Positions 1 through 64,000 of a DNA stretch of 64,000 nt are shown in pieces. The translations under genes were made by a program, and so were the position numbers. Positions within the stretch are counted from its first letter, which is position 1; the number at the start of each line of letters is the position of its first letter. Source of the DNA: Candidatus Sericytochromatia bacterium. GTDB taxonomy: Bacteria; Cyanobacteriota; Sericytochromatia; UBA7694. The DNA lies in NCBI GenBank assembly GCA_018780035.1, contig JADMKE010000008.1, positions 7,778 to 71,777 of the forward strand. Reading direction: 5' to 3'. The notes beneath the pieces were generated by a model. The model worked only from the letters and a program-made list of their open reading frames with translations, searched no databases and was not told the DNA's origin.

Positions 1-857
1 AAGGGATTTGAGCGGGCCTGGACCTGAATGGTCACTTCGCGGGCCACCTTGTAGGGGTCTAATTGGGGCTGCTGCAAAAGCGTATTCATGATTTCAGTGG
101 GTTTTTCGGTGCCCTCTTGGTGGGCGCCCACCACGTCTTCAGAGGCAAACATGACCTTGGCGACCCCACGCAAGCTATAAGCGGCTTCAAGATTGGCCAT
201 CAGGCAGGCGTGAAAGTGAATTAAATCCAGTTTTCGGCCCTTGAGCCCCTGCTGAAAAGCCTGGCGCAGGTCTTCGAGTTTGAGCATGCCGGTAGAGGTC
301 TCATAAGCCCCTTCAGGCCCCGGTGTTTCGTCGGTGGCAACCCCCATAAACCCGCCGCCATGACCGAGATAGGTAAACGCTTTAAAGGGACTGTTATAGC
401 TGGAAAAGGTCCAGGCCAAAACACTGGCCAAGGTCGCAGGGCTATTGGTGGTCATTTCTTTGATTTGCGCACTCGGCGGCACGGTGGCAGAAGTCACCTG
501 GGCCGATGTATCGGGTTGAATCAGATGAAAAAAGGTATTATTGGGCCCCCGGGCATCGGTAAAGGCAATTTGGTGGGTCCGGGAAGTGGTGGTGCGTTCG
601 AGTGCATTCAGATAAAAGGGAATATGAAAATCCAAGCCATCGTCAATCGGCAGATAAGACAAGACGGTGGCTGGCCGCGGTGCGCGGTTGCCTGGTAAAG
701 TGGGATTTAAAGGGAGAAAAGCCTGGCTCTTGCTCGCACGCTGAGCTTGAAGCAAAGAGGCTTGTGAAGCCTGATAATTGGGAGACAGGGCGGGTGTACC
801 GCAGGCGGTCAAGGTCAATAAAGCGGAAACAAATAAAGCAGACAAACGGGCTTTCAT
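1..857 (-). CDS. Clostripain-like (C11 family) cysteine peptidase lipoprotein, C-terminus truncated by window edge
   Basis: Reverse-strand translation from ATG at 857..855 gives MKARLSALFVSALLTLTACG (lipobox). The body contains GHGGG and HACLM motifs (His/Cys dyad pattern of caspase-fold C11 peptidases). The frame is continuous to position 1. Confidence 0.55.
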   Translation of the reverse strand, partial: MKARLSALFVSALLTLTACGTPALSPNYQASQASLLQAQRASKSQAFLPLNPTLPGNRAPRPATVLSYLPIDDGLDFHIPFYLNALERTTTSRTHQIAFTDARGPNNTFFHLIQPDTSAQVTSATVPPSAQIKEMTTNSPATLASVLAWTFSSYNSPFKAFTYLGHGGGFMGVATDETPGPEGAYETSTGMLKLEDLRQAFQQGLKGRKLDLIHFHACLMANLEAAYSLRGVAKVMFASEDVVGAHQEGTEKPTEIMNTLLQQPQLDPYKVAREVTIQVQARSNP

Positions 858-996
858 GGGAATTCTCTCTTCTTACGCAATGATTATTGAAAAGTTATAT
901 GAAAATACGCGGCTCAACTTGATAAAATTAGTACCAATTTATTTCAAAATTAAACTCACTTTTATATTTGGCTGCTTTCATTAACAGCTCAAAGAC

Positions 997-1596
997 CTAA
1001 CGAAAACGCACCCAGCGTTCCCCTAACCAGCCTTTGCGGGTTTCGAGCTTCACTTCTCCACCGTCTTTAAAACGCGACCAGAGATTGGCTGTCACCCGGA
1101 TCTCTGGGGCTGGGCTCTGCAAGTCTGAGCAACTGAGATGGAGGGTATAGACAGGGTTGGCTTTGCTCTGCGGATCAAAAGGCGAAGGCCGAACCTGACA
1201 GGTGTATTGCTGAATTTGGTCCCCTTCGCTGAAAAAATTCAGGGGCACGAGCAGAGCACAACACACACCCAACGCCAACAACCCGACCAAAAGCGGACGG
1301 TATTGATGCATAGCCCGCAAAACCAGCAGCGGAGCATGATTCTGGCGGTTGATATCGCCAAAGTGAAAGCGAATCCGCAACAAGACCAACGCCAGCAAGA
1401 GAAGCAGCAGATTTGGGAAAACCAGCAAGGTGGGTGGCTCTAAAAAGCGATTGGCGACCCAAAGGGTGTAGAGCGAAAAAGCGGAACTCAATAACAAAAC
1501 CCAAGCGGCTGCCAATAAAGCCTGAAACCAAGTGGTACTGCGCAGCTCTTCAAACTCTTCGTGGAGTTCAGCGGTGCCTTTAAGAGCCATAGTCAC
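997..1596 (-). CDS. Hypothetical membrane protein (2-3 TM helices, small C-terminal soluble domain)
   Basis: 199-aa ORF with long hydrophobic segments (LLAAAWVLLLSSAF, LLLLLLALVLL). No overlapping stronger ORF. Confidence 0.5.
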   Translation of the reverse strand: MTMALKGTAELHEEFEELRSTTWFQALLAAAWVLLLSSAFSLYTLWVANRFLEPPTLLVFPNLLLLLLALVLLRIRFHFGDINRQNHAPLLVLRAMHQYRPLLVGLLALGVCCALLVPLNFFSEGDQIQQYTCQVRPSPFDPQSKANPVYTLHLSCSDLQSPAPEIRVTANLWSRFKDGGEVKLETRKGWLGERWVRFR

Positions 1597-1656
1597 TCCT
1601 ACTGGTTAGAATACCTTTAGCATAGCCTGAAAGCCCGTGAGCAGCAATTTCTCTTT

Positions 1657-2403
1657 GTGAAGGAGTCCCAACAAATGCCCCCCTTTGATAACCTAAACAG
1701 CGCAATGAAGGCGAATCCCACTGAAGTCAGCAGTTTGGCTTTGGTGAATCAAAACCTCAGCGAATTGCCTGCCGAAATCTGGCAACTCAAACACCTCAAA
1801 TTTCTCAATCTTTCCAACAATCCCCTGCGCCAATTGCCCGCAGAAATCGCCCAATTGCAAGCGCTCGAAACCCTGCAACTCTGGCGCTGCCAATTAAAAA
1901 GCCTGCCCGAGAGTCTGGACCAATTGCCCCAACTCAAAGTGCTGGGTCTGTCTGAAAACTGGTTACAAACGCTGCCAACGCGTTTGGGCCAATGTGCAGC
2001 CTTGCAAAAGTTGGATCTGAGCCACAACAATGGTTTGACCCATTTGCCTGACGATCTCTCAGGCTTGCAGAACTTAGAAGTGCTCAACTTGATGTGCAAT
2101 AGTCTCAGTAGCTTGCCAGAAAGTGTGGGTCAATTGCCCGCCTTAAAACAGCTTTACCTCTATTGGAACAAACTGGAATCGCTGCCCATCAGCATCGGCC
2201 AACTCAAAAATTTAGAGATTTTGCAATTGTGCAAGAACCACTTGCACAATCTGCCAGAGAGCTTACAAGCACTGTCTCTCTTGCGCGATCTGGACTTACA
2301 CGAAAACCCGATACCACTGGCCTTGCGGCCCATCATTGAGAGCTGGTTTACACGCCAGACGCGCATTACCTGGGAGCGAGAATACACCTTTGGCTATTAT
2401 TAA
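1657..2403 (+). CDS. Leucine-rich repeat (LRR) protein
   Basis: Tandem ~23-aa LxxLxLxxNxLxxLP repeats (LKFLNLSNNPLRQLPAEIAQLQALETLQLWRCQLKSLPESL...) over the whole 248 aa. Confidence 0.8.
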   Translation: MKESQQMPPFDNLNSAMKANPTEVSSLALVNQNLSELPAEIWQLKHLKFLNLSNNPLRQLPAEIAQLQALETLQLWRCQLKSLPESLDQLPQLKVLGLSENWLQTLPTRLGQCAALQKLDLSHNNGLTHLPDDLSGLQNLEVLNLMCNSLSSLPESVGQLPALKQLYLYWNKLESLPISIGQLKNLEILQLCKNHLHNLPESLQALSLLRDLDLHENPIPLALRPIIESWFTRQTRITWEREYTFGYY

Positions 2404-2506
2404 AAACCATTCCTGTGTTGGTGATTGAGTTGGAAGCTCAGTGATTTTGCTCCTGTGAGGCATTTTACTGGTAACATGAAAAAATAACCATCTTTGGAGT
2501 TCGTTC

Positions 2507-3445
2507 ATGTTGAATCGTCGCCTGTTTATGGGTTTCTTCTCTGGTCTGCTCAGCACGGCTTTGTTTTTACTGCCCGCATTGACACCGCAATGTTCTCCAA
2601 TGAATCAAGCGGCCTGGGCCCAAGAAAAAGAAGCCGTGGCGGTACTTGAACTCAAAGCCATTGGTAACCTCGCGCCTGAAGAAGCTGAATTGGTGACTTC
2701 ACGGGTGCGCAGCTTGGTCGTGCAAAACCCGCGCTTTCGGGTCTTGGAACGTGAAGGCATGGATCGCATTCTCAAAGAACAGGGCTTTCAGAGCACGCAA
2801 AACTGTGAAAACGAAGCCTGCTCTGTGCAAGTGGGGCGTCTGCTGGCCGTGCGTAAAATTATCACAGGTGGTCTGAGCAAGGTCGGTAGCACCTACACAC
2901 TCAGTTTGCGTATGATTGATGTCGAAAACGGGACTATTTTGTCGGAACGCTTTGTGGACTGTAATTGTTCTCGTGAAGTGCTTTTATTTGAGCAAGTATC
3001 TCCCTTGCTCCAACAATTATTGGGAGAGACTCTCAACGCTCCCCTCAAAAAAACCGAAGGCGTGCCCATTCGCAAACAAAAGCCCTTCCAGATCGGAGCC
3101 GAAGGCGGCTTGTCAGATTATTGGGGCCTGACTCTGGGGTATAATATCAACGAATATTTGGCCCTGCGCTTGGGAGCGACTTATCATCAAGAACAGTACA
3201 ACGCCAATTTCATCACACCCGCAGGAATCGGTGGCGTAGCAGCCTTACGCGCATATTTTAATCCCCATGATCTGGCAGGCTTTGCCGAAGTAGCTGCCAC
3301 CACCGAACTCTGGTTTATTCCACGCTTGGGCATTGAGTACCGCAATGCCTGGGGCTTGAATCTCTGGGCTGCAGGCGGTTGGCGTTATAGATACGTCAAT
3401 GGCGGTTCCTTTGATGCCCTTGCTGGCGTGGGCTACGCGTTTTAA
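2507..3445 (+). CDS. Outer-membrane protein: N-terminal CsgG/LpoB-like periplasmic domain fused to C-terminal beta-barrel
   Basis: Signal peptide present. The segment FRVLEREGMDRILKEQGFQ...CSVQVGRLLAVRKIITGGLSKVGSTYTLSLRMIDVENGTIL matches the CsgG-like fold signature. The C-terminal half is Gly/aromatic-rich and ends in ...GYAF, the terminal Phe typical of OMP beta-barrels. Confidence 0.6.
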   Translation: MLNRRLFMGFFSGLLSTALFLLPALTPQCSPMNQAAWAQEKEAVAVLELKAIGNLAPEEAELVTSRVRSLVVQNPRFRVLEREGMDRILKEQGFQSTQNCENEACSVQVGRLLAVRKIITGGLSKVGSTYTLSLRMIDVENGTILSERFVDCNCSREVLLFEQVSPLLQQLLGETLNAPLKKTEGVPIRKQKPFQIGAEGGLSDYWGLTLGYNINEYLALRLGATYHQEQYNANFITPAGIGGVAALRAYFNPHDLAGFAEVAATTELWFIPRLGIEYRNAWGLNLWAAGGWRYRYVNGGSFDALAGVGYAF

Positions 3446-3478
3446 GATTTTGAGAGATGAAAGAAATAGGTTAAAAAA

Positions 3479-3769
3479 ATGCTTCAGGGACAACCGGGCG
3501 AGCTGTCTGAATTAGAATCCAAGGAACAGAAAAAAACAGGCATTGATCGCGATTTGCCGTTTGTCACCAGATGGGAATTGTTTCTGGCCGATCAAAACCA
3601 CGCCACTATTTACCGCTATTTTGAGCTGCCCAAAGACAAAAACTTCTTAAAAAAGTATATTTTTGCAGAGCAAAACAAAGCCGAAATCATCAACGCCATT
3701 CCCACAGGAAAAACGAGTTGGCGAAGATTTAAAGCAGGATGTTTGGAGATACTCAGCGCGAAGCCTTGA
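3479..3769 (+). CDS. Small hypothetical protein (96 aa)
   Basis: ORF in an AT-rich spacer upstream of aceE. No recognisable motifs. Weak call. Confidence 0.2.
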   Translation: MLQGQPGELSELESKEQKKTGIDRDLPFVTRWELFLADQNHATIYRYFELPKDKNFLKKYIFAEQNKAEIINAIPTGKTSWRRFKAGCLEILSAKP

Positions 3770-3791
3770 AAACTTCGCCTGCGTGTATAAT
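3766..3791 (+). promoter_or_regulatory. Possible sigma70-type promoter of the aceE-aceF-lpdA operon
   Basis: TTGAAA (3766-3771) and TGTATAAT-like extended -10 (3784-3791), but the spacer is short (14 nt). Lies 40 nt upstream of the aceE SD (AGGAAGGA, 3817-3824). Confidence 0.3.
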
Positions 3792-3831
3792 GAGTGGGTA
3801 TAAAAAACCCTGCCCCAGGAAGGACATGGCG

Positions 3832-6504
3832 ATGACCGAAGCACATAACGATGCACACAGCCTGGAAGAAATTGAAACCCGTGAATGGCTCGAATCCCTG
3901 GACTATGTGATTCAGGATGGCGGCCCCGACCGCACCCAACGCCTGTTTGGGCGTTTGCAAAACCGCGCAGCCAAACACGGCGTCTCGCTGCCCTTTTCGA
4001 CCACCACCCCTTATGTCAACACCATCCCCCGGCATTTGCAGCCTCCCTATCCGGGCCGTTACGAAATTGAGCGCCGGATCAAAAGTATTATGCGTTGGAA
4101 CGCCATGGCCATGGTCGTGCGCGCCAACCGCAAGGAAGACGGCATTGGCGGGCATATTTCTTCGTTTGCCTCCAGCGCCACCCTCTACGAAGTGGGTTTT
4201 AACCACTTTTTTAAAGGCAAAAACGGCGAAGACAGCCCCGACCAGATTTACTTTCAGGGCCACGTGGCCCCCGGCATCTACGCCCGCGCCTTTCTCGAAG
4301 GCCGTCTGAGCGAAGCCCAATTGAATCATTTCCGGCGCGAATTGCAACCCGGTGGCGGTTTGTCTTCTTATCCCCACCCCTGGCTGATGCCAGATTTTTG
4401 GGAGTTTCCCACCGTTTCGATGGGCCTGGGCCCGCTGATGGCGATTTACCAAGCCCGCTTTAATAAATACCTCGAAAACCGCGGTTTAAAAAAACAGACC
4501 GGCCGGGTCTGGGCCTTTTTGGGCGATGGCGAGATGGATGAGCCCGAATCGCTGGGCGCCATCAGCCTGGCTGGCCGTGAACAGCTCGACAATCTGGTCT
4601 TTGTGATCAACTGCAATCTGCAGCGCCTCGACGGCCCCGTGCGGGGCAATGGCAAGATCATCCAAGAACTCGAAGGCAGCTTCCGCGGTGCGGGTTGGAA
4701 CGTGATCAAGGTGGTCTGGGGCAGCGATTGGGATGCCCTGCTGGCCAAAGACAAAACGGGTCTGCTCGCCCAGCGCATGAACGAAGTGCTCGACGGCGAA
4801 TACCAGAAGATCAAAGCCAGTGGCTCGGGCGCTTATGTGCGCGAGCATTTCTTTGGCAAATACCCCGAATTGCTGGAATTGGTCAGCGATTATACCGATG
4901 ATCAGATCTGGAATCTGCACCGCGGTGGCCACGACTCGCTTAAGGTCTATGCCGCTTACCACAAGGCCGTCCATACCAGCGGCATGCCCACGGTGATCTT
5001 GGCCAAAACGGTCAAAGGCTACGGCATGGGTGATTCGGGCCAAGGCAAAAACGCCGCTCACCAGCAGAAAAAGCTCAACGACGAAGAGATCAAAACGTTT
5101 CGCACGCGCTTTGGCATTCCCATTTCTGACGAAGATCTGGCAGAAGTGCCGTTTTACAAACCCTCTGAAGACAGCGAAGAAATGCAATACCTGCACGAGC
5201 GCCGCCAAAAACTGGGGGGTTCGGTGCCCCTGCGCCGGGTTCAGATCGAACCCCTGGCTCCGCCGCCAGACAAACTCTTCTCGGAGTTTGAAGCGGGCAC
5301 AGACGGCCGCGAACTCTCAACCACCATGGCTTATGTCCGCATTCTGACGCGCTGCCTCAAGGACAAGAATTTTGGCCCATTAATGGTGCCGATCATTCCC
5401 GACGAAGCGCGTACCTTTGGCATGGAGGGCCTGTTTAACCAATACGGCATTTACTCCCATGTCGGTCAGAAATACGATCCGGTCGACAGCGATTCGCTGA
5501 TGCGCTATCGCGAGGCCCAAAATGGCCAGATCCTCGAAGAGGGCATCACCGAAGCGGGCGCACTCTCCTCGTTTATTGCTGCAGGCACAGCCTATGCCAG
5601 CCATGGTGTGAATACCATTCCCTTTTTCACCTTCTACTCGATGTTTGGTCTGCAGCGGGTCGGCGACCTGGTCTGGGCCGCTGGAGATATGCGCTGCAAA
5701 GGCTTCTTGATGGGGGCCACCGCTGGGCGGACCACCCTGGCGGGTGAAGGTCTACAGCACCAAGATGGCAACAGCCATGTTTTGGCTCTGCCCCAACCCA
5801 ATCTCAAGGCCTATGACCCGGCATTTGCCTACGAAATTGGCGTGCTGCTGCAAGAGGGCATTCGCCGCATGTACGTCGAGCAAAAAGACGAATTTTATTA
5901 CATCACGATTGGCAACGACAGTTATGCCCATCCGGCCATGCCCGAAGGGTCCCGCGAGGGCATTCTCAAAGGCCTGTACCGCTTCCGCAGCTCGCCCCTG
6001 GTACAACCCAAAGCACGGGTACAGCTCTGGGGCAGCGGGGCGCTGATGCCCGGCGTGCTCAAAGCCGCCGAAGAACTCGAGCGCTATGGCGTGGCCGCTG
6101 ACGTCTGGAGTGTGACCTCTTACAAAGAGCTGTACCGCGACGCCTTGGATGTGGAGCGTTGGAACCTATTCCACCCCGAACAGCCGGCCCGTTTGCCCTA
6201 TCTGGCAGAATGCCTCAAAGACAGCGAAGGCCCCGTGATCGCCGTTTCCGACTATTGCAAGGTCTTGGCGCTGTCTTTGGCCAAATGGCTGCCTCAGCCG
6301 CTGGTGGCCCTGGGGACTGACGGCTTTGGCCGCAGCGAAGGCCGCACCGACCTGCGCCGCTTCTTTGAGGTCGACACCGCTCACACGGTTTGGGCAGCCC
6401 TGAGCCAATTGGTTCGGGCAGGCCAATTGGACGCCTCGCTACTGGAAGAGGCGCGTCAGACCTTGAAGATCGACCCCGAAAAACCCAACCCGATGAACGT
6501 TTAA
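3832..6504 (+). CDS. aceE: Pyruvate dehydrogenase E1 component, homodimeric type
   Basis: ORF 3739..6504. N-terminus [39 protein letters not shown] parallels E. coli AceE (…DPIETRDWLQAIESVIREEG…). Thiamine-diphosphate-family motifs occur throughout, size ~890 aa. The ATG at 3832 has an SD AGGAAGGA 7 nt upstream, whereas the ATG at 3826 is only 2 nt from it. Confidence 0.92.
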
Positions 6505-6514
6505 GGAGACCGCC

Positions 6515-8194
6515 ATGCAACGTGAAATTAACGTGCCCAAATTGGGCGATAACGTCGGCGCAGGAGAGATCACCCAGGTGCTCGTGGCAGTCGGTGAGAC
6601 CATCAGCGAAAACCAGGCTTTGATTGAAGTCGAATCCGACAAAGCAGCGGTCGAAATTCCCTCCCCCGCTGCAGGCAAAGTGGCTTCTTTGGCGGTTAAA
6701 GTGGGTGACAGTGTGCAAGAGGGCAGTTTGATCCTGGTGCTTGAATCCGCAGCGGAAACTGCTGCCGCCACGCCTGTGGAAAAACCTGTGGAAAAAGCCC
6801 CCGAAGAGAAAAGTGAGCCCGCTGTTGCAGCAACGCCAACTCCCAGCCCCTCGGTAGCAACGGGCCCAGTGGAAATGCGTGTGCCCAAACTCGGCGACAA
6901 TGTCGGAGCAGCAGAGATCACCCAATTGCTGGTGGCTGTGGGCGATGTCTTGAGCAAAGACCAGGCCGTGATGGAACTGGAATCCGACAAAGCTGCGGTC
7001 GAAATCCCTGCTCCCGCAGCGGGCAAGGTGCTCTCGCTGGCAGTCAAAATGGGAGACAAGGTCCAAGAAGGGGATTTGGTGCTGGTTTTGGAAGGTAGCA
7101 CAGATGCCAGCACAGATAGTAGCAAATCTGCTAGCGCCGGTGCTAACAAACCTGCGGCGGCATCACCGGCTGCATTACCTGCTGCATTACCAGTTGCGGC
7201 CCCTCGCTCCCAGAGCGGAGTCGAAGGGAGCGTCGAGACAGGCCCCCGCGATGTCTTGGAGCCCCTGCCCGGCAGCGCCCTGCCCGCAGCGCCCTCGGTG
7301 CGGCTCTTTGCCCGCGAATTGGGGGTCGATCTGCGCAAAGTCACGGGCACAGGCCTGCGTGGCCGCATCTCCAAAGAGGATGTCAAAGCCTGGGTCAAAG
7401 GCACCTTACAAGCCGGTCCGGCCGCGGTTTCAGCAGGCCAAACCATGACCCTGGCCACCCCCGATCTGCCAGATTTTAGCCAGTGGGGCGCAATTCACAG
7501 CGAAAAACTCAGCCCCGTGCGCCGGGCCACCGCCGCCCAAATGCACCGCGCTTGGAGCCAAATCCCGCATGTGACCCAGTTTGACCAGGCGGATATCACA
7601 GAGGTGGAGGTCTTCCGCAAGGCCCGCGCCAAACAGGTCGAAGCCGCAGGCGGCAAACTGACCGTTACCGCCATTCTGCTCAAAATTTGCGCCCTGGGTC
7701 TCAAACGCTTTCCCAAATTTAACGCCAGTCTCGATCTTAAAAACGAGCAGGTGATCTACAAAGACTATATCCATATCGGCGTGGCCGTCGACACCCCCCG
7801 GGGTCTGCTCGTTCCCGTGTTGCGCAATGTCGACAGCAAAGGCGTGACCAGCCTCTCCGTTGAATTGGGTGAGGTGGCCAAAAAGGCCCGCGACCGCAAA
7901 TTGGGCATGGATGACTTGCAAGGCGGCGGTTTCAGCATTTCCAATCTGGGCGGCCTGGGCACCACGTATTTCACCCCGATTGTGAACTGGCCCGAAGTCG
8001 CGATTCTGGGCGTGGGCCGGGCCCAAACCATGCCCGTCTGGCGCGATGGCCAATTTGTGCCCCGCCAGATCATGCCGCTCTCACTCTCGTATGACCACCG
8101 TCTCATTGACGGTGCCGACGCCGCGCGCTTCCTGCGTTTTGTCGCCGAAGCCCTCGAAACCCCGCTGATGCTGCTGATGGAAGGAGATCTGTAA
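6515..8194 (+). CDS. aceF: Dihydrolipoamide acetyltransferase (PDH E2) with two N-terminal lipoyl domains
   Basis: Two ~70-aa repeats ([20 protein letters not shown]...[31 protein letters not shown]) each carry the lipoyl-lysine DKA motif. Ala/Pro linkers and an E3-binding domain ([21 protein letters not shown]) follow. The catalytic domain carries DHR..DGA. Confidence 0.9.
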
Positions 8195-8196
8195 AC

Positions 8197-9618
8197 ATGA
8201 GTCAAGAATCGTATCAAGTGATTGTACTGGGCGGTGGCCCCGGTGGCTATGCCGCCGCATTTCTGGCCGCTGATCTGGGCCTCAAAGTCGCCCTGGTCGA
8301 AAAACGGGTCAATCCCGGTGGGGTCTGTCTCTACGAAGGCTGCATTCCCTCCAAGGCTTTTTTGCACGCCGCGGAGCTGATCAACGAAAGCCAACACGCC
8401 GCTGAGTGGGGGATTGAATTTGCCCCACCCAAAATCGACATCGACAAGCTGCGGGCCTGGAAAGACACCAAAGTCGTCAAAGGCCTGACCGGCGGTCTGG
8501 GTCAATTGGCCAAAGCCCGCAAGGTCAAATTTATCCAGGGCACGGGCACGATCCAAGATGCCCACCACCTGCAGGTCGAAACCGCAGAAGGGCCACAAAC
8601 CCTGCACTTTGAACATCTGGTTGTGGCCACGGGTTCAAGCCCCATTGTCTTGCCCTTTTTGCCCAAGTCCCCACGGGTGATGGACTCCACCGCTGCTCTG
8701 GAATTGCCAGATGTCCCCGCACGTCTGTTGGTGCTGGGTGGCGGGTATATTGGTCTGGAAATGGCCACCGTTTACGCCGCATTGGGCTCCAAGGTCACCG
8801 TGGTTGAAATGCTCGACTCGCTCTTGGCGGGGGCCGACGCCGATCTGGTCAAACCCCTGCAAAAGCGCATCGAGAAAAAACTTGAAGCGATTCTGCTCAA
8901 AACCAAAGTCACAGGCGCCAAAGAACAGGGTGAAGAGCTGCTGGTCAGCTTTGAAGGCCCCGATGGCAAAGCCTTTGAACAGACCTTCGACCGGGTGCTG
9001 GTCTCAGTCGGTCGCCGCCCCAATGGGCGTGGCATTGGCCTCGAAAACACAAAAATTGAACTCGACAAACAGGGCTTTATTCCCGTCAATTTACAGCGGC
9101 AGACGGTGGAGCCTTCGATCTACGCGATTGGCGACGTGGCCGGACAGCCGATGCTGGCCCACAAGGCCTCCCACGAAGGCCGCGTGGCCGTCGAAGCCAT
9201 AGCCGGACACAAAGTGGCCTTTGAACCTTACGCCATCCCGGCCGTGGTCTTTACCGACCCCGAGGTCGCCTGGTGTGGTTTAACCGAGCGCGAAGCCCAG
9301 GCCCAAGGCCGCAAAGTCGAAGTTGTCAAATACCCCTGGGCCGCTTCGGGCCGGGCTTTGACCCTCGATCGCACCGAAGGCCTGACCAAGCTGATTGTCG
9401 ACCCCGAAACCGAGCGCATTCTTGGCGTGGGCATTGTTGGCAAAGGGGCAGGAGAACTGATCGCAGAAGCCACCCTGGCCGTCGAAATGGCCGCCCTGGT
9501 CACCGACGTTAAACTGACCATTCACGCCCATCCGACCCTCTCAGAGACCTTTATGGAAGCTGCTGAGATGTACTTTGGGCAGAGTACCCACGTCTACAAA
9601 CCCAAGCGGAACAAATAG
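8197..9618 (+). CDS. lpdA: Dihydrolipoyl dehydrogenase (E3)
   Basis: FAD-binding GGGPGGY, redox-active disulfide GGVCLYEGCIPSK, NAD-binding GGGYIGLE and C-terminal HAHPTLSE dimerisation motif. Starts 3 nt after the aceF stop. Confidence 0.92.
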   Translation: MSQESYQVIVLGGGPGGYAAAFLAADLGLKVALVEKRVNPGGVCLYEGCIPSKAFLHAAELINESQHAAEWGIEFAPPKIDIDKLRAWKDTKVVKGLTGGLGQLAKARKVKFIQGTGTIQDAHHLQVETAEGPQTLHFEHLVVATGSSPIVLPFLPKSPRVMDSTAALELPDVPARLLVLGGGYIGLEMATVYAALGSKVTVVEMLDSLLAGADADLVKPLQKRIEKKLEAILLKTKVTGAKEQGEELLVSFEGPDGKAFEQTFDRVLVSVGRRPNGRGIGLENTKIELDKQGFIPVNLQRQTVEPSIYAIGDVAGQPMLAHKASHEGRVAVEAIAGHKVAFEPYAIPAVVFTDPEVAWCGLTEREAQAQGRKVEVVKYPWAASGRALTLDRTEGLTKLIVDPETERILGVGIVGKGAGELIAEATLAVEMAALVTDVKLTIHAHPTLSETFMEAAEMYFGQSTHVYKPKRNK

Positions 9619-9638
9619 GGTTACCAACACTTTTTACA

Positions 9639-9667
9639 GAGCAGGGCTTACGGGCCTTGCTCTTTTT
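9639..9667 (+). terminator. Rho-independent terminator after lpdA
   Basis: 9-bp stem GAGCAGGGC / GCCTTGCTC (one G-U) with 6-nt loop, followed by TTTTT (9663-9667), 20 nt after the lpdA stop. Confidence 0.6.
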
Positions 9668-9701
9668 GCTGGCATATTTTTTGTTTGTTTCAAAAATATA
9701 T

Positions 9702-9779
9702 GCCAACAAATTCATTGACAATAGATTTGTTGGCAATCATAATAAAGACAGAAAATTTGTTGACAACAAATTTGTTGGC
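9702..9779 (+). promoter_or_regulatory. Operator-like array of inverted ATTTGTTG(GC) half-sites overlapping the promoter and TSS
   Basis: GCCAACAAAT (9702-9711) and ATTTGTTGGC (9725-9734) form a 10-bp inverted repeat bracketing the -35. TTGTTGaCAACAA (9757-9769) and the perfect 14-bp palindrome CAACAAATTTGTTG (9764-9777) sit just downstream of the TSS. The motif ATTTGTTGGC recurs at 9770-9779. Confidence 0.4.
9715..9743 (+). promoter_or_regulatory. Sigma70-type promoter of the island operon
   Basis: -35 TTGACA (9715-9720), 17-nt spacer, -10 CATAAT (9738-9743). Predicted TSS ~9750, 40 nt upstream of the RelA/SpoT-like gene start. Confidence 0.45.
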
Positions 9780-9789
9780 CAAAGAGGTG

Positions 9790-10584
9790 ATGATGTCAGA
9801 TGAAATAAATACAATAGTTGAGCGGTTATTTCCCGAAAGGTTAATAGATCCTAATACTTTTGATCAATGGTGCAGAAGAATCCGCTCAGATATTTTTGGA
9901 GACGCTGCCAATCTTCTAGCTAAATTAGAGAATTGGCTCGAAGAACAAAAAGGAACTCTTAAAGCATCTGAACAGCTCAAAAGGGATTATTGGGAAATTT
10001 TTGGCGGCAATGGTGAAACGTTAATAAAAACACCACAGAGTATACGCTCGAAACTAGCTCGCGATTTCAAAACAGAGAGCATTACAGCTGAAAGAAAAAC
10101 AGAAGAGTTTCTTCGTACGAAAATATTAGAATTTAGTGATCTTGGACGGATAAGAATTGTCACTGATTTTTTTTCTGACACCAGCCTTCTAAAAGAGAAC
10201 ATGTTTGATGCAACTACCAGATTTTTACAAACTTATGAATGCCCCAAAGGAATCAAAGATTTTGTTTTTGATCCCTCAATGCGAGACGGACTGAAAGGAC
10301 ATCGGGCTTTTCAGTTTTCAGTAAGAATTCCATTAGATACAGAAACATTTGGTTTTGAGATTCAACTTATGACACGTTTGCAACACGCTTGGGACAGACA
10401 TAATCATCCTTTTTATGAATGGCAACGAGAAACCCCTAACTGGCAAGGCAATGCCAAGGCTGTTGAACTTGCTGTTAATGATTTTGCTTGCGCTGAAACA
10501 TTACATTTAGTAGATCGACAAGCCGATCAAAATTGGCAAAGTTTAAAAAATTTTCTTCAAGAGGCTAGAAGTACTGATGAATAA
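9790..10584 (+). CDS. RelA/SpoT-domain nucleotidyltransferase (small-alarmone-synthetase-like, candidate toxSAS-type effector)
   Basis: Within ORF 9685..10584 the SD AGAGGTGA lies 5-6 nt before ATG 9790 (MMSDEINT...). The synthetase-fold motifs DLGRIRIVTDFFSD (cf. DIAGIRVICYFxDD), GHRAFQFSV (cf. GYRSLHLIV) and FEIQLMTRLQHAWDRHNHPFY (cf. VEIQIRTxxMxxWAExEHKxxYK) are present. Confidence 0.75.
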   Translation: MMSDEINTIVERLFPERLIDPNTFDQWCRRIRSDIFGDAANLLAKLENWLEEQKGTLKASEQLKRDYWEIFGGNGETLIKTPQSIRSKLARDFKTESITAERKTEEFLRTKILEFSDLGRIRIVTDFFSDTSLLKENMFDATTRFLQTYECPKGIKDFVFDPSMRDGLKGHRAFQFSVRIPLDTETFGFEIQLMTRLQHAWDRHNHPFYEWQRETPNWQGNAKAVELAVNDFACAETLHLVDRQADQNWQSLKNFLQEARSTDE

Positions 10585-12055
10585 AAGTATGTATTTCAGT
10601 ATTATTATCAAAGATACATCCTCTGTCTCAAAAGGAATGGCTATTTGGATTCAATCCTCAAAAGATGAACTTCCTGGCGATAAAATTAAAGAACTTACAA
10701 AAGCGTCTCGAGAACTCAGTCTAATAGAGGGAGAGCAGCTGCAAACAGAGGTTTTAGTAGCATCCCCTACTTCTCTTGATATTCGTCCTATAAGCGAGTA
10801 TCTTTGGGGTGACGGTACACTGAATAGCTCTCGTTTGATTCGCCATCTTCAAGATTATAAATCAGGAAAAAGACCTCACCACTTTTTGCCAAGAGTGGGT
10901 ATTACCATTGTTATGGAAGAAGAGTTTATCGGTAGAAAAAGTGTCTTATCTGAACTCGAAGCCCACATTAAAGCTCATAAATCTTGTCATCTAAGGGCAC
11001 CTCGTCGCTATGGCAAATCCAGTTTACTCGGTATATTATCTACCAAATCAGATAATATAGTTATGCTGGAATTAAGTGATATGAGTACATTATCTGGATT
11101 TTTCAAGACCCTCTTAAGAGCCTGTATGCGTCATACCAAAGCCCAAGATATTCTCTTAGAAACGAAAATATTCCAATCCTGGCCAACTGAAAGTAGTCCA
11201 TCCAACTTTTCTCAAATATTCAATAAGGCCTTTGATGATTTAGAAAAAAAACACCAACACCAATTATTTAAAATAATACTTGAAACAATGGATATTTTAG
11301 CTGAAAATGGACTAGTTCTCTTTATTGATGAATTTAGTCTTTTTCTCAGGGATTTACACGAACATGACCAAGAGCAGTTAATTGTATTTCTTCAAGAGTT
11401 TCATCGACTTCGCACGAAAAAGTCTACGCCATTAGTTACCGTATTTTCAGGAAGTGCAGGGCTTTCCACCTATATGGAATTGTACGGGATGAAAGAGCTA
11501 TTTGACGACCTCATGACCGTAGATGTCTCTCCTATAAGTGCCAGTGAAGCCTACCTGCTTGCTGAAGAGTTGTTTTATGGGATGCAAAAACGTCCGATAC
11601 CAAATGCAATTGAGCGGCTAGTTGAATTTACGGGTATGGAGGAAACCATTCCTTATTTTGTACAGGCTCTGGCATCTTATACGTGTGAACAAGCGGGTTT
11701 AAGAAAGGAAATAACAACAGAAGATGTTGAAGAAGCCTATTATAATCGCCTATTGGGGCCAGCGGGAAATGTCTGTTTCCGTGATTTTATCTTGCGTGAG
11801 CGCACTTACCCTAAGGAATATCGATTGAGTGCATCCAATATACTCAAACACTTATCAAAAATGGCCCCTGCAATTGTAACGGAAGAAGACTTACAAAAGT
11901 TATGCAAAGGAGGATGTGAGTTGAAGAAACTCATGACCTGTTTGGAAGAAGATTACGATATTGTGCCAGAAGGTAGTGGCTGGCGAATGCGTTCCAAAGT
12001 AATAGCTGATCGTTGGCGACTGGGAGAACCTTGGTTGACCACTGGAGGTAAGTAA
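10577..12055 (+). CDS. P-loop ATPase of the Arch_ATPase (PF01637-like) AAA family
   Basis: FIGRKSVLSELEAHIKAHKSCHLRAPRRYGKSSLLGIL (Walker A GKSS) and VLFIDEFSLF (Walker B). The gene overlaps the upstream gene by 8 nt, consistent with translational coupling. An N-terminal ~120-aa extension of unknown function is present. Confidence 0.7.
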   Translation: MNKSMYFSIIIKDTSSVSKGMAIWIQSSKDELPGDKIKELTKASRELSLIEGEQLQTEVLVASPTSLDIRPISEYLWGDGTLNSSRLIRHLQDYKSGKRPHHFLPRVGITIVMEEEFIGRKSVLSELEAHIKAHKSCHLRAPRRYGKSSLLGILSTKSDNIVMLELSDMSTLSGFFKTLLRACMRHTKAQDILLETKIFQSWPTESSPSNFSQIFNKAFDDLEKKHQHQLFKIILETMDILAENGLVLFIDEFSLFLRDLHEHDQEQLIVFLQEFHRLRTKKSTPLVTVFSGSAGLSTYMELYGMKELFDDLMTVDVSPISASEAYLLAEELFYGMQKRPIPNAIERLVEFTGMEETIPYFVQALASYTCEQAGLRKEITTEDVEEAYYNRLLGPAGNVCFRDFILRERTYPKEYRLSASNILKHLSKMAPAIVTEEDLQKLCKGGCELKKLMTCLEEDYDIVPEGSGWRMRSKVIADRWRLGEPWLTTGGK

Positions 12056-15000
12056 TGGCTAGGCACCTCAATTATAATCCGGGCCGCGATTCGATCGAAT
12101 ACCTTGATGCGATTACACACGGAGAAAATCGTTTATATATTCTCGATCAGCTCTTGATCTCCTTGCGAGCCGAAATAGGTCGCCCCAACCATCAACATCA
12201 TCTATTAATTGGGCCCAGAGGAGCAGGAAAAACCCATTTACTCAGACTATTAACGGCAGGACGTATTCCACAAGAAGCAGGCTTGGCTAAAGCTTACTTG
12301 CCTTTGGTAATGCCAGAGGAAACATCTCTACGTACGCCAGGGGACTTACTTTTGAAATTCGTTGAACGGCTGGATAAGATTTTAAGTGATTCATCCCTTA
12401 TCCCAAGTACAGCTCAGCGCGAAGCAAGAGGAATTTGCAGCACAGCTCTCACAACAGCTAAAGCCATTCGCAACCCTCTTGAGCGCTTAAGTATCATGGC
12501 TGAAGCCTTGGATGCTGCAGCATCTACTTTAGGAAAGATTTTACTTCCGATCACTGAAAATATGAATCAAATTTTTTATCTAGGATCACAACGAAGTAGG
12601 CAGAGCACTTTAGCTGAACAATGGGCCTTACGTAGATATTTTCAAGAAACCCCTCATTTATTTTTAATTGCAGCAGCACCCAGTATTTTCGGCACAGTTG
12701 GTGATCCTGGTAAACCATTCTATGATTTTTTTCGTACCCACGAATTACAAGAACTCACCAATAATGAAGTCTTGGAGATTATTCATTTGAGGCTTCAACA
12801 AGAATTTCAAAATCCAAGTAACGATAAGCTCCGCTCTGAACGGGTTCATTGTCTACTTGAAAACTTCCATCAAAAATCCCCTCATTTAAGAGGTCTATTA
12901 ACAATTACTGGTGGACTTCCGCGTTTCACACATCTTATTTATGAAGTAATTGTTGAAACTGATGTTGATCAAGTCTTGGATACGCTCAATCATTTTCTGG
13001 ACGATTTAACTCCTTATTTTCAGACTAGGCTGGATCCTAGTATATTCCCACAAGCGGAAATGGATCTCTTGCATACTTTGGCTTTAGCCCGTGGTCCGCA
13101 ACAACCATCAGAACTTGCAGAAGAACTCTATGGGGTCGGCACCAACGAGATTTCTGAATTGTTGAATCGCTTGCAAGAACGGGGATTAGTCAAACGTGCA
13201 GGCAGACCTGGCGGAAAAGCTGTAACATGGGATCTAACTGAACCGTTATATCGGATTTGGACTCAATTTCGAAATTACCCAGATGAGAAAAATCTGTATA
13301 GATTCTTAAGTAATTTTGTATCTTTATTATTTAATATTGATGAAATAAAAAACGAAATAGATCAATTATCAGAAAAATTATCAATTTTATCAGAAAAAGA
13401 CCCTGGATGGAAACCCTATAAATCCAGGAAGAATCTTTTAGATGAGGCTTATTCAAAACTTATCTCAGAAACACAAAAACTGATAAATGATTTCATAAAA
13501 AAAATAAATAATGAAGAAACTGATTTACAAAAAACAATAAAAGAAATTCGCACAGAAAGCATAAATAACCCTAACAATATAATTTACCAATATAAGCTAG
13601 CATTGATAATTTTTAAATTAATCAGTAGCACACACGACAGTAACACTCAAAGTGAAAGTATTTTATTATTAGATGAATTAAGACAATTAAGCCATAATTT
13701 CCCTAAAGATAATTATCTAAAAGAAATATTATCTAAAAGTATTTTTAATATAATTGTAGATTTTATTAAAAATGAAGAAAATATAAAAAATTATACATCT
13801 CTAATAAATGAATTAAAAATAATGAGTGAAAAAAATACGAAAAACTTAACTATAGCAAAAGAATTCAGTAAAGCACTAGTAAATTTAACATATCATTATT
13901 CAAGAACAGAGGAAATAGATCCAATAAAAAATATTATGAATGATTTAGATATATTGAGTAAAAAATATCCTCTAGAGACATTTTTTCGTGAAAGCTTAGC
14001 TAATGCTTTTGTTAACTCAATATACATTTCAGTAATAACAAAAGATAAAAATTTATGCCTTTATTTTTTAAATGAGCTAAGAAAATTAAGTTCAAATCAC
14101 CCAAAAGAAATGATTTTGCATGAAAATCTCTCTACAGCATTGATGAACTCTATCAATGATCCTATGGACATATATGATATAAAAGATTATTTTCAGTTTT
14201 TAAATGAGTTACAGAACTTACATCAATCATATGTCAATGAAAAATCAATATTAGAAAATCTAGCAAGAGGTATTGTAAATGTCATTTCTAAACTTGGGAA
14301 GAAAAATAGAATTAATGAAGCTAATAAATTCTTAAAAAAAATAGAAGAATTAGCAAGTAAAAACCAAGAAAATAATGATTTACAATATATTTTATCTCAA
14401 TCAATTTTCAACATAATAATTTCTTTAGTTAAAAATAAAAATGTAAAAAAATCTTTAAAATACTTAGAAAAGTTGACTTTATTAAATAAAGTAGCAGTAA
14501 ATCCATTAATCCAGCACACTTTAGCAAAAGGTCTTTTTAATATAATCACAGAACTAGGAGATCTCGGCGAATTCAATATTGCGTTTAAATATTTTGAAGA
14601 ATTGCGCGAAATATCAATAAAAAATTCATTAAATTATAATATTATAGAAAATACGACAAAAGCATTAGTTAATTTAACTTATGATACTGCAAATAATAAA
14701 ATGGAAACTGAATGTTTATTATTTTTAAAAGAATTACATTTCTTGTATTTAGAACATTCTAATGAGTCATTTATACAACAAGGTTTAGCAAAAGGATTAA
14801 TCAGTGCCATTTATGGAATGATAAAAGTAGACAATTTTGATAAATATATGGTTTTATTAAATGAATTAATAACAATAAATTATAAACATTTTAATAATGA
14901 TTCTGTTCAAAAAATTACAATTCAAGGTTTTTTTAAAATAATATCTATAACAACCCGCAACTCTAACATCAGGTATTACCAAAAATTCTTAAATGCGCTA

Positions 15001-15297
15001 TTTGAATGGTTTAATCAATACTCTGATGAAAAAACCAGTGAAACCGTAAATAGTGTTCTAACAGTACATTGCATCTTATTGCTTTCACAAATGAAATCAG
15101 GAAACTCAGTCTCTGCTAAGGAGAATATGCAATGGCTGCAAACAAATATCCCGCATCAACTAACCAATCATCTTCAACCGATGATTTTAGCAATGAATAC
15201 ACTCGAAAAAGGAGAAGATCAAGCACTAGCACGTGAACCAGAAGAAATGCGACGTGTAGTTCGACTTATCTTAGAGGAGGCTGAAAAAAAACAATAA
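12055..15297 (+). CDS. STAND-like P-loop NTPase with wHTH and >=11 C-terminal TPR-like 34-aa repeats
   Basis: Start ATG overlaps the upstream stop (TAATG). Walker A LLIGPRGAGKTHLLRLL and Walker B-like HLFLIAAAP. A winged-helix segment (ELAEELYGVGTNEISELLNRLQERGLVKRAG) follows. From ~aa 420, tandem ~34-aa repeats (L.KG.FNII..L....N......YF.EL..LS..N) fill the rest, encoded by an extremely AT-rich (Asn/Lys/Ile) region at 13300-15000. Confidence 0.7.
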   Translation: MARHLNYNPGRDSIEYLDAITHGENRLYILDQLLISLRAEIGRPNHQHHLLIGPRGAGKTHLLRLLTAGRIPQEAGLAKAYLPLVMPEETSLRTPGDLLLKFVERLDKILSDSSLIPSTAQREARGICSTALTTAKAIRNPLERLSIMAEALDAAASTLGKILLPITENMNQIFYLGSQRSRQSTLAEQWALRRYFQETPHLFLIAAAPSIFGTVGDPGKPFYDFFRTHELQELTNNEVLEIIHLRLQQEFQNPSNDKLRSERVHCLLENFHQKSPHLRGLLTITGGLPRFTHLIYEVIVETDVDQVLDTLNHFLDDLTPYFQTRLDPSIFPQAEMDLLHTLALARGPQQPSELAEELYGVGTNEISELLNRLQERGLVKRAGRPGGKAVTWDLTEPLYRIWTQFRNYPDEKNLYRFLSNFVSLLFNIDEIKNEIDQLSEKLSILSEKDPGWKPYKSRKNLLDEAYSKLISETQKLINDFIKKINNEETDLQKTIKEIRTESINNPNNIIYQYKLALIIFKLISSTHDSNTQSESILLLDELRQLSHNFPKDNYLKEILSKSIFNIIVDFIKNEENIKNYTSLINELKIMSEKNTKNLTIAKEFSKALVNLTYHYSRTEEIDPIKNIMNDLDILSKKYPLETFFRESLANAFVNSIYISVITKDKNLCLYFLNELRKLSSNHPKEMILHENLSTALMNSINDPMDIYDIKDYFQFLNELQNLHQSYVNEKSILENLARGIVNVISKLGKKNRINEANKFLKKIEELASKNQENNDLQYILSQSIFNIIISLVKNKNVKKSLKYLEKLTLLNKVAVNPLIQHTLAKGLFNIITELGDLGEFNIAFKYFEELREISIKNSLNYNIIENTTKALVNLTYDTANNKMETECLLFLKELHFLYLEHSNESFIQQGLAKGLISAIYGMIKVDNFDKYMVLLNELITINYKHFNNDSVQKITIQGFFKIISITTRNSNIRYYQKFLNALFEWFNQYSDEKTSETVNSVLTVHCILLLSQMKSGNSVSAKENMQWLQTNIPHQLTNHLQPMILAMNTLEKGEDQALAREPEEMRRVVRLILEEAEKKQ

Positions 15298-15323
15298 ATT
15301 TCTCCGATTTTCCCTATTTCAAT

Positions 15324-16461
15324 TCAGGCAGCCCTATGGAAGTCATGATGATCGAAGCCGGAGGGAAGCGTTATAGTGATGAATGAAATTCCAAAGGGAT
15401 GCCTTATGGTGTTCAATTTTTTTTTCGAAAAAGAAAGCGTTTTCCGAATAATCCTGGATATGCGTTGACGAAAAGTATTATTAAGGCGCTCAATATAGCA
15501 GGTTTTTCCTTTTTCTTTTCCCACTGCTTTGTAGCGTTTCGGAGATAGGACCAGTGCATAGGCCTCCCAAAAATCTGTATGGATAAAAGCACAGCAATGC
15601 TGTCTCCATTGAATGGGTCAACGAAGCCCAGACCCGCTTGTTTTCTGCCTTGGGAGACTGGTACTCAGGGTCTTTGAGCAATGGATTCACCATTTGCGCT
15701 GCCGTACGTTTATGCGCTTGTGTGGTATAAACTGCTGCCACCGTAGCCAAGCGCTTTCGATTGCTCTTTTCACCCCGAGATAAGCGCTTTTCTAGCTTTT
15801 GGGAACGGGCTTTGTTCTGGGTCTGTGCAGTCAGACCTTCAAAACGCATGTTGACGCCCTTGCCATCAAAACTCATGACCAAATATTCTTCAGATTTGAG
15901 TTCGGGAGGCAGTGATTGGGCGTAAAACGCCTCAAAATCCACCATCGCACCCTCAACGCACTCAAGGGCTTGGCGCTTGGGAATATGCCCAGGATACAAA
16001 GGCAAAAGCTGCTCTGAGGCTGAATCGTAAGAAAGGTCAGCAACTTTGTGGCAGATTGTTTTCTGAAGCAGGAAACTGTAGCTGCTTGTCGGCAGGTTTA
16101 ACTCACTGTCGAGTGGGTGCTGAGAGCTTTGCCCATACTGGCTCAATGCGGGACGTTTGACGCCGACCTTGCCAAAGAGGGTCTGTAATTGTCGTTTGTG
16201 CAAGCGTTTGGCTGCAGGAGTTTTGGCTTGAGCGCTCAAGGTTACTTTATTGAGCTGGTCTTGAATGATCTGGCGCAGAACCTCTGGCCCTTGTGTTTTC
16301 ACATGGCTTTCGAGTTGGTAGACATCCCACTGGGGCTCCAAATGGCTACATAATTGTGTGAATTTTTCGATGGAGGCTTCAAATCCGGTCAAAGGCAGGT
16401 TATTATTGAGCATAAGTAGTTTGGTTTTTGGTTTCACCAAATACCATTTTTTTTTGCTCAT
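15324..16461 (-). mobile_element. Degenerate or frameshifted transposase gene (IS remnant)
   Basis: Two overlapping minus-strand ORFs in different frames (15490..16461, 323 aa; 15324..15524, 66 aa). The shorter contains CYIERLNNTFRQRISRIIRKTLSFSKK, resembling the C-terminus of IS1-type InsB (…[24 protein letters not shown]). The longer has a DGKGV.M / VAAVYT core. No inverted repeats were identified. Confidence 0.5.
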
Positions 16462-17983
16462 GGCTACCCCTTTCCCGCTCTACACATTGTTCTCAGGCCA
16501 AAAACCAAAAGGAACTACACCCAAAGCCAAACCCAAACTCCTGCCCTTTTTAAAAGCCGAAGATCAAGACCTCCGGGCATGGGCCTTTGACTATTTGAGT
16601 GAAAAACAGGCCTGGGAATGGTCTGAACTCTGGGCATTGCTCAACCAAGGTGATACCTGGAGTCAAAGCCGGGTCCTCAACTATTTGCCCACTGTCACCC
16701 CCTCTTCGGAAGCGGCCAAAGCGGAGTTGACTCCGTGGCTAGAAGCAAGATTGGCGCAGGCTTCGCCGGAAGAGCTATACCCCTTGAGTCAGATTCTGGC
16801 AACTTGGCAAATAAATGAACTGCTCTCGCCGTTCTTAAAGCGCTGGCAAGCGCTTTTGCAAATTGAAAAAAGCAGTTATTATCATGGCGCAATTTTTCCC
16901 CAATTGCTGTTTTGGCAGTCCCAGGCCGCACTTTCACTGTGTGAAGAGAAAGGGTTTGCAGACACATTCTGCTCAGACTGGGTCTTGGCGGGTAAATATG
17001 CCCCGGCTCAGTTTGCCACTTTTCAAAGCTGGCTTCAAAGCAAGCAAAGCCATCTGCCTTTATTGGCCCTGAAAGTGCTGAGTGAGACAAAAGTAGCAGC
17101 CCAAAGCCCGTATCTGCCCACAGTCAAAGCGTTCTTGCCCACAAATCAAGAACAACAGGTGGCCCGCTTGCAATACCTCTTTCGCTATCAGCAATACGAT
17201 TCAGCGGATTTCGAACACGTCATCAATTGGCTAAAAGGCGACGAAAATGGGCACCCTGGTTGGTCTGTGCTCAGGTATTTTCAAACCGAAGCTCTGCAAG
17301 CCCTGCTCAAGCGCTTGAATGAATTGCCCGTTTCTGTGCAAAGTGGTGTGGTGTCAGAAATTGCAGGCCGGGCAGAACCTCATTTTCAGGCAGATCTGGT
17401 CAGGTTTTTAAACCAGCCCGAGCTGGTAAAAGACGCAGCCTTGGGCCTGATTCACTTGGGAGCCCCCGAAGGCCAAAAATACATCCCCCGTTTATTGGCA
17501 GATTCAGACTCAGCGCAAGATACACTCACGTCTTTAAGTGAAATGCTCAAACAGGGCCCCTGCCCAGGTTATGCTTCACTGGCCGCTTTTTTAAAAAGTC
17601 CCCCAGATTGGGACTATAATGATTTGGATTATTATATTAGCCCAGTGCTGAGTGGCTGCGTAAAACACGACAAAACCTTTGCGGCCGAATTGCTCGCCCA
17701 CAAAGCAGAACAGGCCGAGGTTCTCAGAGAGTTCATCGACAAAGCCCTGGCGGCACATCCGGCCCAAATCGCGCCCGCATTTTTCCACAGCCAGGCAGAA
17801 ATCTTGAAAAAGAGCCTGGACGTTGAAGAAATTCTCAGCAGCCTGCATTGGCTGGGTCTCAGCGGGAATCCCGACTGGGTTCCCCTGGTCAGCCCGTTTA
17901 CGGGCGACAAAAACAAAGACATTGCCAACAAAGCCGAAGCTGTTTTAAACCAATTAAACCAACCCAAAGTCACTCAACGCTGA
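16460..17983 (+). CDS. Hypothetical alpha-helical (HEAT/ARM-like repeat) protein
   Basis: ORF 16358..17983. The ATG at 16460 (MATPFPLY...) overlaps the transposase start codon head-to-head by 2 nt. The protein is Leu/Ala-rich and helical with no catalytic motifs. Confidence 0.5.
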   Translation: MATPFPLYTLFSGQKPKGTTPKAKPKLLPFLKAEDQDLRAWAFDYLSEKQAWEWSELWALLNQGDTWSQSRVLNYLPTVTPSSEAAKAELTPWLEARLAQASPEELYPLSQILATWQINELLSPFLKRWQALLQIEKSSYYHGAIFPQLLFWQSQAALSLCEEKGFADTFCSDWVLAGKYAPAQFATFQSWLQSKQSHLPLLALKVLSETKVAAQSPYLPTVKAFLPTNQEQQVARLQYLFRYQQYDSADFEHVINWLKGDENGHPGWSVLRYFQTEALQALLKRLNELPVSVQSGVVSEIAGRAEPHFQADLVRFLNQPELVKDAALGLIHLGAPEGQKYIPRLLADSDSAQDTLTSLSEMLKQGPCPGYASLAAFLKSPPDWDYNDLDYYISPVLSGCVKHDKTFAAELLAHKAEQAEVLREFIDKALAAHPAQIAPAFFHSQAEILKKSLDVEEILSSLHWLGLSGNPDWVPLVSPFTGDKNKDIANKAEAVLNQLNQPKVTQR

Positions 17984-17991
17984 GCCTTCAG

Positions 17992-20900
17992 CTAAAGCCC
18001 CACTTCGGCCAGCACCGCTTCGACATCATCTTTTGGCACATTCGACTTGCGCCCAGTTAATTTGTCAAAATAGACATAGAGCACAGGCGTGATATACAGC
18101 GTGAGCAATTGGGAGACCACCAAGCCCCCCAACACGGCCAAACCGAGTGAACGGCGTGGCCCTTCGGCCCAGGCAATCGGCAAGGTGCCCATCAGCGCGG
18201 CAAAGGTCGTCATCATAATCGGGCGAAAGCGCACCAAACAGGCCTCATAAATCGCATCTTGGGCAGAGGTATCCTGATTGCGCTGCACTTCCAGGGCAAA
18301 GTCGATCATCATGATGGCGTTCTTTTTGACTATCCCAATCAGCAGGATCAGGCCCAAGAACCCGTAGATATTGAGTTCTTGGTCAAAGAGCATCAACGCA
18401 CCCAAAGCCCCCAGGCCCGCAGGCGGGAGCCCCGAAAGAATCGTGATCGGGTGAATAAAACTCTCATACAAAATCCCCAGCACCAGATAAATCACCAGCA
18501 CCGCCAGCAAAAGCAACCAGCCCAGCCCCTGAAGTGAATCCTGAAAAATCTGGGCCGTGCCCTGAAACTGGGTGCGCACATTGCTCGGAAGGGTTGTGTT
18601 GGCCATCGCTTGAATTTTATTGACGACGTCCCCCAGGGCCACCTCGGGCGGCAAATTAAACGAAATACTGGTCGCCGGAAAGGGCCCCAAATGGTTGACG
18701 GTTAAGGGTCCCACCGTTCGCTCCAATTCGGTGACCGTACTCAGGGGCACCAGCTCGCGACTGGCTGAGCGCACAAAGATCTGATCGAGGGCGTTGAGAT
18801 TGTGTTGGTAGTCTGGACTCAGCTCCATAATCACCTGGTAATCGTTGGTAGGCGCATAAATGGTGGAGATTTGACGGGTGCCAAAAGCACTGCTCAAGGC
18901 GCTTTCAACCTGTTCTTGGGTCAAACCCAAAGCCGAAGCTTTGTCGCGGTTCACCGTCATCATCACCTGGGGGTTTTTGAGTTGCACATCGCTGCTCACA
19001 TCCAGCAGCCCGGGGATTTCCTGCAAGGCCTTTTCCAGCGCTGCTGTGCCTTTGTAGAGGGCATCGGTATCCGGGCTGAGCAAAGTCAGCTGGTAAGCGG
19101 CTTTGCTCGGACGCCCCCCGGTGAGACGAATGCTCTGGGGAATCTGCATAAAGGCCTGAATGCCCGAAATACCCCCCAATTTGGGGCGCAATTCTTTGAC
19201 CACGTCTTCGACATGTTTGCGTTGGCCAGGGGGCTTGAGCACAATAAACATGCGTCCGGAATTGCTGCCATCGATGCTCGACATAACAGCTGCCACATTG
19301 GGATTTTTGCGCACAGTGGCCACAGCTTTGGTCTGAAAGGCCACCATGTCTTTAAACGGGGCCCCTTGCACGGCCTCATAGATGCCCGAAATCTGACCGG
19401 TATCGTCGGTGGGCATAAAGCCTTTGGGGGTTTTGTCAAAGAGCCAGACGGTCAAAGCCGTCAGTCCCAGAAAGACCAAGAGCACCAAGGGTTTCATGCG
19501 CATACACAGCGCCAAACTCATGCGATAGCCCTCATTCATCAGCTTAAAGCCCCACTCAGCAACGGCAATCACAGGGTTTGGTTTGCCATGGTTCAGTTTG
19601 AGATAACGGCTGCAGAGCATCGGCGTGAGGCTGAGAGAGATCGCCCCCGAAACAAGAATGGCCACGGCCATGGTGACCGCAAATTCATTAAAGAGCCGCC
19701 CGAGCAGGCCGCCCATAAACAGAATCGGAATAAACACAGCCGTCAGCGACAGGGTCATCGAAAGAATCGTAAAGCCAATTTCTTGGGTGCCTTTGACGGC
19801 CGCTTCAAAAGGAGACAGGCCCTTTTCGAGGTAGCGCATGATATTTTCAAGCACCACAATCGCATCATCCACGACAAAACCCACGCAGAGCGTCAGGGCC
19901 ATCAGCGAGAGATTGTTGAGACTAAAACCCAAGAGTGCCATTGCGGCAAAGGTGCCCACAATCGCCATCGGCAAGGCCAGAGAGGCAATCCAGGTGGCCG
20001 AAAAGTTGCCCAAAAACAGGTAGATCACCAGCACCACCAAGCCAATGGTCAGCAGCAGAGTAAATTGCACGTCGTCAACCGAATGGCGAATCGATTTGGA
20101 GCGGTCAAAGAGCACGCCGATGGAGACCGCCGGGGGCAGGTCTTTTTGAATCTGGGGCAGCATGGCTTTGATATTGTCGATCAGGCGAATGGTATTGGTG
20201 CCCGGCTGTTTCTGGATCGCGAGCACAATCGCCCGCTGGCCATTAAACCAACTGGCCTGGCGGGTGTTTTCCACACTGTCGATCACCTGGGCCAATTCGC
20301 CGAGATAGACCGGGGCCCCTTCGCGGTAGGCCACCACCAATTTGCTGAAGGCCTCGGCGTTCATCAGAAAATTATTCGATTTAATCGTGTAGTTTTTTTC
20401 GTCGGCAAAAACCGTGCCCATCGGCAGATTGGAATTGCCCTGGCGCACAGCGGCAGCCACTTCGTCGATGCCCAAATTGCGGGCCGTGAGCAAAAGGGGA
20501 TCCAATTGAATCCGCACAGCGTATTTCTGCGAGCCAAAGACATTGACCTGGGCCACGCCATTGATCATGGAGACGCGCTGGGCAATCATTTTGTCGGCAA
20601 ATTCATTGACCTGGTACAGCGGCAGGGTCTTGGAAGAAACTGTTAAAAAAAACACGGGCTGATCGCCCGGATTGACCTTGCGCAAAGTCGGCGGAGCAGG
20701 CAAATTTTGTGGCAATTTGCGAATTGCGGTGGAAATCGCAGCTTGCACGTCTTGGGCGGCGGCATCAATGCTGCGGGAGAGATTAAATTGCAAACTGATC
20801 TGGACTGAACCCAGCGAAGAAGAAGAAGTCATCGAATCAAGCCCGGCAATGCTCGAAAACTCGGCCTCCAGAGGCGTGGCCACAGACGAGGCCATGGTGC

Positions 20901-21069
20901 CCGGATTGGCGCCCGGCAAATTGGCACTGACCGTGATCGTGGGGAACTCGACATTGGGCAAATCGCTGACCGGCAATTGGCGATAGCCCACCAAGCCAAA
21001 GAGCAGCAAACCGAGCATCATCAGGGTCGTGGCAATCGGGCGGCGAATAAAAAACGCGATCGGGTTCAC
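17992..21069 (-). CDS. RND family efflux transporter permease (AcrB/MexB-like)
   Basis: 1025 aa. N-terminus MNPIAFFIRRPIATTLMMLGLLLFGLVGYRQLPVSDLPNVEFPTITVSANLPGANP is canonical for HAE1 RND pumps, with 12 TM helices and two large periplasmic loops. Confidence 0.92.
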   Translation of the reverse strand: MNPIAFFIRRPIATTLMMLGLLLFGLVGYRQLPVSDLPNVEFPTITVSANLPGANPGTMASSVATPLEAEFSSIAGLDSMTSSSSLGSVQISLQFNLSRSIDAAAQDVQAAISTAIRKLPQNLPAPPTLRKVNPGDQPVFFLTVSSKTLPLYQVNEFADKMIAQRVSMINGVAQVNVFGSQKYAVRIQLDPLLLTARNLGIDEVAAAVRQGNSNLPMGTVFADEKNYTIKSNNFLMNAEAFSKLVVAYREGAPVYLGELAQVIDSVENTRQASWFNGQRAIVLAIQKQPGTNTIRLIDNIKAMLPQIQKDLPPAVSIGVLFDRSKSIRHSVDDVQFTLLLTIGLVVLVIYLFLGNFSATWIASLALPMAIVGTFAAMALLGFSLNNLSLMALTLCVGFVVDDAIVVLENIMRYLEKGLSPFEAAVKGTQEIGFTILSMTLSLTAVFIPILFMGGLLGRLFNEFAVTMAVAILVSGAISLSLTPMLCSRYLKLNHGKPNPVIAVAEWGFKLMNEGYRMSLALCMRMKPLVLLVFLGLTALTVWLFDKTPKGFMPTDDTGQISGIYEAVQGAPFKDMVAFQTKAVATVRKNPNVAAVMSSIDGSNSGRMFIVLKPPGQRKHVEDVVKELRPKLGGISGIQAFMQIPQSIRLTGGRPSKAAYQLTLLSPDTDALYKGTAALEKALQEIPGLLDVSSDVQLKNPQVMMTVNRDKASALGLTQEQVESALSSAFGTRQISTIYAPTNDYQVIMELSPDYQHNLNALDQIFVRSASRELVPLSTVTELERTVGPLTVNHLGPFPATSISFNLPPEVALGDVVNKIQAMANTTLPSNVRTQFQGTAQIFQDSLQGLGWLLLLAVLVIYLVLGILYESFIHPITILSGLPPAGLGALGALMLFDQELNIYGFLGLILLIGIVKKNAIMMIDFALEVQRNQDTSAQDAIYEACLVRFRPIMMTTFAALMGTLPIAWAEGPRRSLGLAVLGGLVVSQLLTLYITPVLYVYFDKLTGRKSNVPKDDVEAVLAEVGL

Positions 21070-22427
21070 GGCCTTTGACCTGCATTTTGCTTGGGTTTTT
21101 GGCCCGCAAGTTTAACCGGCGCATCGGGAGAGAGCGCCTGTAAGCCGGTTACAATCACTTTTTGACCCGGTTTTAAACCCTGGCTGATCACCGCTGTACC
21201 GAGCGAAATCCGCGCCACTTTCACCGCTTGCATGCGGGCCTTATCCTGGGCGAAGAGATAGACAAAGTCCCCGCTGGGGCCTTTTTGCACGGCCGCTGCG
21301 GGCACCGTTAAGACCTGGTTTTGCACTCCCAGTCGGGCACTCACAGGCACAAACAAACCCGGCCAGAGGCGGCCATCGCGATTGTCGAAGGTGGCTTTGA
21401 GTGTGACCATGCCCGTGGCTTTGTTGACCTGATTGTCGACAAAGCTCAGCTGCCCCACTTCTTGAAGGTTTTTTTCGCCATTGACCTTGACCTCAGCCGT
21501 CACGGGTACACCCTGCGAACGCAAAGCGGCCTGAAAGGGCTCCAATTCTTTTTCGGGCACAGCAAAACTGACCAGAATCGGCGAGAGGCGTTTGATATTC
21601 ACCAGAACACTGCTATTGGCCACCACATTATTGCCTGCATTGATCAGAATCGGGCCCGTTTTGCCTGAAAGTGGCGCATAAATTTTGCTAAAACCCAATT
21701 GCACCCGGGCCGCAGCCAAACTGGCCAGATCGGCATTGACCGAAGCCATGGCGGTTTGCAAGGCTGCGTGTTCGGCCTGAACCTGGGCCTTGGCATTGAC
21801 CAGCGCAGCCCGATCTGCCACCAGGGTGGCTTCCGCGGTCTGCAGGGTATTCTGTTGCATTTGGAATTGCTGCAGAGCCAGATAGTCTTTGTCCAATAAT
21901 TGTTTGTTGCGGGCCAATTCCAAAGCCGCAAATTCTTTTTGGGCCAAATCCCGTTTGAGATTGGCTTCGGCCACCGCCGTCAGGGTAGAGACCTTGGTCA
22001 GATTGGCTTTGGCCTGTCGCACCATGGCCTGGCTGCGCGACAGCATGGCCTCCAATTGAGATAAATTGGCGGCTTGGAGGCGGGAGTCGAGTTCAAACAA
22101 CAATTGGCCTTTGTGGACAAAAGCCCCCTGGCTAAAATGAACTTTTGTCAGCTGCCCGCTGATTTGGGGCTGTATTGAGACATTTTCCAAGGCCTCCACA
22201 TTGCCAATCGCCTGCTGAATCAGGGGGATATCTGCCAATTGAACAGGAGCCAGGCTCACCGTCACAGGCCTGACTTTTTCTTTTTTGGGATCGCCGCCTT
22301 TGTCTCCAGCAGAAATACCCGGTTTACGCAAAGGCCCCCAGACCGCCAGCGCCCCCACCAAAAGCAGGAGCAAGGCAATCATCAGTGTTCTTCGGCGCAG
22401 CAGCAGTTCTTTGAGCTTCATAGGCAT
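21066..22427 (-). CDS. RND efflux periplasmic adaptor (membrane fusion protein, HlyD/AcrA family)
   Basis: Signal-anchor, long coiled-coil (…LQTAEATLVADRAALVNAKAQVQAEHAALQTA…), beta-barrel and MP domains. Its stop overlaps the RND start by 4 nt. Confidence 0.85.
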   Translation of the reverse strand: MPMKLKELLLRRRTLMIALLLLLVGALAVWGPLRKPGISAGDKGGDPKKEKVRPVTVSLAPVQLADIPLIQQAIGNVEALENVSIQPQISGQLTKVHFSQGAFVHKGQLLFELDSRLQAANLSQLEAMLSRSQAMVRQAKANLTKVSTLTAVAEANLKRDLAQKEFAALELARNKQLLDKDYLALQQFQMQQNTLQTAEATLVADRAALVNAKAQVQAEHAALQTAMASVNADLASLAAARVQLGFSKIYAPLSGKTGPILINAGNNVVANSSVLVNIKRLSPILVSFAVPEKELEPFQAALRSQGVPVTAEVKVNGEKNLQEVGQLSFVDNQVNKATGMVTLKATFDNRDGRLWPGLFVPVSARLGVQNQVLTVPAAAVQKGPSGDFVYLFAQDKARMQAVKVARISLGTAVISQGLKPGQKVIVTGLQALSPDAPVKLAGQKPKQNAGQRP

Positions 22428-22428
22428 C

Positions 22429-22923
22429 CTATATTTCGGTTTCGGCTAATTGATTGCCCAGTTCGGGATGGGTCTGAGAGACCATGCGGGCCAGCAGACC
22501 CAGGCCCTTTTCCAGGGATTGGAGTTCGTCTTCGGAAAATTGGCTCATTTGGGCCACGAGATGGGTTTTTAAATAGTCTTTGGCCTGTTTGTATGCACTC
22601 AGGCCTTGCGGGCTGATGGCCAATTGGATTTCGCGGCGGGAATGTGGGTTAACACGGCGTTCCAAAAGGCCCTGTTCGACCAATTGCTCCACGCGGATCG
22701 AAGCCGTGGCTTTGTGAATGCCAAGATCATCCGCCAGACACTGCAGCGAAAGACCCGGAAAACGGAAAACCCGCGCCAAAATCCGAATTTCGTTGATATT
22801 TAAGGTACCTGCTGGAGCGGCCTTGAGCAGACCACGCAAATAATAGCGCAACCAAGGCAAGAGCGTCTGCAAATTGGAGGCACATCTGTTTTGAAGGGTG
22901 TTTTGCGTCATATTTTGTGTCAT
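22429..22923 (-). CDS. MarR family transcriptional regulator
   Basis: Winged HTH segment LSLQCLADDLGIHKATASIRVEQLVEQGLLERRVNPHSRREIQLAISPQG. Located immediately upstream of the efflux operon on the same strand. Confidence 0.8.
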   Translation of the reverse strand: MTQNMTQNTLQNRCASNLQTLLPWLRYYLRGLLKAAPAGTLNINEIRILARVFRFPGLSLQCLADDLGIHKATASIRVEQLVEQGLLERRVNPHSRREIQLAISPQGLSAYKQAKDYLKTHLVAQMSQFSEDELQSLEKGLGLLARMVSQTHPELGNQLAETEI

Positions 22924-23010
22924 AAATGGCTGTCCTTTTCGAAAGTTAGCACAGCAAACAGTTTTATGTCAAAACAATTGCTCAAGCACCCAACGCAGTC
23001 TGTAGCGACG

Positions 23011-24114
23011 TTACTCGTCGCCGAGGCAAATGCCTATATCTCGGGCAGAAAGGATGGTGTCTGAGTCCAAGGGCACCTGTTTCATGCGCGAGAGGGCGTC
23101 TTCGAGATGCACGTATTTGACCGTGGGCGGATCCAAAGCGACCATATGGCCAAATTTTTCCTCTTCCACTGCCCGCACCGCAGCAGCCCCGAAGCGCGTC
23201 GCGACCAAACGGTCAAAGGTCGTGGGAGAGCCCCCCCGCTGCAAATGGCCGAGCACCACAAAACGGGTGTCGTTGCCTGTGCGCTCTTTGATTTGCTGAG
23301 CCACATGTTCGCCCAAGCCACCGAGTAATACTTCCTGGCGGCCATCCACGGCCCCCCCTTTGACACTGAGCCCGCCGCCTTTGGGAATGGCCCCTTCGGC
23401 GACCACCACAATGCCATAGTCTTTTTTCTGCAGCTTGCCTTCCATCAGGCGGCGGCAGACGACATCGATATCGTAGGGAATTTCGGGAATCAAAATCACG
23501 TCAGCGGCCCCACTGATCCCAGCATTGAGGGCAATCCAACCGGCATACCGCCCCATCACTTCGACCACCATGATTCGGCCATGGGCTTTGGCGGTGGTGT
23601 GCAATTTATCCAATGCTTCAGTGGCCGTTGTGACCGCTGTATCAAAGCCAAAGGTGACAACCGTTGAAGAGAGATCGTTGTCGATGGTTTTGGGCACACC
23701 AATCACGGGAATGCCCTTCTGATGCAATTGGTAGCCAATGGCCAAACTGCCATCGCCCCCGACACAAATCAGGGCATTCAAATTCAGGGCTTTAAAATTG
23801 CTGACAATCCGATCGCTGATATCCCGCACTTCGATCTCACCGGCGGCGTTGGTCACAGGCATTTCAAAGGGATTGCCTTTATTGGTGGTGCCAATCAAGG
23901 TGCCACCAAGGGGCAAAATATCGCGCACCAGGGCCGGGGTCAAATGGGTGATCTCTTCGGTATCCAGCAAACCGCGATAGCCGTCATGAATGCCGTAAAC
24001 CTCCCAGCCACGGTTATAGGCGCTCAAAACCACAGCCCGAATCACACCGTTCAGGCCAGGCGCGTCACCGCCGCCGGTATTAATTGCAATGCGTTTGGTG
24101 TTTCGGTAAGCCAT
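23011..24114 (-). CDS. pfkA: ATP-dependent 6-phosphofructokinase
   Basis: Motifs NTGGGDAPGLNGVIRAVV, GGDGS (Gly, not Asp, favouring ATP-dependence), PKTIDNDL and MGRYAGWIAL. Size is 367 aa. Confidence 0.9.
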   Translation of the reverse strand: MAYRNTKRIAINTGGGDAPGLNGVIRAVVLSAYNRGWEVYGIHDGYRGLLDTEEITHLTPALVRDILPLGGTLIGTTNKGNPFEMPVTNAAGEIEVRDISDRIVSNFKALNLNALICVGGDGSLAIGYQLHQKGIPVIGVPKTIDNDLSSTVVTFGFDTAVTTATEALDKLHTTAKAHGRIMVVEVMGRYAGWIALNAGISGAADVILIPEIPYDIDVVCRRLMEGKLQKKDYGIVVVAEGAIPKGGGLSVKGGAVDGRQEVLLGGLGEHVAQQIKERTGNDTRFVVLGHLQRGGSPTTFDRLVATRFGAAAVRAVEEEKFGHMVALDPPTVKYVHLEDALSRMKQVPLDSDTILSARDIGICLGDE

Positions 24115-24264
24115 GATTTTCCCCTTGTCTGGATATAGATTTCAACAATTGGAGTGAGCATAACAGATTTTGGGGGCAGTTGCATTGAGTAAGATCAGTT
24201 GATCTTTGATTCGCAAAGAACCTGCTGAAACTAAAATATTTTCACAAAACCACCCCCCTATCCC

Positions 24265-24293
24265 TTGACGTTATCTTAAACATAATTTAATAT
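24265..24293 (+). promoter_or_regulatory. Strong sigma70-type promoter driving the candidate ncRNA
   Basis: -35 TTGACG (24265-24270), 17-nt spacer, -10 TAATAT (24288-24293). Predicted TSS ~24300. Confidence 0.45.
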
Positions 24294-24299
24294 GAATAT

Positions 24300-25067
24300 T
24301 ACGAACTCCGAGTGAGCTTAAACAAAGCGTCACGAATGGTCTGGGTGAAACTCCCAGCCGCAACCCCAGGAGGGAAGGCAGCGTTCGTCTTTTGGCAACA
24401 AAGGGCGTTTAAAAGCAAGCCTATCTGCTCAGTGAGAGTTAAGACCTTGAAGTCGGGTCCGCAAGGATAACGGCAAGAAGGGAGTCCCGCAGAAGTGTGG
24501 GAGCAGCTCTGAGCAGGGAGAAATCCCTGGAGGGAAAAACTCAGGAGGGTCAAGTTCGGATGGCAACATCTGGAACACTGCCACAAGGGAAAAAATCCCT
24601 GAAGCCGTTGAAACGGCAAGAGGGACAGGCGCCGGTAACGGTGGCCGATCGGGTGGCGGGGCAAAGCCCTGAAGAGTGAAGTACAGGAGGGGATCGGGTT
24701 TCTGGTTGGGTTTCGGCCTTGCGAGAAGCAACGGATCCGGTTCGGGTGAAAAGCCTTGAAGCTGTCAAAACAGCACGAAGGCCAAGGCAAGGGAAGCCGA
24801 AAGGTTTGTTTTGCACACACGGGCCGGGGGAAAACCCCTGTAGTACCCAGAGGAAGTCTGGAGGAGGACCTGTACCGCAAGGTGCGGGTAGCCGTGTTCG
24901 GAAGCGCGGGCTGAAAGGCCCGATGTCAGGTGCGCTGAAGGTGTTAAAACGCCAAGAGTGCAACCGGGAAACCTGAGAGGGACCTTCCCGCCGATCAACG
25001 GTAAAGACTCCATGAGACGGTCAAGGACGCACGAAGTTTAAGTTCGCCGGGGTTCTTCCCCTTTTTT
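24300..25067 (+). ncRNA. Candidate large structured ncRNA or long leader (~770 nt) built from >=6 degenerate modules of a GNRA-capped hairpin followed by CCCTGAAG
   Basis: The 1.1-kb gap between pfkA and the next gene has no credible ORF. Hairpins: CAGGGA-GAAA-TCCCTG (24514-24529), AGGGA-AAAAA-TCCCT (24586-24600), GGGGC-AAA-GCCCT (24658-24670), CGGGGG-AAAA-CCCCTG (24826-24841) and CGGGC-TGAAAG-GCCCG (24907-24922). Each is followed by (C)CCTGAAG/TGGAG/TGTAG. Additional GCAA and GUAA tetraloops are present. It is bounded by a promoter and an intrinsic terminator. Confidence 0.4.
25046..25067 (+). terminator. Intrinsic terminator at the 3' end of the candidate ncRNA
   Basis: GC stem GGGG-TTCTT-CCCC (25049-25061), extendable by CC/GG, followed by TTTTTT (25062-25067). 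Confidence 0.4.
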
Positions 25068-25205
25068 GCTCCAGCAAACGCACTGTCTTTTTCTTGGTTA
25101 AGAAAAGGTTATATTTCTGTATTATTTTATTTAATCTAACTTCATTTTTCCGCTCTGGCTGGCTACAATACAAGTGGAAGAATTTAACCGTTAAGGGATA
25201 AGACC

Positions 25206-26228
25206 TTGTTGAGCCGTTTCTTAAGCAAAAAGCTGTGTCTGGCACTGTCTTGTGTGCCCCTCCTGCTGGTAGGTTGTCAATCTACTGCGCCGCTGGGGGC
25301 TGTCTCTTTTCGTACCCAGGCCACGGCCAGCCCGCCGCGTGAGGCCCTGTTCAACCAACCCGCAGCAGCCCCGTTTATTTTCAAAAGCCGCCAAGGTTTA
25401 CTTTTGGCCTATCGTGGCCTGCAGGCTGACAGCCGCCAAATTTACGTGCGCCGCTCCCGCGATGGCCAGAGCTGGGACAGCCCCGTTCAGGTCAGCCACA
25501 ACAATCTCTCGGTCAGCCACCCCCAAATAGTTGAAGAGGCCTCCGGTAAACTCAAGCTCTTTTATCACAGCAATCAAAGTGAATCTTGGCAGCTCTATGT
25601 CTCTGAATCCAGCGATGCACAAACCTGGACCCCTCCCCGCAAAGTAGACTTGCCCGAAAGCCAAATTTCAGACTCCAGCCTTTTTTACAGCAACAAAGAA
25701 TATTTGCTCTGCTACCAGGCCTTTGGGGGCGGACTCTTTTTAACCCGTTCAAGCGACGGCCAACGTTGGGGACAACCGACTCAGATTTCAGAGAGCGGCG
25801 AAGCTCCCTCTCTGGTGCGCACAGCCCAGGGGCATTACGCCTTGGCCTATGAGGGCCCCACCGACACAGGCTGGACGATCTACCTCTCCAGCAGCAGCGA
25901 TCTCAAACAGTGGAGTGCCCCACAGGCACTGGGCCAAGAGCTGGGAGAAAACAGCCGCTCACGCTGGGGCCGTTTGGTCTCTGGCAGCAAAGGCACCACT
26001 TTGGTTTTTTCAAGCCAGACTGAAAGCGGCGCCTGGGAGCTCTACAAACGCAGTTCCAGCGACCTACAGGCCTGGAGCGCCCCCAAACAATTGACCCAAA
26101 ACGGGCTGCGCAATGTCAATCCCCAACTGGCACCGGCCTCCAGCTCTTCGGCCTATCTGGCCTGGGAACTCTCCCAGCCAGAATCACCGGCAGTGTCTCA
26201 TCTTACAGTGCAACAGCTCCAGTTTTAG
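25206..26228 (+). CDS. BNR/Asp-box repeat (sialidase-like beta-propeller) lipoprotein
   Basis: Lipobox LLLVGCQS. Five or more S-x-D-x-x-x-W repeats (SRDGQSWDSP, SSDAQTWTPP, SSDGQRWGQP, SSSDLKQWSAP, SSSDLQAWSAP). Confidence 0.75.
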   Translation: MLSRFLSKKLCLALSCVPLLLVGCQSTAPLGAVSFRTQATASPPREALFNQPAAAPFIFKSRQGLLLAYRGLQADSRQIYVRRSRDGQSWDSPVQVSHNNLSVSHPQIVEEASGKLKLFYHSNQSESWQLYVSESSDAQTWTPPRKVDLPESQISDSSLFYSNKEYLLCYQAFGGGLFLTRSSDGQRWGQPTQISESGEAPSLVRTAQGHYALAYEGPTDTGWTIYLSSSSDLKQWSAPQALGQELGENSRSRWGRLVSGSKGTTLVFSSQTESGAWELYKRSSSDLQAWSAPKQLTQNGLRNVNPQLAPASSSSAYLAWELSQPESPAVSHLTVQQLQF

Positions 26229-27247
26229 CCTGGGCTGAGTTGCTTTAAGACACCGGCTTGTAGCTCTTCGCGCTTAAAAATCCCCCGATCCGTCACCAGT
26301 GCCGTCACCAATTCTACGGGTGTGACGTCAAAGGCCGGATTGTAAACGGGTGCTTCGTGGGGGGCCCAACTCAGGGCCCCGGTATGCTGGACCAGCCCCC
26401 GCACTTCTTCTGCTCCCCGCTGTTCAATCGGAATGGCGCTGCCATCAGCCGCCTGAAAATCCAAGGTGGAATAAGGCGCCACCGGATAAAAGGGCAAGTG
26501 GTGGTAAAAGGCGTTAACCGCCACGTTATACGTGCCAATTTTATTGGCAAAATCCCCATTCAAAGCCACCCGATCGGCCCCCAGAAAAACCTTGTGAATG
26601 GCGCCCTGGCGCATCAGCATCGCTGCCATATTGTCGCAGATCAGGGTATAGGGAATGCCCCATTTGCTCAGCTCCCAGGCGGTCAAACGGGCACCCTGCA
26701 ACAGGGGGCGGGTTTCGTCGACATAGACATGCAGCTTTTTGCCAGCAGCCCAAGCGGTGTAAATCACCCCCAAAGCAGTGCCAATGCCCGCCGTGGCCAA
26801 GCCTCCGCTATTGCAATGGGTCAAAATATGATCGCCCTCTGCGATCAACTCAGCGCCCATTTCTCCCATTTGGGCACAGAGGCGCTGGTCTTCTTCAAAA
26901 ATCGCCACCGCCTCAGCTTGCAAGCGCTCAGGTTCTGCACAGAGCGGCAAGAGCCGATCAATGGCCCACATCAAATTCACTGCCGTTGGACGGCTCTGAC
27001 GCAGCTGAAGCGCCAAAGAACGCAAGGCAGCAGGGTCTGTTTGCTTTTGGCTAAAACAGGCCAAAGACAGGGCTGCTGCCACGCCAATTAAAGGCGCTCC
27101 CCGCACTTTGAGGGCCTTGATCGCGGCAATCATGGCTGCGGGGTCGGTGGCATCCAACCAGAGTTCGCCATGGGGCAGGGCCTGCTGATCCAATAAAAAA
27201 AGGCGATCGTGCTCCAACTTCAAAGCCCGTGAGTTGAGGTTTTTCAT
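26225..27247 (-). CDS. mtnA: S-methyl-5-thioribose-1-phosphate isomerase (eIF-2B-like family)
   Basis: 340 aa. Motifs VRGAPLIGVAAALSLA, HCNSGGLATAG, and C-terminal GADRVALNGDFANKIGTYNVAVNAFYHHLPFYPVAPYST typical of MtnA. Confidence 0.85.
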   Translation of the reverse strand: MKNLNSRALKLEHDRLFLLDQQALPHGELWLDATDPAAMIAAIKALKVRGAPLIGVAAALSLACFSQKQTDPAALRSLALQLRQSRPTAVNLMWAIDRLLPLCAEPERLQAEAVAIFEEDQRLCAQMGEMGAELIAEGDHILTHCNSGGLATAGIGTALGVIYTAWAAGKKLHVYVDETRPLLQGARLTAWELSKWGIPYTLICDNMAAMLMRQGAIHKVFLGADRVALNGDFANKIGTYNVAVNAFYHHLPFYPVAPYSTLDFQAADGSAIPIEQRGAEEVRGLVQHTGALSWAPHEAPVYNPAFDVTPVELVTALVTDRGIFKREELQAGVLKQLSPG

Positions 27248-27255
27248 AATGACTC

Positions 27256-27726
27256 CTAAGGGTTATTTTCCAATAGTTTCAGCAGGCGTTTCAAAAGATG
27301 TTGTAAATACTGCATATCTTCTTTGCCAAAAGACTGGGCCAGGTCTTTTTCCATGGTTTGCAATAACTCCAAACCTTGGAATAAAGCAGCACGTCCTGCT
27401 GGGCTAAAACACACCCGCCGAGCCCTTCTGTCATCTGGATCTGCTTGCATTTCTACCAGACCCAAACTTTCCATTTCTTTGACCAATTGGCTGGTGGCCT
27501 GTTTGCTGATACCCAAACGGCTGCTCAACTCTGTAATCCGGGTGCCCTCCAGATCCAAATGAGGCAAAAGCGCAGTATGCGCCAGACGAAATGGCTGGCC
27601 CCCTGTCTGCTGCTGGATTTTTTCGATCGCCTGGCTACTCCAAAGCCGCGCAGCCTTAAAAAGCAATTGGGCGACACTGGCTTGTTTGGCTGCTTCAAGC
27701 TGGGCCTTGAAGATCTCTTCTTGCAT
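27256..27726 (-). CDS. MarR family transcriptional regulator
   Basis: wHTH segment ELSSRLGISKQATSQLVKEMESLGLVEMQADPDDRRARRVCFSPAGR. Confidence 0.75.
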   Translation of the reverse strand: MQEEIFKAQLEAAKQASVAQLLFKAARLWSSQAIEKIQQQTGGQPFRLAHTALLPHLDLEGTRITELSSRLGISKQATSQLVKEMESLGLVEMQADPDDRRARRVCFSPAGRAALFQGLELLQTMEKDLAQSFGKEDMQYLQHLLKRLLKLLENNP

Positions 27727-27808
27727 TTAGTAAACCTGCTTGACTAATTCGGGGTGATGGTTCAAACTAAATAGTAAACCTACTTGACCAAGTAGCGCAA
27801 GCGAAAGG

Positions 27809-28522
27809 ATGATCTCAAAAATGACCTTATCTTTACAAGCCGTGGCCGACAATCTTTGGGTGGTGGCTCACCCCTTTGAAATAATGAAAGTCAAAATGGG
27901 CACTCACACCACGGTAATACGACTCCGTAACGGAAATCTGTGGCTGCTCTCACCAGGAGCCGGCCTGGGCAGCTTAAAAAAAGACTTCGCTGCTTTGGGG
28001 CCTGTCGCTGCCATCGTTGCTCCCAACACCATGCACCATCTATTTTTACCTGAAGCGATCCAGCTCTTTCCAGAAGCCCGGGTCTATGGGCCCAGCGGAC
28101 TGAAACGCAAACAGCCCACGTTGGCGATTGAGACCCTTACAAACACGCCTCCAGATCTGTGGAAGGAAGATATTGAACAAACCCGTTTGGATGGACTCAG
28201 TTTTTTGCAAGAAACAGCTTTTTTTCACCCATCTAGCCGGAGTCTGATCGTAACCGATCTGGTCTTTAATTTGCAACACTCAGACCATGCTTGGAGTCGC
28301 TTATTTTTGCGCCTGAACGACGCCTACGGCAAATTGGGCCCGAGTCGCATGCTGCGCAAAATGGCTCTGAAAGACCCGCCTGCTTTGGCAAAATCTTTAG
28401 ACACCGTCTTGGCTTGGGACTTTGATCGGATTGTACTCAGCCACGGCGAGTTGGTGCAAACGGGAGGCAAAGCGCTGCTGCGCGAAGCCTTTGAACGGAT
28501 TGGGGTTTTAAAACAGGTTTAA
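27809..28522 (+). CDS. Hypothetical protein (possibly DUF4336/MBL-fold-like)
   Basis: 237-aa ORF with clean coding potential. Divergently oriented from the MarR gene. No decisive motif. Confidence 0.5.
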   Translation: MISKMTLSLQAVADNLWVVAHPFEIMKVKMGTHTTVIRLRNGNLWLLSPGAGLGSLKKDFAALGPVAAIVAPNTMHHLFLPEAIQLFPEARVYGPSGLKRKQPTLAIETLTNTPPDLWKEDIEQTRLDGLSFLQETAFFHPSSRSLIVTDLVFNLQHSDHAWSRLFLRLNDAYGKLGPSRMLRKMALKDPPALAKSLDTVLAWDFDRIVLSHGELVQTGGKALLREAFERIGVLKQV

Positions 28523-29379
28523 GGGCTGCGCAGATAATTTTTGGCCGCGGGAATCGAAAGGGTGGCCTGGGTGGCACAGCACCAAGCACTCAAACGGCCC
28601 CCATAGACACAAGCGGTATCTATTTGCAGACACTGGGCTTTTTTCCAGCGTTTGAGCCGGGCCACGGGCGTATGGCCCGAGACATGCAGACGCAAACTGT
28701 CAGGAGGAGAACTCGGGGGCACCCGGTTCCAGACCAGAGAATGGCTGTGTTGTAAAAAAGCCTGGGCCGCATCGGCATTGCGCAGTCGCACCGGCTGCAA
28801 GGCGTAAATCAGGGTCAGATCTTTGGGGCGGGCCAGGGCATGGGTCACCACGACTTGCTGATCACTCCAGACATAGGGCAGATGCAGCAGGAAATGCAGC
28901 AATTCTGGTTCAATTTTCCAAGTTTCGGGCTGTTCAGGATCGCAGCCAAAACTGCGCAGGGTCTGATACCCGCCCTGACTGACCCACATGCAGCGGGCAT
29001 AATTGCGGTAGTCTTCCCAACTCAGCCAGCGGCTGAATCCCGCCTGAGAACGCCAACTTTGACGATAGGTATTGAGCCAACGTGGCCAAGTCATATTCTC
29101 AAAATTCCAGGGAGCCCACTCCTGCAGACATTCCAACATCATCAGCTCATGATTGCCCATCACCACAACATGGGTGCCTGCGCGCACCCCTTTCAAAAAA
29201 TGCTGCACCACCCCCAACGAATCGGGCCCCCGGTCGATCAGATCGCCGACAGAGACAATCAGCGGCGTCCAACCTCTGCGAACGGCTTGGCGCTTGATTT
29301 TGGCCTCCAAGGCCAAGAGTTCTTCATAACAGCCATGGATATCGCCAATCAGGTAGACAACGGTTTCGGCTTCGGACAT
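28519..29379 (-). CDS. Metallophosphoesterase (PPP/ApaH-PrpE-like Ser/Thr phosphatase)
   Basis: VYLIGDIHGCYEEL, VSVGDLIDRGPDS and VVVMGNHE motifs. The start ATG (29379-29377) overlaps the upstream gene's TGA by 1 nt (TGATG). Confidence 0.8.
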   Translation of the reverse strand: MSEAETVVYLIGDIHGCYEELLALEAKIKRQAVRRGWTPLIVSVGDLIDRGPDSLGVVQHFLKGVRAGTHVVVMGNHELMMLECLQEWAPWNFENMTWPRWLNTYRQSWRSQAGFSRWLSWEDYRNYARCMWVSQGGYQTLRSFGCDPEQPETWKIEPELLHFLLHLPYVWSDQQVVVTHALARPKDLTLIYALQPVRLRNADAAQAFLQHSHSLVWNRVPPSSPPDSLRLHVSGHTPVARLKRWKKAQCLQIDTACVYGGRLSAWCCATQATLSIPAAKNYLRSP

Positions 29380-31538
29380 CAACGGGGCTCCAATTCTTTT
29401 AAACAGCGGGCCCAGGCCAATGGAGCCGAAGGGTCTTCCCACAAAGCGGGTGCTTGGGCCCGGATTTTTTCACGTAAGGCTTGGTTAAGCTCTGGATCGG
29501 TCGCCACTTGCAGGGCTTTTTCAATATACGCCTCTGCGCTGCCAACGACGCAATCAGGCAGCCCAAATTTGAGATAAGCCGCCAAAGCGACACGCCCCTG
29601 GGCCATTTCCGTCGGCCAAGTGATCACCGGCAGACCCAACGAAAGTGCTTCGAAGATCGCGGTCCCCCCCCCACAGGGCCGGGGGTCGAGCATGACTGAG
29701 CCCAAAGAGAGTAAATTGAGGTATTCATCGTGTGCCAGCGGAGGCAAGAACCAAATACGGGGCATGAGATCACTCAGGTTCGTTTCAAAGCGCCGCAGCA
29801 GCGCTTCGCGGGCCTTCTCGCCATCAGGCTGGGTCAGCAAAACCAGATGACCTTTGCGATCACTGCGCAAGATCTCCGCCAAGATCAGGTCAAATTCTGG
29901 CTGCAGTTTGGAAAGGCGATGGGGGCACAAATAAAGTGCGCCCTCTGCGGGCAAACCATAGTCCGAACGCGGCCAAAGCTGGCCTTCTGGATGGCGCAAG
30001 ACAAAACCCGGCGGCTGAAAAAAAGCGGGCAACGCCTCCAATTGGATCAGCTTTTCGCTGTAAAAACGCTGGGGATTGTCAGGGGGTTCGACAGCTGTGG
30101 CAGAAATAACATAATCCATTTCGGGCAGGCCTGTCGTGCCCAGACTGAGCCAGGAAGTCAATTGCACAGGAGCCAGGCGATAAGAGGCCAGTAGCAATTG
30201 CAAACTCTGCTCGGCATGGGGCTCAGTCAAACAGAGCAGATCCAGATCCAAGGCCAATAATTGGCCCAAAGCTTCGGGAATCTGATCAGACAAGATCGTA
30301 AAATCGCAATCTGGGGGCAGGGGTTGAAAACTCTGAAAGGCGAAAAAATCTGTAAACACCCATTGCAAATCGAGTCCGTCCAAGGGCAGACGCAGAATCA
30401 GCTGAAAGAACTGTCTCAGGGCCGGATGGGCAGGGCCAAAGACAAAAGCCACGCGCCGCTGCTGATCTGACCTGGGTAAAGCCGGGGGCTCGGCCTGCAA
30501 GGGCGGCAGCAAACGCTGCAGCAAACGTGCCAATTGTTGGCGTGGGACAAGGGCTTCGGTGCCAGTATAGACCAGATTGTGCAGGGGCAGCCAATTGGAG
30601 AAATAGGGCTCGACATTGCTAAAATCCGGTAAAATCTGGGCCCCCCCTGGCAAATCTGCCAACAGGCTAAAACGAGCCAAATGAGCCGTTAATGCCTGCA
30701 AGGCTTGGTTTTGGCTCTCAGCTGAAGCAGGAAAAAGAGGCATGATCAGGCCCTGTTTGAGCTCCCAAGCCAAGCGATCGGGCAAAGCCGGGTCCTCCAA
30801 AGCCATCTGATAACACTTTTGGGCCTCTTCCAATTGGTATTCACTTTCCATCAAAATGCCGACACGTGCGGCAATCAAATGGCGCAAAGCAGGGTAAGAC
30901 GTGGCAAGTGAAATCAAAAAATCCATGGTCTGTTCTGGATTTTTGCCGGTTTCAATCTGCAGCCACATGCTCAGGGCCTGGGGATGTTCGGGCTCCAATT
31001 GCAGGGCTTTAAAATAATACTGAGCGGCTTTATCCAGGGACTGCATCGAGAGAAAAAGGTCTCCCAGCACCACCAAAATATCCACCCGATCGGGGTGAAA
31101 CTGCAGGTATTTGAGAAAGTGTTGAATCGCTTGGGCCGGTTGGTTTAACTCACGGCAGAGAAAGCCGGCATGAAAATAGGCTTCGCTGAATTGCAAATCC
31201 AATTTGAAGGTCTTTTGGTAATATTCCAGGGCTTCTTCAAAGGCCCCAAAATAGCGCTGATAAATCTGGCCCAATTGGAAATAGGCAGGGGCAAAAACCG
31301 GGTTGTGATCCAGAACCTGCTTAAAGGCGCGGATCGCAGGGGCATATTCATGGCGTTCAATCTGCAGAAGCCCCAATTCATAAGCGGCCTCAGTCATATC
31401 TGGCGCCAATTCCAATGCCATTTGATAATGCAAAGCAGCCAGGTCCAACAGCCCCTGCGCTTGCAGTTGCTGGGCCTCCTCAAAATGCTGAAGTTCTGCT
31501 TTGGCTTCCACTTTTCCCGCCTTAATTCTGGTAGTCAT
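29379..31538 (-). CDS. TPR-repeat protein fused to O-GlcNAc-transferase-like (GT41/SPINDLY family) glycosyltransferase domain
   Basis: N-terminal TPRs (…AYFQLGQIYQRYFGAFEEALEYYQKTFKLD…). The C-terminal region (…LPVITWPTEMAQGRVALAAYLKFGLPDCVVGSAEAYIEKALQVATDPELNQALREKI…) matches the SPINDLY-type OGT C-terminal catalytic lobe. Confidence 0.7.
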   Translation of the reverse strand: MTTRIKAGKVEAKAELQHFEEAQQLQAQGLLDLAALHYQMALELAPDMTEAAYELGLLQIERHEYAPAIRAFKQVLDHNPVFAPAYFQLGQIYQRYFGAFEEALEYYQKTFKLDLQFSEAYFHAGFLCRELNQPAQAIQHFLKYLQFHPDRVDILVVLGDLFLSMQSLDKAAQYYFKALQLEPEHPQALSMWLQIETGKNPEQTMDFLISLATSYPALRHLIAARVGILMESEYQLEEAQKCYQMALEDPALPDRLAWELKQGLIMPLFPASAESQNQALQALTAHLARFSLLADLPGGAQILPDFSNVEPYFSNWLPLHNLVYTGTEALVPRQQLARLLQRLLPPLQAEPPALPRSDQQRRVAFVFGPAHPALRQFFQLILRLPLDGLDLQWVFTDFFAFQSFQPLPPDCDFTILSDQIPEALGQLLALDLDLLCLTEPHAEQSLQLLLASYRLAPVQLTSWLSLGTTGLPEMDYVISATAVEPPDNPQRFYSEKLIQLEALPAFFQPPGFVLRHPEGQLWPRSDYGLPAEGALYLCPHRLSKLQPEFDLILAEILRSDRKGHLVLLTQPDGEKAREALLRRFETNLSDLMPRIWFLPPLAHDEYLNLLSLGSVMLDPRPCGGGTAIFEALSLGLPVITWPTEMAQGRVALAAYLKFGLPDCVVGSAEAYIEKALQVATDPELNQALREKIRAQAPALWEDPSAPLAWARCLKELEPR

Positions 31539-31649
31539 TATACAATAGACTCCATGCCCACTTCTCTTTCAACAGCCAAGAGATTTAACTGATGCCACTG
31601 CGACTGACACAGAACCCCAATCAGCGCGTGTTAAAACTGGCACTCCATT

Positions 31650-32630
31650 GTGGTCGGTTCTATTCAGATGTGTAAAACCACGACCTCGCGTGCCTTTCGC
31701 AAAAAAAATCTCAATCGCTACACGGTTTACGATTTTGACAATTTTGAGGATTATTTTCTCTATTTACACCTCAATCCCCAGATTCAATGGATCCATGTCT
31801 TGGGGGGCGTTGCCATTGTGCCTGTTTTTCCCTGGGTCATTTACGCCCTGATTCATTTGCATCAACCTTTGCCCTTTGTGCTTTTTTCGCTGGTCTTTTA
31901 CGGGGCCGGATTTATCAGCCATTGGACAGGAGATGGCCAGATCTCCAAGACGGTCAAAGCCTTTGGGCCCTCTTACCTGTATGTAATTTTACTCAATTTT
32001 CGCATCATCACAGGCAGCCAAAAGGCCTATGAAGCCCGCTTTATGGCCCGTTATCCCCACACGCTTTGGGTCTACCAAAGCGAGAGTGAGGCACAGGCCA
32101 TCGCCCCTCCCCAGAATCAACGCCGGGCGCAAATCGGCCTGGGTTTGCTGGCCCTGCTGGGGCTGGGGTTGACCCAGGTGGGACCCTTGCTGGTCTGGGG
32201 CTGGGGCCTGGTTCTTTTGTCTCTGTATTTGGCTGCCGGATTTTTATTGGTCTATTTACAAGATCTCGAACATGCCGTGGACCTGCTCGATCAGCCCATT
32301 GCCAGCCAGCGCTTGGCCCTGACTTTGGCCCTCTCACAACAGAAACAAACGGCAGTCCCTGCACAGCAACAGGCCCTGGCAGACCTGCAAATCTTTAACA
32401 GCACTTTTTGGTACCGTTACCGCCAAAGCCGCTGGCGCCAATTGAAAGCTTGGAGCCAAGGCGCTGAAGCGGCATCCTCTTCAACGGCCCAGCCACTTGC
32501 CCAAGCCTGGCTGCAACGCCTGGAGCAGCAGCTTCAGACAGGCGGCTTTGCCGTCAACAGTGAGGATCAGCGGCTGCTTGAACAGGTCATTTTGTGTTAC
32601 CCTGAAAACCATTCAGCAATGAGAGAATAG
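31650..32630 (+). CDS. Membrane protein with N-terminal DUF962 (Mpo1-like) domain
   Basis: HVLGGVAIVPVFPW…FYGAGFISHWTGDGQISKTVKAFGPSYLYVILLN resembles the Mpo1/DUF962 core (HxxG…GxxFxxGHxxxExNxPAxF). An Ala/Gln-rich C-terminal extension follows. Confidence 0.5.
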   Translation: MVGSIQMCKTTTSRAFRKKNLNRYTVYDFDNFEDYFLYLHLNPQIQWIHVLGGVAIVPVFPWVIYALIHLHQPLPFVLFSLVFYGAGFISHWTGDGQISKTVKAFGPSYLYVILLNFRIITGSQKAYEARFMARYPHTLWVYQSESEAQAIAPPQNQRRAQIGLGLLALLGLGLTQVGPLLVWGWGLVLLSLYLAAGFLLVYLQDLEHAVDLLDQPIASQRLALTLALSQQKQTAVPAQQQALADLQIFNSTFWYRYRQSRWRQLKAWSQGAEAASSSTAQPLAQAWLQRLEQQLQTGGFAVNSEDQRLLEQVILCYPENHSAMRE

Positions 32631-32637
32631 CACGATT

Positions 32638-35559
32638 ATGTCCAAATTAAGGCTCTTGCTTCCCGTCTATCTTTTGTTTTCACTTTCAGGTTTTGCCGGC
32701 CTGATTTATGAAGCGCTTTGGGCCCGTTATATGAAATTGATCTTGGGCCACTCCTCTTATGGTCAAATCCTGACCTTGGTGATCTTTATGGGGGGACTGG
32801 GACTGGGTTCTTTTTTGGGCGGCAAATACGCCCGCATTTTCAAAAAACCGCTGTATTTATACGCTTTGGCAGAAGTGCTGATTGGCATTGGGGGCCTGTT
32901 TTACCACTACCTCTACAAATTTGCCAGTCAGGGGGTCTTTCAACTGGCAGGTTCATTGTCTGGCAACACCTGGCTACTCTGGGGCCTCAAAGGCGGGGCA
33001 GCCCTGCTGATCACGTTGCCCTGGGCCATTTTGCTTGGGATTACCTTTCCGGCCCTGGCGATTGGGGTGATGGATCTGAGTGAAGATGCTGGCCGAGAGA
33101 GCCTGCCCTGGCTGTATTTCACCAATTCCTTGGGAGGTGCCCTGGGCATTTTGGTCACTTCGTTTTATCTGATTGACCATTTTGGCACCATTGGCACCCT
33201 CTCTCTGGCGGGCAGCCTGAATATGGGCTTGGGTCTGGCCTTTTATTTACTCACACGGCAGTTCTGGCCGGATCCAGAAGACAACCCAGAAGACACGCCA
33301 GAAGCCCCGGCACAAAACCTCGATTTGGAAAGTCAATTATCCCCAACGGCCCTGGGCAAAAGCCTCTTGGGCGTTTCATTACTCACTGGATTCTCCTCTT
33401 TTTTGTATGAAATTTGCTGGATACGGCTTTTGGCCCTGCTGATGGGCGCCTCGACCCATGCCTTTGATTTAATGGTCTCAGCGTTTATTCTTGGACTGGC
33501 TTCGGGCAGTTTGGTCGTGCGCTTTGTCATGCAAAAAAGCGGGGCGGCTCTCAAAGTTTTGGCCTGGGTACAGATATTAATGGGGCTCTGTGCAGGCCTT
33601 AGCCTGGTCTTTTATGAGCAATTGTTTGTCTTTATGAACCAGTCGCACAGCATTTTGACCCCCACCCCTGGTGCCTATGGTCTGTATTCCGTCTTCAGAT
33701 ACGGCCTGAGTTTGCTCTTGATGTTTCCCGCCAGTTTCTTTGCAGGCATGACCCTGCCCCTGATTACCTGGGCTGTTTTGCACCTGCTCAAACACGAGCG
33801 CTTTGTCGGACAGGTCTACGCATATAACACCTTTGGTGCAATTTTGGGCTCGGCCCTGGGAGGCCTGTTTTTCTTGCCTTGGCTGCAACTCAAAGGCACA
33901 TTGGTTTTGGCTGCATTGATCGATCTTGGCGTGGGCCTGGGTTTGCTCAGTTTGACCCCCAAAGCAAAAATCCGTCTGGCCTGGGCAACGGGGCTCTCGC
34001 TGGTCTTGATGGTGCCGGTTGTGGGCGTCAATCTCAATGGCTTTACGCTCACTTCGGGCGTGTTTCGCGAATCGCTGGATTTTAAGGCCAGTGAGGCACG
34101 GCACCGCATTCCCCCAGAAATTCGCCATGGCCGCACAGCCAGCATTTCTTTTCATGATTATGGCAATCTCAAAACGATCAAAACCAATGGCAAACCCGAT
34201 GCCAGCGTGGCCACAGTGTCAGATATGAGCCAGCCCAATGATGAAATTACCCAGGCCGCTTTGGCACTCTATCCTGTTCAGCTCATGAAAAAGCCCTATC
34301 AAGCAGCCATGATCGGCCTCGGCAGCGGCATGACTGCCCATTACCTCTTGCGCGACCCCCAATTACAACAGCTCGACATGATTGAAATTGAACCGGAAGT
34401 CTATGAACTGGCCAAAGGGTTTGCTCCCTTTAATCAAGCGGTCTATCAAAGCCCCAAAATCAAAATGGCGTTTGAAGACGCGCGCACCTTTTTTTACAGC
34501 CAGAACAAACAGTATGATCTGATTGTCTCTGAACCCTCCAATCCTTGGATCAGCGGGGTCTCCAGCCTGTTTACCCAGGAGTTTTACCGGGATATGCGCC
34601 GTTTTTTAAAACCCGAAGGAGTTTTGGTACAGTGGATTCACTCGTATGAGTTCGATTCTCAGCTTTTGCTCTCAATTTTAAAGGCTTTAAAAACCCAATT
34701 TGCACATATCTCTATTTATGGCCTACCTAGCCTTGAATCCGACCAAACACTGCCCTCCAATCTCTTGATCTTTGCCAGCGCTTCAGCGATTCAATTTCCC
34801 TCGGGGCCCCATTTGCGCAGGATTCCCGAACTCGATGCAGATTTAAAGCGGCTGAAAATGACGACCCGTGATTTTGATGGCACCTATCGCATCGCGACCC
34901 AACAGACCTTGCAGGCCCTGATCGCCAATTACAATGCCAACTCTGACTTTTTTCCCGTGGTGGATTCTCAGGCCGAAAGACACCGTTTTTTGAATAGCAT
35001 TGTAAATATTCACGAATTTTTGCTGTTTACACCGGTCTATTACCAGTCTTTTTTCGAGCCCGATTTTCACCCCTTGCTCATCGAGCGCCTCAAAAAAGGG
35101 GAAAACCGTCTAAACCTGCTCTTAAAAGACCTGGACTATAAATTGACACAAAGAGCCAAATTACAAGACCCCGAGCGCTTGCGCAAAGACTTTAAATACC
35201 TGCTCACGCGCTTTATGCCCATTTTAAATTGGGGCCACCCCACATTGCAAAAATACAGGCAGTATTTGAGCAGCACACCAGCCTTGCAGGTGCAATGGGT
35301 GGAGTTTGAGCTTTTTCAGCATTTTGCGGATCCAGATCTACGCAAAAGTATTCCCGCCATGCAAGCCCTTTTAAAAGCGCCTCCTCAGGCTTTGCAACCG
35401 GCCACCATTCGGGCCTTGGGCCTGAAAGCGATCCAAATGAAAAACCTGCAACTCTACCAGCAGGTCATTACCAACCTGGCCAAACCCCACCCAGAGATCA
35501 GCGAGCTTGAAAAAGAGCTGATGCAGAGCTTTTTGCCGAAAACCGCTGTGCCACGCTAG
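32638..35559 (+). CDS. Fused multi-pass membrane domain + spermidine synthase-like (PABS-fold) protein
   Basis: About 11 TM helices in the first ~480 aa. The soluble portion then carries MIGLGSGMTAHYLL, DMIEIEPEV, DARTFF, YDLIVSEPSNPW and GVLVQWIH motifs of the polyamine aminopropyltransferase fold. Confidence 0.8.
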   Translation: MSKLRLLLPVYLLFSLSGFAGLIYEALWARYMKLILGHSSYGQILTLVIFMGGLGLGSFLGGKYARIFKKPLYLYALAEVLIGIGGLFYHYLYKFASQGVFQLAGSLSGNTWLLWGLKGGAALLITLPWAILLGITFPALAIGVMDLSEDAGRESLPWLYFTNSLGGALGILVTSFYLIDHFGTIGTLSLAGSLNMGLGLAFYLLTRQFWPDPEDNPEDTPEAPAQNLDLESQLSPTALGKSLLGVSLLTGFSSFLYEICWIRLLALLMGASTHAFDLMVSAFILGLASGSLVVRFVMQKSGAALKVLAWVQILMGLCAGLSLVFYEQLFVFMNQSHSILTPTPGAYGLYSVFRYGLSLLLMFPASFFAGMTLPLITWAVLHLLKHERFVGQVYAYNTFGAILGSALGGLFFLPWLQLKGTLVLAALIDLGVGLGLLSLTPKAKIRLAWATGLSLVLMVPVVGVNLNGFTLTSGVFRESLDFKASEARHRIPPEIRHGRTASISFHDYGNLKTIKTNGKPDASVATVSDMSQPNDEITQAALALYPVQLMKKPYQAAMIGLGSGMTAHYLLRDPQLQQLDMIEIEPEVYELAKGFAPFNQAVYQSPKIKMAFEDARTFFYSQNKQYDLIVSEPSNPWISGVSSLFTQEFYRDMRRFLKPEGVLVQWIHSYEFDSQLLLSILKALKTQFAHISIYGLPSLESDQTLPSNLLIFASASAIQFPSGPHLRRIPELDADLKRLKMTTRDFDGTYRIATQQTLQALIANYNANSDFFPVVDSQAERHRFLNSIVNIHEFLLFTPVYYQSFFEPDFHPLLIERLKKGENRLNLLLKDLDYKLTQRAKLQDPERLRKDFKYLLTRFMPILNWGHPTLQKYRQYLSSTPALQVQWVEFELFQHFADPDLRKSIPAMQALLKAPPQALQPATIRALGLKAIQMKNLQLYQQVITNLAKPHPEISELEKELMQSFLPKTAVPR

Positions 35560-35651
35560 GCGCAAAGTGATTCCGACAGCGGACTTTTACTTTTTCAAAA
35601 AACATGATAGAGTAAGGCTTGTTTATTTACAAAAAATAAAAGGGTTTTGAT

Positions 35652-37148
35652 ATGCTAAAATCGCGTCAACTGTTCGCTCTCTCTTTGGCTTGCACTTTAA
35701 TGGCCTGCCAGACAGCTCCATTGGAAAGCCCCAACATACCTAAAAAGCAGGAAACACAGCCCCTCTCTGATACAAGCAAGCAGAATCCAGCAATTATACA
35801 ACCCTCTGCTTCACCCGTGATTGCGGCAAGCGCCAACCCAATCGTTAAAAACACACTTAGCAAATACAGTCAGGCCTTACAGGCTTATCAAAAAGAAAGC
35901 CTCAAATCCACTGTGACCATAGCCCCTGGTTTAAATACAGCTTCACTCACGGCCCCGAGCCAAAATACCGCACCGTCACCCATGCCTTCCGGAACAAGTG
36001 CGCCAACTGAACTCGGTAATAATAGTGCTTCAAACAGCAGTTCGGGGATTTTTCCTGAGCCAACTCCCGAAGACTTAAAAAAATTAATTCAACAGTCTTA
36101 TGAATTAATGCTCAAACAAGTTGCTGAATTAGAGGCAACCCAACCTCCCGAAGCCTTGGCAAAGCAACACACAAGGCTATTACAAGGCCTGAAACAAAAT
36201 AAAAGTAGAAGTGAACGATTATTAAAAGAAATCGAAGGGAAAACACTTACCGTCAGTGAGTTTCGTTCTCTTAGTGAAAAAATCATCAAAGATGAAGGTC
36301 TCTCACTGAGTGAAAATGCCAAACAAAGCCAGGAACTATCTGAACTCCAATTTGAAATCATGCGCATGGCATTGGCTGAGGAGACCCAAAGTAAATATCC
36401 GGGCAATGCTTTAGAAGAAAGTGCTTATGCACCAGCATTGATACCTATTTGGAAAAAATACATTTACGCATTAACAGACTCTTTTGTTTTAGAGAACCCA
36501 TTAAATGGGTCTCTCTATTTTCGCGAAAATGAAAAGTTAAAACAAATTCAGCCAAAGATAAATGAATTCATTCAGGCCATAGAACGTCTCAATCCGCCAA
36601 CAAAATACACAGAATTGCACTACACCTTATTGGCGCATGGCAAACAAAGTCAAACACTCATTGAATCTCTTTTAAAAAATCCCCTGTCGGTCCAAAACCC
36701 ACAGGCATTAATCAAAGAACTGTTTGGTAATTTTGAATTGCTCTACAATTTTGGCCTTGTGAGCCAGAGTAGTTATATACTCCAAAAAGAAGTCCTTTTA
36801 GACCAAACCAAAGAGTTAGAAAAACAGGCCAAAGAGCATGACATGCAAAAACTCACTGAAGCCCCCCGCTTCAAAGGTGATTTTAAAGCCTTGCGGACAA
36901 GCAGTGAGGGCATTCAGCTGACTTGGACGACCCCACCGGATGGCACAACAACACTGATTATTTATCGCAATGAGCCCGAAAAAATTTTCAAATCCCTGAC
37001 CCAAATTGCCACCCTTGAGCCAGGAACAACCAACTATTCTGATCAAGCCTCTTTAGCCAGTGGAAAAGCCTATCAATACACACTCTCTTTTCAAAATGCC
37101 AAAGGAGAAATTCTGGCGGCTTTAGAAAGTAGCCAAGTGGTGTTCTAA
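35652..37148 (+). CDS. Hypothetical lipoprotein with C-terminal FN3-like domain
   Basis: Lipobox LACTLMACQT, an S/P/T-rich linker and a helical middle region. C-terminus GIQLTWTTPPDGTTTLIIYRNEP…YQYTLSF is FN3-like. Confidence 0.6.
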   Translation: MLKSRQLFALSLACTLMACQTAPLESPNIPKKQETQPLSDTSKQNPAIIQPSASPVIAASANPIVKNTLSKYSQALQAYQKESLKSTVTIAPGLNTASLTAPSQNTAPSPMPSGTSAPTELGNNSASNSSSGIFPEPTPEDLKKLIQQSYELMLKQVAELEATQPPEALAKQHTRLLQGLKQNKSRSERLLKEIEGKTLTVSEFRSLSEKIIKDEGLSLSENAKQSQELSELQFEIMRMALAEETQSKYPGNALEESAYAPALIPIWKKYIYALTDSFVLENPLNGSLYFRENEKLKQIQPKINEFIQAIERLNPPTKYTELHYTLLAHGKQSQTLIESLLKNPLSVQNPQALIKELFGNFELLYNFGLVSQSSYILQKEVLLDQTKELEKQAKEHDMQKLTEAPRFKGDFKALRTSSEGIQLTWTTPPDGTTTLIIYRNEPEKIFKSLTQIATLEPGTTNYSDQASLASGKAYQYTLSFQNAKGEILAALESSQVVF

Positions 37149-38521
37149 AGCGTCAGCTCCAGCACCTCACCCGCTTGCGCAATCTGGCTCTGCCAGCCTT
37201 TGGCCTCGGCCAGACGGTTTTGCAGGGCCAGGGCCGCATCGGGCTCGCCATGGACAATAAACAGCTGCTCGGGCGCGCGCGACAGCTCGGAGAGCCAATC
37301 CAGCAGACCGGCTTGGTCGGCATGGGCTGAGAGGCCGTGTAATTGTTCAACCCGGGCCCGAACAGGGTAATGTACCCCTTGGATTTTGAGGTGCGAAGCG
37401 CCTTCCAAGAGATCGCGCCCCCGGGTGCCTTCGGCCTGATACCCCGAGAGCAAGACCGTTGAAGCGGGGTTGGGCAATTCATAGAGCAAATAGCCCAACA
37501 TGCGTCCCCCTGTGAGCATGCCGCTGCCTGCCAAGACAATTTTGGGCTGTTGGCGCTTGGCAATCTTCAAGCTCTCCTGGGCCTGGGTCACAACATGAAT
37601 GCCCGCCGTCAGAGCTTGAGCATCGGCCTCACTCAGTTTGTGCCATTCAGGAAATTCAGCAAAGAGTTTGAGAACCGCAGAGCCCATCGGGCTATCGAGA
37701 ATGATCGGCACAGACGGCAGGCGTTTTTGACGGATCAATTGTGAAAGCAACAAAAGCAGGGTTTGGGTGCGCTCCACAGCAAAACCGGGAATCAAAAGTG
37801 AGCCCCCGTCTGAGAGGGTTTCTGCCGCCAATTCGGCCAAACGCTCAGCCACATCTTCGTCGGGATGGAGCCGATTGCCATAGGTCGATTCAATCAACAA
37901 GAGATCGGCTTTGTCGGGCTTGTGGGGTGGATAGAGCAGCATGTCATCGCTGCGGCCAATATCCCCCGAAAAGATCAGGGTTTTGCCCGCGATTTCCAGT
38001 TCAATAAAACAGGCCCCCAAAATATGGCCATTATAATGCCAGCGCGCGCGAATCCCCGCCTCGGGAAAGAGTTCAAGCCACTCTTGCTGGGACACTGTCT
38101 GCAAATGGCTGAGGGTTTTTTCGGCCTCGCGGATGGTATAAAGTGGCTTGGCTGGGGCATGTTTGGAATAGCCATGTAAATTGGCCCTTTCAGCCTCTTC
38201 TTCTTGGACCTTGCCGCTGTCACGCAGAATAATTTCAGTCACAGCCCGGGTCGGCGCCGTGGCGTAGATCGGCCCCCGAAAGCCCTGCTGCAGGAGACAG
38301 GGCAAATAGCCCGTGTGGTCCATATGGCCATGGGTCAACAAAACAGCCTCGATCTCTTTGGCCGGAAAGGGCAGAGGCTCCCAATTTTGCAGACGCAATT
38401 GTTTGAGTCCCTGAAAGAGGCCGCAATCGATCAAAAGCGTGTGGCCTTCGGCCTGAACCAAAAAACGAGAACCGGTCACGGTTCCTGCTGCACCTAAAAA
38501 ACGAATCGTCAATGGGGTCAT
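37145..38521 (-). CDS. MBL-fold metallo-hydrolase with beta-CASP/RNA-specificity domain (RNase J-like)
   Basis: HGHMDHTGYLP (HxHxDH), a beta-CASP segment and a C-terminal RMBL-like region. Size is 458 aa. Confidence 0.8.
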   Translation of the reverse strand: MTPLTIRFLGAAGTVTGSRFLVQAEGHTLLIDCGLFQGLKQLRLQNWEPLPFPAKEIEAVLLTHGHMDHTGYLPCLLQQGFRGPIYATAPTRAVTEIILRDSGKVQEEEAERANLHGYSKHAPAKPLYTIREAEKTLSHLQTVSQQEWLELFPEAGIRARWHYNGHILGACFIELEIAGKTLIFSGDIGRSDDMLLYPPHKPDKADLLLIESTYGNRLHPDEDVAERLAELAAETLSDGGSLLIPGFAVERTQTLLLLLSQLIRQKRLPSVPIILDSPMGSAVLKLFAEFPEWHKLSEADAQALTAGIHVVTQAQESLKIAKRQQPKIVLAGSGMLTGGRMLGYLLYELPNPASTVLLSGYQAEGTRGRDLLEGASHLKIQGVHYPVRARVEQLHGLSAHADQAGLLDWLSELSRAPEQLFIVHGEPDAALALQNRLAEAKGWQSQIAQAGEVLELTL

Positions 38522-40206
38522 GGAATAAGTACATCCGCATAATTAAATTCAATTGCCAGAGATTTGGCTTTCCAGGGTCTGTTCAAATTCTTTTCTGCTG
38601 CCTGCCGCACGACAGTATCCACGGCAGGTTGCTCAAGTACCGCTGCATAATTGCGCTTGGCCTCTGAACGCAAACCGGCGACATCAAAGGCCCGGCCCCG
38701 CCAGAGATAAAACGCAGCCACCCGTTCAGGATCCGGGTGCCCCAGCTCCAAAGCCCTGTGAAAATAGGGCAGAGCCGCTTCGGGGCGTTGGGCCGAAAGC
38801 GCCACCAATCCAGCAATATAGGCATAAACCGATTCGCGCGGGGCCTCTTGGCAGGCATCCTCCATGGCGCTGAACGCTTGGATTTTGTCATTCTCATCAA
38901 AATAGGCCCGGTAGGCACGGGTATAGTGGGCAAAGGCCCGCTCTTCTTGTTCGGGCACGTTTCGCCCCAGCAGTGGGGGCAGATTTTCACACACCGTTCC
39001 CTGTTTGAGGTCAAAGGCATAATAGGGCCGGGTGGAGGTGGGCACCGTACCCGCTCCAACCCAGGCCCGCCCGGCAGCGGGCTCAAACACCGCCGAAGAG
39101 ACTGTCAGCAGCATGGCCAACGGTGTGCGCATGCGGCAGCGGGCATCCACCCGATCGCCGAGCAAATAGGCCATGTCTTGGGCCTCAAGCTGGCCGTGCC
39201 GGGCTTTGAGATAGCTGTCGATATGTTGGTATCGGCCCAAATTGGAGCGCCACTGCGAGGGATAGAGATGGGTCTCACGGTCGGCCAGCTTTTTGCTGAG
39301 ATACATATTGCTGTAAGCAAAGGTTTCCTGATCGGTGATAAACCAGTGGCGTTCGGTGCCCGTGACCTCGTAACAGAGCAGGGCCTTTTCCGCTGCCGAG
39401 GTGATGATATACGTCCAACAGGCGGTGGGCCGATGGGCATCGAGAATTTGACGGGCCTGCTCCAGGGTCTGGGCTTTGCGCATCACTTCATCGCCGACAA
39501 TCCCCACGGGCTGTCCACCCAATTGCAAATTGAGGCAGGCCACATGCTGATGCACAGCCAGGGTCAAGCCCGCTTCGTTCATGGCCGTGACCCCACCCAG
39601 GGGAATCCCGGCTGAGGTGATCGAGAGGTAATTCAAGCCATCTTCGGGCTGAGAAAAAATCACAGCAGCTTCGCGATCCCAGACCTGGGCCCCCATATAG
39701 TCGAGGTTGCGGGCGTGTAAGAGCTGCCCTTGTTTGGTCGCACCGCCCTGGGCCACAGCGCTGGAGCAGCCCATGGTCTGGACAGCCAATTGCGGTGCCA
39801 ATTCCAGCTTGCGCATTTTTTGACTCTGGCAAGAGAGCCAGAGAAAGCTATCGGGCAACACAAAAGCCTGCCAAATCAAAGCTTCGGGCAAACCGGCCCC
39901 TTCCGCCAGCCCTTTGACATGGGCCTTGACATGGGCCGGAAAGGCCGCCACCAATTGGCGACCGACCCAGCGATCCAGGCCTTTTTTGAGGGTTTTGGCC
40001 GCTCGCTCGCCCACTGCTTGGCGCAAAATCTTTTCCAGATAGACCGCAAAATAAGGCACCGCTCCTTGGGGAATGGCAGCTTTGAGCATTTGCCCATGCT
40101 GATAGCCCATTTCGTAGTCACTGCCACCGATCTTGAGCACGTGTAAGCCCTGATAGCGGCGATAGCCGGGCATTCCAGCAGTAGCAAGGGCAAGGGTCTC
40201 AGACAT
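38518..40206 (-). CDS. C45-family (acyl-CoA:6-APA acyltransferase-like, Ntn-hydrolase) protein with C-terminal TPR
   Basis: N-terminus …GGSDYEMGYQHGQMLKAAI… and an internal …MGCSS…TAMNEAGL… resemble peptidase C45/AAT. TPR-like helices occur at the C-terminus (YFHRALELGHPDPERVAAFYLWRGRAF). Confidence 0.55.
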   Translation of the reverse strand: MSETLALATAGMPGYRRYQGLHVLKIGGSDYEMGYQHGQMLKAAIPQGAVPYFAVYLEKILRQAVGERAAKTLKKGLDRWVGRQLVAAFPAHVKAHVKGLAEGAGLPEALIWQAFVLPDSFLWLSCQSQKMRKLELAPQLAVQTMGCSSAVAQGGATKQGQLLHARNLDYMGAQVWDREAAVIFSQPEDGLNYLSITSAGIPLGGVTAMNEAGLTLAVHQHVACLNLQLGGQPVGIVGDEVMRKAQTLEQARQILDAHRPTACWTYIITSAAEKALLCYEVTGTERHWFITDQETFAYSNMYLSKKLADRETHLYPSQWRSNLGRYQHIDSYLKARHGQLEAQDMAYLLGDRVDARCRMRTPLAMLLTVSSAVFEPAAGRAWVGAGTVPTSTRPYYAFDLKQGTVCENLPPLLGRNVPEQEERAFAHYTRAYRAYFDENDKIQAFSAMEDACQEAPRESVYAYIAGLVALSAQRPEAALPYFHRALELGHPDPERVAAFYLWRGRAFDVAGLRSEAKRNYAAVLEQPAVDTVVRQAAEKNLNRPWKAKSLAIEFNYADVLIP

Positions 40207-40297
40207 AGGAACACTCCTGTTGGCAAGCTGCTATTAGTATAGCCGCAGCCAGCCGCTTTGTGAGAAAATTAAAGGCAGAAAACCCAGGAGATAAGCC

Positions 40298-40678
40298 ATG
40301 CCGCGTTATCTGGTTCTGTTTTTAGCTCTCTCTGTTCTGAGCACAGCTCTGAGCGCCTGCGAAGATTTGCCCGAAGCGGTGGTCAAACGCAATTCGGCTT
40401 TGCAGGGCAATATGGGTTGGAGCGGTGGCTTTGCACCGCTGCCCCCTTTGTCTGAGCCCGCTCCCCCGGCTCAACCCGGACAAGCCAATACCGATACAGG
40501 TTTTACAGATTTACCTGCGCTGCCTTTTCCGCCATTAAACCCCTTGCCAGAGCCCAGCCCAGCCCAGGCAGAAGAAGCGCCACCGGCGGCCACGCCAAAC
40601 ACACCCACTTCACCCGCACCGGCCAGCAGTCCAGCAGCGGGTGATGCACCTGTGGTCACTCCCAGTCAGACGCCTTAA
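40298..40678 (+). CDS. Proline-rich small lipoprotein
   Basis: Lipobox ALSACED with a Pro/Ala-rich low-complexity body. High-GC low complexity makes the ORF less certain. Confidence 0.4.
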   Translation: MPRYLVLFLALSVLSTALSACEDLPEAVVKRNSALQGNMGWSGGFAPLPPLSEPAPPAQPGQANTDTGFTDLPALPFPPLNPLPEPSPAQAEEAPPAATPNTPTSPAPASSPAAGDAPVVTPSQTP

Positions 40679-40696
40679 ACAGCGCGATAAACAGCG

Positions 40697-43216
40697 CTAT
40701 TTCCCAATTTCTTGAAAAGGCCCGTTGAGTTCAGCCTGAACTTCAGCCCCCGTGACGGTGCCTTTGGCCAAGGCCGTAAAGAGATAGACCAAATGAGCGG
40801 CTTGAATATTGCCTGTGTCTTGGCCAATTAACTCGCGCAGCGATTTTTCATAGGTCTCTGTCTTGGTTGCGCGGCTGTCGACATCGTTGTAGCGAATTTC
40901 CAATTTGATCTTCTGATCGAGCAGGTTTTCGACTTTGTTGGCTTTGAACTGCTCCCAAAAATACTGCGAGGTATTAAAAGAAAAATTGGTGGGCTGAACT
41001 TTGCTGGGATCTTGCGAGACCTGCTCGGCAGCAGATTCACCGTGATAGAGTTGGCCTGGGTATTCCAGTTTAAAGCGCACATTGCGGGCTGCCAAATCGA
41101 CCAGGGGAATAAAGCGATCGGTCATGGCCTCTTTCATATCCGTTTTACTGACCACGCTGTAATAGGCACCCCGGCCCGCTTCGGTGAGCGCATTGAGCAA
41201 CTCTTGATTGTGCTCATAACCCAGCCCAATTGCGGAGAGATACAGCCCTTGCTGATTGCGGCGGGCCACCAAATCTTTAAGTCCAGCCAGATCTTTGCTG
41301 CCTTCGGTCGGCAGGGCATCGGTAATAAACAAGAGACGGTTATTTTTGCTGGCATCGCGGTATTTCTCAGCCACACGGTACCCCTCTTCCAGGGCCGCCT
41401 GCAAATTGGTATTGCCCAGGGGCTCCAGTTTGCTGACTACCTGCAAATAGGGTTTGAGATCGGTGCCAAATTTAAGCCCTTCGATCTCTTTAAAAGGCTT
41501 GGCAGCAAAGGTCACCAAATTGATCACATCGCCCGGTTTGAGTTGGTCGAGCATTTGCTGCAAACCCGCTTTGAGCAAGTCCAGACGCGAAGGGGGTGAT
41601 TTGCCCGGCTCATCGGCAATGGGTGCATATTCGGTCATCGAATTGGAGACATCGGCCACCACCGTTAAGACCAGATTTTTGCGCGAGGTTTTACAGCGAT
41701 AAGGCGCTGTGACATGAACACCCAATTCATAGGTATCCAAAAGCGGATGACTGAGATGGGCACGGCGGGTCATGCCCATCGAAACCTGAAAAAGACCCGT
41801 GGAAGTCTGTTTGACATGATCGAAGTTTTCGTAATTCAAAAACTCCCAGGGGCGGGCCCACTCGGGTTTGGGCAATCGATTGCCCTGCAGAGCCTGTTTG
41901 ACCAGTTCCACCCCGGCGGTGCTGGCCGAGTCGTCGTAAGAGAAGTAAAACGATTCACGCGGGTTTTTGGGGGTCGGCAGGGGGGTCGGCATGGGCGTGG
42001 GGGTGGGCGTTGGCTCAGGAGTGGCCGTGGGCAAGCCCGTGGGAGTGGGAATGGGGGTCACCAAGGGAGCGGGCACCGTGGTCGAAGAGGTCAGCCGAAT
42101 GCGGTTGGGAAACAAAATGGCCTCATAATCGCCATCGGTCAATTTAAAGTATTTTTCTGTGCGGGCCACCCCAGATTTGTCGAGAATCTTGCCATCTCCG
42201 GCCTGCAGACCCCAGCTGTATTTGCTCAAATCGCTATCCAAAACCAAGTTGGCGGGCAATTTAACCTGTACCACCAGATCATCACTCGACCAAACAAATT
42301 GAAACTGCGCAGGGCTGGCAACCTGTTCTCCCAGGGCATTGGCATTGCGCAGATGCAAAGCAATATTCTTTTCGACCGAGGCTTTGTCCATCGGTTCACT
42401 AAAATTGAGCGTCAATCCCTGTGGAAGCGCATCCTCTCTATCTCTGATCCAGGCAGCCGCTCGCACTTCGGGCTTGTCGGTCAGGCCATTATAACCCGCT
42501 GAAAAAGTGGGGGCGCCCGCTGCACCGGTCCCAAAATCATAGCGATTGGCATTGGGATCGCCCTGTTTATTGGACTTGAGGACTTCAACACGGCTGCGAT
42601 CCGTAAAACCCTCTTTCGATAAAATAATTTCAACCTGCACCCCCGATGGGGCGTTATTAAAGGCATAAGTGCCACCTGCTGTGACTGTTGTGGCCTCAAA
42701 GGGAACCGAGCTATTGAGCGAACGCACCGTGACGGTCGCTCCATCAACTGGATTGCCCTCTTCGTCAAAGATCTTGCCATTAAAGGTCGTTTTTTCGATC
42801 ACCGAAATATCCGAAGTGGCGCTGGGCAGGGGGGTGTTCTGCGGAACAGGCGTGCCCACGGGCACTGGCGGGGGGGCGCCAAAGATATTGCCCGGCCCCT
42901 GGTTGGGATCACTGGGCCCAAAGCCTTTGAGGGCCAAAAGCTTTTCAATCATCTGGCGGTACTCACGGGCGGTTTCGCGGGCATAGCCCTGCTCTCCGGC
43001 AACCGCCTGGCCGCTGCAAAACCGGGCCACAGTCGGGTCGAGACCGCCACCGCCCAAAACCTGAAAGGTGCCCACAGGGGCATTGGAAGTGACTTCTGGG
43101 GGATTGTTGATCACAATCACCGGATTGGCGGTAATTTTGGTGGCAGGAACACAGGCCTGAAGACCGATCAGCAGGGTGAGTGCACAAGACGATTTAAAGC
43201 GATGCAACATAATCAA
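40697..43216 (-). CDS. von Willebrand factor A (VWA) domain lipoprotein with CarbopepD_reg-like and YfbK/DUF3520-like regions
   Basis: Lipobox LLIGLQAC. A CarbopepD_reg-like segment (FNGKIFDEEGNPVDGATVTVRS), P/T linker, VWA MIDAS-type segment (LVLTVVADVSNSMT…) and a conserved C-terminal region (FKLEYPGQLYHGESA) follow. Confidence 0.75.
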   Translation of the reverse strand: MIMLHRFKSSCALTLLIGLQACVPATKITANPVIVINNPPEVTSNAPVGTFQVLGGGGLDPTVARFCSGQAVAGEQGYARETAREYRQMIEKLLALKGFGPSDPNQGPGNIFGAPPPVPVGTPVPQNTPLPSATSDISVIEKTTFNGKIFDEEGNPVDGATVTVRSLNSSVPFEATTVTAGGTYAFNNAPSGVQVEIILSKEGFTDRSRVEVLKSNKQGDPNANRYDFGTGAAGAPTFSAGYNGLTDKPEVRAAAWIRDREDALPQGLTLNFSEPMDKASVEKNIALHLRNANALGEQVASPAQFQFVWSSDDLVVQVKLPANLVLDSDLSKYSWGLQAGDGKILDKSGVARTEKYFKLTDGDYEAILFPNRIRLTSSTTVPAPLVTPIPTPTGLPTATPEPTPTPTPMPTPLPTPKNPRESFYFSYDDSASTAGVELVKQALQGNRLPKPEWARPWEFLNYENFDHVKQTSTGLFQVSMGMTRRAHLSHPLLDTYELGVHVTAPYRCKTSRKNLVLTVVADVSNSMTEYAPIADEPGKSPPSRLDLLKAGLQQMLDQLKPGDVINLVTFAAKPFKEIEGLKFGTDLKPYLQVVSKLEPLGNTNLQAALEEGYRVAEKYRDASKNNRLLFITDALPTEGSKDLAGLKDLVARRNQQGLYLSAIGLGYEHNQELLNALTEAGRGAYYSVVSKTDMKEAMTDRFIPLVDLAARNVRFKLEYPGQLYHGESAAEQVSQDPSKVQPTNFSFNTSQYFWEQFKANKVENLLDQKIKLEIRYNDVDSRATKTETYEKSLRELIGQDTGNIQAAHLVYLFTALAKGTVTGAEVQAELNGPFQEIGK

Positions 43217-43303
43217 AGGGCCTCGTTTGCAAGTGAATATTTTTAAAGGGACGCTGACCCAAGTACGGGGGTTCCCTCTTTCGGTCTTAAACTGTTAAAA
43301 AAA

Positions 43304-44110
43304 TTAGACTTCAGAGGCATAGTCGGGCCTAAGCAGGGGTTTTCCGCTGTTTGAGCGCTCCAATTGCCAAAAAGAACCATAAATATCCGCCAAAAGTTCG
43401 GGGCGAATCACAGCATCGGCAGGCCCCTGGGCCACAGTCTGGCCCTGGTGGAGCAAAAGCAATTGATCGGCAAAATGGGCAGCCAGATTGAGATCGTGCA
43501 AAACCACCACAATGCCGACCTGATTGCCAGCAATCTCGCGCAACAGACGCATGACCTGAACCTCGGCCTGAATATCCAAATGGGCTGTGGGTTCATCCAA
43601 AAGCAGCAATTGTGGGGTTTGGGCCAAAGCCCTGGCCAATTGTGCTTTTTGCCATTCCCCACTGCTCAGGCTCTGCACCATTTGCTCAGCCAAGGGAGTT
43701 AAATCACAGCGCTCCAAAACCTGGGCCAAAACCTGCCGATCCGTGGCGCTGAGGCGGCCCAGCCAGTCCTGAAAGGGGGTTCGACCCAAAGCCACATATT
43801 CAGCCAGGCGCAAAGGGAAAGCGGGCAGCGCTTCACGGGGATTGATCACAGCCACGTGCCTTGCCCTTTCGGGTGCCGGATAGTCAACCAGCGGGCGCCC
43901 CAATAATTGCACCTGTCCGGCAGAAGGTGTGAGAAGCCCCGCCAAAAGTTTGAGCAGAGTGGATTTGCCCGCGCCATTGGGGCCCACCAGGGCCAAAATT
44001 TCGCCGGGCCTTAAACTGAGCGAAATCCCTTTGACCAAGGCCCGTTCACCCAGGGCAAAACCCAGTTGAGAGGCCGTTAAAAGTGGCTCCCCCCCCAACG
44101 CCACAGCCAT
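43304..44110 (-). CDS. ABC transporter ATP-binding protein (FepC/BtuD/ZnuC-like type), no adjacent permease
   Basis: Walker A GPNGAGKST, Q-loop, signature LSSGEWQKAQLARAL, Walker B LLLLDEPTAHLD and H-loop VVVLHDLN. The start ATG overlaps the upstream TPR gene's TGA by 1 nt. Confidence 0.88.
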   Translation of the reverse strand: MAVALGGEPLLTASQLGFALGERALVKGISLSLRPGEILALVGPNGAGKSTLLKLLAGLLTPSAGQVQLLGRPLVDYPAPERARHVAVINPREALPAFPLRLAEYVALGRTPFQDWLGRLSATDRQVLAQVLERCDLTPLAEQMVQSLSSGEWQKAQLARALAQTPQLLLLDEPTAHLDIQAEVQVMRLLREIAGNQVGIVVVLHDLNLAAHFADQLLLLHQGQTVAQGPADAVIRPELLADIYGSFWQLERSNSGKPLLRPDYASEV

Positions 44111-45678
44111 CAGCGGGGCCGGTTTTTCTGCAGCTCTTTGAGATCCTGAATCACCTTGCGAATCTTGGCTGCATCTTCGGCCTGGGGCTCTTGCTTGAGA
44201 TAGGCCTCAAAATGCTGGATTGCAGGCTGAATCTGTCCCTGTTTGGCATAGGTCAGCCCCAGATTGCGCAAAATATCTGGTCGCTGTTTGTCCTGTTTGA
44301 GAGCGGCCTGCAAATCCAAAATCGCCTGGGGATAATTCTGGGCATTGTAATAGAGCACCCCCCGCAGAGCCAAAGCATCGGCGTATTTGGGATTGAGCTG
44401 AATCGCCTGATTGAGATAGGCCATTGAGCGGCCACGGGTGGCAGGCTCAGCAAACAAGACACTGGCAAGGGTATAGTTCAATTCCGCGTTTTGAGGAGCC
44501 AAACTCAGGGCCTGATTAAAATGATTCAGGGCTTTGTCGGTATTGCCCTGCTGGTAGGCCAATTTGCCGAGCTGAATCCAGGCAGCTACAAATTGGGGTT
44601 TGAGCTGGGTGCTGGACTGGAAATAGGCCTCAGCCAAATCGGGATTGTTTTGCTGCAGATGGAGTTTGCCCAGGCGATAGAGTGTATCTGAATAGGTTTT
44701 ATCCTGTTTGGCCAATTGCTCAAAACTGCGGATCGCCATTTCGGGTTGCCCACCCTCTTCTTGCAAACGCCCCTGATCATAGAGCGCGGGCAAATAATCG
44801 GGACGAATCAAAAGCAGATTGTTGAGCACCCCTAAGGCTTTGGCATTTTGCCCGAGGCGCTCGTAACTCAAAGCCATCTGGTGGTGGGCATTGACGTGGG
44901 TGGGTACCTGGGCCACGGCTTGAACCAGGGCCGCCAAGGCGGCGTTATAATTGCCGGTCTGATTGTAAATCCAGCCCAATTGGTAATGGGCCTCGCTAAA
45001 AGTGGGGTCTTGGAGCAGGGCCTGCTGATAAGCCTGAATGGCTTCTTTCCAACGTTTTTGCAATTTGAACTGGTTGCCCGCCTCGTAGTGCTGAATCGCA
45101 GAGACCGAACGGGCACCGGAAGAAGTTGCCAGAGTGGCTTTTTGTTTTTTCTCTAACAGGGCGAGCTGTTGGCGGGCCCCAACATGTTCGGGCTGCAGGG
45201 TCAGCACTTTGCGATAGGCTTCGATTGCTTTGTCTGACATATTGGATTGAGAGTATGAAATGGCCAGATTGTACCAAACATCGGGATCTTCGCTGCGAAA
45301 TTTGAGCAAATAGCGGTAGACTTCCAGGGCCTTGTCCCAGGCCTTGGTTTCGATATAGACCACACCGAGATTGTTATAAGCGTCAAAATAATCGGCGTCC
45401 AGGGCAATCGCCTGACGATAGGCCTCAATCGCCTGTGTGGTCTGTTTATTAAAATAATAGACCACACCCAGGTTATAACAGAGCAGGGGATCGGTCGGAC
45501 GCAGCTTCTGCAAAGCCAAATAATGGCGTATGGCCTCGGGATAATTTTTACTGCTGTAGGCCTGATAGGCCTTTTGCTCCAAGGCCGCTGTGTCTGCGGC
45601 AAAAACAGGAGGAGTCAAAAGCAGAGTGAGCAGAGTGAGAGAGAAAACTATTGTTCGGGAGCGCCTTTGTGGGCCCAT
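44110..45678 (-). CDS. Secreted tetratricopeptide (TPR) repeat protein
   Basis: Signal peptide (…LLLTPPVFAADTAAL), then about 12 TPR units (AYNNLGVVYIE…, AHYQLGWIYNQTGNY…, ALYDQGRL…). Confidence 0.75.
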   Translation of the reverse strand: MGPQRRSRTIVFSLTLLTLLLTPPVFAADTAALEQKAYQAYSSKNYPEAIRHYLALQKLRPTDPLLCYNLGVVYYFNKQTTQAIEAYRQAIALDADYFDAYNNLGVVYIETKAWDKALEVYRYLLKFRSEDPDVWYNLAISYSQSNMSDKAIEAYRKVLTLQPEHVGARQQLALLEKKQKATLATSSGARSVSAIQHYEAGNQFKLQKRWKEAIQAYQQALLQDPTFSEAHYQLGWIYNQTGNYNAALAALVQAVAQVPTHVNAHHQMALSYERLGQNAKALGVLNNLLLIRPDYLPALYDQGRLQEEGGQPEMAIRSFEQLAKQDKTYSDTLYRLGKLHLQQNNPDLAEAYFQSSTQLKPQFVAAWIQLGKLAYQQGNTDKALNHFNQALSLAPQNAELNYTLASVLFAEPATRGRSMAYLNQAIQLNPKYADALALRGVLYYNAQNYPQAILDLQAALKQDKQRPDILRNLGLTYAKQGQIQPAIQHFEAYLKQEPQAEDAAKIRKVIQDLKELQKNRPR

Positions 45679-46709
45679 GTTGCGTATGCCTCGGAGAGTT
45701 TAAGCGGCTTCTGCTGGAAAGGTTGGGGTCGGTTGCTGACAAAGACCAGAAAACTTTCGAGATCAGAATAGGTGATCTCCCGCAGCACATCATGCATGGG
45801 GATGCCCATAAATGGACCACGGGGGGGAGCGGGTAATTTTTGCCCATAAGGGGCACAGTTGCGAATTTCTTCAATCGCACGGGTCATCCACTCGTACTCC
45901 TGGCGCTTGTTGCCAGGCAGCAATTCACGCACGTCTTTTTCAGTCAAAAAAGGCCGGTTGTGAATCGTGGAAAAAAAGATTTTTTGTTCCACCAATTTGC
46001 CAAAGCCCGAACGGAAAGAGGGCAATTGAGAATCATCGGGTTCAGCCTCGACAAACGGAGCTGTGCCCAAAGGGATATGGGTCTGCACAGTCCGAACTGG
46101 GGCTCTGCGATTGCCTCCCAAGAGTTTATCTGAGAGGGTGCGCAAGACAAAGGTAAATTCTTGAATGATGGCCTTGACCAAACCCACCGTAATTTTATGA
46201 AAAAAGTGGGCCAAGGCATCGGCCAACCCCATCACCGTTTCGACAATCGGCTCAAACATGCGCTGAAAGCCATTGCTGATCCGATCGCCAAAATTATCGA
46301 TGCGGTTGCCCACCACATTGGAAACCCGGTCTATCTCCTGATTCATCTCAGAGACATAATGGTCGAGATGGTTGGTGCTGTGTTTGACGGGACGGGAGGG
46401 GCCTTGAGGCACCCCATCTTTGATCTGGCGCGACGTCGAAGGCAGGGCCTTGGGCAAACTGTCTGCTGGGGGCAGAGGCGCAGAACCACCTGCCAGCGCA
46501 GCGGATTTGGGCGTGGCTTTGGTCGCAGATTTGTTCACAGGCGCCGCAGGCAGATTGCCTGTTTGAGCTGAGCTTTCGGGGGAGGCAGGCAATTGACGGG
46601 TATTTTTTTTCTGGCTCTCGTTAATGGCTTCGCGGCTGAAGGACATATTGTCACTCCATTGCGAACGCCGATAAAGTTCATCGGTGGTGGGTTTTTTCTT
46701 ATCAGCCAC
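45648..46709 (-). CDS. Hypothetical protein
   Basis: 353-aa ORF, first gene of the minus-strand TPR/ABC cluster, overlapping the TPR start by 31 nt. No recognised motifs. Confidence 0.5.
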   Translation of the reverse strand: MADKKKPTTDELYRRSQWSDNMSFSREAINESQKKNTRQLPASPESSAQTGNLPAAPVNKSATKATPKSAALAGGSAPLPPADSLPKALPSTSRQIKDGVPQGPSRPVKHSTNHLDHYVSEMNQEIDRVSNVVGNRIDNFGDRISNGFQRMFEPIVETVMGLADALAHFFHKITVGLVKAIIQEFTFVLRTLSDKLLGGNRRAPVRTVQTHIPLGTAPFVEAEPDDSQLPSFRSGFGKLVEQKIFFSTIHNRPFLTEKDVRELLPGNKRQEYEWMTRAIEEIRNCAPYGQKLPAPPRGPFMGIPMHDVLREITYSDLESFLVFVSNRPQPFQQKPLKLSEAYATWAHKGAPEQ

Positions 46710-46890
46710 TGTGTTTAGCCATTTCCGGCGCTTGCCGCTTGTTCATAAGTCTCAGCAGAATACCTCACAATTGCAAAATCAGGAGAAAAGTGGGGAGATG
46801 CTGCCTAAAAATAATTATAACGTATGTTGCTGCGCATCTTGCCAAGTCGCCAGATTGAATTTTGGCAAAGTCTTGTACTATGCTTGTACT

Positions 46891-49167
46891 ATGTTCAAAC
46901 AGATCTTTCAGCAGGACGGTTATAAACCCCGCGAGGTAGAGCACGCACTCACACCACGGGCCCTGGTCTTTTTGACTGTGATGGTGGCGATTCTCGCGAC
47001 AGCCTTTACAGCCCAAAGCCCCCTGTTTTTGCCCAGTGCGGCAATCAGCGTGACCCTGGGGGGCAGTTGGCTGAGTTGGAAGCGGCGTGAGGCCAAAAAT
47101 TGGTGGATCAAACTGATCCTGGCCCTGCTGATGCTGGTGGCCCTGGCCAATTTTATGTTTGAGATCAGCGATAACCCCTTTGATGCCCGTGTGCCCCTGG
47201 CCCATCTGCTGATCTGGCTACAAGTGCTTCACAGCTTCGACCTGCCCCGGCGCAAAGACCTCTTTTATTCGCTTTGGGTGGCCCTGGTGCTGATCAGTGT
47301 GGCCGCCACACTCAGCCGCGAAGCCAATTTTAGCTTGTTTTTAGTCGCCTATTCTTTTTTCAGTCTGCTCAGCATCTATTACAGCCACCTCTCCAGCCAG
47401 CATGTCAAAGCCCCGCCGATCCGGCTCAGCCTCAAAATCCTGCTGCCTGTGATGGGCCTGACCCTGCTCGGTGCCCTGCTGGCGTTTGTGGTCATGCCCC
47501 GCTATTCAGGTCTCAAAATCCAGAGTTTTCCCGTTTCGATTCAAATGAAAAACCTGCCCTTTTTTCAGGGCGAGATCAAAAACCGGGCTTATCAAAACCG
47601 CAATACCCAAAACAGCTCAGGCAATAATCAGGTGCAGAGCAAACGCGATAAATTTGATCCAATGGCCTATTACGGCTTTAGTACCAAACTCGATTTAAAT
47701 TACCGGGGAAAACTGTCAGATCAGGTGGTAATGCGGGTTCAAAGCAACCGTCCGGCCTATTGGCGCGGCATGTCTTTTGATGTCTACAACGGCCAGAGCT
47801 GGAGCATGACCCACCCCATGCGCCTCAAGCGGCTGGGCCAAGGTCAAAACCCGATCTGGGTCAGGCAGACAGCCCAACTCAAACAAAATGTGGTGCCACG
47901 CGAGCGCCTGATTCAAACCTATTATATTGAAAAAGATCAGAGCAATTTGGTCTTTCATGCCGCTTATGCCGAGCTGGTCTATTTCCCCACCACCTATCTG
48001 CTAATGGACCTCTACGGCGGCCTGCGCAGCCCGATTGAACTCTTTGAGGGCACGGTCTACACAGTCATCTCCGAGGTGCCGATCTTTGACACAAAAAAAT
48101 TGGCGAATATCCGCTGGGAACAGGTCTTAAACCCCATGCCCAGCCAAGAGCAACCCAGCGAATACAAACAGATTCCCGCCCGTCTGCCTGCGCGGGTTAC
48201 TGCCCTGGCAAAAAGCTGGAGCAACAACAGCGAGGGGCCTTATCAGGCTTTGCGCAACATCGAGCAAAAGCTCAAACAAAACTACCCCTACAATCTGGAT
48301 ATCCCCGAATTTCCAGAAAAAGCAGACACCGTCGATTATTTTCTCTTTCAACAAAAGTCGGGCTATTGTGAACATTTTGCCTCGGCCTTTGTGCTAATGG
48401 CGCGCAGCTTGGGCCTGCCCGCCCGCTTTGTGACGGGTTATACCTCTGGGCAATACAATCCCATCACCGGCTATTTTGAGGTGCGCAGCAGCGACGCCCA
48501 CGGCTGGGCCGAGGTCTATTTCCCGCATCAGGGCTGGGTGCCTTTTGATCCCACCCCCGGCTATGTGGCGTATATCGCCGAACCCAGCGTGAACAAAGAA
48601 AACAACGCCAACCAACTGGGCAAGTTTCTGATGCGCTTTTTGCCCGAGGGCCTCAAAAAAGCCCTCGAAAGTGGACTCAATGCTGGCTTGCAATTGCTGG
48701 CCAATGGCTTTAAAGCCCTGAACCAGTTCTTGCAGGTGGTCTCTCCCGCCCAGCTCACCATCTGGGTCGCGGGCCTGATCGGCCTGATTCTGGCGGGGGT
48801 CTATTTGAATTCTCTGCGTGTCAAACGCAGCGTGGCCGCCACGCTCTGGCAACCGGCTTATCGCCAAGAGAGCGCCCGCCAAGCCATCGTCGCGTCCTAC
48901 TTGGCTTGGCTTGAAAAAGCCGAAGCCCGTTTGGGAATTGCGCCGCCCCTGGGGGCCACACCACGGGAGCGGGTTCAGGGTATTTTGGCAGAACGTGAGA
49001 GTGAAACACTACAGCCTGCTTTGGGGGCCTTAACTGAACATTATTATGAGCTGCGCTATAATCCACAGCCGGTGACACCTGAGCGCGTGGCTGCCTGTGA
49101 GGCGCTTCTGCGCGAAGTGGAGCGGGAATTGGGGCAATGGGAAACCGTCAAAGAACTCCAGGCATAG
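46891..49167 (+). CDS. Transglutaminase-like membrane protein (TgpA-type: DUF3488 + transglutaminase core + DUF4129)
   Basis: ORF 46684..49167. The likely start is ATG 46891 (MFKQIF…) before six TM helices. The catalytic core is SGYCEHFASAFVLMARSLGLPARFVTGY … DAHGWAEVYFPHQGWVPFDPTPG (Cys-His-Asp), with a C-terminal TM/DUF4129-like region. Confidence 0.8.
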   Translation: MFKQIFQQDGYKPREVEHALTPRALVFLTVMVAILATAFTAQSPLFLPSAAISVTLGGSWLSWKRREAKNWWIKLILALLMLVALANFMFEISDNPFDARVPLAHLLIWLQVLHSFDLPRRKDLFYSLWVALVLISVAATLSREANFSLFLVAYSFFSLLSIYYSHLSSQHVKAPPIRLSLKILLPVMGLTLLGALLAFVVMPRYSGLKIQSFPVSIQMKNLPFFQGEIKNRAYQNRNTQNSSGNNQVQSKRDKFDPMAYYGFSTKLDLNYRGKLSDQVVMRVQSNRPAYWRGMSFDVYNGQSWSMTHPMRLKRLGQGQNPIWVRQTAQLKQNVVPRERLIQTYYIEKDQSNLVFHAAYAELVYFPTTYLLMDLYGGLRSPIELFEGTVYTVISEVPIFDTKKLANIRWEQVLNPMPSQEQPSEYKQIPARLPARVTALAKSWSNNSEGPYQALRNIEQKLKQNYPYNLDIPEFPEKADTVDYFLFQQKSGYCEHFASAFVLMARSLGLPARFVTGYTSGQYNPITGYFEVRSSDAHGWAEVYFPHQGWVPFDPTPGYVAYIAEPSVNKENNANQLGKFLMRFLPEGLKKALESGLNAGLQLLANGFKALNQFLQVVSPAQLTIWVAGLIGLILAGVYLNSLRVKRSVAATLWQPAYRQESARQAIVASYLAWLEKAEARLGIAPPLGATPRERVQGILAERESETLQPALGALTEHYYELRYNPQPVTPERVAACEALLREVERELGQWETVKELQA

Positions 49168-49192
49168 CTCGGCTGATTCATTCAGTTTAAAT

Positions 49193-49783
49193 TTAGGGGC
49201 TTGGTGTGCTGCTGGGAGTTGGGGTTGGTTCAGTGGGTTTGGAGAGATGAAGGGTGATAGCGTTTGATATGCAGTTTGGATATTTTTTTCCACAGACAGC
49301 ATCAGGTTCAGTCTTCAGGTCAAAGTTTTGTTTTCCCAACACATCACCGTTGAGGTTTCTTAGAGTCACAGCAACTTGTTTAGAATGCCCCACTCTTCTA
49401 AAAAGAAACTGATTAATATTTATAGGCTTTGAATCGTTATACTTAGTAGGCGGTTTTGTAGGAGATGAAGAGGGCGTTGTTGGAACTATCTCCTCAAATA
49501 GTCCCGAGCAAGTCCCTTCTATTGTTTGCATATTAACGACCTCTTTGACTGGCTCTCCTCGTTGTGAAGTAGGCACAAAGAAACATTTTTTTTTGACTGT
49601 TTGAGTATCCAGCTTGAGTTCAAGTTCAATGCTCTCTTTAACGGGAGGGTTTAGATCAATGCTGAGAAAAGGTCCTTCTCCATGACAACCCCCACACCCA
49701 ACTTTTTTACTTTCAGTCTCGCAGCCAATCAAAAGCCCCAAAAGTAAAATCAAAAACCCTCCCAGTATAATCTCTTGTCTCAT
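49193..49783 (-). CDS. Small Cys-motif lipoprotein with PT-rich tail (paralog A)
   Basis: Lipobox LLIGCETE, CGGCHGEGPFLSIDLNPPVKESIELELK, …KYPNCISNAITLHLSKPTEPTPTPSSTPSP*. It is a paralog of 50054..50653. Confidence 0.6.
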   Translation of the reverse strand: MRQEIILGGFLILLLGLLIGCETESKKVGCGGCHGEGPFLSIDLNPPVKESIELELKLDTQTVKKKCFFVPTSQRGEPVKEVVNMQTIEGTCSGLFEEIVPTTPSSSPTKPPTKYNDSKPININQFLFRRVGHSKQVAVTLRNLNGDVLGKQNFDLKTEPDAVCGKKYPNCISNAITLHLSKPTEPTPTPSSTPSP

Positions 49784-50053
49784 TTAATGCCTCTTAAATT
49801 TAAGTCAACAAATTAACAGATAATGAACCCGACCAGTGTTAAAAACCATCTTTTTAGCATAACATCCAATAACTGTTAACTTATCTTTCCTATGTACTTA
49901 TACCAAATGGGAGATATAATTCGCCATTAACGCATACTCATCCATGTTCGTTTAAAGCAAGGAATAACAAGGTTCGGCCATTAGTTGTTTGGCGTGTTTC
50001 CCATCATTTTGGTATTACCTTATTTGTGTGTTGATGAGATCCTTTATTAAAAT

Positions 50054-50653
50054 TTAGGGGCTTGGCGTGCTACTGGGAGTGGGCGTTGGTTCTGCTGGTT
50101 TCGATAAATGAAGGGTGACTTCTGTTGATGTGCAGTTCGGATATTTGGGACTACACCCAGGATATATTTCAGTGCTTAGCTTAAAGTTCTGCTGAGCCAA
50201 CACATCACCAGCAAGGTTTCTTAGAATTACTTGAATTTCCTTTTCTTTGATACCCCAGAAAACAAGTTCATTAATATCAATACGTTGAATGTCTTCTGGT
50301 TTCAAAAATACAGGGAGTGGCAGTTTATGGGACGAAGGTGTTGGGGATGGCGAAGGTGCTGTTGATATACTGGTGCCTGAACAATAAAAGCCCATGCCCC
50401 CCTGTATGTCATCTATTACTTTTGATGATTCCTGTGGATGGAAATTACATTTACGTGTCATGATCGTTTTTGTTTTGTCCTTAAGTTCAATCTCCACGCT
50501 TTCTTTAACAGGCGGGTCCAAACGTATATTTAAAAACTGCCCCATGCCCTGACATGGAGCACACTGCATTAGCTCTTGTTCAGATACGCCACATGAAAAT
50601 AAAAAGGTAAACAGAATACAAAGAGAACTTCGCCAAAACATCTTAAAATTCAC
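50054..50653 (-). CDS. Small Cys-motif lipoprotein with PT-rich tail (paralog B)
   Basis: Lipobox LFSCGVSE, CAPCQGMGQFLNIRLDPPVKESVEIELK, …KYPNCTSTEVTLHLSKPAEPTPTPSSTPSP*. Its 3' end (50044-50100) is near-identical in DNA to 49187-49240. Confidence 0.6.
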   Translation of the reverse strand: MNFKMFWRSSLCILFTFLFSCGVSEQELMQCAPCQGMGQFLNIRLDPPVKESVEIELKDKTKTIMTRKCNFHPQESSKVIDDIQGGMGFYCSGTSISTAPSPSPTPSSHKLPLPVFLKPEDIQRIDINELVFWGIKEKEIQVILRNLAGDVLAQQNFKLSTEIYPGCSPKYPNCTSTEVTLHLSKPAEPTPTPSSTPSP

Positions 50654-50768
50654 TTTGATACCTCACATGAACACTCCTGTTCAACCTCAATGACTATTCC
50701 TGGTTCAGTACAACTTGCGTGATCGTGACAAAGATAATGCCCGTTTGAGTGAGCAAAGCATCAGTCCC

Positions 50769-52274
50769 TTAATGCAGTCGCATCTGAAAGATGGGCGAAG
50801 CGGGTCGTTCGTTACCATGAAAATCATTCGGCTTGAACGTTATATAAACATCGCCATCTGCGTCCACATCCATATCGTTAATCATAAACAACGGCAAACC
50901 CTCTGGCATTAGATCTTTCAAGATATAACGAACCACTTTTAACTCTTGCGTTTTTAAGTTGATGGCAAATAAATAATTGCCCAATAAATAGAGTATTCCC
51001 CGCGACGGATCAATTGCAAAGGCTTCAAAATAGGGCTTTACAGGAGCACACACTTTATTCTCAGGGCAATTAGAGGGTGGGGGCAATAATCCCGGCAGTT
51101 CTTCTAGAATATGTTGGGCAGGCAGTAACCCACCTGAAATAGGTGTTCTCTTCGCTGGCTCGATCAACAAACTGTCCTTTTGAAGGCTGATCAAGGTGGT
51201 GAGCTTTCCGTCGGGGGATATTCGGCGTAAATAGGTCTCATAGATAAAAGGTTCCGAAAAATAGATATTGCCAGCACTGTCCACTTGCAATTTCTCAGGG
51301 TTCCAATAGCTTGCCTCACTTTTGAGGCCATCACGCAAAACGGGGACAGACTGTGGCTGTATCCCCTCTCCAGCGAAATCAATCGAATGACTTTTAGGCC
51401 TTCCATATGGATCAAAATCCCATTTGTATTGCACCCAATTTGTTGTTTGTGGAGTTTCTAAGAAACTTCCTGGAATACAAACGCCCATACCTATAGGGCA
51501 TTTCACAGGAAGCCCCACGGAGTCTGATCCTTCAAGTGTTTTCATTATTCCCCCCAAAGGCCCACTCTCAAAGACCGTTTCGACAGCTTTGTTACGAATG
51601 CGTTTGAACTTTTTATTATCAATCAGATAAATATCCCCATTCGGTGCCACAGTCAGGGCTGTGATCTCAGTAAAACCGGGAGAAATCAGGCTCTCGGCAC
51701 TCACCCGCAATTCATTGCTGGCGGGGCAATCTCCGGCTACCAGGGTCAAGATTCGCGGATACTTTTGAGGGTCTGTGCTGCCTTTGACAATACATTTCCC
51801 ATTGTGGGCATAGACCTCGCCTCCGTAATAACTCAAATCCCGGTTGGCTGGGCTGTAATTCAGGCCCAGAATATGGCCTGTGATCGGCGCGGGTATATTC
51901 TTTAAACCTACCAAACTCTGTGTTTGCTCTAAAAAATACACCGAAGCAGGGCTCTTCTCATTCACCGCAATTTGATTTGCATAACGTTGAAGCCCTGGTA
52001 CCACACCTTCAATGCCATCAGGAAAGAGTGGCTCAACCTTTTTGACCTGCAAAGTGGCGAAGGCATCCTCATTGGGTACAGGCGTAGGGCTGGGCAATGC
52101 AGAGGGGTGTTCTGTGGGTGTGGCAGATGGCTGTGGTGAAGGTCGCAGCGTCTCAGCGACTGAAGGCGACACCGATGGAGCGGGTATGCTCGCTCCCTGG
52201 AGCCCTTGGCAGGACACCAGACTCCAGACAGCTACCAGATAAGCGGCGGCAGGCATGTAACTGAATGTTCGCAT
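50769..52274 (-). CDS. Hypothetical secreted protein or lipoprotein (likely beta-propeller)
   Basis: Signal plus LVSCQG lipobox, P/S/T-rich linker, 501 aa. No catalytic motif recognised. Confidence 0.55.
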   Translation of the reverse strand: MRTFSYMPAAAYLVAVWSLVSCQGLQGASIPAPSVSPSVAETLRPSPQPSATPTEHPSALPSPTPVPNEDAFATLQVKKVEPLFPDGIEGVVPGLQRYANQIAVNEKSPASVYFLEQTQSLVGLKNIPAPITGHILGLNYSPANRDLSYYGGEVYAHNGKCIVKGSTDPQKYPRILTLVAGDCPASNELRVSAESLISPGFTEITALTVAPNGDIYLIDNKKFKRIRNKAVETVFESGPLGGIMKTLEGSDSVGLPVKCPIGMGVCIPGSFLETPQTTNWVQYKWDFDPYGRPKSHSIDFAGEGIQPQSVPVLRDGLKSEASYWNPEKLQVDSAGNIYFSEPFIYETYLRRISPDGKLTTLISLQKDSLLIEPAKRTPISGGLLPAQHILEELPGLLPPPSNCPENKVCAPVKPYFEAFAIDPSRGILYLLGNYLFAINLKTQELKVVRYILKDLMPEGLPLFMINDMDVDADGDVYITFKPNDFHGNERPASPIFQMRLH

Positions 52275-52276
52275 GG

Positions 52277-55200
52277 CTAATACCCCGCTGGGTAGTGCCG
52301 GTATTGGTGGGCCGTATAGTCTTGAATATATGGATTACTGGAGCCCTCTTGATTCTCTTCTGCTCCCCAGACACCCCGCTGGCCTTGGATATTGCGATAG
52401 ACCAGATTGATGCCCTTGTAGACCTCTATGCCTACGTTATAAGGGCCCGTGGGGTTCTCAAGGTAGAAGCCAATATAACGCGGATTCCAGCATTCAAAGT
52501 TGGGGTCATAAATACCACAACTTGAAAACGGATCAAACGGCTGAATCGGCAATTGCTTGCTTATTTCTTGGCTATTGATCGGGGGGCCTACCCGAAACAC
52601 ACCATCTGGCCACTGAATATCATTGGTGTCGTTATAGGTTTGAATTGTCAGACTTTCATCGGGATTGAGATTAAACACCTTCATCCAGAATGGGCCTGTA
52701 CCCACAGGCGAAAATTTACTATTGGTAATCATACGTTCATTATAAACGACTCCTTGGCGCTGATCTTCGGAACCATCAGGCAAAACCTTGTTTTGAAGCC
52801 CTGGAGAGCCTTGAATGTCCCGATAGGCTGCGGTTCCATTGTATTGAGCCCGGAGTTCAAAGCCATAGGTATAGCCGCCCCCATTATTGACAAGCTCAAA
52901 ACGAAACTCATTGCGCTGATCTTTGAGCAGAGGATAGCTGCCGTATTCTCCCAAATAGGCATAATTGTCTTCGCCAGCATGAGCCGTGAGAATAAGCTGA
53001 TCATTGAGGTAGACACGCCCTTCATCATTGCCCTCAATATTAAAGACACGCACACTTTCATACTCACCGGGATTGCCACTGGGCGGAGCGGTAGGTTCAG
53101 GTGTAGGTGGAATGGCTTGAGAGACTTTTTCAACCGCCTGTTCCAGCGTCAGCGTCTGCCCTGAAGCCTTGATCACGACATCGTGTACGCCCGCTGGCAA
53201 ATTGTCGGGAATACCCATGACAGCCAAATCATTGAGAATACTGGTGATGGGCACCAAAACGGGACCGATTTTAACTTCCAGATCGCGGATCGGTTGGCTA
53301 AAACGAATGCCTGCAAATTCATTGGCATCGACCTGAATGCGGAATCCTGGGCGCATCCAGCGGTTGCCCACTTGGTCATAGAGATAGTTATTTTGTGGCA
53401 ATTCTGCAGCAGACGGCACCTCAGATTTGATTTGGAAACCGCCCCCGGTTCCTCCTCCTGATGAATTGCTTTCTTTGATCGACAAAACCTCGATATTTTT
53501 TTCGGGTTCATCAGAGGGCTGGTAACTCCAACCGGTCACTTCTACATTTTTGTTTTCAAAGTCAGAGAAGGGTGCGAATTGCCCCCCCAGATTAAGCCCA
53601 TAGGTATTCCAGAAAGCAGCGTAACTTTCTTGGTGCAAGAGCAACGAAGCCTGTTGAAAAATAGCCGGATCAATACTGGAAGTAGAATCACCATCAAAAG
53701 TTGTCTGTTCCAGATACATCGACAAATCATAATTGCCTGCTGAAGTTTCCAGATAAGGCCGACCATTGCTGTGTTTGCGCAAAGTGCCTGTTCCTATTTC
53801 GAGCAAACGCCCTTGATGCAAAGCAGGGTTTCCCGCAATGGTGGATTCCAAATCCAACACATTTAAACTCAAACTTTGAGGCGGGAGTCGCAGGCCTTTG
53901 CGATTGGTGCCATTTATAACAAAATCTTTGAGCAAAGAGTCAGAGATCTGAATGGTTTTGTAGCGCAGCCAATTGCCTGTTTTTAAATCTTGAATACTTA
54001 AATCTGGCTTGAGCGATTTAAGCAAGGCCAATGCTCCCGCCGTAAAAGGCGTGGCGGCACTGGTACCCCCCCAGTCTGGGCTGACGCCATATTCAAAACC
54101 CTGTGAGCTATTTCTAAACGTGCCAAGGGCAAACATCTTGTCTCCAGGTGCCCAGACTTTGACCACCTGATTGCCATAAGTACTTTCATACTGTTGGATA
54201 TCTGAGTTGGGGGAATTGCTGTTTCCAATCCACCAACAACTAGCTTTGGTCTCATCTGAATCAATATTTTTTATAAATGCACCAATTGGATCTGTCGTAG
54301 AGAATAAAAACCTTTCAGCAACTGCTTCTGGTGAAACATATAAAGCACGTTTAAAAGAGGCTGAATTTTGCATCAAAGCCCCTGCTATCACAATATTTTT
54401 GAGTTTTCCTGCAGGGAGTGTCGTTCGCACATGGTTGCCTGCATTTCCAGCATTAAAGACGGAGATCAGGCGATTCGAAGAGGTGCTGTTATTTCTGGGC
54501 TGGGCAGCCAAATCGATTTGGTATTGCAAAGCCCCCAACCAACCAAAGGGCATGTCTGTTGTAAACTGTTGAACATTTTGCAGCCAATTCTCAGGCCCAT
54601 TGCCCACCATAGAATGCGTAATACTGACAATATCTGCCCTTAAGCGCCCAGCCGCTTCGACTGCCAAACGTAAATCCCAGCCTGTCACAATTTCAAAGGC
54701 ATTAAATTCCGCCGGATCAGGTGTCTCTTTTTTTGAAAAAGTGGAGCCTATTTTGATGGGAATAATTTTTGCATGGGGTGCCACACCCACAATCCCCTTG
54801 CGGTTATTGATGCGAGAAGCAATGGTTGAGGCTTGACTGGTACCGTGATCCGTCTTGCCTTGACCTACAAAAAAATCTGGTTCCAAATAGTGTTCACTTG
54901 GATTGGGAGTTTGCGAAAAGGCAATTCTATAACCTGCTTGGGACTGATTTTCTGGAAAGGCGTTAAAATGCACCTTTGCTGCCCGTGTATACAAAACCTG
55001 GCTATCCAAATCCCCTTGGGCCGACATCGCTTGGTTCAAATTTTGAAAATCGGAATCTACAACCGCCACGCGCACAGGCTTGTTGGTTTGGCGATCATAA
55101 CCCAAGGTATAGTCCCAGGCTTTGAGCACCCCGGTCTGGGTCAGCCACCAACTGTCTTCAGCATCAGCAGACTGGCCATTGGCGGCAAAGCCCTCCGAAG

Positions 55201-56413
55201 AGGAGGGTACATTGCTGTTGAGAATGGGGTTAATATCCATGCTCTGCAATTGATTGCCCTGTCGCACTTCCAACAAAAGCTCCACCATCAGAGCAAACAT
55301 CTGGGCCCCTTCAAGGCTGTCAAATGCCAAATCTTGAATGGCCAGAGAGCCGTCTACAAGTTGGTTAAGTTGCTGGATATGGGCAGGCAAAGCATTCAGA
55401 TTGGCCTGACTCAAATCTAATTTGACCAAAAATTCATCGGCACTGATTTCCCCTGTCACGTAGCCCTTGTATTTTTGCAAAAGGGCATTGAGATTGGCTT
55501 GAACAGGTGCCTTTATCTTCAATTGAAATTCACCCCCACTGTAAGTGGCGGGCACACCACCATTTAAAGCAAAAGTAGGCAAAGAACGGCCATCTGCGCT
55601 TTTGGGTATTTGGGAATAGGGAACCAAACCGCCCAAACTGGTGGGATCATTGGGGTCAAAAATATTGGTGTCATTCCTGCGCACATGGGTGGCCTGGGTT
55701 TCTCCCGGTTTACGCAAAGCCCCCCGACGGCGCAAAACAGTGTCTGCTTGGCCCCCTTCTACGAGGGTAATCCTCACCGCGCTGCCTTGTTTCCCTTTTA
55801 AACGTACCCGAAGTGAGTTCTGGGCATTTAAGAGCAAACTCTCCTGCTGAAACTCCTGGGATTGTCCTTTAAAATCCCCTTCCTTGACCCAATTTGTGCC
55901 ATTGATATTCACGACAACCTGGGCATCTGAACGGGGATCTCCCCATTTTTGTACATGTAAGGTATAGCGTTTTTGGGTATCGCTAACCCGAATTTCACGC
56001 AGCACTTCAAATTCTTGACGTCCCTTGGTAAAGGTTTCACTAAAAACCACAGGCCCATTGGGAAGTGCTTGAATCGAAAAAGTCTGTTCTGAGGGCTGCT
56101 CAAAAACCTGCGTTTTGTGGGGCACTGTTTTTTTAAAGCCGTAACTGGCCAAAGACGGGCTCAGCAAAGCGTTATCAAAACGCATTGACACAGGGCCTGT
56201 ATAAGCTGGGGTTTTTTGAACATGACTCTGCTCTGTAAAGGGCTGATTTTTAGTTGCACCGGTATTCAAGGGGCCCGGAGCACAAGCCGTCAGTGCCAGC
56301 ATCAATACCAAACCAATTGAAGAAAATGTCTCTAATTTGAATATATTTTGAATCATCATCAAAAACTCCTTAAAACGCTTTAAACGCCACACCAAAAGGA
56401 GTGACATAAACAA
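52277..56413 (-). CDS. Large secreted protein containing a subtilisin-like (S8) peptidase domain
   Basis: Signal or lipobox (LMLALTACAPG). S8 triad motifs are present in order: VAVVDSDF (Asp), DHGTSQASTIAS (His), NAGNAGN (oxyanion Asn) and GGTSAATPFTAGALALL (Ser). Long N- and C-terminal non-catalytic extensions flank the domain. Confidence 0.7.
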   Translation of the reverse strand: MFMSLLLVWRLKRFKEFLMMIQNIFKLETFSSIGLVLMLALTACAPGPLNTGATKNQPFTEQSHVQKTPAYTGPVSMRFDNALLSPSLASYGFKKTVPHKTQVFEQPSEQTFSIQALPNGPVVFSETFTKGRQEFEVLREIRVSDTQKRYTLHVQKWGDPRSDAQVVVNINGTNWVKEGDFKGQSQEFQQESLLLNAQNSLRVRLKGKQGSAVRITLVEGGQADTVLRRRGALRKPGETQATHVRRNDTNIFDPNDPTSLGGLVPYSQIPKSADGRSLPTFALNGGVPATYSGGEFQLKIKAPVQANLNALLQKYKGYVTGEISADEFLVKLDLSQANLNALPAHIQQLNQLVDGSLAIQDLAFDSLEGAQMFALMVELLLEVRQGNQLQSMDINPILNSNVPSSSEGFAANGQSADAEDSWWLTQTGVLKAWDYTLGYDRQTNKPVRVAVVDSDFQNLNQAMSAQGDLDSQVLYTRAAKVHFNAFPENQSQAGYRIAFSQTPNPSEHYLEPDFFVGQGKTDHGTSQASTIASRINNRKGIVGVAPHAKIIPIKIGSTFSKKETPDPAEFNAFEIVTGWDLRLAVEAAGRLRADIVSITHSMVGNGPENWLQNVQQFTTDMPFGWLGALQYQIDLAAQPRNNSTSSNRLISVFNAGNAGNHVRTTLPAGKLKNIVIAGALMQNSASFKRALYVSPEAVAERFLFSTTDPIGAFIKNIDSDETKASCWWIGNSNSPNSDIQQYESTYGNQVVKVWAPGDKMFALGTFRNSSQGFEYGVSPDWGGTSAATPFTAGALALLKSLKPDLSIQDLKTGNWLRYKTIQISDSLLKDFVINGTNRKGLRLPPQSLSLNVLDLESTIAGNPALHQGRLLEIGTGTLRKHSNGRPYLETSAGNYDLSMYLEQTTFDGDSTSSIDPAIFQQASLLLHQESYAAFWNTYGLNLGGQFAPFSDFENKNVEVTGWSYQPSDEPEKNIEVLSIKESNSSGGGTGGGFQIKSEVPSAAELPQNNYLYDQVGNRWMRPGFRIQVDANEFAGIRFSQPIRDLEVKIGPVLVPITSILNDLAVMGIPDNLPAGVHDVVIKASGQTLTLEQAVEKVSQAIPPTPEPTAPPSGNPGEYESVRVFNIEGNDEGRVYLNDQLILTAHAGEDNYAYLGEYGSYPLLKDQRNEFRFELVNNGGGYTYGFELRAQYNGTAAYRDIQGSPGLQNKVLPDGSEDQRQGVVYNERMITNSKFSPVGTGPFWMKVFNLNPDESLTIQTYNDTNDIQWPDGVFRVGPPINSQEISKQLPIQPFDPFSSCGIYDPNFECWNPRYIGFYLENPTGPYNVGIEVYKGINLVYRNIQGQRGVWGAEENQEGSSNPYIQDYTAHQYRHYPAGY

Positions 56414-57323
56414 GATTATGGTGGGGATTTAAGTCAAAGCTATTGGGATCGGGGATATGTACAACCGTCTCTGCTGAGCCATCAGCAGTCACCTCAGTCT
56501 GATACCCAAAGCCAAACTCCCCATCAATGGTGGCATAGCTAAACTTGGGAAAAACCAGAAACCCCCGCCCCGTGAGTTTGATATGCAATGGCTTCCCGCG
56601 TTCACGTAAAACTTCTACACTCTCTATTCTGGGTTGCAAGGCACTGACCTCCACAGGAGCAGGTTCCCCGACCTTCAGCAAAGCATCGGTATACCAGCGA
56701 TCAAGCTCTATACTCAGCCGGTGATTGCCCTTTAAATAAAGATCTGGCAAAAGCTGGGTATTCAACCGAACTTTAATTTCAGTCTTCGTAACACTTTCGA
56801 CCTGTAATAAAATGCTGTCATCCAACAAAACTCTGGCCTGTGGCTCTTTACCAATAAAGCTTTGTTGAACCAGCGGCGTTTCAAACTGAAACAGAAAATC
56901 TTTTAACTTGAATTCTTTGTCATTGCGTTTTTCAAACTGACCCTTGATCGTTAAACCAATTTCAGTCCCTGCATAGTCAGGGCGCAAACCAATAAGGGCA
57001 CTTGGCCCCATGATACTTTCACCTGTTGATGTCAAAACAATATCTGTAATTAAAAGTTCGGGCGTTCGTTCACACCGAGAACGGGGCTTAAAGTCCTTCC
57101 AATCCCGATCTGACAGTTTGGGAGGCTTTCTGTTTTCATTGTGGCCTTTATCATGGCCTTTATCTTTGTCATTTTTAGAGCCTTCCTTGGCGGACAGTAC
57201 TAAAAAATCCTGCAGCGTACCCACACTTGGGCTCAATGATTGAGAGACAGGAAGTGACGGGGCGTGACACGCATTTAAACTGAGTAATACAGTAAAAGTC
57301 AGGGCAAGAGGCAAAAACTTCAT
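56370..57323 (-). CDS. Hypothetical lipoprotein
   Basis: Lipobox LSLNACHAPS, a charged Lys/Asp-rich segment and a beta-rich C-terminus. Its 3' end overlaps the downstream gene start by 44 nt. Confidence 0.55.
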   Translation of the reverse strand: MKFLPLALTFTVLLSLNACHAPSLPVSQSLSPSVGTLQDFLVLSAKEGSKNDKDKGHDKGHNENRKPPKLSDRDWKDFKPRSRCERTPELLITDIVLTSTGESIMGPSALIGLRPDYAGTEIGLTIKGQFEKRNDKEFKLKDFLFQFETPLVQQSFIGKEPQARVLLDDSILLQVESVTKTEIKVRLNTQLLPDLYLKGNHRLSIELDRWYTDALLKVGEPAPVEVSALQPRIESVEVLRERGKPLHIKLTGRGFLVFPKFSYATIDGEFGFGYQTEVTADGSAETVVHIPDPNSFDLNPHHNLVYVTPFGVAFKAF

Positions 57324-57637
57324 ACATCCTCCGTGGAGAAAATCTTATTATGAAAAGTGATAAAACGAAGTCAGCCCAAAAAGCGACAATTATGACCCAT
57401 TCTATGGATTCGGTTATAACAAATATACAAAAGCCTGTAAATCACCCTTAGGGTTAGACGAAAATGCAATCTCTCAATCAATGCCCCTTTTTCATTAAAT
57501 TTTGATGATCTTTCTCAGCCCGTATACTCACAAGGTTTACCCCCTAAATCTTCGCTTATTTTGAGGGCATGACGGGTTGACTTTATGCAAAATCATGCTT
57601 TAATTTAATCGAAACTTATAACGCTAGGACTTGATTT

Positions 57638-58279
57638 TTGATGCCGCAGATCATCACGGTCATGCTTGTGGATGACGATCCAAATACCTTGGATTTTTTA
57701 GAAGCGTGGCTCACCGACCATTGCGATTTGCCCTACCGCTTTCAAATTTTAGGAAAAGCCCGATCAGGAAACGAAGCAATTAAACAGCTACAAAATGTTC
57801 AGCCGGATCTCATGATCCTGGATTTGAATATGCCAGAGACCTCAGGGATGATCGTCGCTCGTTTTGCGAAAACGCTCTCTCCAACTCCCCGGATTCTTTT
57901 GTATAGCGGATATGATGATTTGTTAGAGTGGCAAGATACCGCTCATGAACATATCCGAGGCTATGTGATTAAAAACAGCCCCATTGAAAAACTTGAAATG
58001 GCCGTTGAAAAAATTCTAGCAGGGGATATCTTTTGGGACCCGCTTGTCTATTACCATATGCATCAAAAATCCCGAGTGGCACGCAAGCCGCTGGTGTGGA
58101 ATGAAGATCTGACCGAAAGAGAGCAAGAAATTTTCACTTTGTTTTGCAATGGCCATAAACAAACGCAAATGGCCAAGGAACTCGATTTGAGTACCAACAC
58201 GATCAAAACCCATCTCAGAAATATCTGTCAAAAAGCAAATTGTGCGGATCTCGAGCAACTGAGGCAGATTCTTTTTTAA
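57638..58279 (+). CDS. Two-component response regulator, NarL/LuxR family (REC + LuxR-type HTH)
   Basis: REC segment (VMLVDDDP…, phospho-acceptor region LMILDLNMPETSG) and LuxR HTH segment (LTEREQEIFTLFCNGHKQTQMAKELDLSTNTIKTHLRNICQKA). No adjacent histidine kinase. Confidence 0.85.
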   Translation: MMPQIITVMLVDDDPNTLDFLEAWLTDHCDLPYRFQILGKARSGNEAIKQLQNVQPDLMILDLNMPETSGMIVARFAKTLSPTPRILLYSGYDDLLEWQDTAHEHIRGYVIKNSPIEKLEMAVEKILAGDIFWDPLVYYHMHQKSRVARKPLVWNEDLTEREQEIFTLFCNGHKQTQMAKELDLSTNTIKTHLRNICQKANCADLEQLRQILF

Positions 58280-58380
58280 GCTCACACCCAACACCATAAA
58301 CCCAGAACCCGCAACCGCCATCATCCCTCTCCGTCCCTGCTGCTATAATACAAAGAACTCTTTTTCTGGCAGGGGCTTTC

Positions 58381-60522
58381 ATGCGCATTGCTTTTCTCTC
58401 CCGCATCTCTCGGGCCTTTAATGGTGATACGGTTGTGCGAGAACCACTCGGCGGCACCCAAAGTGCCCTGGTCTATTTGGCCCGCGAATTGCAGGCCCTC
58501 GGCCACGAGGTACACGTCTTTTGCAATTGCAAAGAGCAGGCAGGGGTCTTTGCGGGAGTCACTTACCACAACCTGCCCGAGTTGGCGCGCTTTGCCCGCC
58601 AGAACCCGCTTGATTTTTTTATTTCCTGTGCCGACGAAAGCGCGCTTAAACTGGGAATCCCGAGCAAATATTCACTCTGGTGGTCCCACAACGACTATTG
58701 TTTTCTCTGGGATGAAATGCCCGATTTACGCGCCAAAACGTCTGAGATTCTGGCCACCAAAGCAGATAAACTGGTGGCCGTCAGCCGCTGGCATGCACAA
58801 AAACTGTCAGACGTGTTGAATATCCCGCTGGAACACTTTTTTATCACCGGCAATGCCGTCAACGCCGCCTATTTTGAGCTGGATCCCGAGTCTGGACCTC
58901 AGCCCGCCACCCCGCCACGCCTGCTCTATACCAGCGTGCCCGATCGCGGATTGGACCTGCTGCTGGAGCTGTTTCCCCAAATCCAGGCCCAGGTGCCCGA
59001 GGTGGAATTGCACCTCTATTCCAGTTTTACAGTCTGGGGCAAAAGCGCGGAGTTTAATGCCGCCCAAGCCGGCCCGCTCTATGAAAAAGCACGGGCCTTG
59101 CCGGGGGTGTTTTTGCACGATCCGCTGCCCCACCCCCAATTGGCCCAGGCCCTGCTCCAAGGCAGCCTGATGACCTATCCCAACCATGCCGCCGAGCCGA
59201 TGGATTTAACGGGTTTTTGGGCCGAAACTTCGTGTATTGCCGCAATCGAAGCCCAGGCCGCAGGTCTGCCTGTGATCACCAGCGCACGGGGCGCTTTGCC
59301 CGAAACCGTATTGCAAGGCCAAACCGGCATTTTAATTGAAGGAGAGCCCTTCAGTGAGGCCTATCGCGAGGCCTTTGTCGGCGCTGTGGTGGAGCTGCTC
59401 AAAGACCGTGGCAAACGCCAGGCTCTGGGCCAAGCGGCCCGTGAACGCATCTTGACTGAATACACCTGGCAGCAGCGGGCCTTGGAATGGCACCAATTCT
59501 TGACAGAGTTCAGCAGCAGCCGCATGGCCGAATCGCCGCTCAAAACACCCTTTGTGACCCCTGAAATTTCGGTGATTATTCCAACGTATAACCGCGCCCG
59601 CAACCTCAAAAACTGCCTGGAATCCTTGACTTGGCAAAGCTTCAAGGCCTTTGAGGTGATTATCTGCGACGACGGCTCATCCGACAATACCCGCGAAGTG
59701 GCTGAAAGTTATAAAGACCGGTTGAATCTGAGCTATCGCTGGCAAGCAGATTTGGGCTTTCGCGCCGCAGAGGCCCGCAATTTGGGTATGCGCCGGGCCC
59801 GTGGCAAGCTGGTGGTGTTTTTGGACAGCGACTTGGTGGTGCCCGACAGCTTTTTAGCCACCCATTGGCAGGCCCACCAGCAGCACAAAAATGTCGCGAT
59901 CAACAGCTATGTGATGCGCATGTTGGAGCCCCTTGACGATGATTTGGGCCTGCCCCCGCAGGAGTTTATTCCCAAACACCGCGACAATCTCAAACCAGAT
60001 AACCGCGACCGCTACAGCTTGTTTGAACGCCAGGAACCCGTCGAAGAGACCTATTACCTCGACAGCAATGCCCTTTCGATCTGGCGCGAAGACCTGGAAA
60101 AAGTCGGCAATTTTGATGAGGGCTTTATTGGCTGGGGCCACGAAGACACGGAATTGGGCTACCGCATTGCCCAATACGGCATGAAAATGCTGTTTATTAA
60201 AGCGGGCACAGAGGCCTATCACCAGCACCACGCGTTCTCCGAGGCCAAAGAAGAGGAACGGGCAGTCAATTGGAAGCGCCTGACCCAAAAACACGGCATC
60301 ACCAAGTGGTACCACCCGCTTTGGGAATTGCCGATCGAAGGCGCCGTGCAAATTGCCTTGAGCGGAGAGGGCCCGCCGATGCCCCTGAGCATTCCCGTCT
60401 GGAGCGACGCGGGCTGGATTCTCAAACCCGGCCAAAATGTGCCCTTGGCGGGTCTGCACTATTTACTCAGGGTCGAAAATGGCATTTTAAACGCGATTGA
60501 ACCTTTTTGGTCGCAGGCATGA
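58381..60522 (+). CDS. Bifunctional glycosyltransferase: N-terminal GT4 (GT-B) domain + C-terminal GT2 (GT-A) domain
   Basis: GT4 part: MRIAFLSRI…GGTQSALVYLARELQALGHEVHVFC … E(x7)E-type C-terminal lobe (ETSCIAAIEAQAAGLPVI). GT2 part: ISVIIPTYNRARNLKNCLESLTWQ…ICDDGSSDNT…DSD. Confidence 0.8.
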   Translation: MRIAFLSRISRAFNGDTVVREPLGGTQSALVYLARELQALGHEVHVFCNCKEQAGVFAGVTYHNLPELARFARQNPLDFFISCADESALKLGIPSKYSLWWSHNDYCFLWDEMPDLRAKTSEILATKADKLVAVSRWHAQKLSDVLNIPLEHFFITGNAVNAAYFELDPESGPQPATPPRLLYTSVPDRGLDLLLELFPQIQAQVPEVELHLYSSFTVWGKSAEFNAAQAGPLYEKARALPGVFLHDPLPHPQLAQALLQGSLMTYPNHAAEPMDLTGFWAETSCIAAIEAQAAGLPVITSARGALPETVLQGQTGILIEGEPFSEAYREAFVGAVVELLKDRGKRQALGQAARERILTEYTWQQRALEWHQFLTEFSSSRMAESPLKTPFVTPEISVIIPTYNRARNLKNCLESLTWQSFKAFEVIICDDGSSDNTREVAESYKDRLNLSYRWQADLGFRAAEARNLGMRRARGKLVVFLDSDLVVPDSFLATHWQAHQQHKNVAINSYVMRMLEPLDDDLGLPPQEFIPKHRDNLKPDNRDRYSLFERQEPVEETYYLDSNALSIWREDLEKVGNFDEGFIGWGHEDTELGYRIAQYGMKMLFIKAGTEAYHQHHAFSEAKEEERAVNWKRLTQKHGITKWYHPLWELPIEGAVQIALSGEGPPMPLSIPVWSDAGWILKPGQNVPLAGLHYLLRVENGILNAIEPFWSQA

Positions 60523-62780
60523 CCCAAACAGAACCCGAAACACAACCCGAAGCAGAGTCCGAAAAAAAAGCCTCTCTGCTGCGCCAGGGCTTAAACAGCC
60601 TGGCCAACAATGTCTTGAATCATCCCCGGCGCTGGCTCTGGGGCTGGATCTTGGTTCTGTTGATCGCTCTGCCCGGTTTTTTGCAGGTCAAACAATTTCT
60701 GGTGGGCGGCAATGGCGGCGTCACCCAATCTCAGGCCCTGCACACCAAAGACCTCATTGAGCAGCGCTTTGACTTTCCGTTTATTAACAGCTATTTAATT
60801 GTGGTTGAAAACAAAAATTTCAAACTCGAAGACCCGCGTTTTGAACGCGCCATTCAGCGCTTGCAGGCCGTGGTCAACACCTTTGAGGATACCCAAGGGA
60901 TGGAGACCTGGTACCGCAGCCGCGATCCGCTGCTGCGCAACAAGGCGGGCACCCGCACCTTTTTGCTGGTGGGCCAAGAGCCCGAAGCCAGCCAAAAACT
61001 CGAATTGCGCACAGGTGAGATGCGCGCAGCTTTAAGCCCATTGGTGACCGAATTAAAACAAGCGGGCTTTGAGATTTTTCTCACGGGCATGAACGCCGTG
61101 ATTTATGATATCAACCTGATCACCACGGCCAGTACCGAAGCGGCTGAAAAACAGGTCTTTGGCCTGACCCTCTTGATTCTCTTGCTGGCCTTTGGCTCAT
61201 TTACAGGGGCACTGCTGCCACTGTTGATGGCGATTGTCTCGATGTTGATCAGTCTCTCGATTGTGGCGGTGATTGCCCGTTTTACGATGGTTTCGACCTA
61301 TGCCCAGAGTATTTCTTCGATGATTGGCCTGGCTGTGGGCATCGACTACGCGCTGCTGCTGGTCTGGCGTCTGCGCCAAGAGCGCGAAAAGGGCCAAGAA
61401 CTCAAACTGGCTTTACACCAAACAATCCTGACCGCCGGCAAATCCGTGATTTTTGCCGGGGGCACCTTTTTGATTGGCCTGGCCGGGCTGTTTTTCAGCG
61501 GGATTACGGCCCTTTTTTCGATTGGTCTGGGTGGCATTTTGGTGGTGATGGTGAGTGTCACCGCTTCACTCACCCTCTTGCCCGCCCTGCTGCTGGTACT
61601 CGGGCCCTGGCTGGATTTTCCCAAAACTCTCGCCACACGCTTGCAAAACCTGCGGCCATCCAGGCTCTGGAAGCCCCTCTCATACCATGTCATGCGCCAC
61701 CCTTGGGTCTATGGAACAGGCGCGCTGGCCATTGTGCTGGCCCTGAGCAGCCCGGCGCTCAAATTGCAAATTCGCCAATTTGACATGCCCAATTTGCCTG
61801 CCCGCTTGGAGTCCAAACAGGGCTTTGATCTCCTGACGCAAATGGAGGTCTCGGGCATGATGATCCCGCTGTTTTTGGTCTTTGAAAGCGATCAACCCAG
61901 CATTCTCAACCCCGAAGATCTCCACGAATTGCGGCGGGTACACGCCCAACTCCAGGCCAATCCGCTGATTGAACGGGTCACCAGTTTGGCCTCGCCTTTG
62001 CAAGAACACCCCGATCTGGCCGGGCAATTCCCACTGATGCGCCTGATCGCCCCAGATCTCTTTCAAATGCTGCTCAGCCGCGATCAGCAATTGACCCTGA
62101 TGCAGGTCGTGCCCAAACGCCTGTTTGACTTTGACGAAATGGTCAATCTCTGTGCCGAGCTGCGCAAAACCCTGGGCCCCGAACTCAAGAGACAGGGCCT
62201 GACCCTGCATATTGGCGGCCCTGCCGCACTCACCCTGGACTATAACGAGGCGACCTTCAGCCACAGCCCGCAGATCTTGCTCGGGGTGGTGGTTTTGACC
62301 TGGATTGTCTTGCTGATTTCGCTGAGGTCTTGGTTTATCGCGCTCAAGGCGATTCTGCTCAATCTCTGCTCGGTGGCTGTGAGTTATGGCGTGATCACCC
62401 TGATCTTTCAAGAAGGACTCATTCCCGCGATTGCTCCCCAGGCGATCATGGCCTATGTGCCACTTTTGCTCTTTTGTCTGATCTTTGGCCTTTCAATTGA
62501 CTACGAGGTCTTTCTGATGACCCGCATCCGCGAGGCCTACGAAAGCGGTGAGAGCAATGAAGAGGCCACGGCCACAGGCATTCGCGCCACGGGTGACGTG
62601 ATCACCTATGCCGCTTTGATCATGGGGCTGGTCTTTGGGGCCTTTACCCAGGTCGAGATCAGCATTATCAAACAGCTGGGCTTTGGCTTGGCCACCGCCA
62701 TTTTGATCGATGCCACCCTGATCCGCATGGTGCTGGTGCCCGCTTTTATGAAAATCGGCGGGCGTTGGAACTGGCGCTGA
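60507..62780 (+). CDS. MMPL/RND-superfamily exporter (12 TM, two periplasmic loops)
   Basis: Overlaps the glycosyltransferase stop by 16 nt. Two repeated 6-TM bundles with conserved GxxxD(Y/A)xxF motifs (LAVGIDYALLLV; FGLSIDYEVFLMTRIRE) typical of MMPL transporters. Confidence 0.8.
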   Translation: MVAGMTQTEPETQPEAESEKKASLLRQGLNSLANNVLNHPRRWLWGWILVLLIALPGFLQVKQFLVGGNGGVTQSQALHTKDLIEQRFDFPFINSYLIVVENKNFKLEDPRFERAIQRLQAVVNTFEDTQGMETWYRSRDPLLRNKAGTRTFLLVGQEPEASQKLELRTGEMRAALSPLVTELKQAGFEIFLTGMNAVIYDINLITTASTEAAEKQVFGLTLLILLLAFGSFTGALLPLLMAIVSMLISLSIVAVIARFTMVSTYAQSISSMIGLAVGIDYALLLVWRLRQEREKGQELKLALHQTILTAGKSVIFAGGTFLIGLAGLFFSGITALFSIGLGGILVVMVSVTASLTLLPALLLVLGPWLDFPKTLATRLQNLRPSRLWKPLSYHVMRHPWVYGTGALAIVLALSSPALKLQIRQFDMPNLPARLESKQGFDLLTQMEVSGMMIPLFLVFESDQPSILNPEDLHELRRVHAQLQANPLIERVTSLASPLQEHPDLAGQFPLMRLIAPDLFQMLLSRDQQLTLMQVVPKRLFDFDEMVNLCAELRKTLGPELKRQGLTLHIGGPAALTLDYNEATFSHSPQILLGVVVLTWIVLLISLRSWFIALKAILLNLCSVAVSYGVITLIFQEGLIPAIAPQAIMAYVPLLLFCLIFGLSIDYEVFLMTRIREAYESGESNEEATATGIRATGDVITYAALIMGLVFGAFTQVEISIIKQLGFGLATAILIDATLIRMVLVPAFMKIGGRWNWR

Positions 62781-62966
62781 GCCAGTATTAAAGGCTCAGA
62801 ACACATTTTCCACTGCCGCAACAGACAACAAATTGAGCTGTTTTTCTGGAAGCTTGATTTTTTTAAATGTATGATATACACTTTATTTACAATCCAATAA
62901 AAATATTGTATGGTATTGCTAGCAAATTAATCAGCCAATGAAAATGATGGGGGTCTTTATTCAAAA

Positions 62967-64000
62967 ATGAAAAATTCCAAACTATATACGGGTTTGCTGT
63001 GCTTGAGCTTGATTTTGGCCAACGGTTGTACTGGGGCAAAAGTGACTGATTCTGGCTTCTTTATTCCAAAACCCAACAAGACCCCTGAACCAAGACCCAT
63101 TATGACACCACTTCCTCAGACTTCAGCGTCTCCCCAAGCTTCAGCCAACCCAGGAAGCAGCCCATCGCCATCTCCCTCGGCAACCCCTTCTGGCAATTCG
63201 ACAGAAAGTGGGCCAAAAGAAATCCGTGTGGCAGCAGAATTGCAGACCAAACTCTCTCAAGCATTGGAATTAAAGAGCGAGCCGCTGGCCTTGAGTGGAG
63301 AGGTCGTATCTGCTGACGGAAAGGTCTTAGAACAAGCAATCTGGACAGTCAGTGACAGCACTATTGCTGAAATCAAAGAAGGAAAACTCTCTCCCCTCAA
63401 AGACGGTCAAATCACCCTCAAAGCATCCTCGAGCAAAGATCCCGATCTTTGGCGCATTTTCTTTATTCGCATCGGAACGCCAGAAGTTCCCCTGACAGAT
63501 GCGACCCCTGCCAGTGGCTCCTATTCAAGTGCTCAGTATGAATCTCTGATCACTAAAATGGGAGAGATCTCCAGCTACGGAAAGTATCTGTTTGTGCCCG
63601 ACCAAACCAAGAATCAAATCAATGTACTGGATACCTCCACAGGTAAAATCACAAAAAAAATTGGGGTTTCACCCGATCCCCAGGCCACAGAAATCAATCC
63701 AAATGGCACCCGCCTTTACGTAGGCAGCAAAACCAGCAACAATGTGGATGTGATTGATCTCAATAGCATGGAAAAGATCGAAAGCATTTCTGTGGCATCC
63801 CCCGTTTTTGATATTGAAGTGGATAGCTCTCAATTGTATGTTTCTTATGAAGGTACAAATGAGGCCCAAGAGATCTACAATCTCACAAGCAAAACAAAAA
63901 CAGCCTCTTTGCCAACCACAACAAAAGGCAAAGCTTATTTGCAGTTGAGCTCCGATAATTTTTTATATGTCGGCAACACAACTTACTCTGTTGTCTTGTA
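62967..64000 (+). CDS. Lipoprotein with Big_2-like domain and YVTN/beta-propeller repeats (3' end beyond window)
   Basis: ATG 62967 with G-rich SD. MKNSKLYTGLLCLSLILANGCTG (lipobox), S/P-rich linker, Ig-like segment (…IWTVSDSTIAEIKEGKLSPLKDGQITLKASS…), then repeats of the VSPDPQATEINPNGTRLYVG type. The frame is open to 64000. Confidence 0.6.
   Translation, partial: MKNSKLYTGLLCLSLILANGCTGAKVTDSGFFIPKPNKTPEPRPIMTPLPQTSASPQASANPGSSPSPSPSATPSGNSTESGPKEIRVAAELQTKLSQALELKSEPLALSGEVVSADGKVLEQAIWTVSDSTIAEIKEGKLSPLKDGQITLKASSSKDPDLWRIFFIRIGTPEVPLTDATPASGSYSSAQYESLITKMGEISSYGKYLFVPDQTKNQINVLDTSTGKITKKIGVSPDPQATEINPNGTRLYVGSKTSNNVDVIDLNSMEKIESISVASPVFDIEVDSSQLYVSYEGTNEAQEIYNLTSKTKTASLPTTTKGKAYLQLSSDNFLYVGNTTYSVVL

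Follow-up and report, generated by a model that had tools for sequence, protein, structure and literature searches.

A cluster of three overlapping genes in the window (the whole 64,000-nucleotide stretch of Candidatus Sericytochromatia DNA analyzed) resembles an NLR-like conflict or immunity module, of a kind not yet described. All three genes lie on the forward strand: gene 1 (9790-10584) encodes a divergent small alarmone synthetase (SAS) of 264 amino acids with the RelA/SpoT SYNTH fold, gene 2 (10577-12055) a 492-residue P-loop NTPase, and gene 3 (12055-15297) a protein of 1080 residues combining an NTPase, a winged helix and a repeat solenoid. These coordinates, and the overlaps of 8 nt between genes 1 and 2 and of 1 nt between genes 2 and 3, agree with an earlier note on this DNA, and all motif strings quoted there were found in the translations. 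Translation of gene 1 likely starts at 9790 or 9793 (orthologues align to the second Met), behind a Shine-Dalgarno sequence GAGG at 9784-9787. With moderate confidence, we propose that an autorepressed NLR-like sensor pair controls a toxic synthetase, and that the cassette is a self-contained, horizontally mobile conflict module, probably of the anti-phage abortive-infection type; the anti-phage function is suggested by the architecture. Consistent with the earlier note, which did not recognize a described defence system, the trio is absent as a system from PADLOC 2.0, and we found no description of it in the literature searched.

The trio proved to be tightly and widely linked in a neighbourhood census. 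Gene 2 was found directly after gene 1 in 35 of 36 testable loci, and gene 3 after gene 2 in all 29; across the orthologous loci the order is kept and the genes overlap or nearly abut. Our census covers 39 distinct loci, all of MAG or metagenome origin, that span at least 8 phyla, with hosts including Sericytochromatia, Proteobacteria, Desulfobacterota, Myxococcota, Acidobacteriota and Nitrospinota. Occurrence is rare and patchy (17 species genomes out of 185,579; 32 clusters in a set of 1.84 billion representatives). Identity between members from different phyla reaches 60-75%, and three loci (L012, L023 and L035) carry decayed copies. The families of gene 1 (77 homologues) and gene 2 (about 82) match in size. 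The two-NTPase core of genes 2 and 3 also occurs without an adjacent effector, once in Mycobacterium in a housekeeping context; among the loci examined, no effector swapping was seen beside this core.

The earlier note had credited gene 1 with a full RelA/SpoT synthetase signature and proposed Pfam PF04607 as a check. PF04607 was not detected by Pfam in the window protein, even at E<=1, and the RelA/SpoT assignment, as judged from profiles and structural modelling, holds at those two levels only. The predicted fold thus stands, but the signature is not full, since three canonical RSH residues are replaced: the R of R-x-K, the G of D-x-x-G-x-R and the Y of G-Y-R (non-canonical residues L78, G119-R120 and H171). 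Catalytic-type residues are otherwise kept (K80, S84, K88, R91, D117, R122, E190 and Q192), covering the ATP-phosphate, Mg and E-x-Q sites when compared with the residues of FaRel2. The GDP/GTP acceptor-site residues are altered, and a His is invariant in the family where the acceptor-stacking Tyr is canonical, which would suggest a new acceptor. The fold is flanked by a family-specific helical hairpin at the N-terminus (residues 1-61) and a long C-terminal helix (residues 222-263), and in structure is nearer to RelP and RelQ, which are non-toxic, than to the SAS known to be toxic. Family members are acidic, with a median pI of 5.9, a charge not obviously suited to tRNA binding. Gene 1 also gave a partial PADLOC match to the candidate PDC-S33 (E 1.4e-6).

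Gene 2 had been described as an Arch_ATPase, and our results bear this out: beyond its own family, its nearest sequence relatives are PF01637 proteins, and the AlphaFold2 model (pLDDT 92.6) had as best Foldseek matches 2fna (E 9e-10) and 2qen (E 5e-9), followed by RuvB, ORC, Cdc6 and CED-4. The alignment places an hhGR motif at G119 and R120, Walker A (APRRYGKS) at residues 141-148 (10997-11020) and Walker B at D251-E252 (11327-11332), followed by a helical lid and a C-terminal winged helix at about residues 449-481. Across 16 orthologues, Pfam matched AAA_22 in 12, AAA_16 in 9 and ATPase_2 in 2. The first 95 residues form an alpha/beta domain present in synthetase-linked members only; pairs lacking the synthetase align to the gene 2 profile at about positions 103-484 only, and we counted this absence in favour of an adaptor role for the domain.

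Gene 3 is, as the earlier note had it, a P-loop NTPase with a winged helix and helical repeats. Its N-terminal module (12055-13374, residue 1 to about 440), of ORC/Cdc6-STAND type according to the alignment and to Pfam and PDB profiles, carries Walker A (GPRGAGKT) at residues 53-60 (12211-12234) and an invariant E168-N169 at the Walker B position. Behind a helical domain follows a MarR-type winged helix at residues 333-396 (13051-13242). Among the 16 orthologues, Pfam found AAA_16 in all, ORC-CDC6-like in 15 and MarR_2 in 14, with weaker matches to nSTAND5 in 7 and NACHT in 3; PDB profile matches included MarR and ArsR winged helices and ORC4. Since gene 2 (residues 115-487) and gene 3 (residues 19-394) alignments match each other (hhalign E 9.5e-5), the two cores appear from sequence to be distant paralogues, each an ORC/Cdc6-STAND-type NTPase with a winged helix.

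The C-terminal half of gene 3 (13651-15297) is an alpha-helical solenoid ending in a short tail. The earlier note had seen here at least 11 TPR-like repeats of 34 residues; however, the autocorrelation has a single peak at lag 44, no Pfam TPR family matches the protein, and we count at least 10 tandem repeats with a period of 44 residues. The motif L[AS]K[AG]L[FV]N[IL]I recurs in 10 copies between residues 559 and 955, spaced by 43-45 residues, and there is no tandem repeat at the DNA level in this half, which has a GC content of 0.25 and is rich in Asn, Lys and Ile. The repeats evolve fast: identity to the closest orthologues is 26-34% in the repeat half versus 63-75% in the N-terminal module, and total length among orthologues varies from 685 to 1422 residues. 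We regard the solenoid as a putative sensor domain.

Beyond what had been noted previously, the cassette promoter appears to be covered by a conserved palindromic operator. A consensus scan found a terminator-like hairpin at 9638-9663 on the forward strand (11-bp stem with 6 GC pairs), which together with its TTTTT tail (9638-9672) closes the upstream E2-lpdA operon and marks the upstream limit of the cassette. In agreement with the earlier claim of a promoter directly downstream of this terminator, a sigma-70-type promoter is predicted on the forward strand at 9715-9743 (TTGACA, 17-nt spacer, CATAAT), with 11 of 12 consensus matches and the top score within 9400-15700. In the operator-like array at 9704-9777 (no strand), the 14-bp palindrome CAACAAATTTGTTG occurs four times, at 9704-9717, 9719-9732, 9749-9762 and 9764-9777. 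The last copy is perfect, and the four are arranged as two pairs with 15-bp phasing, one over the -35 box and the other between the -10 box and the Shine-Dalgarno sequence. With up to 2 mismatches the palindrome matches the window 5 times (0.66 expected), 4 of them in the array. Of 40 loci, 32 have it ahead of gene 1, at a density of 5.2 per kb, against 0.006 per kb elsewhere in the same loci (about 850-fold enrichment). In the window and the orthologous loci examined, the operator was seen at a sole promoter, the cassette's own. Synthetase-less relatives bear palindromes unlike this one, which fits a DNA-binding protein encoded by the cassette.

Sequence composition clearly indicates that the window copy was acquired horizontally. 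GC content falls from 0.57-0.60 upstream to 0.38-0.42 at 10-13 kb and to 0.23-0.29 at 13-15 kb, and directly downstream of the cassette lies insertion sequence debris on the reverse strand (15324-16461): an IS1-like fragment at 15324-15524 (Pfam DDE_Tnp_IS1, E 1.2e-4 over 29 residues) and a shortened ISKra4-family transposase at 15490-16461 (NCBIfam transpos_ISKra4, E 1.3e-28, a match to profile positions 30-239 of 422 that is below the curated cut-off). The AT-rich composition and transposase remnant reported beside the locus are thus both present. The earlier note took them to indicate a horizontally acquired defence island; the acquisition is supported by the foreign composition, but the island is not, because the flanks are mostly housekeeping genes. 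Known defence genes were not enriched among 114 flanking ORFs from 15 loci, where PADLOC matched generic kinase or Lon-type domains only. Two loci (L018 and L021) had purely housekeeping flanks, and no other defence genes were recognized in the rest of the window. Some neighbours of the cassette are toxin-antitoxin clusters (HicAB, PemK, BrnA, PIN), a transposase, an integrase and a Type ISP restriction-modification gene. We found no relatives in IMG/VR viral contigs, PLSDB plasmids or INPHARED phages.

Under the conflict-module reading, one of the winged helices, of either NTPase, would in the resting state bind the phased palindromes and repress the operon. The variable solenoid of gene 3 would sense an invader-derived ligand, the paralogous NTPases would act jointly as a nucleotide-dependent switch, and the N-terminal domain of gene 2 would serve as an adaptor for the enzyme encoded by gene 1, either keeping it inactive or activating it. 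This enzyme would act as the effector, a pyrophosphotransferase with ATP as donor that may arrest growth through tRNA modification, through production of a toxic nucleotide ((pp)pApp or (p)ppGpp, for example) or through use of a new acceptor. We counted in favour of this reading the SAS fold, the linkage, the matching family sizes, the sensor-like gene 3, the adaptor domain, the operator and the accessory-gene behaviour (foreign composition, insertion sequence debris, decayed copies, some toxin-antitoxin, mobile or restriction neighbours and the PDC-S33 match). Counted against it were the lack of defence enrichment and of phage, plasmid or viral relatives, the lack of a convincing match of genes 2 and 3 to PADLOC defence models, the effector-less NTPase cores, the replaced RSH residues, the RelP/RelQ-like fold and the acidic gene 1 family.

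The Avs/NLR membership previously proposed was not confirmed, as PADLOC gave no Avs or NACHT match and Pfam only the weak nSTAND and NACHT matches in some orthologues. The cassette shares with Avs/AVAST and bacterial NLR-like STAND proteins the series of NTPase, helical domain, winged helix and fast-evolving C-terminal helical repeats, and a nucleotide-dependent sensor-to-effector logic is plausible in both. In contrast to them, its effector is a separate gene, a second paralogous NTPase stands between effector and sensor, E-N occupies the Walker B position, the repeats have a 44-residue period, and there is a conserved DNA operator.

An unlikely alternative is physiological signalling, with gene 3 as a MalT/AfsR-like STAND regulator whose repeats respond to a ligand from the cell or its environment. 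It would bind its own promoter and, jointly with gene 2, govern an alarmone synthetase that is not toxic and tunes growth via (p)ppGpp or a related nucleotide. Such regulators do combine a STAND-like NTPase, helical repeats, a DNA-binding element and a cis operator at the promoter, and the winged helices and conserved operator point to transcriptional control; the fold of gene 1, closest to housekeeping RelP and RelQ, the mostly housekeeping flanks, the absence from phages and plasmids and the ordinary chromosomal contexts of synthetase-less pairs also agree with it. However, MalT and AfsR bind DNA through a separate LuxR or SARP domain and control a metabolic regulon, whereas here the cassette's own promoter is the sole target found and an SAS gene is the output. 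The extremely patchy distribution, with decayed copies and identities as high as 60-75% across phyla, the altered GDP/GTP acceptor site and a repeat domain too variable for a conserved metabolite ligand likewise speak against signalling.

We consider it rather improbable that the cassette is a tripartite toxin-antitoxin or addiction module, in which gene 1 is the toxin. Gene 2, acting through its N-terminal domain and perhaps together with gene 3, would then be an ATP-dependent antitoxin that also represses its own operon, and the module would stabilize itself or a mobile element with no specific invader sensed. Experiments have tied toxicity to SAS genes that sit in conserved, overlapping operons, an arrangement that was predictive in five subfamilies that were validated, including one with a three-gene operon (PMC7229694). 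Gene 1 resembles the toxSAS modules (FaRel, FaRel2, PhRel and PhRel2; Jimmy et al. 2020) in this arrangement and in the donor-site residues K, S, K, R, D, R and E-x-Q; autoregulated toxin-antitoxin loci typically have a palindromic operator across their promoter, and toxin-antitoxin modules and insertion sequences occur among the neighbours. Yet the antitoxins known for toxSAS are either small proteins or SAH hydrolases (PMC7229694), unlike NTPases of 492 and 1080 residues, it is difficult to account for a repeat domain so long and fast-diverging if nothing is sensed, and the cassette was not found on plasmids or phages. CapRel (for example CapRel-SJ46), an anti-phage fused toxSAS, is a single polypeptide whose C-terminal pseudo-zinc-finger is both antitoxin and sensor, whereas gene 1 is a separate SAS without this element, with His for the acceptor Tyr and linked to two large NTPases.

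An ORC/Cdc6-like pair working chiefly as a DNA-transaction machine at the phased palindromes (in initiation, partition or silencing, for example), with the synthetase as a late accessory, is very improbable: both NTPases resemble Orc1/Cdc6 and archaeal ATPase_2 proteins (PF01637; 2fna, 2qen; the best relatives of gene 2) in their AAA+-like core and C-terminal winged helix, the pairing of two paralogues is reminiscent of DNA-bound Orc1/Cdc6 heterodimers, the palindromes have 15-bp phasing and the synthetase-less core bears its own, but the palindromes are confined to the cassette promoter, replication and partition genes and plasmid or phage carriage are lacking, and the extra N-terminal domain of gene 2, the hypervariable solenoid and the strict linkage to gene 1 set the cassette apart, the last two being left unexplained. 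Finally, although the cassette has no vWA, MoxR or VMAP component and the RelA domain is there fused to the vWA protein, the vWA-MoxR-VMAP ternary conflict systems (Kaur et al. 2020) are likewise three-component and NTP-dependent, with an occasional RelA nucleotidyltransferase effector domain.

The three genes lie on the plus strand at 9790-10584 (gene 1, 264 aa), 10577-12055 (gene 2, 492 aa) and 12055-15297 (gene 3, 1080 aa), with overlaps of 8 nt and 1 nt, as described in the earlier note on this DNA; every motif string quoted there was found in our translations. Upstream of the trio, which we call the cassette, are the E2 gene (6515-8194) and lpdA (8197-9618), followed by a terminator-like hairpin (9638-9663) and by the best promoter-like site of the region, a predicted TTGACA-17-CATAAT at 9715-9743, in agreement with the promoter that had been placed behind the lpdA terminator. 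The AT-richness against the backbone and the adjoining transposase remnant were likewise confirmed: the GC content of the window falls from 0.57-0.60 upstream to 0.38-0.42 (10-13 kb) and then to 0.23-0.29 (13-15 kb), and an IS1-like fragment and a truncated ISKra4-family transposase lie directly downstream of the cassette. A putative ORF of 541 aa (16358-17983), with weak HEAT-repeat similarity, begins within the truncated ISKra4 fragment on the opposite strand. The three proteins have 100% identical counterparts among the hypothetical proteins of a Candidatus Sericytochromatia MAG.

We searched for the cassette in one genome per species, in metagenome contigs and through exact-protein look-ups, scoring all ORFs with HMMs of the three families. 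Gene 1 was present in 39 distinct loci. Gene 2 was directly downstream of it in 35 of the 36 loci in which the contig continued, the lone exception (locus L044) being a weak partial RSH match, and gene 3 came after gene 2 in 29 of 29, with overlapping or abutting junctions throughout. The neighbourhood census that had been suggested as a check thus supports the linkage of the trio, in constant order. The hosts include MAGs of Beta-, Gamma- and Alphaproteobacteria, Desulfobacterota, Myxococcota, Thermoanaerobaculia, Nitrospinae and Thermodesulfovibrionia. The gene 1 family is rare: a set of 1.84 billion representative proteins contains 32 clusters of it at E<=1e-30, and it was found in 17 of 185,579 species genomes, every one a MAG. 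Isolate-based defence catalogues missed the family because it is found only in uncultured lineages, and other MAG-only systems remain to be found. In most hosts the GC content of the cassette is near that of its flanks or a few points lower (up to about 10). The window copy is exceptional among hosts (0.37-0.40 and 0.25 versus 0.55 in the flanks), which indicates that it was recently acquired from an AT-rich donor. Frameshifted or fragmented copies of gene 1, 2 or 3 (L012, 10055-13506; L023, 10001-13677; L035, 423-1103) show that the cassette decays in some lineages; in L023, a phage-type integrase lies about 6 kb downstream of the decayed copy.

Single-sequence searches of Pfam, NCBIfam and the PDB with the gene 1 protein of the window gave nothing useful, and the proposed check against PF04607 (RelA_SpoT) returned no match at E<=1, so the assignment of gene 1 as a small alarmone synthetase (SAS) required a family profile and a structure model. 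We identified 77 homologues. The family profile, built from 38 sequences, matches RelP/YwaC at E 1.3e-9 and RelQ/YjbM at 4e-6, and 22 of the 38 members match PF04607 at E<0.1 (best 1.2e-5). Gene 1 has the SYNTH-domain fold, a five-stranded sheet framed by helices, and the family adds an N-terminal helical hairpin and a 42-residue C-terminal helix of its own. We mapped the family invariants, through an alignment with RelP, to the active-site set of FaRel2: R64, K66, S70, K74, R77, D90, G93, R95, Y128, E145 and Q147 (PMC11782079). The “full” RelA/SpoT signature claimed for gene 1 holds only in part: 8 of the 11 canonical residues are kept (K80, S84, K88, R91, D117, R122, E190 and Q192), but R64, G93 and Y128 are replaced. 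The predicted triphosphate-binding residues K80, S84, K88 and R91 are at the exact spacing, D117 would be the Mg-binding residue, and the putative E190-x-Q192 pair is retained. The arginine of the R-x-K motif (R64) corresponds to L78, at a position that is variable and hydrophobic across the family; G93 corresponds to an invariant R120, with a glycine one residue earlier, so that D-x-x-G-x-R becomes D-x-G-R-x-R; and the acceptor-stacking Y128 of the G-Y-R motif is an invariant H171. The profile matches, the residue pattern and the extra helices together identify gene 1 as a genuine, if divergent, RSH subfamily, and the sequence does not reveal its acceptor substrate. Given the invariant Tyr-to-His replacement at the acceptor site, the enzyme is a candidate for using a new substrate or yielding a new product. 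A second tier of proteins (P0272-P0336, roughly 240-290 aa) aligns with most of the gene 1 profile (E 1e-23 to 1e-13); these proteins may form a sister RSH subfamily that shares the extra helices. Also, an extra fragment in locus L014 (7025-7282), 2.5 kb upstream of the intact cassette, matches the initial ~70 residues of the gene 1 family.

Gene 2 is a P-loop NTPase, as proposed: across its orthologues the Walker A is invariant (A-P-R-R-Y-G-K-[ST]), the Walker B reads D-E-F-S, and an hhGR motif lies upstream. Its label as an archaeal ATPase (PF01637, ATPase_2) agrees with the nearest relatives, but the window protein itself has no Pfam match to PF01637 and only 2 of 16 orthologues match ATPase_2, individual orthologues matching AAA_22, AAA_16 or AAA_35. 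The family profile drops sharply past about 82 full-length orthologues, the next proteins being PF01637 members (E 1e-12 to 1e-4). In the structure model (pLDDT 92.6), an alpha/beta domain at the N terminus (residues 1-95) precedes the AAA+-like core, and a winged helix forms the C terminus. The best Foldseek matches of the model are the archaeal ATPase_2 structures 2fna (9e-10) and 2qen (5e-9); RuvB, ORC/Cdc6 and then CED-4 come lower, and NRC4 is also below archaeal ATPase_2, RuvB and ORC.

The first ~440 residues of gene 3 form a second P-loop NTPase (G-P-R-G-x-G-K-[ST]-H, with an invariant E-N at the Walker B position), followed by a helical domain and a MarR-type winged helix (residues 333-396), in line with the P-loop and wHTH originally noticed. 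Among the orthologues, 16 of 16 match AAA_16 and 15 of 16 ORC-CDC6-like in Pfam, and the matches to nSTAND5 (7/16) and NACHT (3/16) are weak and partial. The domain order is that of STAND proteins: NTPase, helical domain, winged helix, repeats. In hhalign, the gene 2 core (115-487) aligns end to end with the gene 3 module (19-394) at E 9.5e-5, which shows the two NTPases, with the same domain order, to be distant paralogues. The C-terminal half of gene 3 consists of a helical solenoid, whose repeats, at least 10 in number, keep a strict period of 44 residues. We rejected the original reading as 34-residue TPR-like repeats on account of this period and of the absence of any TPR Pfam match to the window protein at E<=1; canonical TPRs are carried by some distant orthologues. 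A recent repeat expansion was ruled out, there being no tandem repeat at the DNA level. Compared with its closest orthologues, gene 3 has 63-75% identity in the NTPase module and 26-34% in the repeat half, and protein length ranges from 685 to 1422 aa across orthologues. Within gene 3 the GC content drops sharply, the NTPase module having 0.40 and the repeat half 0.25; none of the orthologues checked has a comparable drop, the largest being from 0.60 to 0.50 (L010). This step may mean that the repeat half came from a separate, very AT-rich source, or it may be an effect of the strong Asn/Lys/Ile enrichment there.

Four copies of a 14-bp palindrome, CAACAAATTTGTTG, lie over the window promoter (9704-9777) as two pairs phased at 15 bp: the first overlaps the -35 box, and the second is situated past the -10 box, ahead of the ribosome-binding site. 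With up to 2 mismatches allowed, 32 of 40 loci (the window, L002, L004-L010, L012-L016, L018-L023, L028, L031-L035 and L037-L041) have the palindrome in the 300 nt upstream of gene 1, usually 2-3 times at exact 15-bp intervals. The density of the palindrome is 5.2 per kb upstream of gene 1 versus 0.006 per kb in the rest of the loci (about 850-fold), and G+C-rich hosts retain variants such as CGACAAATTTGTCG. The array is probably the cassette's own operator, and autorepression by one of its winged-helix components would be the simplest reading of this arrangement. The operator is new here, having been absent from the earlier note, and its conservation offers an experimental handle on how a putatively toxic module would stay silent. 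In the NCBI record, gene 1 encodes 275 aa, 11 codons more than the version starting at ATG-9790 (window 9757-9793), and this longer version would start within the operator array; both the alignment of orthologues and a GAGG Shine-Dalgarno sequence at 9784-9787 speak for a start at 9790 or 9793.

Our search also identified two-gene modules with more distant gene 3 relatives, of NTPase/winged-helix type, and no SAS gene adjacent: L025 (5835-9142), L045 (5835-9154), L026 (5853-8173) and L046 (252-3008), with decayed copies in L024 and L047. These six distant relatives comprise only effector-less pairs or decayed copies, and we therefore rejected effector swapping on a two-NTPase core. Their gene 2-like partner matches only profile positions ~103-484, without the N-terminal domain of ~100 residues. 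Since this domain co-occurs with the SAS, it is the best candidate for a SAS-binding adaptor. The CAACAAATTTGTTG palindrome is absent from the synthetase-less relatives, and theirs are different (TGACGTACGTCA-like, or ATACGATAAATTTATCGTAT). Beside the pair in L025/L045 is a defence-island-like stretch (9698-16139) with a Type ISP restriction-modification gene (1263 aa) and HicB. Also in this stretch, a separate operon encodes a PF04607 RelA_SpoT protein of 242 aa together with a ParA/CbiA-like ATPase and a product of 204 aa, and may be another, different toxSAS module.

The chromosomal sites of the cassette are unrelated to one another, and it sits in them as a discrete insert of three genes. 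Its flanks are purely housekeeping in L018 and L021; a HicAB/PemK/BrnA/PIN cluster is present in the flank of L022, and a transposase and HicAB in L020. Among 114 flanking ORFs in 15 further loci, most were housekeeping and three were integrases, and PADLOC recovered only generic kinase or Lon-type domains. No defence genes were found elsewhere in the window. The horizontally acquired defence island of the earlier note is thus retained as to acquisition, but not as to a defence island. We found no relatives of the cassette in IMG/VR, PLSDB or INPHARED. PADLOC 2.0 detected no known system in it: gene 1 had a partial match to PDC-S33 (profile positions 76-174 of 349), and the weak matches of genes 2 and 3 (SspC, PDC-S01/S27, and mad8 in a low-complexity region) were judged spurious. 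Consistent with the claim that this is not a described defence system, the trio was also absent from the parts covered of the toxSAS, STAND and conflict-system literature, of a 2026 STAND survey (main text) and of a 2026 domain-centric defence screen.

Among known systems, the effector comes closest to CapRel and toxSAS, the sensor logic to Avs and the NLR-like STANDs of bacteria, and the NTPase fold to archaeal ATPase_2 and Orc1/Cdc6. Unlike CapRel, in which a C-terminal pseudo-zinc-finger antitoxin/sensor is fused to SYNTH, gene 1 ends at 264 aa in a single long helix. A toxSAS belongs to a conserved operon of two or three genes, which often overlap (PMC7229694), an organization that the cassette shares in its kept order and overlapping or abutting genes; however, toxSAS are neutralised by a small antitoxin or SAH, whereas the neighbours of gene 1 are large NTPases and not SAH hydrolases. 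Avs/AVAST proteins combine an N-terminal effector, a central STAND NTPase and a C-terminal TPR-like sensor in one polypeptide. In the cassette, a gene of its own encodes the effector; among the PADLOC models, none for Avs matched gene 2 or gene 3 at E<=1 and none for NACHT matched gene 3, so we do not count the cassette as an Avs system. Nor does it belong to the vWA-MoxR-VMAP ternary conflict systems, which have MoxR AAA+, vWA and VMAP components (PMC7159879); none of these domains was found in the three proteins or their orthologues.

We give roughly an even chance to the cassette being a conflict system in which an NLR-like sensor pair controls a SAS effector. This reading fits best because the cassette joins a putative, potentially toxic pyrophosphotransferase to two NTPase switch proteins and one fast-evolving repeat domain, and because of its predicted tight autoregulation, its patchy distribution across phyla and its occasional decay. 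Three alternatives retain some weight, since the defence-island signal is missing, the relatives are effector-less, the fold is closer to the non-toxic RelP/RelQ and the active site is altered. A physiological alarmone-signalling module is unlikely, and a toxin-antitoxin or addiction module that acts independently of sensing slightly more so. A role of the ORC-like pair in DNA transactions seems very improbable. Returning to the conflict system, a more specific form of it, which we regard as a long shot, is a novel, DNA-anchored immune switch: a heteromeric pair of the ORC/Cdc6-like NTPases would sit on the 15-bp-phased palindromes of the cassette's promoter and, when the hypervariable solenoid recognised an invader, leave the DNA, derepress the operon and release a His-type RelA/SpoT enzyme with an undescribed RSH reaction (a new acceptor or a new nucleotide signal). 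If the cassette works as proposed in the main reading, it would hold the first RelA/SpoT-type effector under a two-component NLR/ORC-like NTPase sensor instead of a small antitoxin or a fused sensor domain, and the repertoires of toxSAS and of bacterial STAND proteins would both grow.

The window also contains other low-GC patches (0.40-0.47), at 35652-37148 and 49193-57323. Their ORFs of 498, 196, 199, 501 and 317 aa had no Pfam or PADLOC match, and a further product of the patches, of 1378 aa, contains a subtilase S8 domain. The patches may be further acquired DNA.

What the first reader, a model, noticed from the sequence alone, without database searches (positions are those of the whole stretch)
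9702..9790. Dense operator-like array of ATTTGTTG(GC) inverted half-sites wrapped around the island promoter
Five copies of the half-site lie in alternating orientation within 78 bp. GCCAACAAAT and ATTTGTTGGC bracket the -35 TTGACA. A perfect 14-bp palindrome CAACAAATTTGTTG and the overlapping TTGTTGaCAACAA sit at +5 to +30 relative to the predicted TSS. This is the geometry of a tightly repressed promoter, as expected for a toxic effector operon. No obvious repressor gene is in the operon, so the regulator may be host-encoded or one of the island proteins; the STAND protein has a wHTH.
Basis: seen in the sequence. Interest (0 to 1): 0.55.

Follow-up and report, generated by a model that had tools for sequence, protein, structure and literature searches.

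The report
Conserved operator array on island promoter
The repeated ATTTGTTG motif is a real regulatory DNA element: 14-bp palindromes set 15 bp apart around the promoter of a rare three-gene operon, which travel with that operon across distant bacterial phyla and are most likely bound by a DNA-binding domain inside one of the operon's own ATPases to keep the operon repressed.

Summary
Five exact ATTTGTTG copies lie in 9704-9777 and only four elsewhere in 64 kb. They overlap a near-consensus promoter, TTGACA-17-CATAAT. The array reads better as four 14-bp palindromes (consensus CAACAAATTTGTTG) in a 15-bp register. The -35 hexamer is formed at the junction of two palindromes.

The operon encodes g1, a RelA/SpoT-like synthetase; g2, an AAA+ ATPase with a winged-helix (WH) domain; and g3, an ORC/STAND-like ATPase with a MarR-like wHTH and helical repeats. 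I recovered about 25 homologous operons from metagenome-assembled genomes labelled as several unrelated lineages. All carry the same kind of phased palindromes in the same place. Palindrome density is 9.3/kb upstream of g1 against 0.027/kb elsewhere.

Divergent operons carry altered palindromes. Two paralogous systems in one MAG have different ones. A kinase-linked variant that keeps only the g2/g3-like pair still has the palindrome. A host-encoded regulator is therefore unlikely.

g3's wHTH is the best candidate binder. It matches ArsR/MarR repressors, and among the protein segments tested it covaries best with the operator. g2's WH helix is acidic and invariant.

Repression and binding are inferred, not shown. 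I found no description of the motif or the system. I rate it a new variant of a known kind, with moderate to high interest.

The parts
9638..9663 (+). Intrinsic terminator of the upstream host gene lpdA (8197-9618). It marks the left edge of the low-GC island.
   Evidence: Terminator scan, Pfam hits for lpdA, GC profile.
9665..9674 (+). Possible extra, degenerate half-site TTTGCTGGCA. It forms an 18-nt inverted repeat with 9693-9710. The same TTTGCTGGCA variant is used as a half-site in L001 and L004.
   Evidence: Inverted repeat I2, related loci. Weak, and not counted in the array.
9704..9717 (.). Operator unit P1, CAACAAATTCATTG. The outer half is perfect. The inner half is degenerate and supplies the first bases of the -35 hexamer.
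9715..9720 (+). -35 hexamer TTGACA, formed at the P1/P2 junction (...TTG-A-CAA...).
   Evidence: Promoter scan, 11 of 12 consensus positions. The same junction -35 is the best-scoring promoter in 16 of the 26 operons scanned, this window included.
9719..9732 (.). Operator unit P2, CAATAGATTTGTTG. It fills most of the 17-bp spacer.
9738..9743 (+). -10 hexamer CATAAT. The transcription start is predicted near 9750 (inference).
9749..9762 (.). Operator unit P3, CAGAAAATTTGTTG, at about -1 to +13 relative to the predicted start. It lies 45 bp (3 x 15) from P1.
   Evidence: (direct repeat D1, spacing 45).
9764..9777 (.). Operator unit P4, the perfect palindrome CAACAAATTTGTTG, lying between the predicted start site and the Shine-Dalgarno sequence.
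9783..9795 (+). Shine-Dalgarno AGAGG and the likely g1 start codon ATG at 9793.
   Evidence: Read from the sequence. Alignment with homologues puts the start here.
9793..10584 (+). g1, a 263-aa RelA/SpoT-type small-alarmone-synthetase-like protein and the presumed effector. No HTH is recognisable.
   Evidence: Its profile matches the small alarmone synthetases YwaC and YjbM (the RelP/RelQ group) in the PDB at E 1e-6 to 2e-5. JGI names and Pfam PF04607 on homologues.
10577..12055 (+). g2, 492 aa. It has an N-terminal alpha/beta domain (residues 1-100), an AAA+ domain with lid, and a C-terminal winged helix (413-471) whose third helix is acidic and invariant (LMTCLEEDYDL).
   Evidence: AF2 model with pLDDT 91. 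Foldseek best matches are 2fna and 2qen, then ORC/Cdc6 and RuvB. Alignment. No wHTH match in the PDB.
12055..15297 (+). g3, 1080 aa. It is an ORC/Cdc6/STAND-like AAA+ ATPase followed by a MarR/ArsR-like wHTH and then long helical (TPR-like) repeats of very low GC.
   Evidence: Pfam, PDB profile search, AF2 model with pLDDT 87, Foldseek, GC profile.
13051..13242 (+). The part of g3 encoding the wHTH (residues 333-396). The recognition helix is 363-375 and the basic wing reads KRAGRPGGK. This is the proposed operator-binding domain.
   Evidence: Matches ArsR/MarR structures at E 6.5e-5 to 1e-3. 30 of 35 family members hit MarR_2. Covaries with the operator class.

Best explanation
The array is the self-contained operator of a mobile three-gene operon (RelA/SpoT-like g1, AAA+/WH g2, ORC/STAND-like g3).

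Shown:
- It consists of 14-bp palindromes (consensus CAACAAATTTGTTG) in a strict 15-bp register.
- The first pair straddles the promoter, so its junction forms the -35 TTGACA and its second member fills the spacer.
- The second pair sits between the predicted start site and the ribosome-binding site.
- This layout is conserved in homologous operons.

Inferred:
- A protein encoded by the operon binds the palindromes as a dimer, with neighbouring dimers cooperating. The most likely binder is g3, through the MarR/ArsR-like winged helix that follows its ATPase module.
- Binding blocks RNA polymerase at the -35 and spacer and blocks clearance at +1 to +28. The operon is thereby held at a low, self-limited level.
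- When g3 is activated, through nucleotide exchange and oligomerisation after its repeat domain senses a trigger, the winged helix would be pulled off the DNA and the operon would be derepressed.
For: 1. Clustering far above chance, on a near-consensus promoter.
2. All 21 loci found through g1 keep the g1-g2-g3 order wherever the contig allows it to be seen, and they keep palindromes of this family just upstream of g1. There are 49 hits in 5.3 kb upstream against 4 in 147 kb elsewhere. Five further operons show the same arrangement.
3. The register is conserved. Successive units are 15 bp apart in 13 of 21 cases and 30 or 43-46 bp apart in 6. In 16 of the 26 operons scanned the best-scoring sigma70-like promoter has an exact TTGACA -35 at a palindrome junction, with a 17-18-bp spacer filled by the next palindrome.
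4. The source records are labelled as unrelated lineages: Sericytochromatia, Beta-, Gamma-, Delta- and Alphaproteobacteria, Polyangiaceae and Thermoanaerobaculia.
5. Divergent operons have altered palindromes: CAACAGATCTGTTG, TAGACAAATTTGTCTA, CGACAAATTTGTCG and CAGCAATATTGCTG. Two paralogous systems in one MAG (L009 and L011) have different ones.
6. There is no separate regulator gene. The upstream gene in the window is lpdA.
7. A distant variant (L023) has a kinase gene instead of g1 and a g2-like protein that lacks the N-terminal domain. It still has CAACCAATTTGTTG immediately upstream of the g2-like/g3-like pair.
8. g3's wHTH matches ArsR/MarR repressors and 30 of 35 family members hit MarR_2. 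Its recognition helix and wing differ between operator classes. Operator distance correlates best with the g3 wHTH (Mantel r 0.53, p 0.0015) and not with the g2 WH (r 0.10, not significant).
9. g2's WH helix is acidic and invariant and shows no wHTH similarity in the PDB.
Against: - There are no binding or expression data of any kind.
- In ORC- and STAND-type ATPases a winged helix after the ATPase is part of the core module and often does not bind DNA. A palindrome needs a dimer, and I did not show how g3 would dimerise.
- The covariation is confounded by phylogeny. It rests on 18 loci with half-sites that I assigned by hand, and whole g1 also correlates (r 0.41).
- The class-A recognition helix (TNEVSELL) carries two acidic residues.
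- Only 64 kb of the host genome was available, so other copies of the operator elsewhere in that genome cannot be excluded.
Confidence: 0.6

Rival explanations
1. The operator is real and system-specific, but the binder is g2 or an obligate g2-g3 complex. This would resemble the pair of Orc1/Cdc6 initiators that sit together on origin DNA, rather than g3 acting alone.
For: - g2 also has the AAA+/lid/winged-helix layout, with ORC/Cdc6 and RuvB among its best structural matches, including 2qby, a Cdc6/Orc1 heterodimer on DNA.
- g2-like and g3-like genes always occur together, including in the distant L023 and probably L028. Gene context therefore cannot separate them.
Against: - The third helix of g2's WH is acidic (CLEEDYD) and invariant across operator classes.
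- The profile of this domain finds no DNA-binding wHTH in the PDB.
- Its divergence does not track operator divergence (r 0.10).
Confidence: 0.15
2. The phased palindromes are mainly a docking or assembly platform for the ORC/STAND-like ATPases rather than a simple repressor site. The DNA would hold the sensor in its resting state, or nucleate its oligomer. Any transcriptional effect would be secondary, or even activating.
For: - A 15-bp register puts neighbouring dimers about 1.4 helical turns apart, on nearly opposite faces of the helix (my inference from the spacing). This would suit a protein filament or helical assembly better than simple side-by-side dimers.
- The proteins are structurally closest to DNA-loaded initiators.
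- Arrays hold 2 to 4 or more units.
Against: - The -35 hexamer always lies at a palindrome junction and the spacer is always filled by a palindrome. This is what promoter occlusion predicts.
- The simplest systems have only two units, exactly over the -35 and spacer (L017, L018, L019, L011).
- No palindromes occur elsewhere in the loci.
Confidence: 0.12
3. A host-encoded, widely conserved DNA-binding protein (a global regulator or nucleoid protein) recognises the AT-rich palindromes. The operon has merely evolved to plug into it.
For: - The ACAAATTTGT core is AT-rich and similar in many hosts.
- No stand-alone repressor gene is present.
Against: - The same motif is found with operons in MAGs labelled as unrelated lineages.
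- The flanking specificity bases differ between two systems in a single MAG.
- No further copies exist in the 64-kb window or in 147 kb of flanking DNA in the related loci, apart from a duplicate of the operon's own 5' end.
Confidence: 0.06
4. The repeats are not a protein operator. They would instead be a 5'-UTR RNA structure, or the terminal repeats or recombination site of the mobile element that brought in the island.
For: - P3 and P4 are transcribed if the start site is near 9750.
- The array lies exactly at the left edge of the low-GC island, and a transposase fragment lies at the right edge.
Against: - The predicted 5'-UTR fold is no better than shuffled sequence (z = -0.33).
- In many relatives all units lie upstream of the -10 hexamer and would not be transcribed.
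- No matching repeats occur at the right end of the island.
- No recombinase was found among the operon genes in any locus, and the transposase remnant beside this island is of an unrelated IS family.
- The position relative to the promoter and start codon is fixed across loci.
Confidence: 0.03

Closest known systems
MarR at marO and related MarR/ArsR-type wHTH repressors. The marO layout (site I over the -35/-10 region, site II over the ribosome-binding site) is recalled from memory.
   Same: - A MarR/ArsR-like wHTH by sequence.
- Palindromic sites.
- One set over the -35 and spacer and a second between the start site and the ribosome-binding site.
- The regulator is encoded in the operon it controls.
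   Different: - The wHTH is not a ~150-aa stand-alone dimer. It is embedded after the AAA+ module of a 1080-aa ORC/STAND-like protein.
- The sites are 14 bp in a strict 15-bp tandem register.
- No small-molecule ligand domain is evident.
Tandem overlapping LexA boxes in colicin promoters (recalled from memory): two palindromic boxes, overlapping by a base or two, repress a lethal operon cooperatively.
   Same: Abutting palindromic operators with a period of about 15 bp over the promoter of a potentially lethal operon. This suggests very tight, cooperative repression.
   Different: - The sequence is unrelated to the LexA box.
- The regulator is carried by the operon rather than by the host.
- There is no evident link to the SOS response.
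Dedicated regulators of anti-phage operons: BrxR/CapW, CapH/CapP, CapK/CapS and RptR (the last two turned up; the others are recalled from memory).
   Same: A repressor bound to inverted repeats at the promoter of a potentially toxic immune-type operon, moving together with the operon.
   Different: - Those are separate small regulator genes beside the operon they control. Here no such gene exists, and the DNA-binding domain appears to sit inside the sensor ATPase itself.
- Whether this system is a defence system at all is unproven.
Archaeal Orc1/Cdc6 on origin recognition boxes (2v1u, 2qby)
   Same: - AAA+/lid/winged-helix proteins. These are the best or near-best structural matches of g3 and g2.
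- They bind repeated, partly dyad-symmetric elements that, as I recall, often lie just upstream of their own gene.
   Different: - There is no sequence-level family membership. Only the Walker A stretch hits the ORC-CDC6-like Pfam model.
- The locus has no helicase or other replication context.
- g3 carries long TPR-like repeats, as STAND sensors do.
STAND-family transcription factors such as MalT and AfsR/SARP-LAL (recalled from memory)
   Same: An NTPase with C-terminal repeats and a DNA-binding function in a single protein that couples ligand sensing to transcription.
   Different: - Those use a separate terminal LuxR or SARP DNA-binding domain and act as activators of metabolic regulons.
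- Here the candidate domain is the internal wHTH, the target is the protein's own operon, and the operon carries a RelA/SpoT-like effector.
toxSAS toxin-antitoxin modules and the fused CapRel defence protein (recalled from memory)
   Same: - g1 has the small-alarmone-synthetase fold.
- Autoregulated promoters are usual for toxin operons.
   Different: - No small antitoxin gene is present.
- The partners are two large ATPases.
- g1 does not reach the Pfam RelA_SpoT threshold in this window.

Membership tests
Promoter-overlapping repressor operator (autoregulated operon) | A sigma70-type promoter with the repeated sites overlapping the -35 hexamer, the spacer or the start site | tested here: met
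   TTGACA-17-CATAAT at 9715-9743, with P1/P2 over the -35 and spacer and P3/P4 downstream of the -10.
Promoter-overlapping repressor operator (autoregulated operon) | Conservation of the sites, and of their position, upstream of orthologous operons | tested here: met
   - About 25 homologous operons carry phased palindromes upstream of g1.
- The enrichment is roughly 340-fold over the rest of the loci.
- The -35 hexamer lies at a palindrome junction in 16 of the 26 operons scanned, this window included.
Promoter-overlapping repressor operator (autoregulated operon) | A protein demonstrably binds the sites and lowers transcription | not testable with these tools
   Needs EMSA or footprinting and reporter assays.
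MarR/ArsR-type wHTH repressor with palindromic operator | A wHTH domain with significant similarity to MarR/ArsR families | tested here: met
   - g3 residues 326-396 match ArsR/MarR chains at E 6.5e-5 to 1e-3.
- 30 of 35 family members hit MarR_2, with a best E-value of 3.6e-8.
- In the window protein itself the hit is below Pfam's gathering score (22 bits against 27).
MarR/ArsR-type wHTH repressor with palindromic operator | A small stand-alone homodimer whose dimer interface is formed by helices flanking the wHTH | tested here: not met
   The wHTH is internal to a 1080-aa AAA+/repeat protein. How it dimerises is unknown. I therefore file it as 'works like' these repressors, not as a member.
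ORC/Cdc6/STAND-type AAA+ ATPases with a winged helix | A P-loop AAA+ core followed by a lid and a winged-helix domain (plus C-terminal repeats in STAND proteins) | tested here: met
   - AF2 models with pLDDT 91 for g2 and 87 for the g3 N-terminal part.
- Best matches are 2fna, 2qen, Orc1, Cdc6, CED-4, Apaf-1 and NLRs.
- TPR matches in g3 homologues.
- TM-scores are modest (0.3-0.5), so I did not assign either protein to a particular clade.
Known anti-phage defence systems (PADLOC-DB v2) | Proteins match the models of a named system | tested here: not met
   Only weak, partial hits: g1 to PDC-S33 at 1.4e-6 over about 100 aa; g2 to PDC-S27 and SspC, and g3 to mad8, at about 1e-4. No literature match was found.
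Dedicated defence-operon regulators (BrxR/CapW, CapH/CapP, CapK/CapS, RptR) | A separate small regulator gene adjacent to the operon | tested here: not met
   - The gene upstream in the window is lpdA with its own terminator.
- In the related loci fetched with gene calls, the genes upstream of g1 are unrelated to one another.
- The operon order g1-g2-g3 leaves no room for an extra gene.
RelA/SpoT homologue (small alarmone synthetase / toxSAS-like) effector | Synthetase-fold sequence similarity, including the conserved basic motif and the catalytic region | tested here: met
   - The g1 family profile matches the small alarmone synthetases YwaC and YjbM (the RelP/RelQ group) at E 9e-7 to 2e-5.
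- One homologue carries PF04607, and JGI names several homologues as RelA/SpoT-type.
- Activity and toxicity were not tested.
Mobile-element terminal repeats or recombination site | Matching repeats at both ends of the element and an associated recombinase or transposase that would use them | tested here: not met
   - No copy lies at the right end of the island.
- The only transposase is a truncated ISKra4-family fragment.
- The operon genes include no recombinase in any locus.

The most novel reading that the evidence does not exclude
An ORC/STAND-like immune-type sensor (g3) acts as its own operator-bound repressor. In the resting state its internal MarR-like winged helix sits on a 15-bp-phased array at its own promoter, so the DNA acts as a tether and co-inhibitor. 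When the repeat domain senses a trigger, nucleotide-driven oligomerisation withdraws the winged helix from the DNA. That one step both switches on the RelA/SpoT-like effector, through the g2 adaptor, and derepresses the operon, giving a built-in feed-forward loop. Each lineage, including paralogues in one genome, would have evolved a private operator code to avoid cross-talk.
Probability: 0.25. Interest if true: 0.75.

Novelty: new variant of a known kind. Interest (0 to 1): 0.6.

Why it matters
How bacteria keep potentially lethal NTPase-controlled effector systems silent yet ready is an open question. The known answers are separate small regulators encoded beside the operon.

Here the comparative data point to a portable operator whose most likely reader is a domain inside the sensor ATPase itself. 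Sensing and transcriptional control would then sit in one protein.

The element is compact (about 75 bp). Natural specificity variants exist, and two orthogonal versions occur in one genome, so a binding code could be tested directly. It could also serve as a set of orthogonal repressor-operator parts.

The work also flags a rare three-gene system that I could not find described: about 80 protein clusters among 5.8 billion.

Tried and rejected
- **Motif as a by-product of AT-rich DNA.** Rejected. The most AT-rich 2 kb of the window has no exact copy, and the other four copies are isolated.
- **5'-UTR RNA hairpin.** Rejected. The fold is no better than shuffled sequence, and in many relatives the units lie upstream of the -10 hexamer.
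- **Mobile-element ends.** Rejected. There are no matching repeats at the other end of the island and no recombinase among the operon genes.
- **g1 as the binder.** Rejected. The whole protein is accounted for by the synthetase fold, and the kinase variant L023 keeps the palindrome without g1.
- **The g2 N-terminal domain as the binder.** Rejected. It is absent in L023, which still has the palindrome.
- **A named defence system.** PADLOC, NCBIfam and Pfam gave only weak or generic hits.
- **Literature.** Searches for the palindrome and for the gene combination found nothing relevant.
- **Other collections.** The operator and g1 relatives were absent from viral contigs, plasmids and E. coli genomes.
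- **Very distant g3 relatives.** At 23-27% identity (L026-L028) they showed no recognisable palindromes. The link between operator and g3 family cannot be followed beyond about 30% identity.
- **Second promoter.** The second TTGACA, at 9759-9764, has no -10 hexamer at the right distance, so I do not propose a second promoter (my reading of the sequence).
Full report
**1. The observation**

It holds these elements:
- GCCAACAAAT at 9702-9711
- TTGACA at 9715-9720
- ATTTGTTGGC at 9725-9734
- CATAAT at 9738-9743
- ATTTGTTGAC at 9755-9764
- the perfect palindrome CAACAAATTTGTTG at 9764-9777
- ATTTGTTGGC at 9770-9779
- AGAGG and then ATG at 9793

The octamer ATTTGTTG occurs five times in 9704-9777 and four times in the rest of the 64-kb window. 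The whole-window expectation is 4.6. The other four copies are isolated. The only other 14-mer within two mismatches of the palindrome lies inside an ORF. The most AT-rich part of the window, 13-15 kb at 23-29% GC, contains no exact copy. Composition therefore does not explain the cluster.

The promoter scan gives TTGACA-17-CATAAT, matching 11 of 12 positions, on the + strand. It lies directly after the intrinsic terminator of the upstream gene at 9638-9663.

**2. A better description of the array**

The repeat finder shows a 27-nt direct repeat 45 bp apart, and 17-nt inverted arms centred on the -35 hexamer. Read against the related loci, the unit is a 14-bp palindrome with consensus CAACAAATTTGTTG, repeated in a 15-bp register:
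- P1 9704-9717
- P2 9719-9732
- a degenerate slot that holds the -10 hexamer
- P3 9749-9762
- P4 9764-9777

The junction between two units, ...TTTGTTG-A-CAACAAA..., spells TTGACA. The -35 hexamer is therefore built into the operator, and the second unit fills the spacer. In P1 and P2 the outer halves are perfect and the inner halves are degenerate.

**3. What the array belongs to**

The window comes from a contig of a Candidatus Sericytochromatia MAG. The array sits at the left edge of a low-GC island. The island lies between lpdA and a truncated ISKra4-family transposase gene. It carries three overlapping genes.

- **g1 (9793-10584)** is a RelA/SpoT-type small-alarmone-synthetase-like protein. 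Its family profile matches the small alarmone synthetases YwaC and YjbM (the RelP/RelQ group) at E 1e-6 to 2e-5.
- **g2 (10577-12055)** folds with high confidence into four parts: an N-terminal alpha/beta domain, an AAA+ core, a lid and a C-terminal winged helix. It is closest to the archaeal ATPases 2fna and 2qen, then to ORC/Cdc6 and RuvB.
- **g3 (12055-15297)** has an AAA+ module followed by a wHTH at residues 333-396 and long helical repeats. Its structural neighbours are DNA-bound archaeal Orc1, ORC/Cdc6, CED-4, Apaf-1 and NLRs.

None of the three belongs to a named defence system in PADLOC. The families are rare, with 74 and 83 clusters among 5.8 billion for g1 and g2.

**4. Comparative evidence**

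Scans of the genome and metagenome collections with the g1 alignment returned 22 loci, 21 of which keep the upstream region. Wherever the contig allows it to be seen, they keep the order g1-g2-g3. All carry palindromes of the same family directly upstream of g1.

Palindromes within three mismatches of the consensus number 49 in 5.3 kb of upstream sequence and 4 in 147 kb elsewhere. That is 9.3 against 0.027 per kb. One of the four is a partial duplicate of the operon's own 5' end in L011.

Five further operons, reached through g3 homologues, show the same arrangement. Successive units are 15 bp apart in 13 of 21 cases, and 30 or 43-46 bp apart in six more.

In 16 of the 26 operons scanned, this window included, the best-scoring sigma70-like promoter has an exact TTGACA -35 at a palindrome junction, with a 17-18-bp spacer filled by the next palindrome. 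L018, for example, reads TTGACA-17-TATACT. The closest relatives, like the window, add a second pair between the predicted start site and the ribosome-binding site.

The source records are labelled Sericytochromatia, Beta-, Gamma-, Delta- and Alphaproteobacteria, Polyangiaceae and Thermoanaerobaculia.

**5. Who reads the operator**

Three observations argue for a binder encoded by the operon rather than by the host.
- The motif travels with the operon across unrelated hosts.
- Divergent operons carry systematically altered palindromes: CAACAGATCTGTTG in L010, L024 and L031; TAGACAAATTTGTCTA in L009 and L021; CGACAAATTTGTCG in L011; CAGCAATATTGCTG in L029.
- L009 and L011 come from the same MAG and have different flanking bases.

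No separate regulator gene exists.

g1 is fully accounted for by the synthetase fold. A distant variant, L023, is informative. It has a Ser/Thr kinase gene in place of g1, and its g2-like protein lacks the N-terminal domain. It still has CAACCAATTTGTTG in the gap just upstream of the g2-like/g3-like pair. The operator therefore goes with the ATPase pair.

Between the two ATPases, g3 is the better candidate.
- Its wHTH matches ArsR and MarR repressors in the PDB at E 6.5e-5 to 1e-3.
- 30 of 35 family members hit Pfam MarR_2.
- It has a basic wing.
- Its recognition helix differs between operator classes: TNEVSELL in class A, SxNAVxTx for the ATCT-centred sites, and VR(T/G)xVxNY for the GAC...GTC sites.

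By contrast, the third helix of g2's winged helix is acidic and invariant (CLEEDYD), and its profile finds no wHTH in the PDB.

I also ran an exploratory Mantel test on 18 operons. Operator distance correlates best with the g3 wHTH (r 0.53, p 0.0015). The correlation is weaker with g1 (0.41) and the g3 AAA+ part (0.32), and absent for g2's winged helix (0.10, not significant). This test is confounded by phylogeny and uses half-sites that I assigned by hand. It supports the model but does not prove it.

**6. Mechanism proposed**

The following are shown:
- a near-consensus promoter embedded in phased palindromes
- conservation of that layout across homologous operons
- operator variants that go with protein variants

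The following are inferred:
- Dimers of g3's wHTH, possibly with g2, occupy neighbouring palindromes cooperatively. They occlude the -35 and spacer and block the region from +1 to +28, so the operon represses itself.
- Activation of the ATPase would release the DNA and derepress the operon.

The layout of two site sets, one over the promoter and one over the ribosome-binding-site region, resembles MarR at marO. The abutting palindromes resemble the double LexA boxes of colicin operons. Both comparisons are from memory.

**7. Alternatives considered**

- A g2 or g2-g3 binder remains possible.
- A role as an assembly platform rather than a plain repressor site is suggested by the 15-bp register, which puts neighbours on nearly opposite faces of the helix.
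- A host factor is unlikely, for the reasons given in section 5.
- An RNA structure is not supported (z = -0.33).
- Mobile-element ends are not supported.

**8. Novelty**

I found no paper containing the palindrome and none describing this gene combination. Known regulators of immune-type operons are separate small genes (one search lists CapK/CapS and RptR). Here the likely DNA reader is inside the sensor ATPase. The system and operator are absent from the viral, plasmid and E. coli collections.

I rate the finding a new variant of a known kind: an autoregulatory operator, with an unusual embedded regulator and an unusual strict 15-bp tandem register. Whether the operon is a defence system remains open. 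So do whether g1 is toxic and whether g3 binds the sites.

Noticed in passing
window 13400-15297 (C-terminal half of g3): The helical-repeat part of g3 has 23-29% GC, against 38-42% for the rest of the island and about 54% for the host. g3 homologues range from 552 to 1424 aa, and in many loci the match to the window protein covers only the first ~430-600 residues. This suggests that the sensor-like repeat region is exchanged or evolves very fast.
   Followed up: partly
window 15490-16461 (- strand): A truncated ISKra4-family transposase gene lies just downstream of the island. It scores 100 bits against a cut-off of 205 and covers profile positions 30-239 of 422. It may be a remnant of how the island arrived.
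   Followed up: partly
window 9757-9795: The public annotation gives g1 as 275 aa. That implies a TTG start at 9757, inside operator units P3/P4. Alignment with homologues and the AGAGG Shine-Dalgarno sequence favour ATG at 9793, giving 263 aa.
   Followed up: yes
L009 and L011 (both from MAG CBDUYN01): One MAG carries two paralogous copies of the three-gene system. Their operators share the ACAAATTTGT core but differ in the flanking bases, TAGAC...GTCTA against CGAC...GTCG. This looks like insulation against cross-talk.
   Followed up: partly
L011:4050-4300: A near-identical partial duplicate of the promoter region lies 2.8 kb upstream of the intact operon. It has a single palindrome and the first codons of g1, interrupted by a stop codon.
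   Followed up: partly
L023:407-5039: A distant variant has a Ser/Thr protein kinase gene, then a palindrome (CAACCAATTTGTTG), then a g2-like ATPase without the N-terminal domain, then a 552-aa g3-like protein with a MarR-type wHTH. The g2 N-terminal domain may therefore be the adaptor for the RelA/SpoT-like effector.
   Followed up: partly
L033:4001-6611: Here g3 is split into three ORFs of 369, 84 and 400 aa, and g1 also looks disrupted. This copy is probably decaying, yet it still has two perfect-register palindromes.
   Followed up: no
window 9665-9710: An 18-nt inverted repeat (TTTGCTGGCATATTTTTT / AAAATATATGCCAACAAA, 89% complementary) links the tail of the lpdA terminator to the first half-site. 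TTTGCTGGCA may be an extra weak half-site, or part of an UP-element-like AT-rich tract.
   Followed up: no
window 36000-37000 and 49000-51000: Two further low-GC stretches (40-42% GC) lie in a window of roughly 54% GC. They may be other acquired islands. I did not examine them beyond listing the ORFs at 48.5-53 kb.
   Followed up: no
L024 and L025: In two related operons the island lies next to a fumarase (Lyase_1/FumaraseC_C) gene, whereas in the window it follows lpdA. The insertion sites seen so far sit beside housekeeping genes rather than in recognisable defence islands.
   Followed up: no

Follow-up and report, generated by a model that had tools for sequence, protein, structure and literature searches.

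Evidence for a stand-alone, modular structured RNA of about 767 nt in a Sericytochromatia lineage, with no counterpart in Rfam 15

To our knowledge, bacterial noncoding RNAs longer than ~500 nt that keep a conserved fold are rare, and each one so far has proved to be a ribozyme, the core of a ribonucleoprotein or an unexpected assembly. Long structured RNAs include RNase P, tmRNA, the group I and II introns, OLE, GOLLD, ROOL and HEARO, and the ornate bacterial RNAs OLE, GOLLD, ROOL, HEARO and raiA range from about 0.2 to 0.8 kb. Other RNAs are organised around a repeated short element. The CsrB/CsrC/RsmX/Y/Z RNAs (Rfam clan CL00106) are encoded by stand-alone genes running from promoter to terminator, often in several paralogous copies per genome, and act by protein titration, while the Pseudomonas Hfq/Crc decoys CrcZ and CrcY are RNAs of ~400 nt in which several A-rich motifs compete with mRNAs for a protein. 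In the NsiR1 array of heterocystous cyanobacteria every repeat is a gene in its own right, equipped with a promoter and a terminator. A literature search for regulatory-RNA work on Sericytochromatia or Blackallbacteria, including CsrA, returned nothing relevant. The RNA described here comes from this non-photosynthetic sister lineage of Cyanobacteria.

The DNA analysed, referred to as the window, is a 64,000-nt stretch of a contig assigned to Candidatus Sericytochromatia bacterium (JADMKE010000008.1), and its pfkA gene is 98–99% identical to that of Sericytochromatia/Ca. Blackallbacteria metagenome-assembled genomes (MAGs). A preliminary description, made by reading the letters, had placed a candidate structured RNA or leader in a ~1.1-kb gap between pfkA and a BNR-lipoprotein gene. 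The gap measured 1091 nt, from the pfkA start at 24114 on the minus strand to the TTG start codon of the BNR_2 lipoprotein gene at 25206, and most of the features listed for it were found at or near the positions given. The near-consensus promoter TTGACG-17-TAATAT was recovered by a promoter scan, which found four promoter-like sites against 0.4 expected in shuffled sequence, and it is conserved in the homologues. It is identical in the related loci L003 and L002 and takes the forms TTGACA-17-TAATAT in L090, TTGCTG-17-TAATAT in L089 and TTGACA-17-TATCAT in L098, at an equal distance from the conserved 5′ end in each case, with no conservation upstream of the -35 box. In the alignment the conserved block begins exactly at 24301 in all full-length homologues, placing the putative 5′ end of the RNA 7 nt after the -10 box (Table 1).

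The 3′ boundary agreed with the preliminary description in part. The sequence GGGG-TTCTT-CCCC-T6, which had been read as an intrinsic terminator, is present and ends 139 nt before the BNR start codon, but the local stem is 4 bp of GGGG/CCCC followed by U6, falls below the threshold of the terminator scan and is limited to the window lineage, being missing in L089, L098 and L087 (GGAGUUCUUCUC..., GGGGUUCUUUUUUU). What is conserved across lineages is the U-run and the pairing of the terminator segment with the 5′ end. Conservation collapses immediately 3′ of the U-run, and Logan contigs, described as short-k-mer assemblies, start 29–30 nt short of the 3′ limit of the T-run. The transcript is a putative one, with ends and abundance suggested by promoter and terminator signals together with conservation boundaries. 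Between the U-run and the BNR start the scan found a further promoter-like site at 25098–25125; the same interval has a conserved AT-rich region that contains TTCATT-17-TACAAT, ends in CTACAAT and is kept in related loci that have no RNA.

Table 1. Positions of the RNA gene, its signals, helices and modules in the window (positions are those of the 64,000-nt stretch).
Feature	Position	Strand	Remarks
Sigma70-type promoter	-35 TTGACG 24265–24270, 17-nt spacer, -10 TAATAT 24288–24293	+	Promoter scan and homologues
RNA gene, ~767 nt	24301–25067	+	Putative ends: A of ACGAACUCC (5′), U-run (3′)
P1 5′ strand, closing helix	24303–24323	+	Pairs with 25036–25055; single-sequence MFE and four-sequence alifold
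P2 5′ strand GCGUCAC	24327–24333	+	Pairs with 25025–25030 (GGACGC); pairs invariant
P3 hairpin, U-GNRA-NU loop	24338–24359	+	One compensatory pair, U-A to C-G; loops GAAA, GAAA, GAGA, GUAA by lineage
Module A1, CCUU-GAA-(extended stem2, GCAA cap)-AAG-AAGG	24444–24482	+	R1 15.9 bits, E = 0.02, copy outside training; stems covary (helices 9–11)
Module B2, degenerate, UCCCU-GGA-...-AGG-AGGGU, contains CAGGAGGG	24524–24550	+	R1 10 bits (weak); aligns with other B units (repeat families D3 and D6)
Nine-bp hairpin, GCAA cap (GUAA in L087)	24554–24576	+	Three compensatory pairs (helix 15)
Module A2, UCCCU-GAA-GCCGU-UGAA-ACGGC-AAG-AGGGA	24596–24625	+	R1 46.5 bits; pairs 301-330 and 309-322 covary
Hairpin GGCGCCG-GUAA-CGGUGGCC, invariant GUAA loop	24628–24646	+	One-sided changes only (helix 19)
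Module B3, GCCCUGAAGAGUGAAGUACAGGAGGGG, including 17-nt invariant stretch UGAAGUACAGGAGGGGA	24666–24692	+	R1 12.6 bits
Module A3, GCCUU-GAA-GCUGU-CAAA-ACAGC-ACG-AAGGC	24753–24782	+	R1 45.9 bits
Hairpin, GAAA/GAGA/GCAA cap	24787–24814	+	Three compensatory pairs (helix 25)
Module B4 region, CCCCUGUAGUACCCAGAGGAAGUCUGGAGGAG	24835–24866	+	Aligns with B2 and B3
Nine-bp hairpin, GCAA (window), GCGA (L098), UUCG (L089) cap	24868–24889	+	Six of nine pairs compensatory (helix 27)
Hairpin GCGCGGGCU-GAAA-GGCCCGAUGU	24904–24926	+	Nearly invariant (helix 29)
Module A4, GGUGCGCU-GAA-GGUGU-UAAA-ACGCC-AAG-AGUGCAACC	24929–24965	+	R1 49.3 bits at 24932–24961; stem2 covaries (helix 31)
Hairpin GGGAA...UUCCC	24966–24989	+	Two covarying pairs: A-U, G-C; A-U, C-G, U-A in three lineages (helix 32)
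P1 3′ strand (GUUUAAGUUCGCCGGGGUUC), U-rich tail directly after	25036–25055	+	One position U-A to U-G between lineages
U-rich 3′ tail, GGGG-UUCUU-CCCC local stem and U6	25049–25067	+	Putative transcription stop; conservation ends here

The RNA is built from repeated modules. An anchor motif (C/G)YTG(A/G/T)AG occurs at 24446, 24526, 24598, 24668, 24755, 24837 and 24934, with a degenerate copy at 25011, giving successive spacings of 80, 72, 70, 87, 82, 97 and 77 nt. The seven copies within 767 nt all lie on the plus strand, the minus strand having none, against a background in the whole window of about 0.9 per kb per strand. TGAAG occurs six times compared with 1.5 ± 1.2 in dinucleotide shuffles, and six direct-repeat families (D1 to D6) have spacings of 142–160 nt. 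The repeats are degenerate, since TRF detected no tandem array in the region. The preliminary description had also argued against a CRISPR array, and this is borne out here: the repeats are 63–92% alike and irregularly spaced at 70–97 nt, and the near-identical fixed-period repeats of such an array are missing. Its repeated modules at these spacings stand, together with the anchor motif, but the unit it proposed, a GGG-loop-CCC hairpin followed by CCTGAAG, is not the best description, as covariation supports CYUGAAG being the 5′ half of the next hairpin, in the order stem1, GAA, stem2, A-rich loop, stem2′, AAG, stem1′. The GCAA and GUAA tetraloop hairpins it had listed were located as CCGCAAGG at 24459–24466 and 24875–24882 and CCGGTAACGG at 24632–24641.

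Observation and prediction together give a body of four tandem super-units of ~155 nt which align with each other and arose by internal duplication. In each super-unit there is one 30-nt hairpin, whose internal loop reads GAA/AAG and whose apical loop is A-rich, as well as a degenerate, AGGAGG-rich second module and GNRA-capped hairpins. The stems of the 30-nt module vary by compensatory change while the symmetric GAA/AAG internal loop and the apical ..AAAC loop stay the same; across 14 module copies the GAA, the AAAC and the G of AAG are invariant, 97% of cells are paired and 23 cells carry double changes, compared with 7.9 in shuffles. A covariance model of this module (R1) matched only inside the RNA when run on the 64-kb window and on 166 kb of related loci. 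An R1 search of ~230 kb including 20 related loci (filters off on the window) detected no single module in an mRNA leader, and there is therefore no sign of a natural target that the modules mimic. By-eye comparison with consensus forms showed that none of the K-turn, the 11-nt GAAA receptor and the loop E/sarcin-ricin motif fits the GAA/AAG loop. Two modules have further predicted pairings. The 5′ CCC of A2 can pair alternatively with an upstream GGG (24586–24588), and this local hairpin also covaries when the alignment is read by eye (GGGAA/UUCCC versus GGGUU/AACCC). B4 is predicted to form long-range pairs to 24681–24692 and 25008–25022 that are nearly all invariant, 9 of 10 pairs never varying in helix 20 and 9 of 11 in helix 26, where one pair is compensatory. 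The number of modules also differs between lineages, as L087 joins the equivalent of window positions 24505–24674 directly to 24932 onward, with the loss of ~260 nt and three modules, and the window itself has a hairpin insertion of 12–14 nt relative to its relatives.

The consensus fold of the four full sequences contains 230 pairs, and the proportion of cells paired, 97%, is inflated because fold and counts were taken from these same four sequences. The preliminary description had named compensatory changes as the evidence to look for. The alignment contains 33 double-change pairs, above the 15.1 ± 2.6 of shuffled alignments (0 of 500 reached 33) and the at most four obtained with slid partners. 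The folding z-score was -5.46 for the plus strand and -1.60 for the minus strand, and ~30 G-U pairs in the consensus fold assign the structure to the plus strand. The hairpin of helix 27 is the clearest single proof of RNA structure on this strand. Eight loops are of GNRA type and most stay GNRA in every lineage, the exceptions being one UUCG and one AAGG in L089 and one loop replaced by an inserted hairpin in the window. The ends are joined by P1, whose 20 pairs are all formed in the four full sequences. As these pairs are almost invariant, P1 has no covariation proof of its own; like P2 and the long-range helices closing the super-units, which do not vary either, it is a predicted element. 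The ~770-nt modular plus-strand RNA of the preliminary description is in this way borne out by covariation, by loop substitutions of the GNRA/UNCG kind, by G-U pairs and by the strand difference in folding energy (z = -5.5 versus -1.6).

The homologue search envisaged in the preliminary description recovered the RNA in four further lineages at 74–94% identity, with copies at L003, L089, L090, L098, L093, L092, L100, L087 and L084; the comparative evidence as a whole draws on only three to four independent lineages. The RNA is better conserved than the flanking protein genes in all three comparisons made: 93.9% identity with L003 (BNR 88.6%, pfkA 90.1%), 81.4% with L098/L083 (BNR 72.8%, pfkA 78.5%) and 74.3% with L089 (BNR 65.0%). 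In the window, L003, L089 and L087 the RNA precedes the BNR gene and shares its strand. L083 and L088 have BNR orthologues without the RNA, the promoter region being kept, and none was found near pfkA in L005, where pfkA is 78% identical. At a second locus, syntenic in four or more species, the RNA is flanked by an AAA-ATPase gene on one side and a TPR-GT41/SPFH gene pair on the other (L090, L098, L093, L092). A copy lies upstream of TPR-GT41/SPFH in L098, L093, L092, L100, L099 and L097, in most species not directly upstream of SPFH but one gene further upstream, as determined by BLAST. The two loci are unrelated, and the copies in CG17 are 100% identical. The BNR-locus copy (L089) matches the AAA/SPFH-locus copy (L090) at every position (100%) over 731 nt, starting at the -10 box and ending with the T-run, and their surroundings are unrelated. 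The copies share no consistent neighbouring gene other than a divergent AAA-ATPase at one locus (L090, L098). Eleven public contigs from independent assemblies end inside the RNA, which as a two-copy sequence systematically breaks metagenome assemblies of these genomes. There are probably at least two copies per genome, and the gene most likely occupies both places in the window genome, a judgement that draws on contig breaks and on a 99%-related MAG (L002 and L092) rather than on one assembly.

The locus thus holds an RNA gene with its own sigma70-type promoter and a U-run end, present at two unrelated places in the lineage and belonging to a family absent from Rfam 15. Rfam 15 gave no match at gathering thresholds in the window or in L098, and permissive scans of the region and of L089 gave only unrelated, chance-level matches (E above 0.3). 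No covariance-model match in Rfam was obtained for OLE, GOLLD, ROOL, HEARO, raiA, RNase P, tmRNA, 6S RNA or group I/II introns, and ARAGORN found no tRNA or tmRNA; the preliminary description, having failed by eye to place the sequence with RNase P, tmRNA, 6S RNA or a riboswitch, had come to the same view. It can be stated with high confidence that this is a real, stand-alone, structured noncoding RNA on the plus strand.

Three other readings of the locus were considered. It is scarcely credible that the region is a protein gene or decaying pseudogene, in the form of a minus-strand Cys/Pro/Arg-rich ORF of 193 aa (24880–24299) or a small plus-strand ORF. Long minus-strand ORFs do exist in every homologue, a public contig carries a gene call for one (L098 6950–7504, 184 aa), and the indels separating the window from L003, of 12 nt and 3 nt, have lengths divisible by 3. 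However, the plus strand is rich in purines and poor in T (A 208, C 174, G 256, T 129), making stop codons on the minus strand rare by composition alone; the longest ORFs, of 208, 203, 197 and 139 codons, fall in different frames across lineages; 12 of 13 indels against L089 and all five against L098 are not multiples of 3; and the substitutions are compensatory in RNA helices. No Pfam match reached its curated cut-off, the BRI3 match being at chance level (E = 0.025, 15.5 bits against 25.9). The plus-strand ORF at 24497–24679 has a frameshift in L098 and in L089 runs into a stop after 11 codons. Plus-strand ORFs of 60 and 85 aa have frame-breaking indels, non-conserved frames and no Pfam match at curated level, and none of the small ORFs behind four AGGAGG motifs is conserved by eye in the window, L098 and L089. 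The ORFs of the gap had been called spurious in the preliminary description, and the coding reading is rejected. That description had left the choice between a stand-alone RNA and a very long leader or attenuator acting in cis on the sialidase-like BNR lipoprotein gene that follows; the former holds. The leader reading has in its favour the same-strand position upstream of BNR in four loci, but is rejected as highly improbable because the RNA also lies upstream of TPR-GT41 or SPFH genes at the second locus and because the L083 and L088 BNR orthologues lack it while keeping the AT-rich region with CTACAAT. Conservation moreover drops directly after the U-run, and the 3′ end of the RNA is predicted to pair with its own 5′ end and with nothing near the BNR start. 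A selfish or mobile repeat, or mobile-element RNA, spread to two loci and conserved through recent copying would account for the identical copies at unrelated loci, the presence or absence at the pfkA/BNR locus in different lineages and the contigs that break at the element. Against this, no transposase, integrase or reverse-transcriptase gene adjoins any copy, there are no terminal inverted repeats or target-site duplication, plasmid and phage collections gave no match, and the element was found at two loci only, of which the AAA/SPFH locus is syntenic in four or more species. The block that was duplicated has exactly the limits of the unit from promoter to terminator, and compensatory evolution across lineages indicates long-term selection on the fold, leaving such an origin very improbable.

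The remaining question is how the RNA may act. The best overall explanation, held at slightly less than even confidence, is a stand-alone modular RNA that serves as a multivalent platform, and a scaffold or decoy mechanism is suggested more tentatively. The RNA would be abundant, stable, protected from exonucleases and trans-acting, with the ~20-bp P1 clamp joining its invariant 5′ end (nt 3–23) to the 3′ end. A single kind of partner, most likely a protein, would be bound at the 4 to 8 equivalent modules, one copy per module, and the RNA would titrate or scaffold it by the logic of CsrB/RsmZ, CrcZ or 6S RNA with a different recognition element. Modules that act additively, rather than an indivisible fold, fit the loss of ~260 nt and three modules in the L087 lineage. 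The eight conserved GNRA tetraloops and the long-range helices, on the other hand, fit a compact tertiary fold no less well than a row of independent binding sites. A large self-folding or self-assembling RNA comparable to OLE, GOLLD, ROOL or raiA, or else a ribozyme of unrecognised type, with modules and GNRA loops providing tertiary contacts of the A-minor or tetraloop-receptor-like kind, is possible but doubtful. It is consistent with the length of ~767 nt, within the size range of known large structured RNAs, with GNRA loops that mostly remain GNRA as their N and R positions vary, with invariant and A-rich internal and apical module loops, with the predicted long-range helices and terminal clamp, with the strong z-score and with copies that have no consistently linked protein gene. 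The deletion in L087 and the insertion in the window are easier to accommodate with additive modules than with a precise fold, however, there is no Rfam similarity to any ornate RNA, and at least one GNRA loop is only stabilising since UUCG takes its place in L089. The binding of CsrA/RsmA-type proteins through many GGA motifs, as in CsrB or RsmZ, is quite improbable. The RNA has 26 GGA triplets as well as AGGAGG motifs, GUACAGGAG at 24681–24689 fits the first nine positions of RUACARGGAUGU (which we take to be the published CsrA SELEX consensus), Rfam CsrC matches 28 nt over two GGA hairpins, and multi-copy genes are usual for Rsm sponges. Yet the counts do not support a sponge of the CsrB type, since GGA shows no enrichment over dinucleotide shuffles (23.0 ± 3.2, 108 of 500 reaching 26); most of the triplets lie in stems rather than hairpin loops when the consensus fold is read by eye, the CsrC match has 9.7 bits against a gathering threshold of 61 (E = 3.3) and does not recur in L089, and the element that is conserved and repeated is GAA/AAG with AAAC and not GGA. 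No CsrA was found by tblastn with E. coli and B. subtilis queries in 847 kb, a small fraction of any genome. An array of small RNAs, in which a precursor would be cut at the CYUGAAG boundaries into about eight products of 70–97 nt, is improbable. The spacing with its conserved boundary motif, the architecture shared by the units and, as a distant precedent, the cyanobacterial NsiR1 tandem array would agree with it, but CYUGAAG is the 5′ strand of a covarying hairpin and not a single-stranded linker, and the individual units contain neither promoters nor terminators. The invariant 5′ and 3′ ends are predicted to pair with each other and helices cross unit boundaries, suggesting that the RNA works as an intact molecule.

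Whichever mode of action applies, the RNA combines covariation support and a visible tandem-domain origin with a defined 30-nt module suited to fishing for a partner, and public contigs wrongly annotate its minus-strand ORF as a hypothetical protein. It could, more speculatively, be the first representative of a new class of giant, modular bacterial RNA, ~0.75 kb long, grown by tandem duplication of a ~155-nt domain and kept as two homogenised copies, in which GAA/AAG hairpins and GNRA loops would drive the assembly of RNA-only or RNA-protein particles with a function unlike that of a known sponge, riboswitch or ribozyme; this possibility is considered doubtful.

Among known systems, the CsrB/RsmZ-type RNAs resemble the new RNA in being stand-alone and multi-copy and in carrying many repeats of one short hairpin element whose number varies between lineages; a decoy role for the new RNA is a proposal made by analogy with their protein titration. 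The new RNA exceeds them two- to sevenfold in length and repeats a 30-nt hairpin in which a GAA/AAG internal loop takes the place of a GGA loop; it also has a terminal clamp, long-range helices, many GNRA loops and no match to the Rfam models. It shares A-rich loops with CrcZ/CrcY, whereas AAnAAnAA motifs are not evident on reading the sequence by eye, its motif sits in a defined, covarying hairpin, and there is again no Rfam match. Long helices clamping the ends and a sigma70-type promoter are found in 6S RNA and other stable RNAs with paired termini, to which the trans action proposed here would be a further likeness; compared with 6S RNA the new RNA is four times longer, has no central bubble resembling an open promoter and has no match in Rfam. 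NsiR1 also offers a repeated RNA unit within the phylum Cyanobacteriota, while the new RNA has a single promoter and a single terminator, and its helices run across the limits of the units. With OLE, GOLLD, ROOL, HEARO and raiA it has in common a complex conserved structure, many GNRA loops, a narrow distribution and no obvious cis target. It differs from GOLLD and ROOL in having no prophage or tRNA neighbourhood, from OLE in having no neighbouring partner-protein genes, and from the ornate RNAs in general, none of which matches it in Rfam 15, in consisting of four tandemly duplicated super-units and tolerating the loss of units.

The interval of 1091 nt between pfkA and the BNR_2 lipoprotein gene contains a structured RNA gene of approximately 767 nt (24301–25067), the features of which are listed in the table. 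The elements named in the preliminary description (a promoter, a repeated anchor, hairpins with GCAA and GUAA loops and the GGGG-TTCTT-CCCC-T6 element) were all located in the sequence. Copies of the anchor motif (C/G)YTG(A/G/T)AG were found 70–97 nt apart at 24446, 24526, 24598, 24668, 24755, 24837 and 24934; a further copy, at 25011, is degenerate. All seven were on the + strand, the window-wide background being approximately 0.9 per kb per strand, and TGAAG occurred six times compared to 1.5 ± 1.2 expected from dinucleotide shuffles. A repeat search of the region revealed degenerate direct-repeat families with spacings of approximately 143–160 nt, and no tandem array was found there using TRF.

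Features of the RNA gene and its flanks (window coordinates)
Feature	Position	Strand	Remarks
pfkA	23011–24114	−	left flank of gap
Promoter TTGACG-17-TAATAT	24265–24293		from promoter scan
P1 closing helix	RNA nt 3–23 × 25036–25055	+	predicted, invariant
P2 helix	24327–24333 × 25025–25030	+	predicted, invariant
A module, variant	24444–24482	+	first super-unit
A module	24596–24625	+	second super-unit
A module	24753–24782	+	third super-unit
A module	24932–24961	+	fourth super-unit
B modules, degenerate	24524–24550, 24666–24692, ~24835–24866	+	contain CAGGAGGG or GGAGGAGGA; interspersed among A modules
Hairpin	24554–24576	+	3 compensatory pairs; loop GCAA or GUAA
Hairpin	24868–24889	+	6 of 9 pairs compensatory; loop GCAA to GCGA to UUCG
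Hairpin	24966–24989	+	one position A-U, C-G or U-A across three lineages
GGGG-TTCTT-CCCC-T6 element	25049–25067		139 nt upstream of BNR start
BNR_2 lipoprotein gene	25206–26228	+	right flank of gap

The folding z-score of the window sequence was −5.46 for the + strand compared to −1.60 for the − strand. The four full-length sequences of an eight-sequence alignment gave a consensus fold of 230 pairs with 97% of cells paired, a percentage that is inflated because the structure was built from the sequences on which it was scored. The count of compensatory pairs is far less affected by this circularity; double-sided changes were observed in 33 pairs compared to 15.1 ± 2.6 in column shuffles, none of 500 reaching 33, and sliding the partner by 1–3 columns gave four compensatory pairs at most. 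The support for single helices, such as the three hairpins with compensatory changes in the table, is convincing. Most of the eight GNRA-type loops remain GNRA across lineages, the exceptions being one UUCG and one AAGG in L089, a copy from Crystal Geyser CG17, and one loop that is replaced in the window by an inserted hairpin. This retention, together with approximately 30 G-U pairs in the consensus fold, fixed the strand of the RNA as +. The RNA is conserved above its neighbouring genes, with identities of 93.9% compared to 88.6–90.1% in the close relative L003, 81.4% compared to 72.8–78.5% in L098/L083 and 74.3% compared to 65.0% for the neighbouring gene in L089. The conserved fold is that of a structured RNA on the + strand. 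At 24706–24722 the window and L093 carry a 12–14-nt expansion, GGGUUUCGGCC, forming a small UUCG-capped hairpin. A GCAA loop or a short one occupies this position in L003, L098 and L089, and the hairpin tip here tolerates insertion.

A coding gene was rejected, as frames are not conserved, indels break the frame and no Pfam match reached the curated cut-off. Indels that were not multiples of 3 made up 12 of 13 relative to L089 and 5 of 5 relative to L098. The + strand of the RNA is purine-rich and T-poor, so that long minus-strand open reading frames are expected from composition alone; their frame and length vary among lineages, and that of L089 is switched in frame relative to the window. 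The one Pfam match among ORFs of the region was at chance level (BRI3, E = 0.025, 15.5 bits compared to a cut-off of 25.9). The + strand ORF behind AGGAGG (24544) was read to contain a frameshift in L098 and an early stop in L089. Gene callers annotated minus-strand hypothetical proteins within the RNA in L098 (6950–7504, minus strand, 184 aa) and L082 (2–145, 48 aa); neither has a Pfam match, and both are likely to be false calls in public data.

The transcript is predicted to start at the A of ACGAACUCC (24301), 7 nt past the −10 box, and in L098 the spacing from the −10 box is identical despite a different hexamer. Nucleotides 1–34 of the RNA are invariant across all lineages, and the invariance of P1 and P2, which would join the 5′ and 3′ ends, means that both helices remain predictions. 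Directly 3′ of P1 lies UUCUUC..UUUUUU. Within the eight-sequence alignment a local GGGG/CCCC stem is limited to the window lineage, so P1, or else a weak stem formed locally, may bring about termination. Upstream of pfkA, GAGTGAGCATAA (24152–24163) agrees at 11 of 12 positions with GAGTGAGCTTAA, which is part of the RNA's invariant 5′ end (24310–24321), and the 23-nt context around GAGTGAGCATAA is 100% conserved in L083 (4811–4833); the likeness may be meaningless, with approximately one such chance match expected in the region.

The RNA body is modular and duplicated, consisting of four mutually alignable super-units of approximately 153–179 nt. Each opens with an A module of the form stem1(5 bp)-GAA-stem2(5 bp)-NNAA-stem2′-AAG-stem1′. 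Across 14 copies the A-module stems covary, with 97% of cells paired and double changes in 23 cells compared to 7.9 in shuffles, and no variation occurs in the GAA, the AAAC or the G of AAG. Further elements include GNRA-capped hairpins and short GGG-loop-CCC hairpins, the latter being those noticed in the preliminary description. In the alignment the CCC of the module of the second super-unit was read to pair either upstream or downstream, with a compensatory change for each alternative. When the 64-kb window (searched with filters off) and 166 kb from related loci were scanned with an A-module covariance model, matches were confined to the RNA. A short variant on L087 lacks approximately 260 nt and three modules and has a hybrid module at the junction.

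The organism has a pfkA 98–99% identical to that of MAGs labelled Candidatus Blackallbacteria or Sericytochromatia, and the RNA region was found at 94% identity in L003. In L003 an additional 511-aa ABC1-type kinase gene separates pfkA from the RNA promoter. This ABC1/UbiB-type gene (approximately 2.3 kb including flanks; L003 2399–3934, L002 ~190–2540) is cleanly missing at ~24227–24233 of the window, an insertion/deletion polymorphism inside one genus. BNR homologues of 59–95% identity led to contigs with the 3′ portion of the RNA (L084, L085, L086, L082), to the shortened version on L087 and to two BNR loci without any RNA (L083, L088). A metagenome scan with a conserved 3′-domain pattern revealed two full-length copies in the CG17 Blackallbacteria. 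One, L089, lies upstream of BNR; the other, L090, has an AAA-ATPase gene on one side and an SPFH gene on the other. Additional copies were reached by way of the SPFH gene and lie upstream of the TPR-GT41 gene that adjoins it; the copy is full length in L098 and partial in L093 (502 nt), L092, L100, L099 and L097. As yet the RNA is known from a single family-level group of uncultured bacteria.

The preliminary description had left a non-coding RNA and a leader as alternatives, and the homologues show that the RNA is a stand-alone gene. Conservation begins at the −35/−10 region and ends directly past the U-run, and the RNA is present at two loci. Over the stretch that runs from the −10 box through the T-run, the CG17 copies share 100% identity; their surroundings are unrelated, and the −35 hexamers differ. 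The order AAA-ATPase/RNA/(TPR-GT41)/SPFH is common to L090 and L098, and RNA/TPR-GT41/SPFH to L093, L092, L100, L099 and L097. A leader of the BNR gene was rejected on account of this second locus and of the RNA-less orthologues L083 and L088, which retain an AT-rich block (...GGTTATATTTTTGTATTATTTTATTTAAT...TTCATT-17-TACAAT) that in the window sits downstream of the U-run, indicating that BNR has its own promoter. In the window an AT-rich block at 25090–25180 (AAGGTTATATTTNTGTATTATTTTATTTAATNTAACTTCATTTT...CTACAAT), conserved to orthologues of 59% protein identity, is better conserved than the coding region whether the RNA is present or absent, and probably comprises the promoter of BNR together with a UP element or a regulator element.

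At the second locus, two lineages have a divergently oriented gene for a ~490-aa AAA+ ATPase next to the RNA (L090 3236–4723, L098 5193–6656). Its product has a long N-terminal domain, matches PF00004 and AAA_lid_6 and appears SpoVK/CbbX-like; no other protein gene recurs beside the RNA on the side of the promoter. Directly downstream of the second copy (L092/L093/L098) is a ~770-aa protein with TPR and Glyco_transf_41 domains. A 719-aa ORF lies at 29379–31538 of the window, and its positional equivalent in the syntenic L082 matches TPR and Glyco_transf_41.

The window species itself most likely carries two copies. In MAG JBPXJQ01, with a pfkA 99% identical to that of the window, contig L002 breaks off within the 5′ portion of the RNA, beside pfkA, and contig L092 starts within the 3′ portion, beside TPR-GT41, and the RNA of the window precedes BNR. 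The two inferred copies are approximately 98% alike over the comparable part. Eleven contigs from independent assemblies stop within the RNA (L001, L002, L082, L084, L085, L086, L087, L092, L097, L099 and L100), and such breaks inside or at the edge of the RNA span Logan, ENA, JGI and NCBI MAG assemblies. The Logan contigs start 29–30 nt upstream of the T-run end, which from assembler behaviour would match a short-k-mer (approximately k = 31) unitig assembler at the boundary of a repeat present twice. The two-copy RNA is a systematic assembly breakpoint in genomes of this group.

Loop nucleotides that stay invariant on stems that covary freely, the variable number of modules, the paralogous gene copies and the paired termini suggest, tentatively and at well below even probability, a scaffold or decoy acting in trans. 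A stable RNA of this kind would scaffold or titrate one partner, which would probably be a protein, by offering it hairpin modules in 4 to 8 equivalent copies. As the main rival we consider an 'ornate' RNA that folds on itself or self-assembles into a compact form, or a ribozyme; it is favoured by the long-range helices and by the large number of GNRA loops that are conserved, and we rate it only slightly less probable. Minor weight is given to a sponge for CsrA, a mobile repeat and a small-RNA precursor. The idea of a CsrB-type RNA failed, as GGA triplets are not enriched (26 compared to 23 ± 3.2 in dinucleotide shuffles).

No Rfam 15 family was matched at gathering thresholds, other matches being inconsistent and at chance level. 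ARAGORN found no tRNA or tmRNA gene, plasmid and phage collections gave no similarity to the RNA, and the literature searched on this lineage contained no RNA work. The general kind, a large structured or decoy non-coding RNA, is already known; the RNA described here matches no described family and is set apart by its distinctive tandem-domain build.
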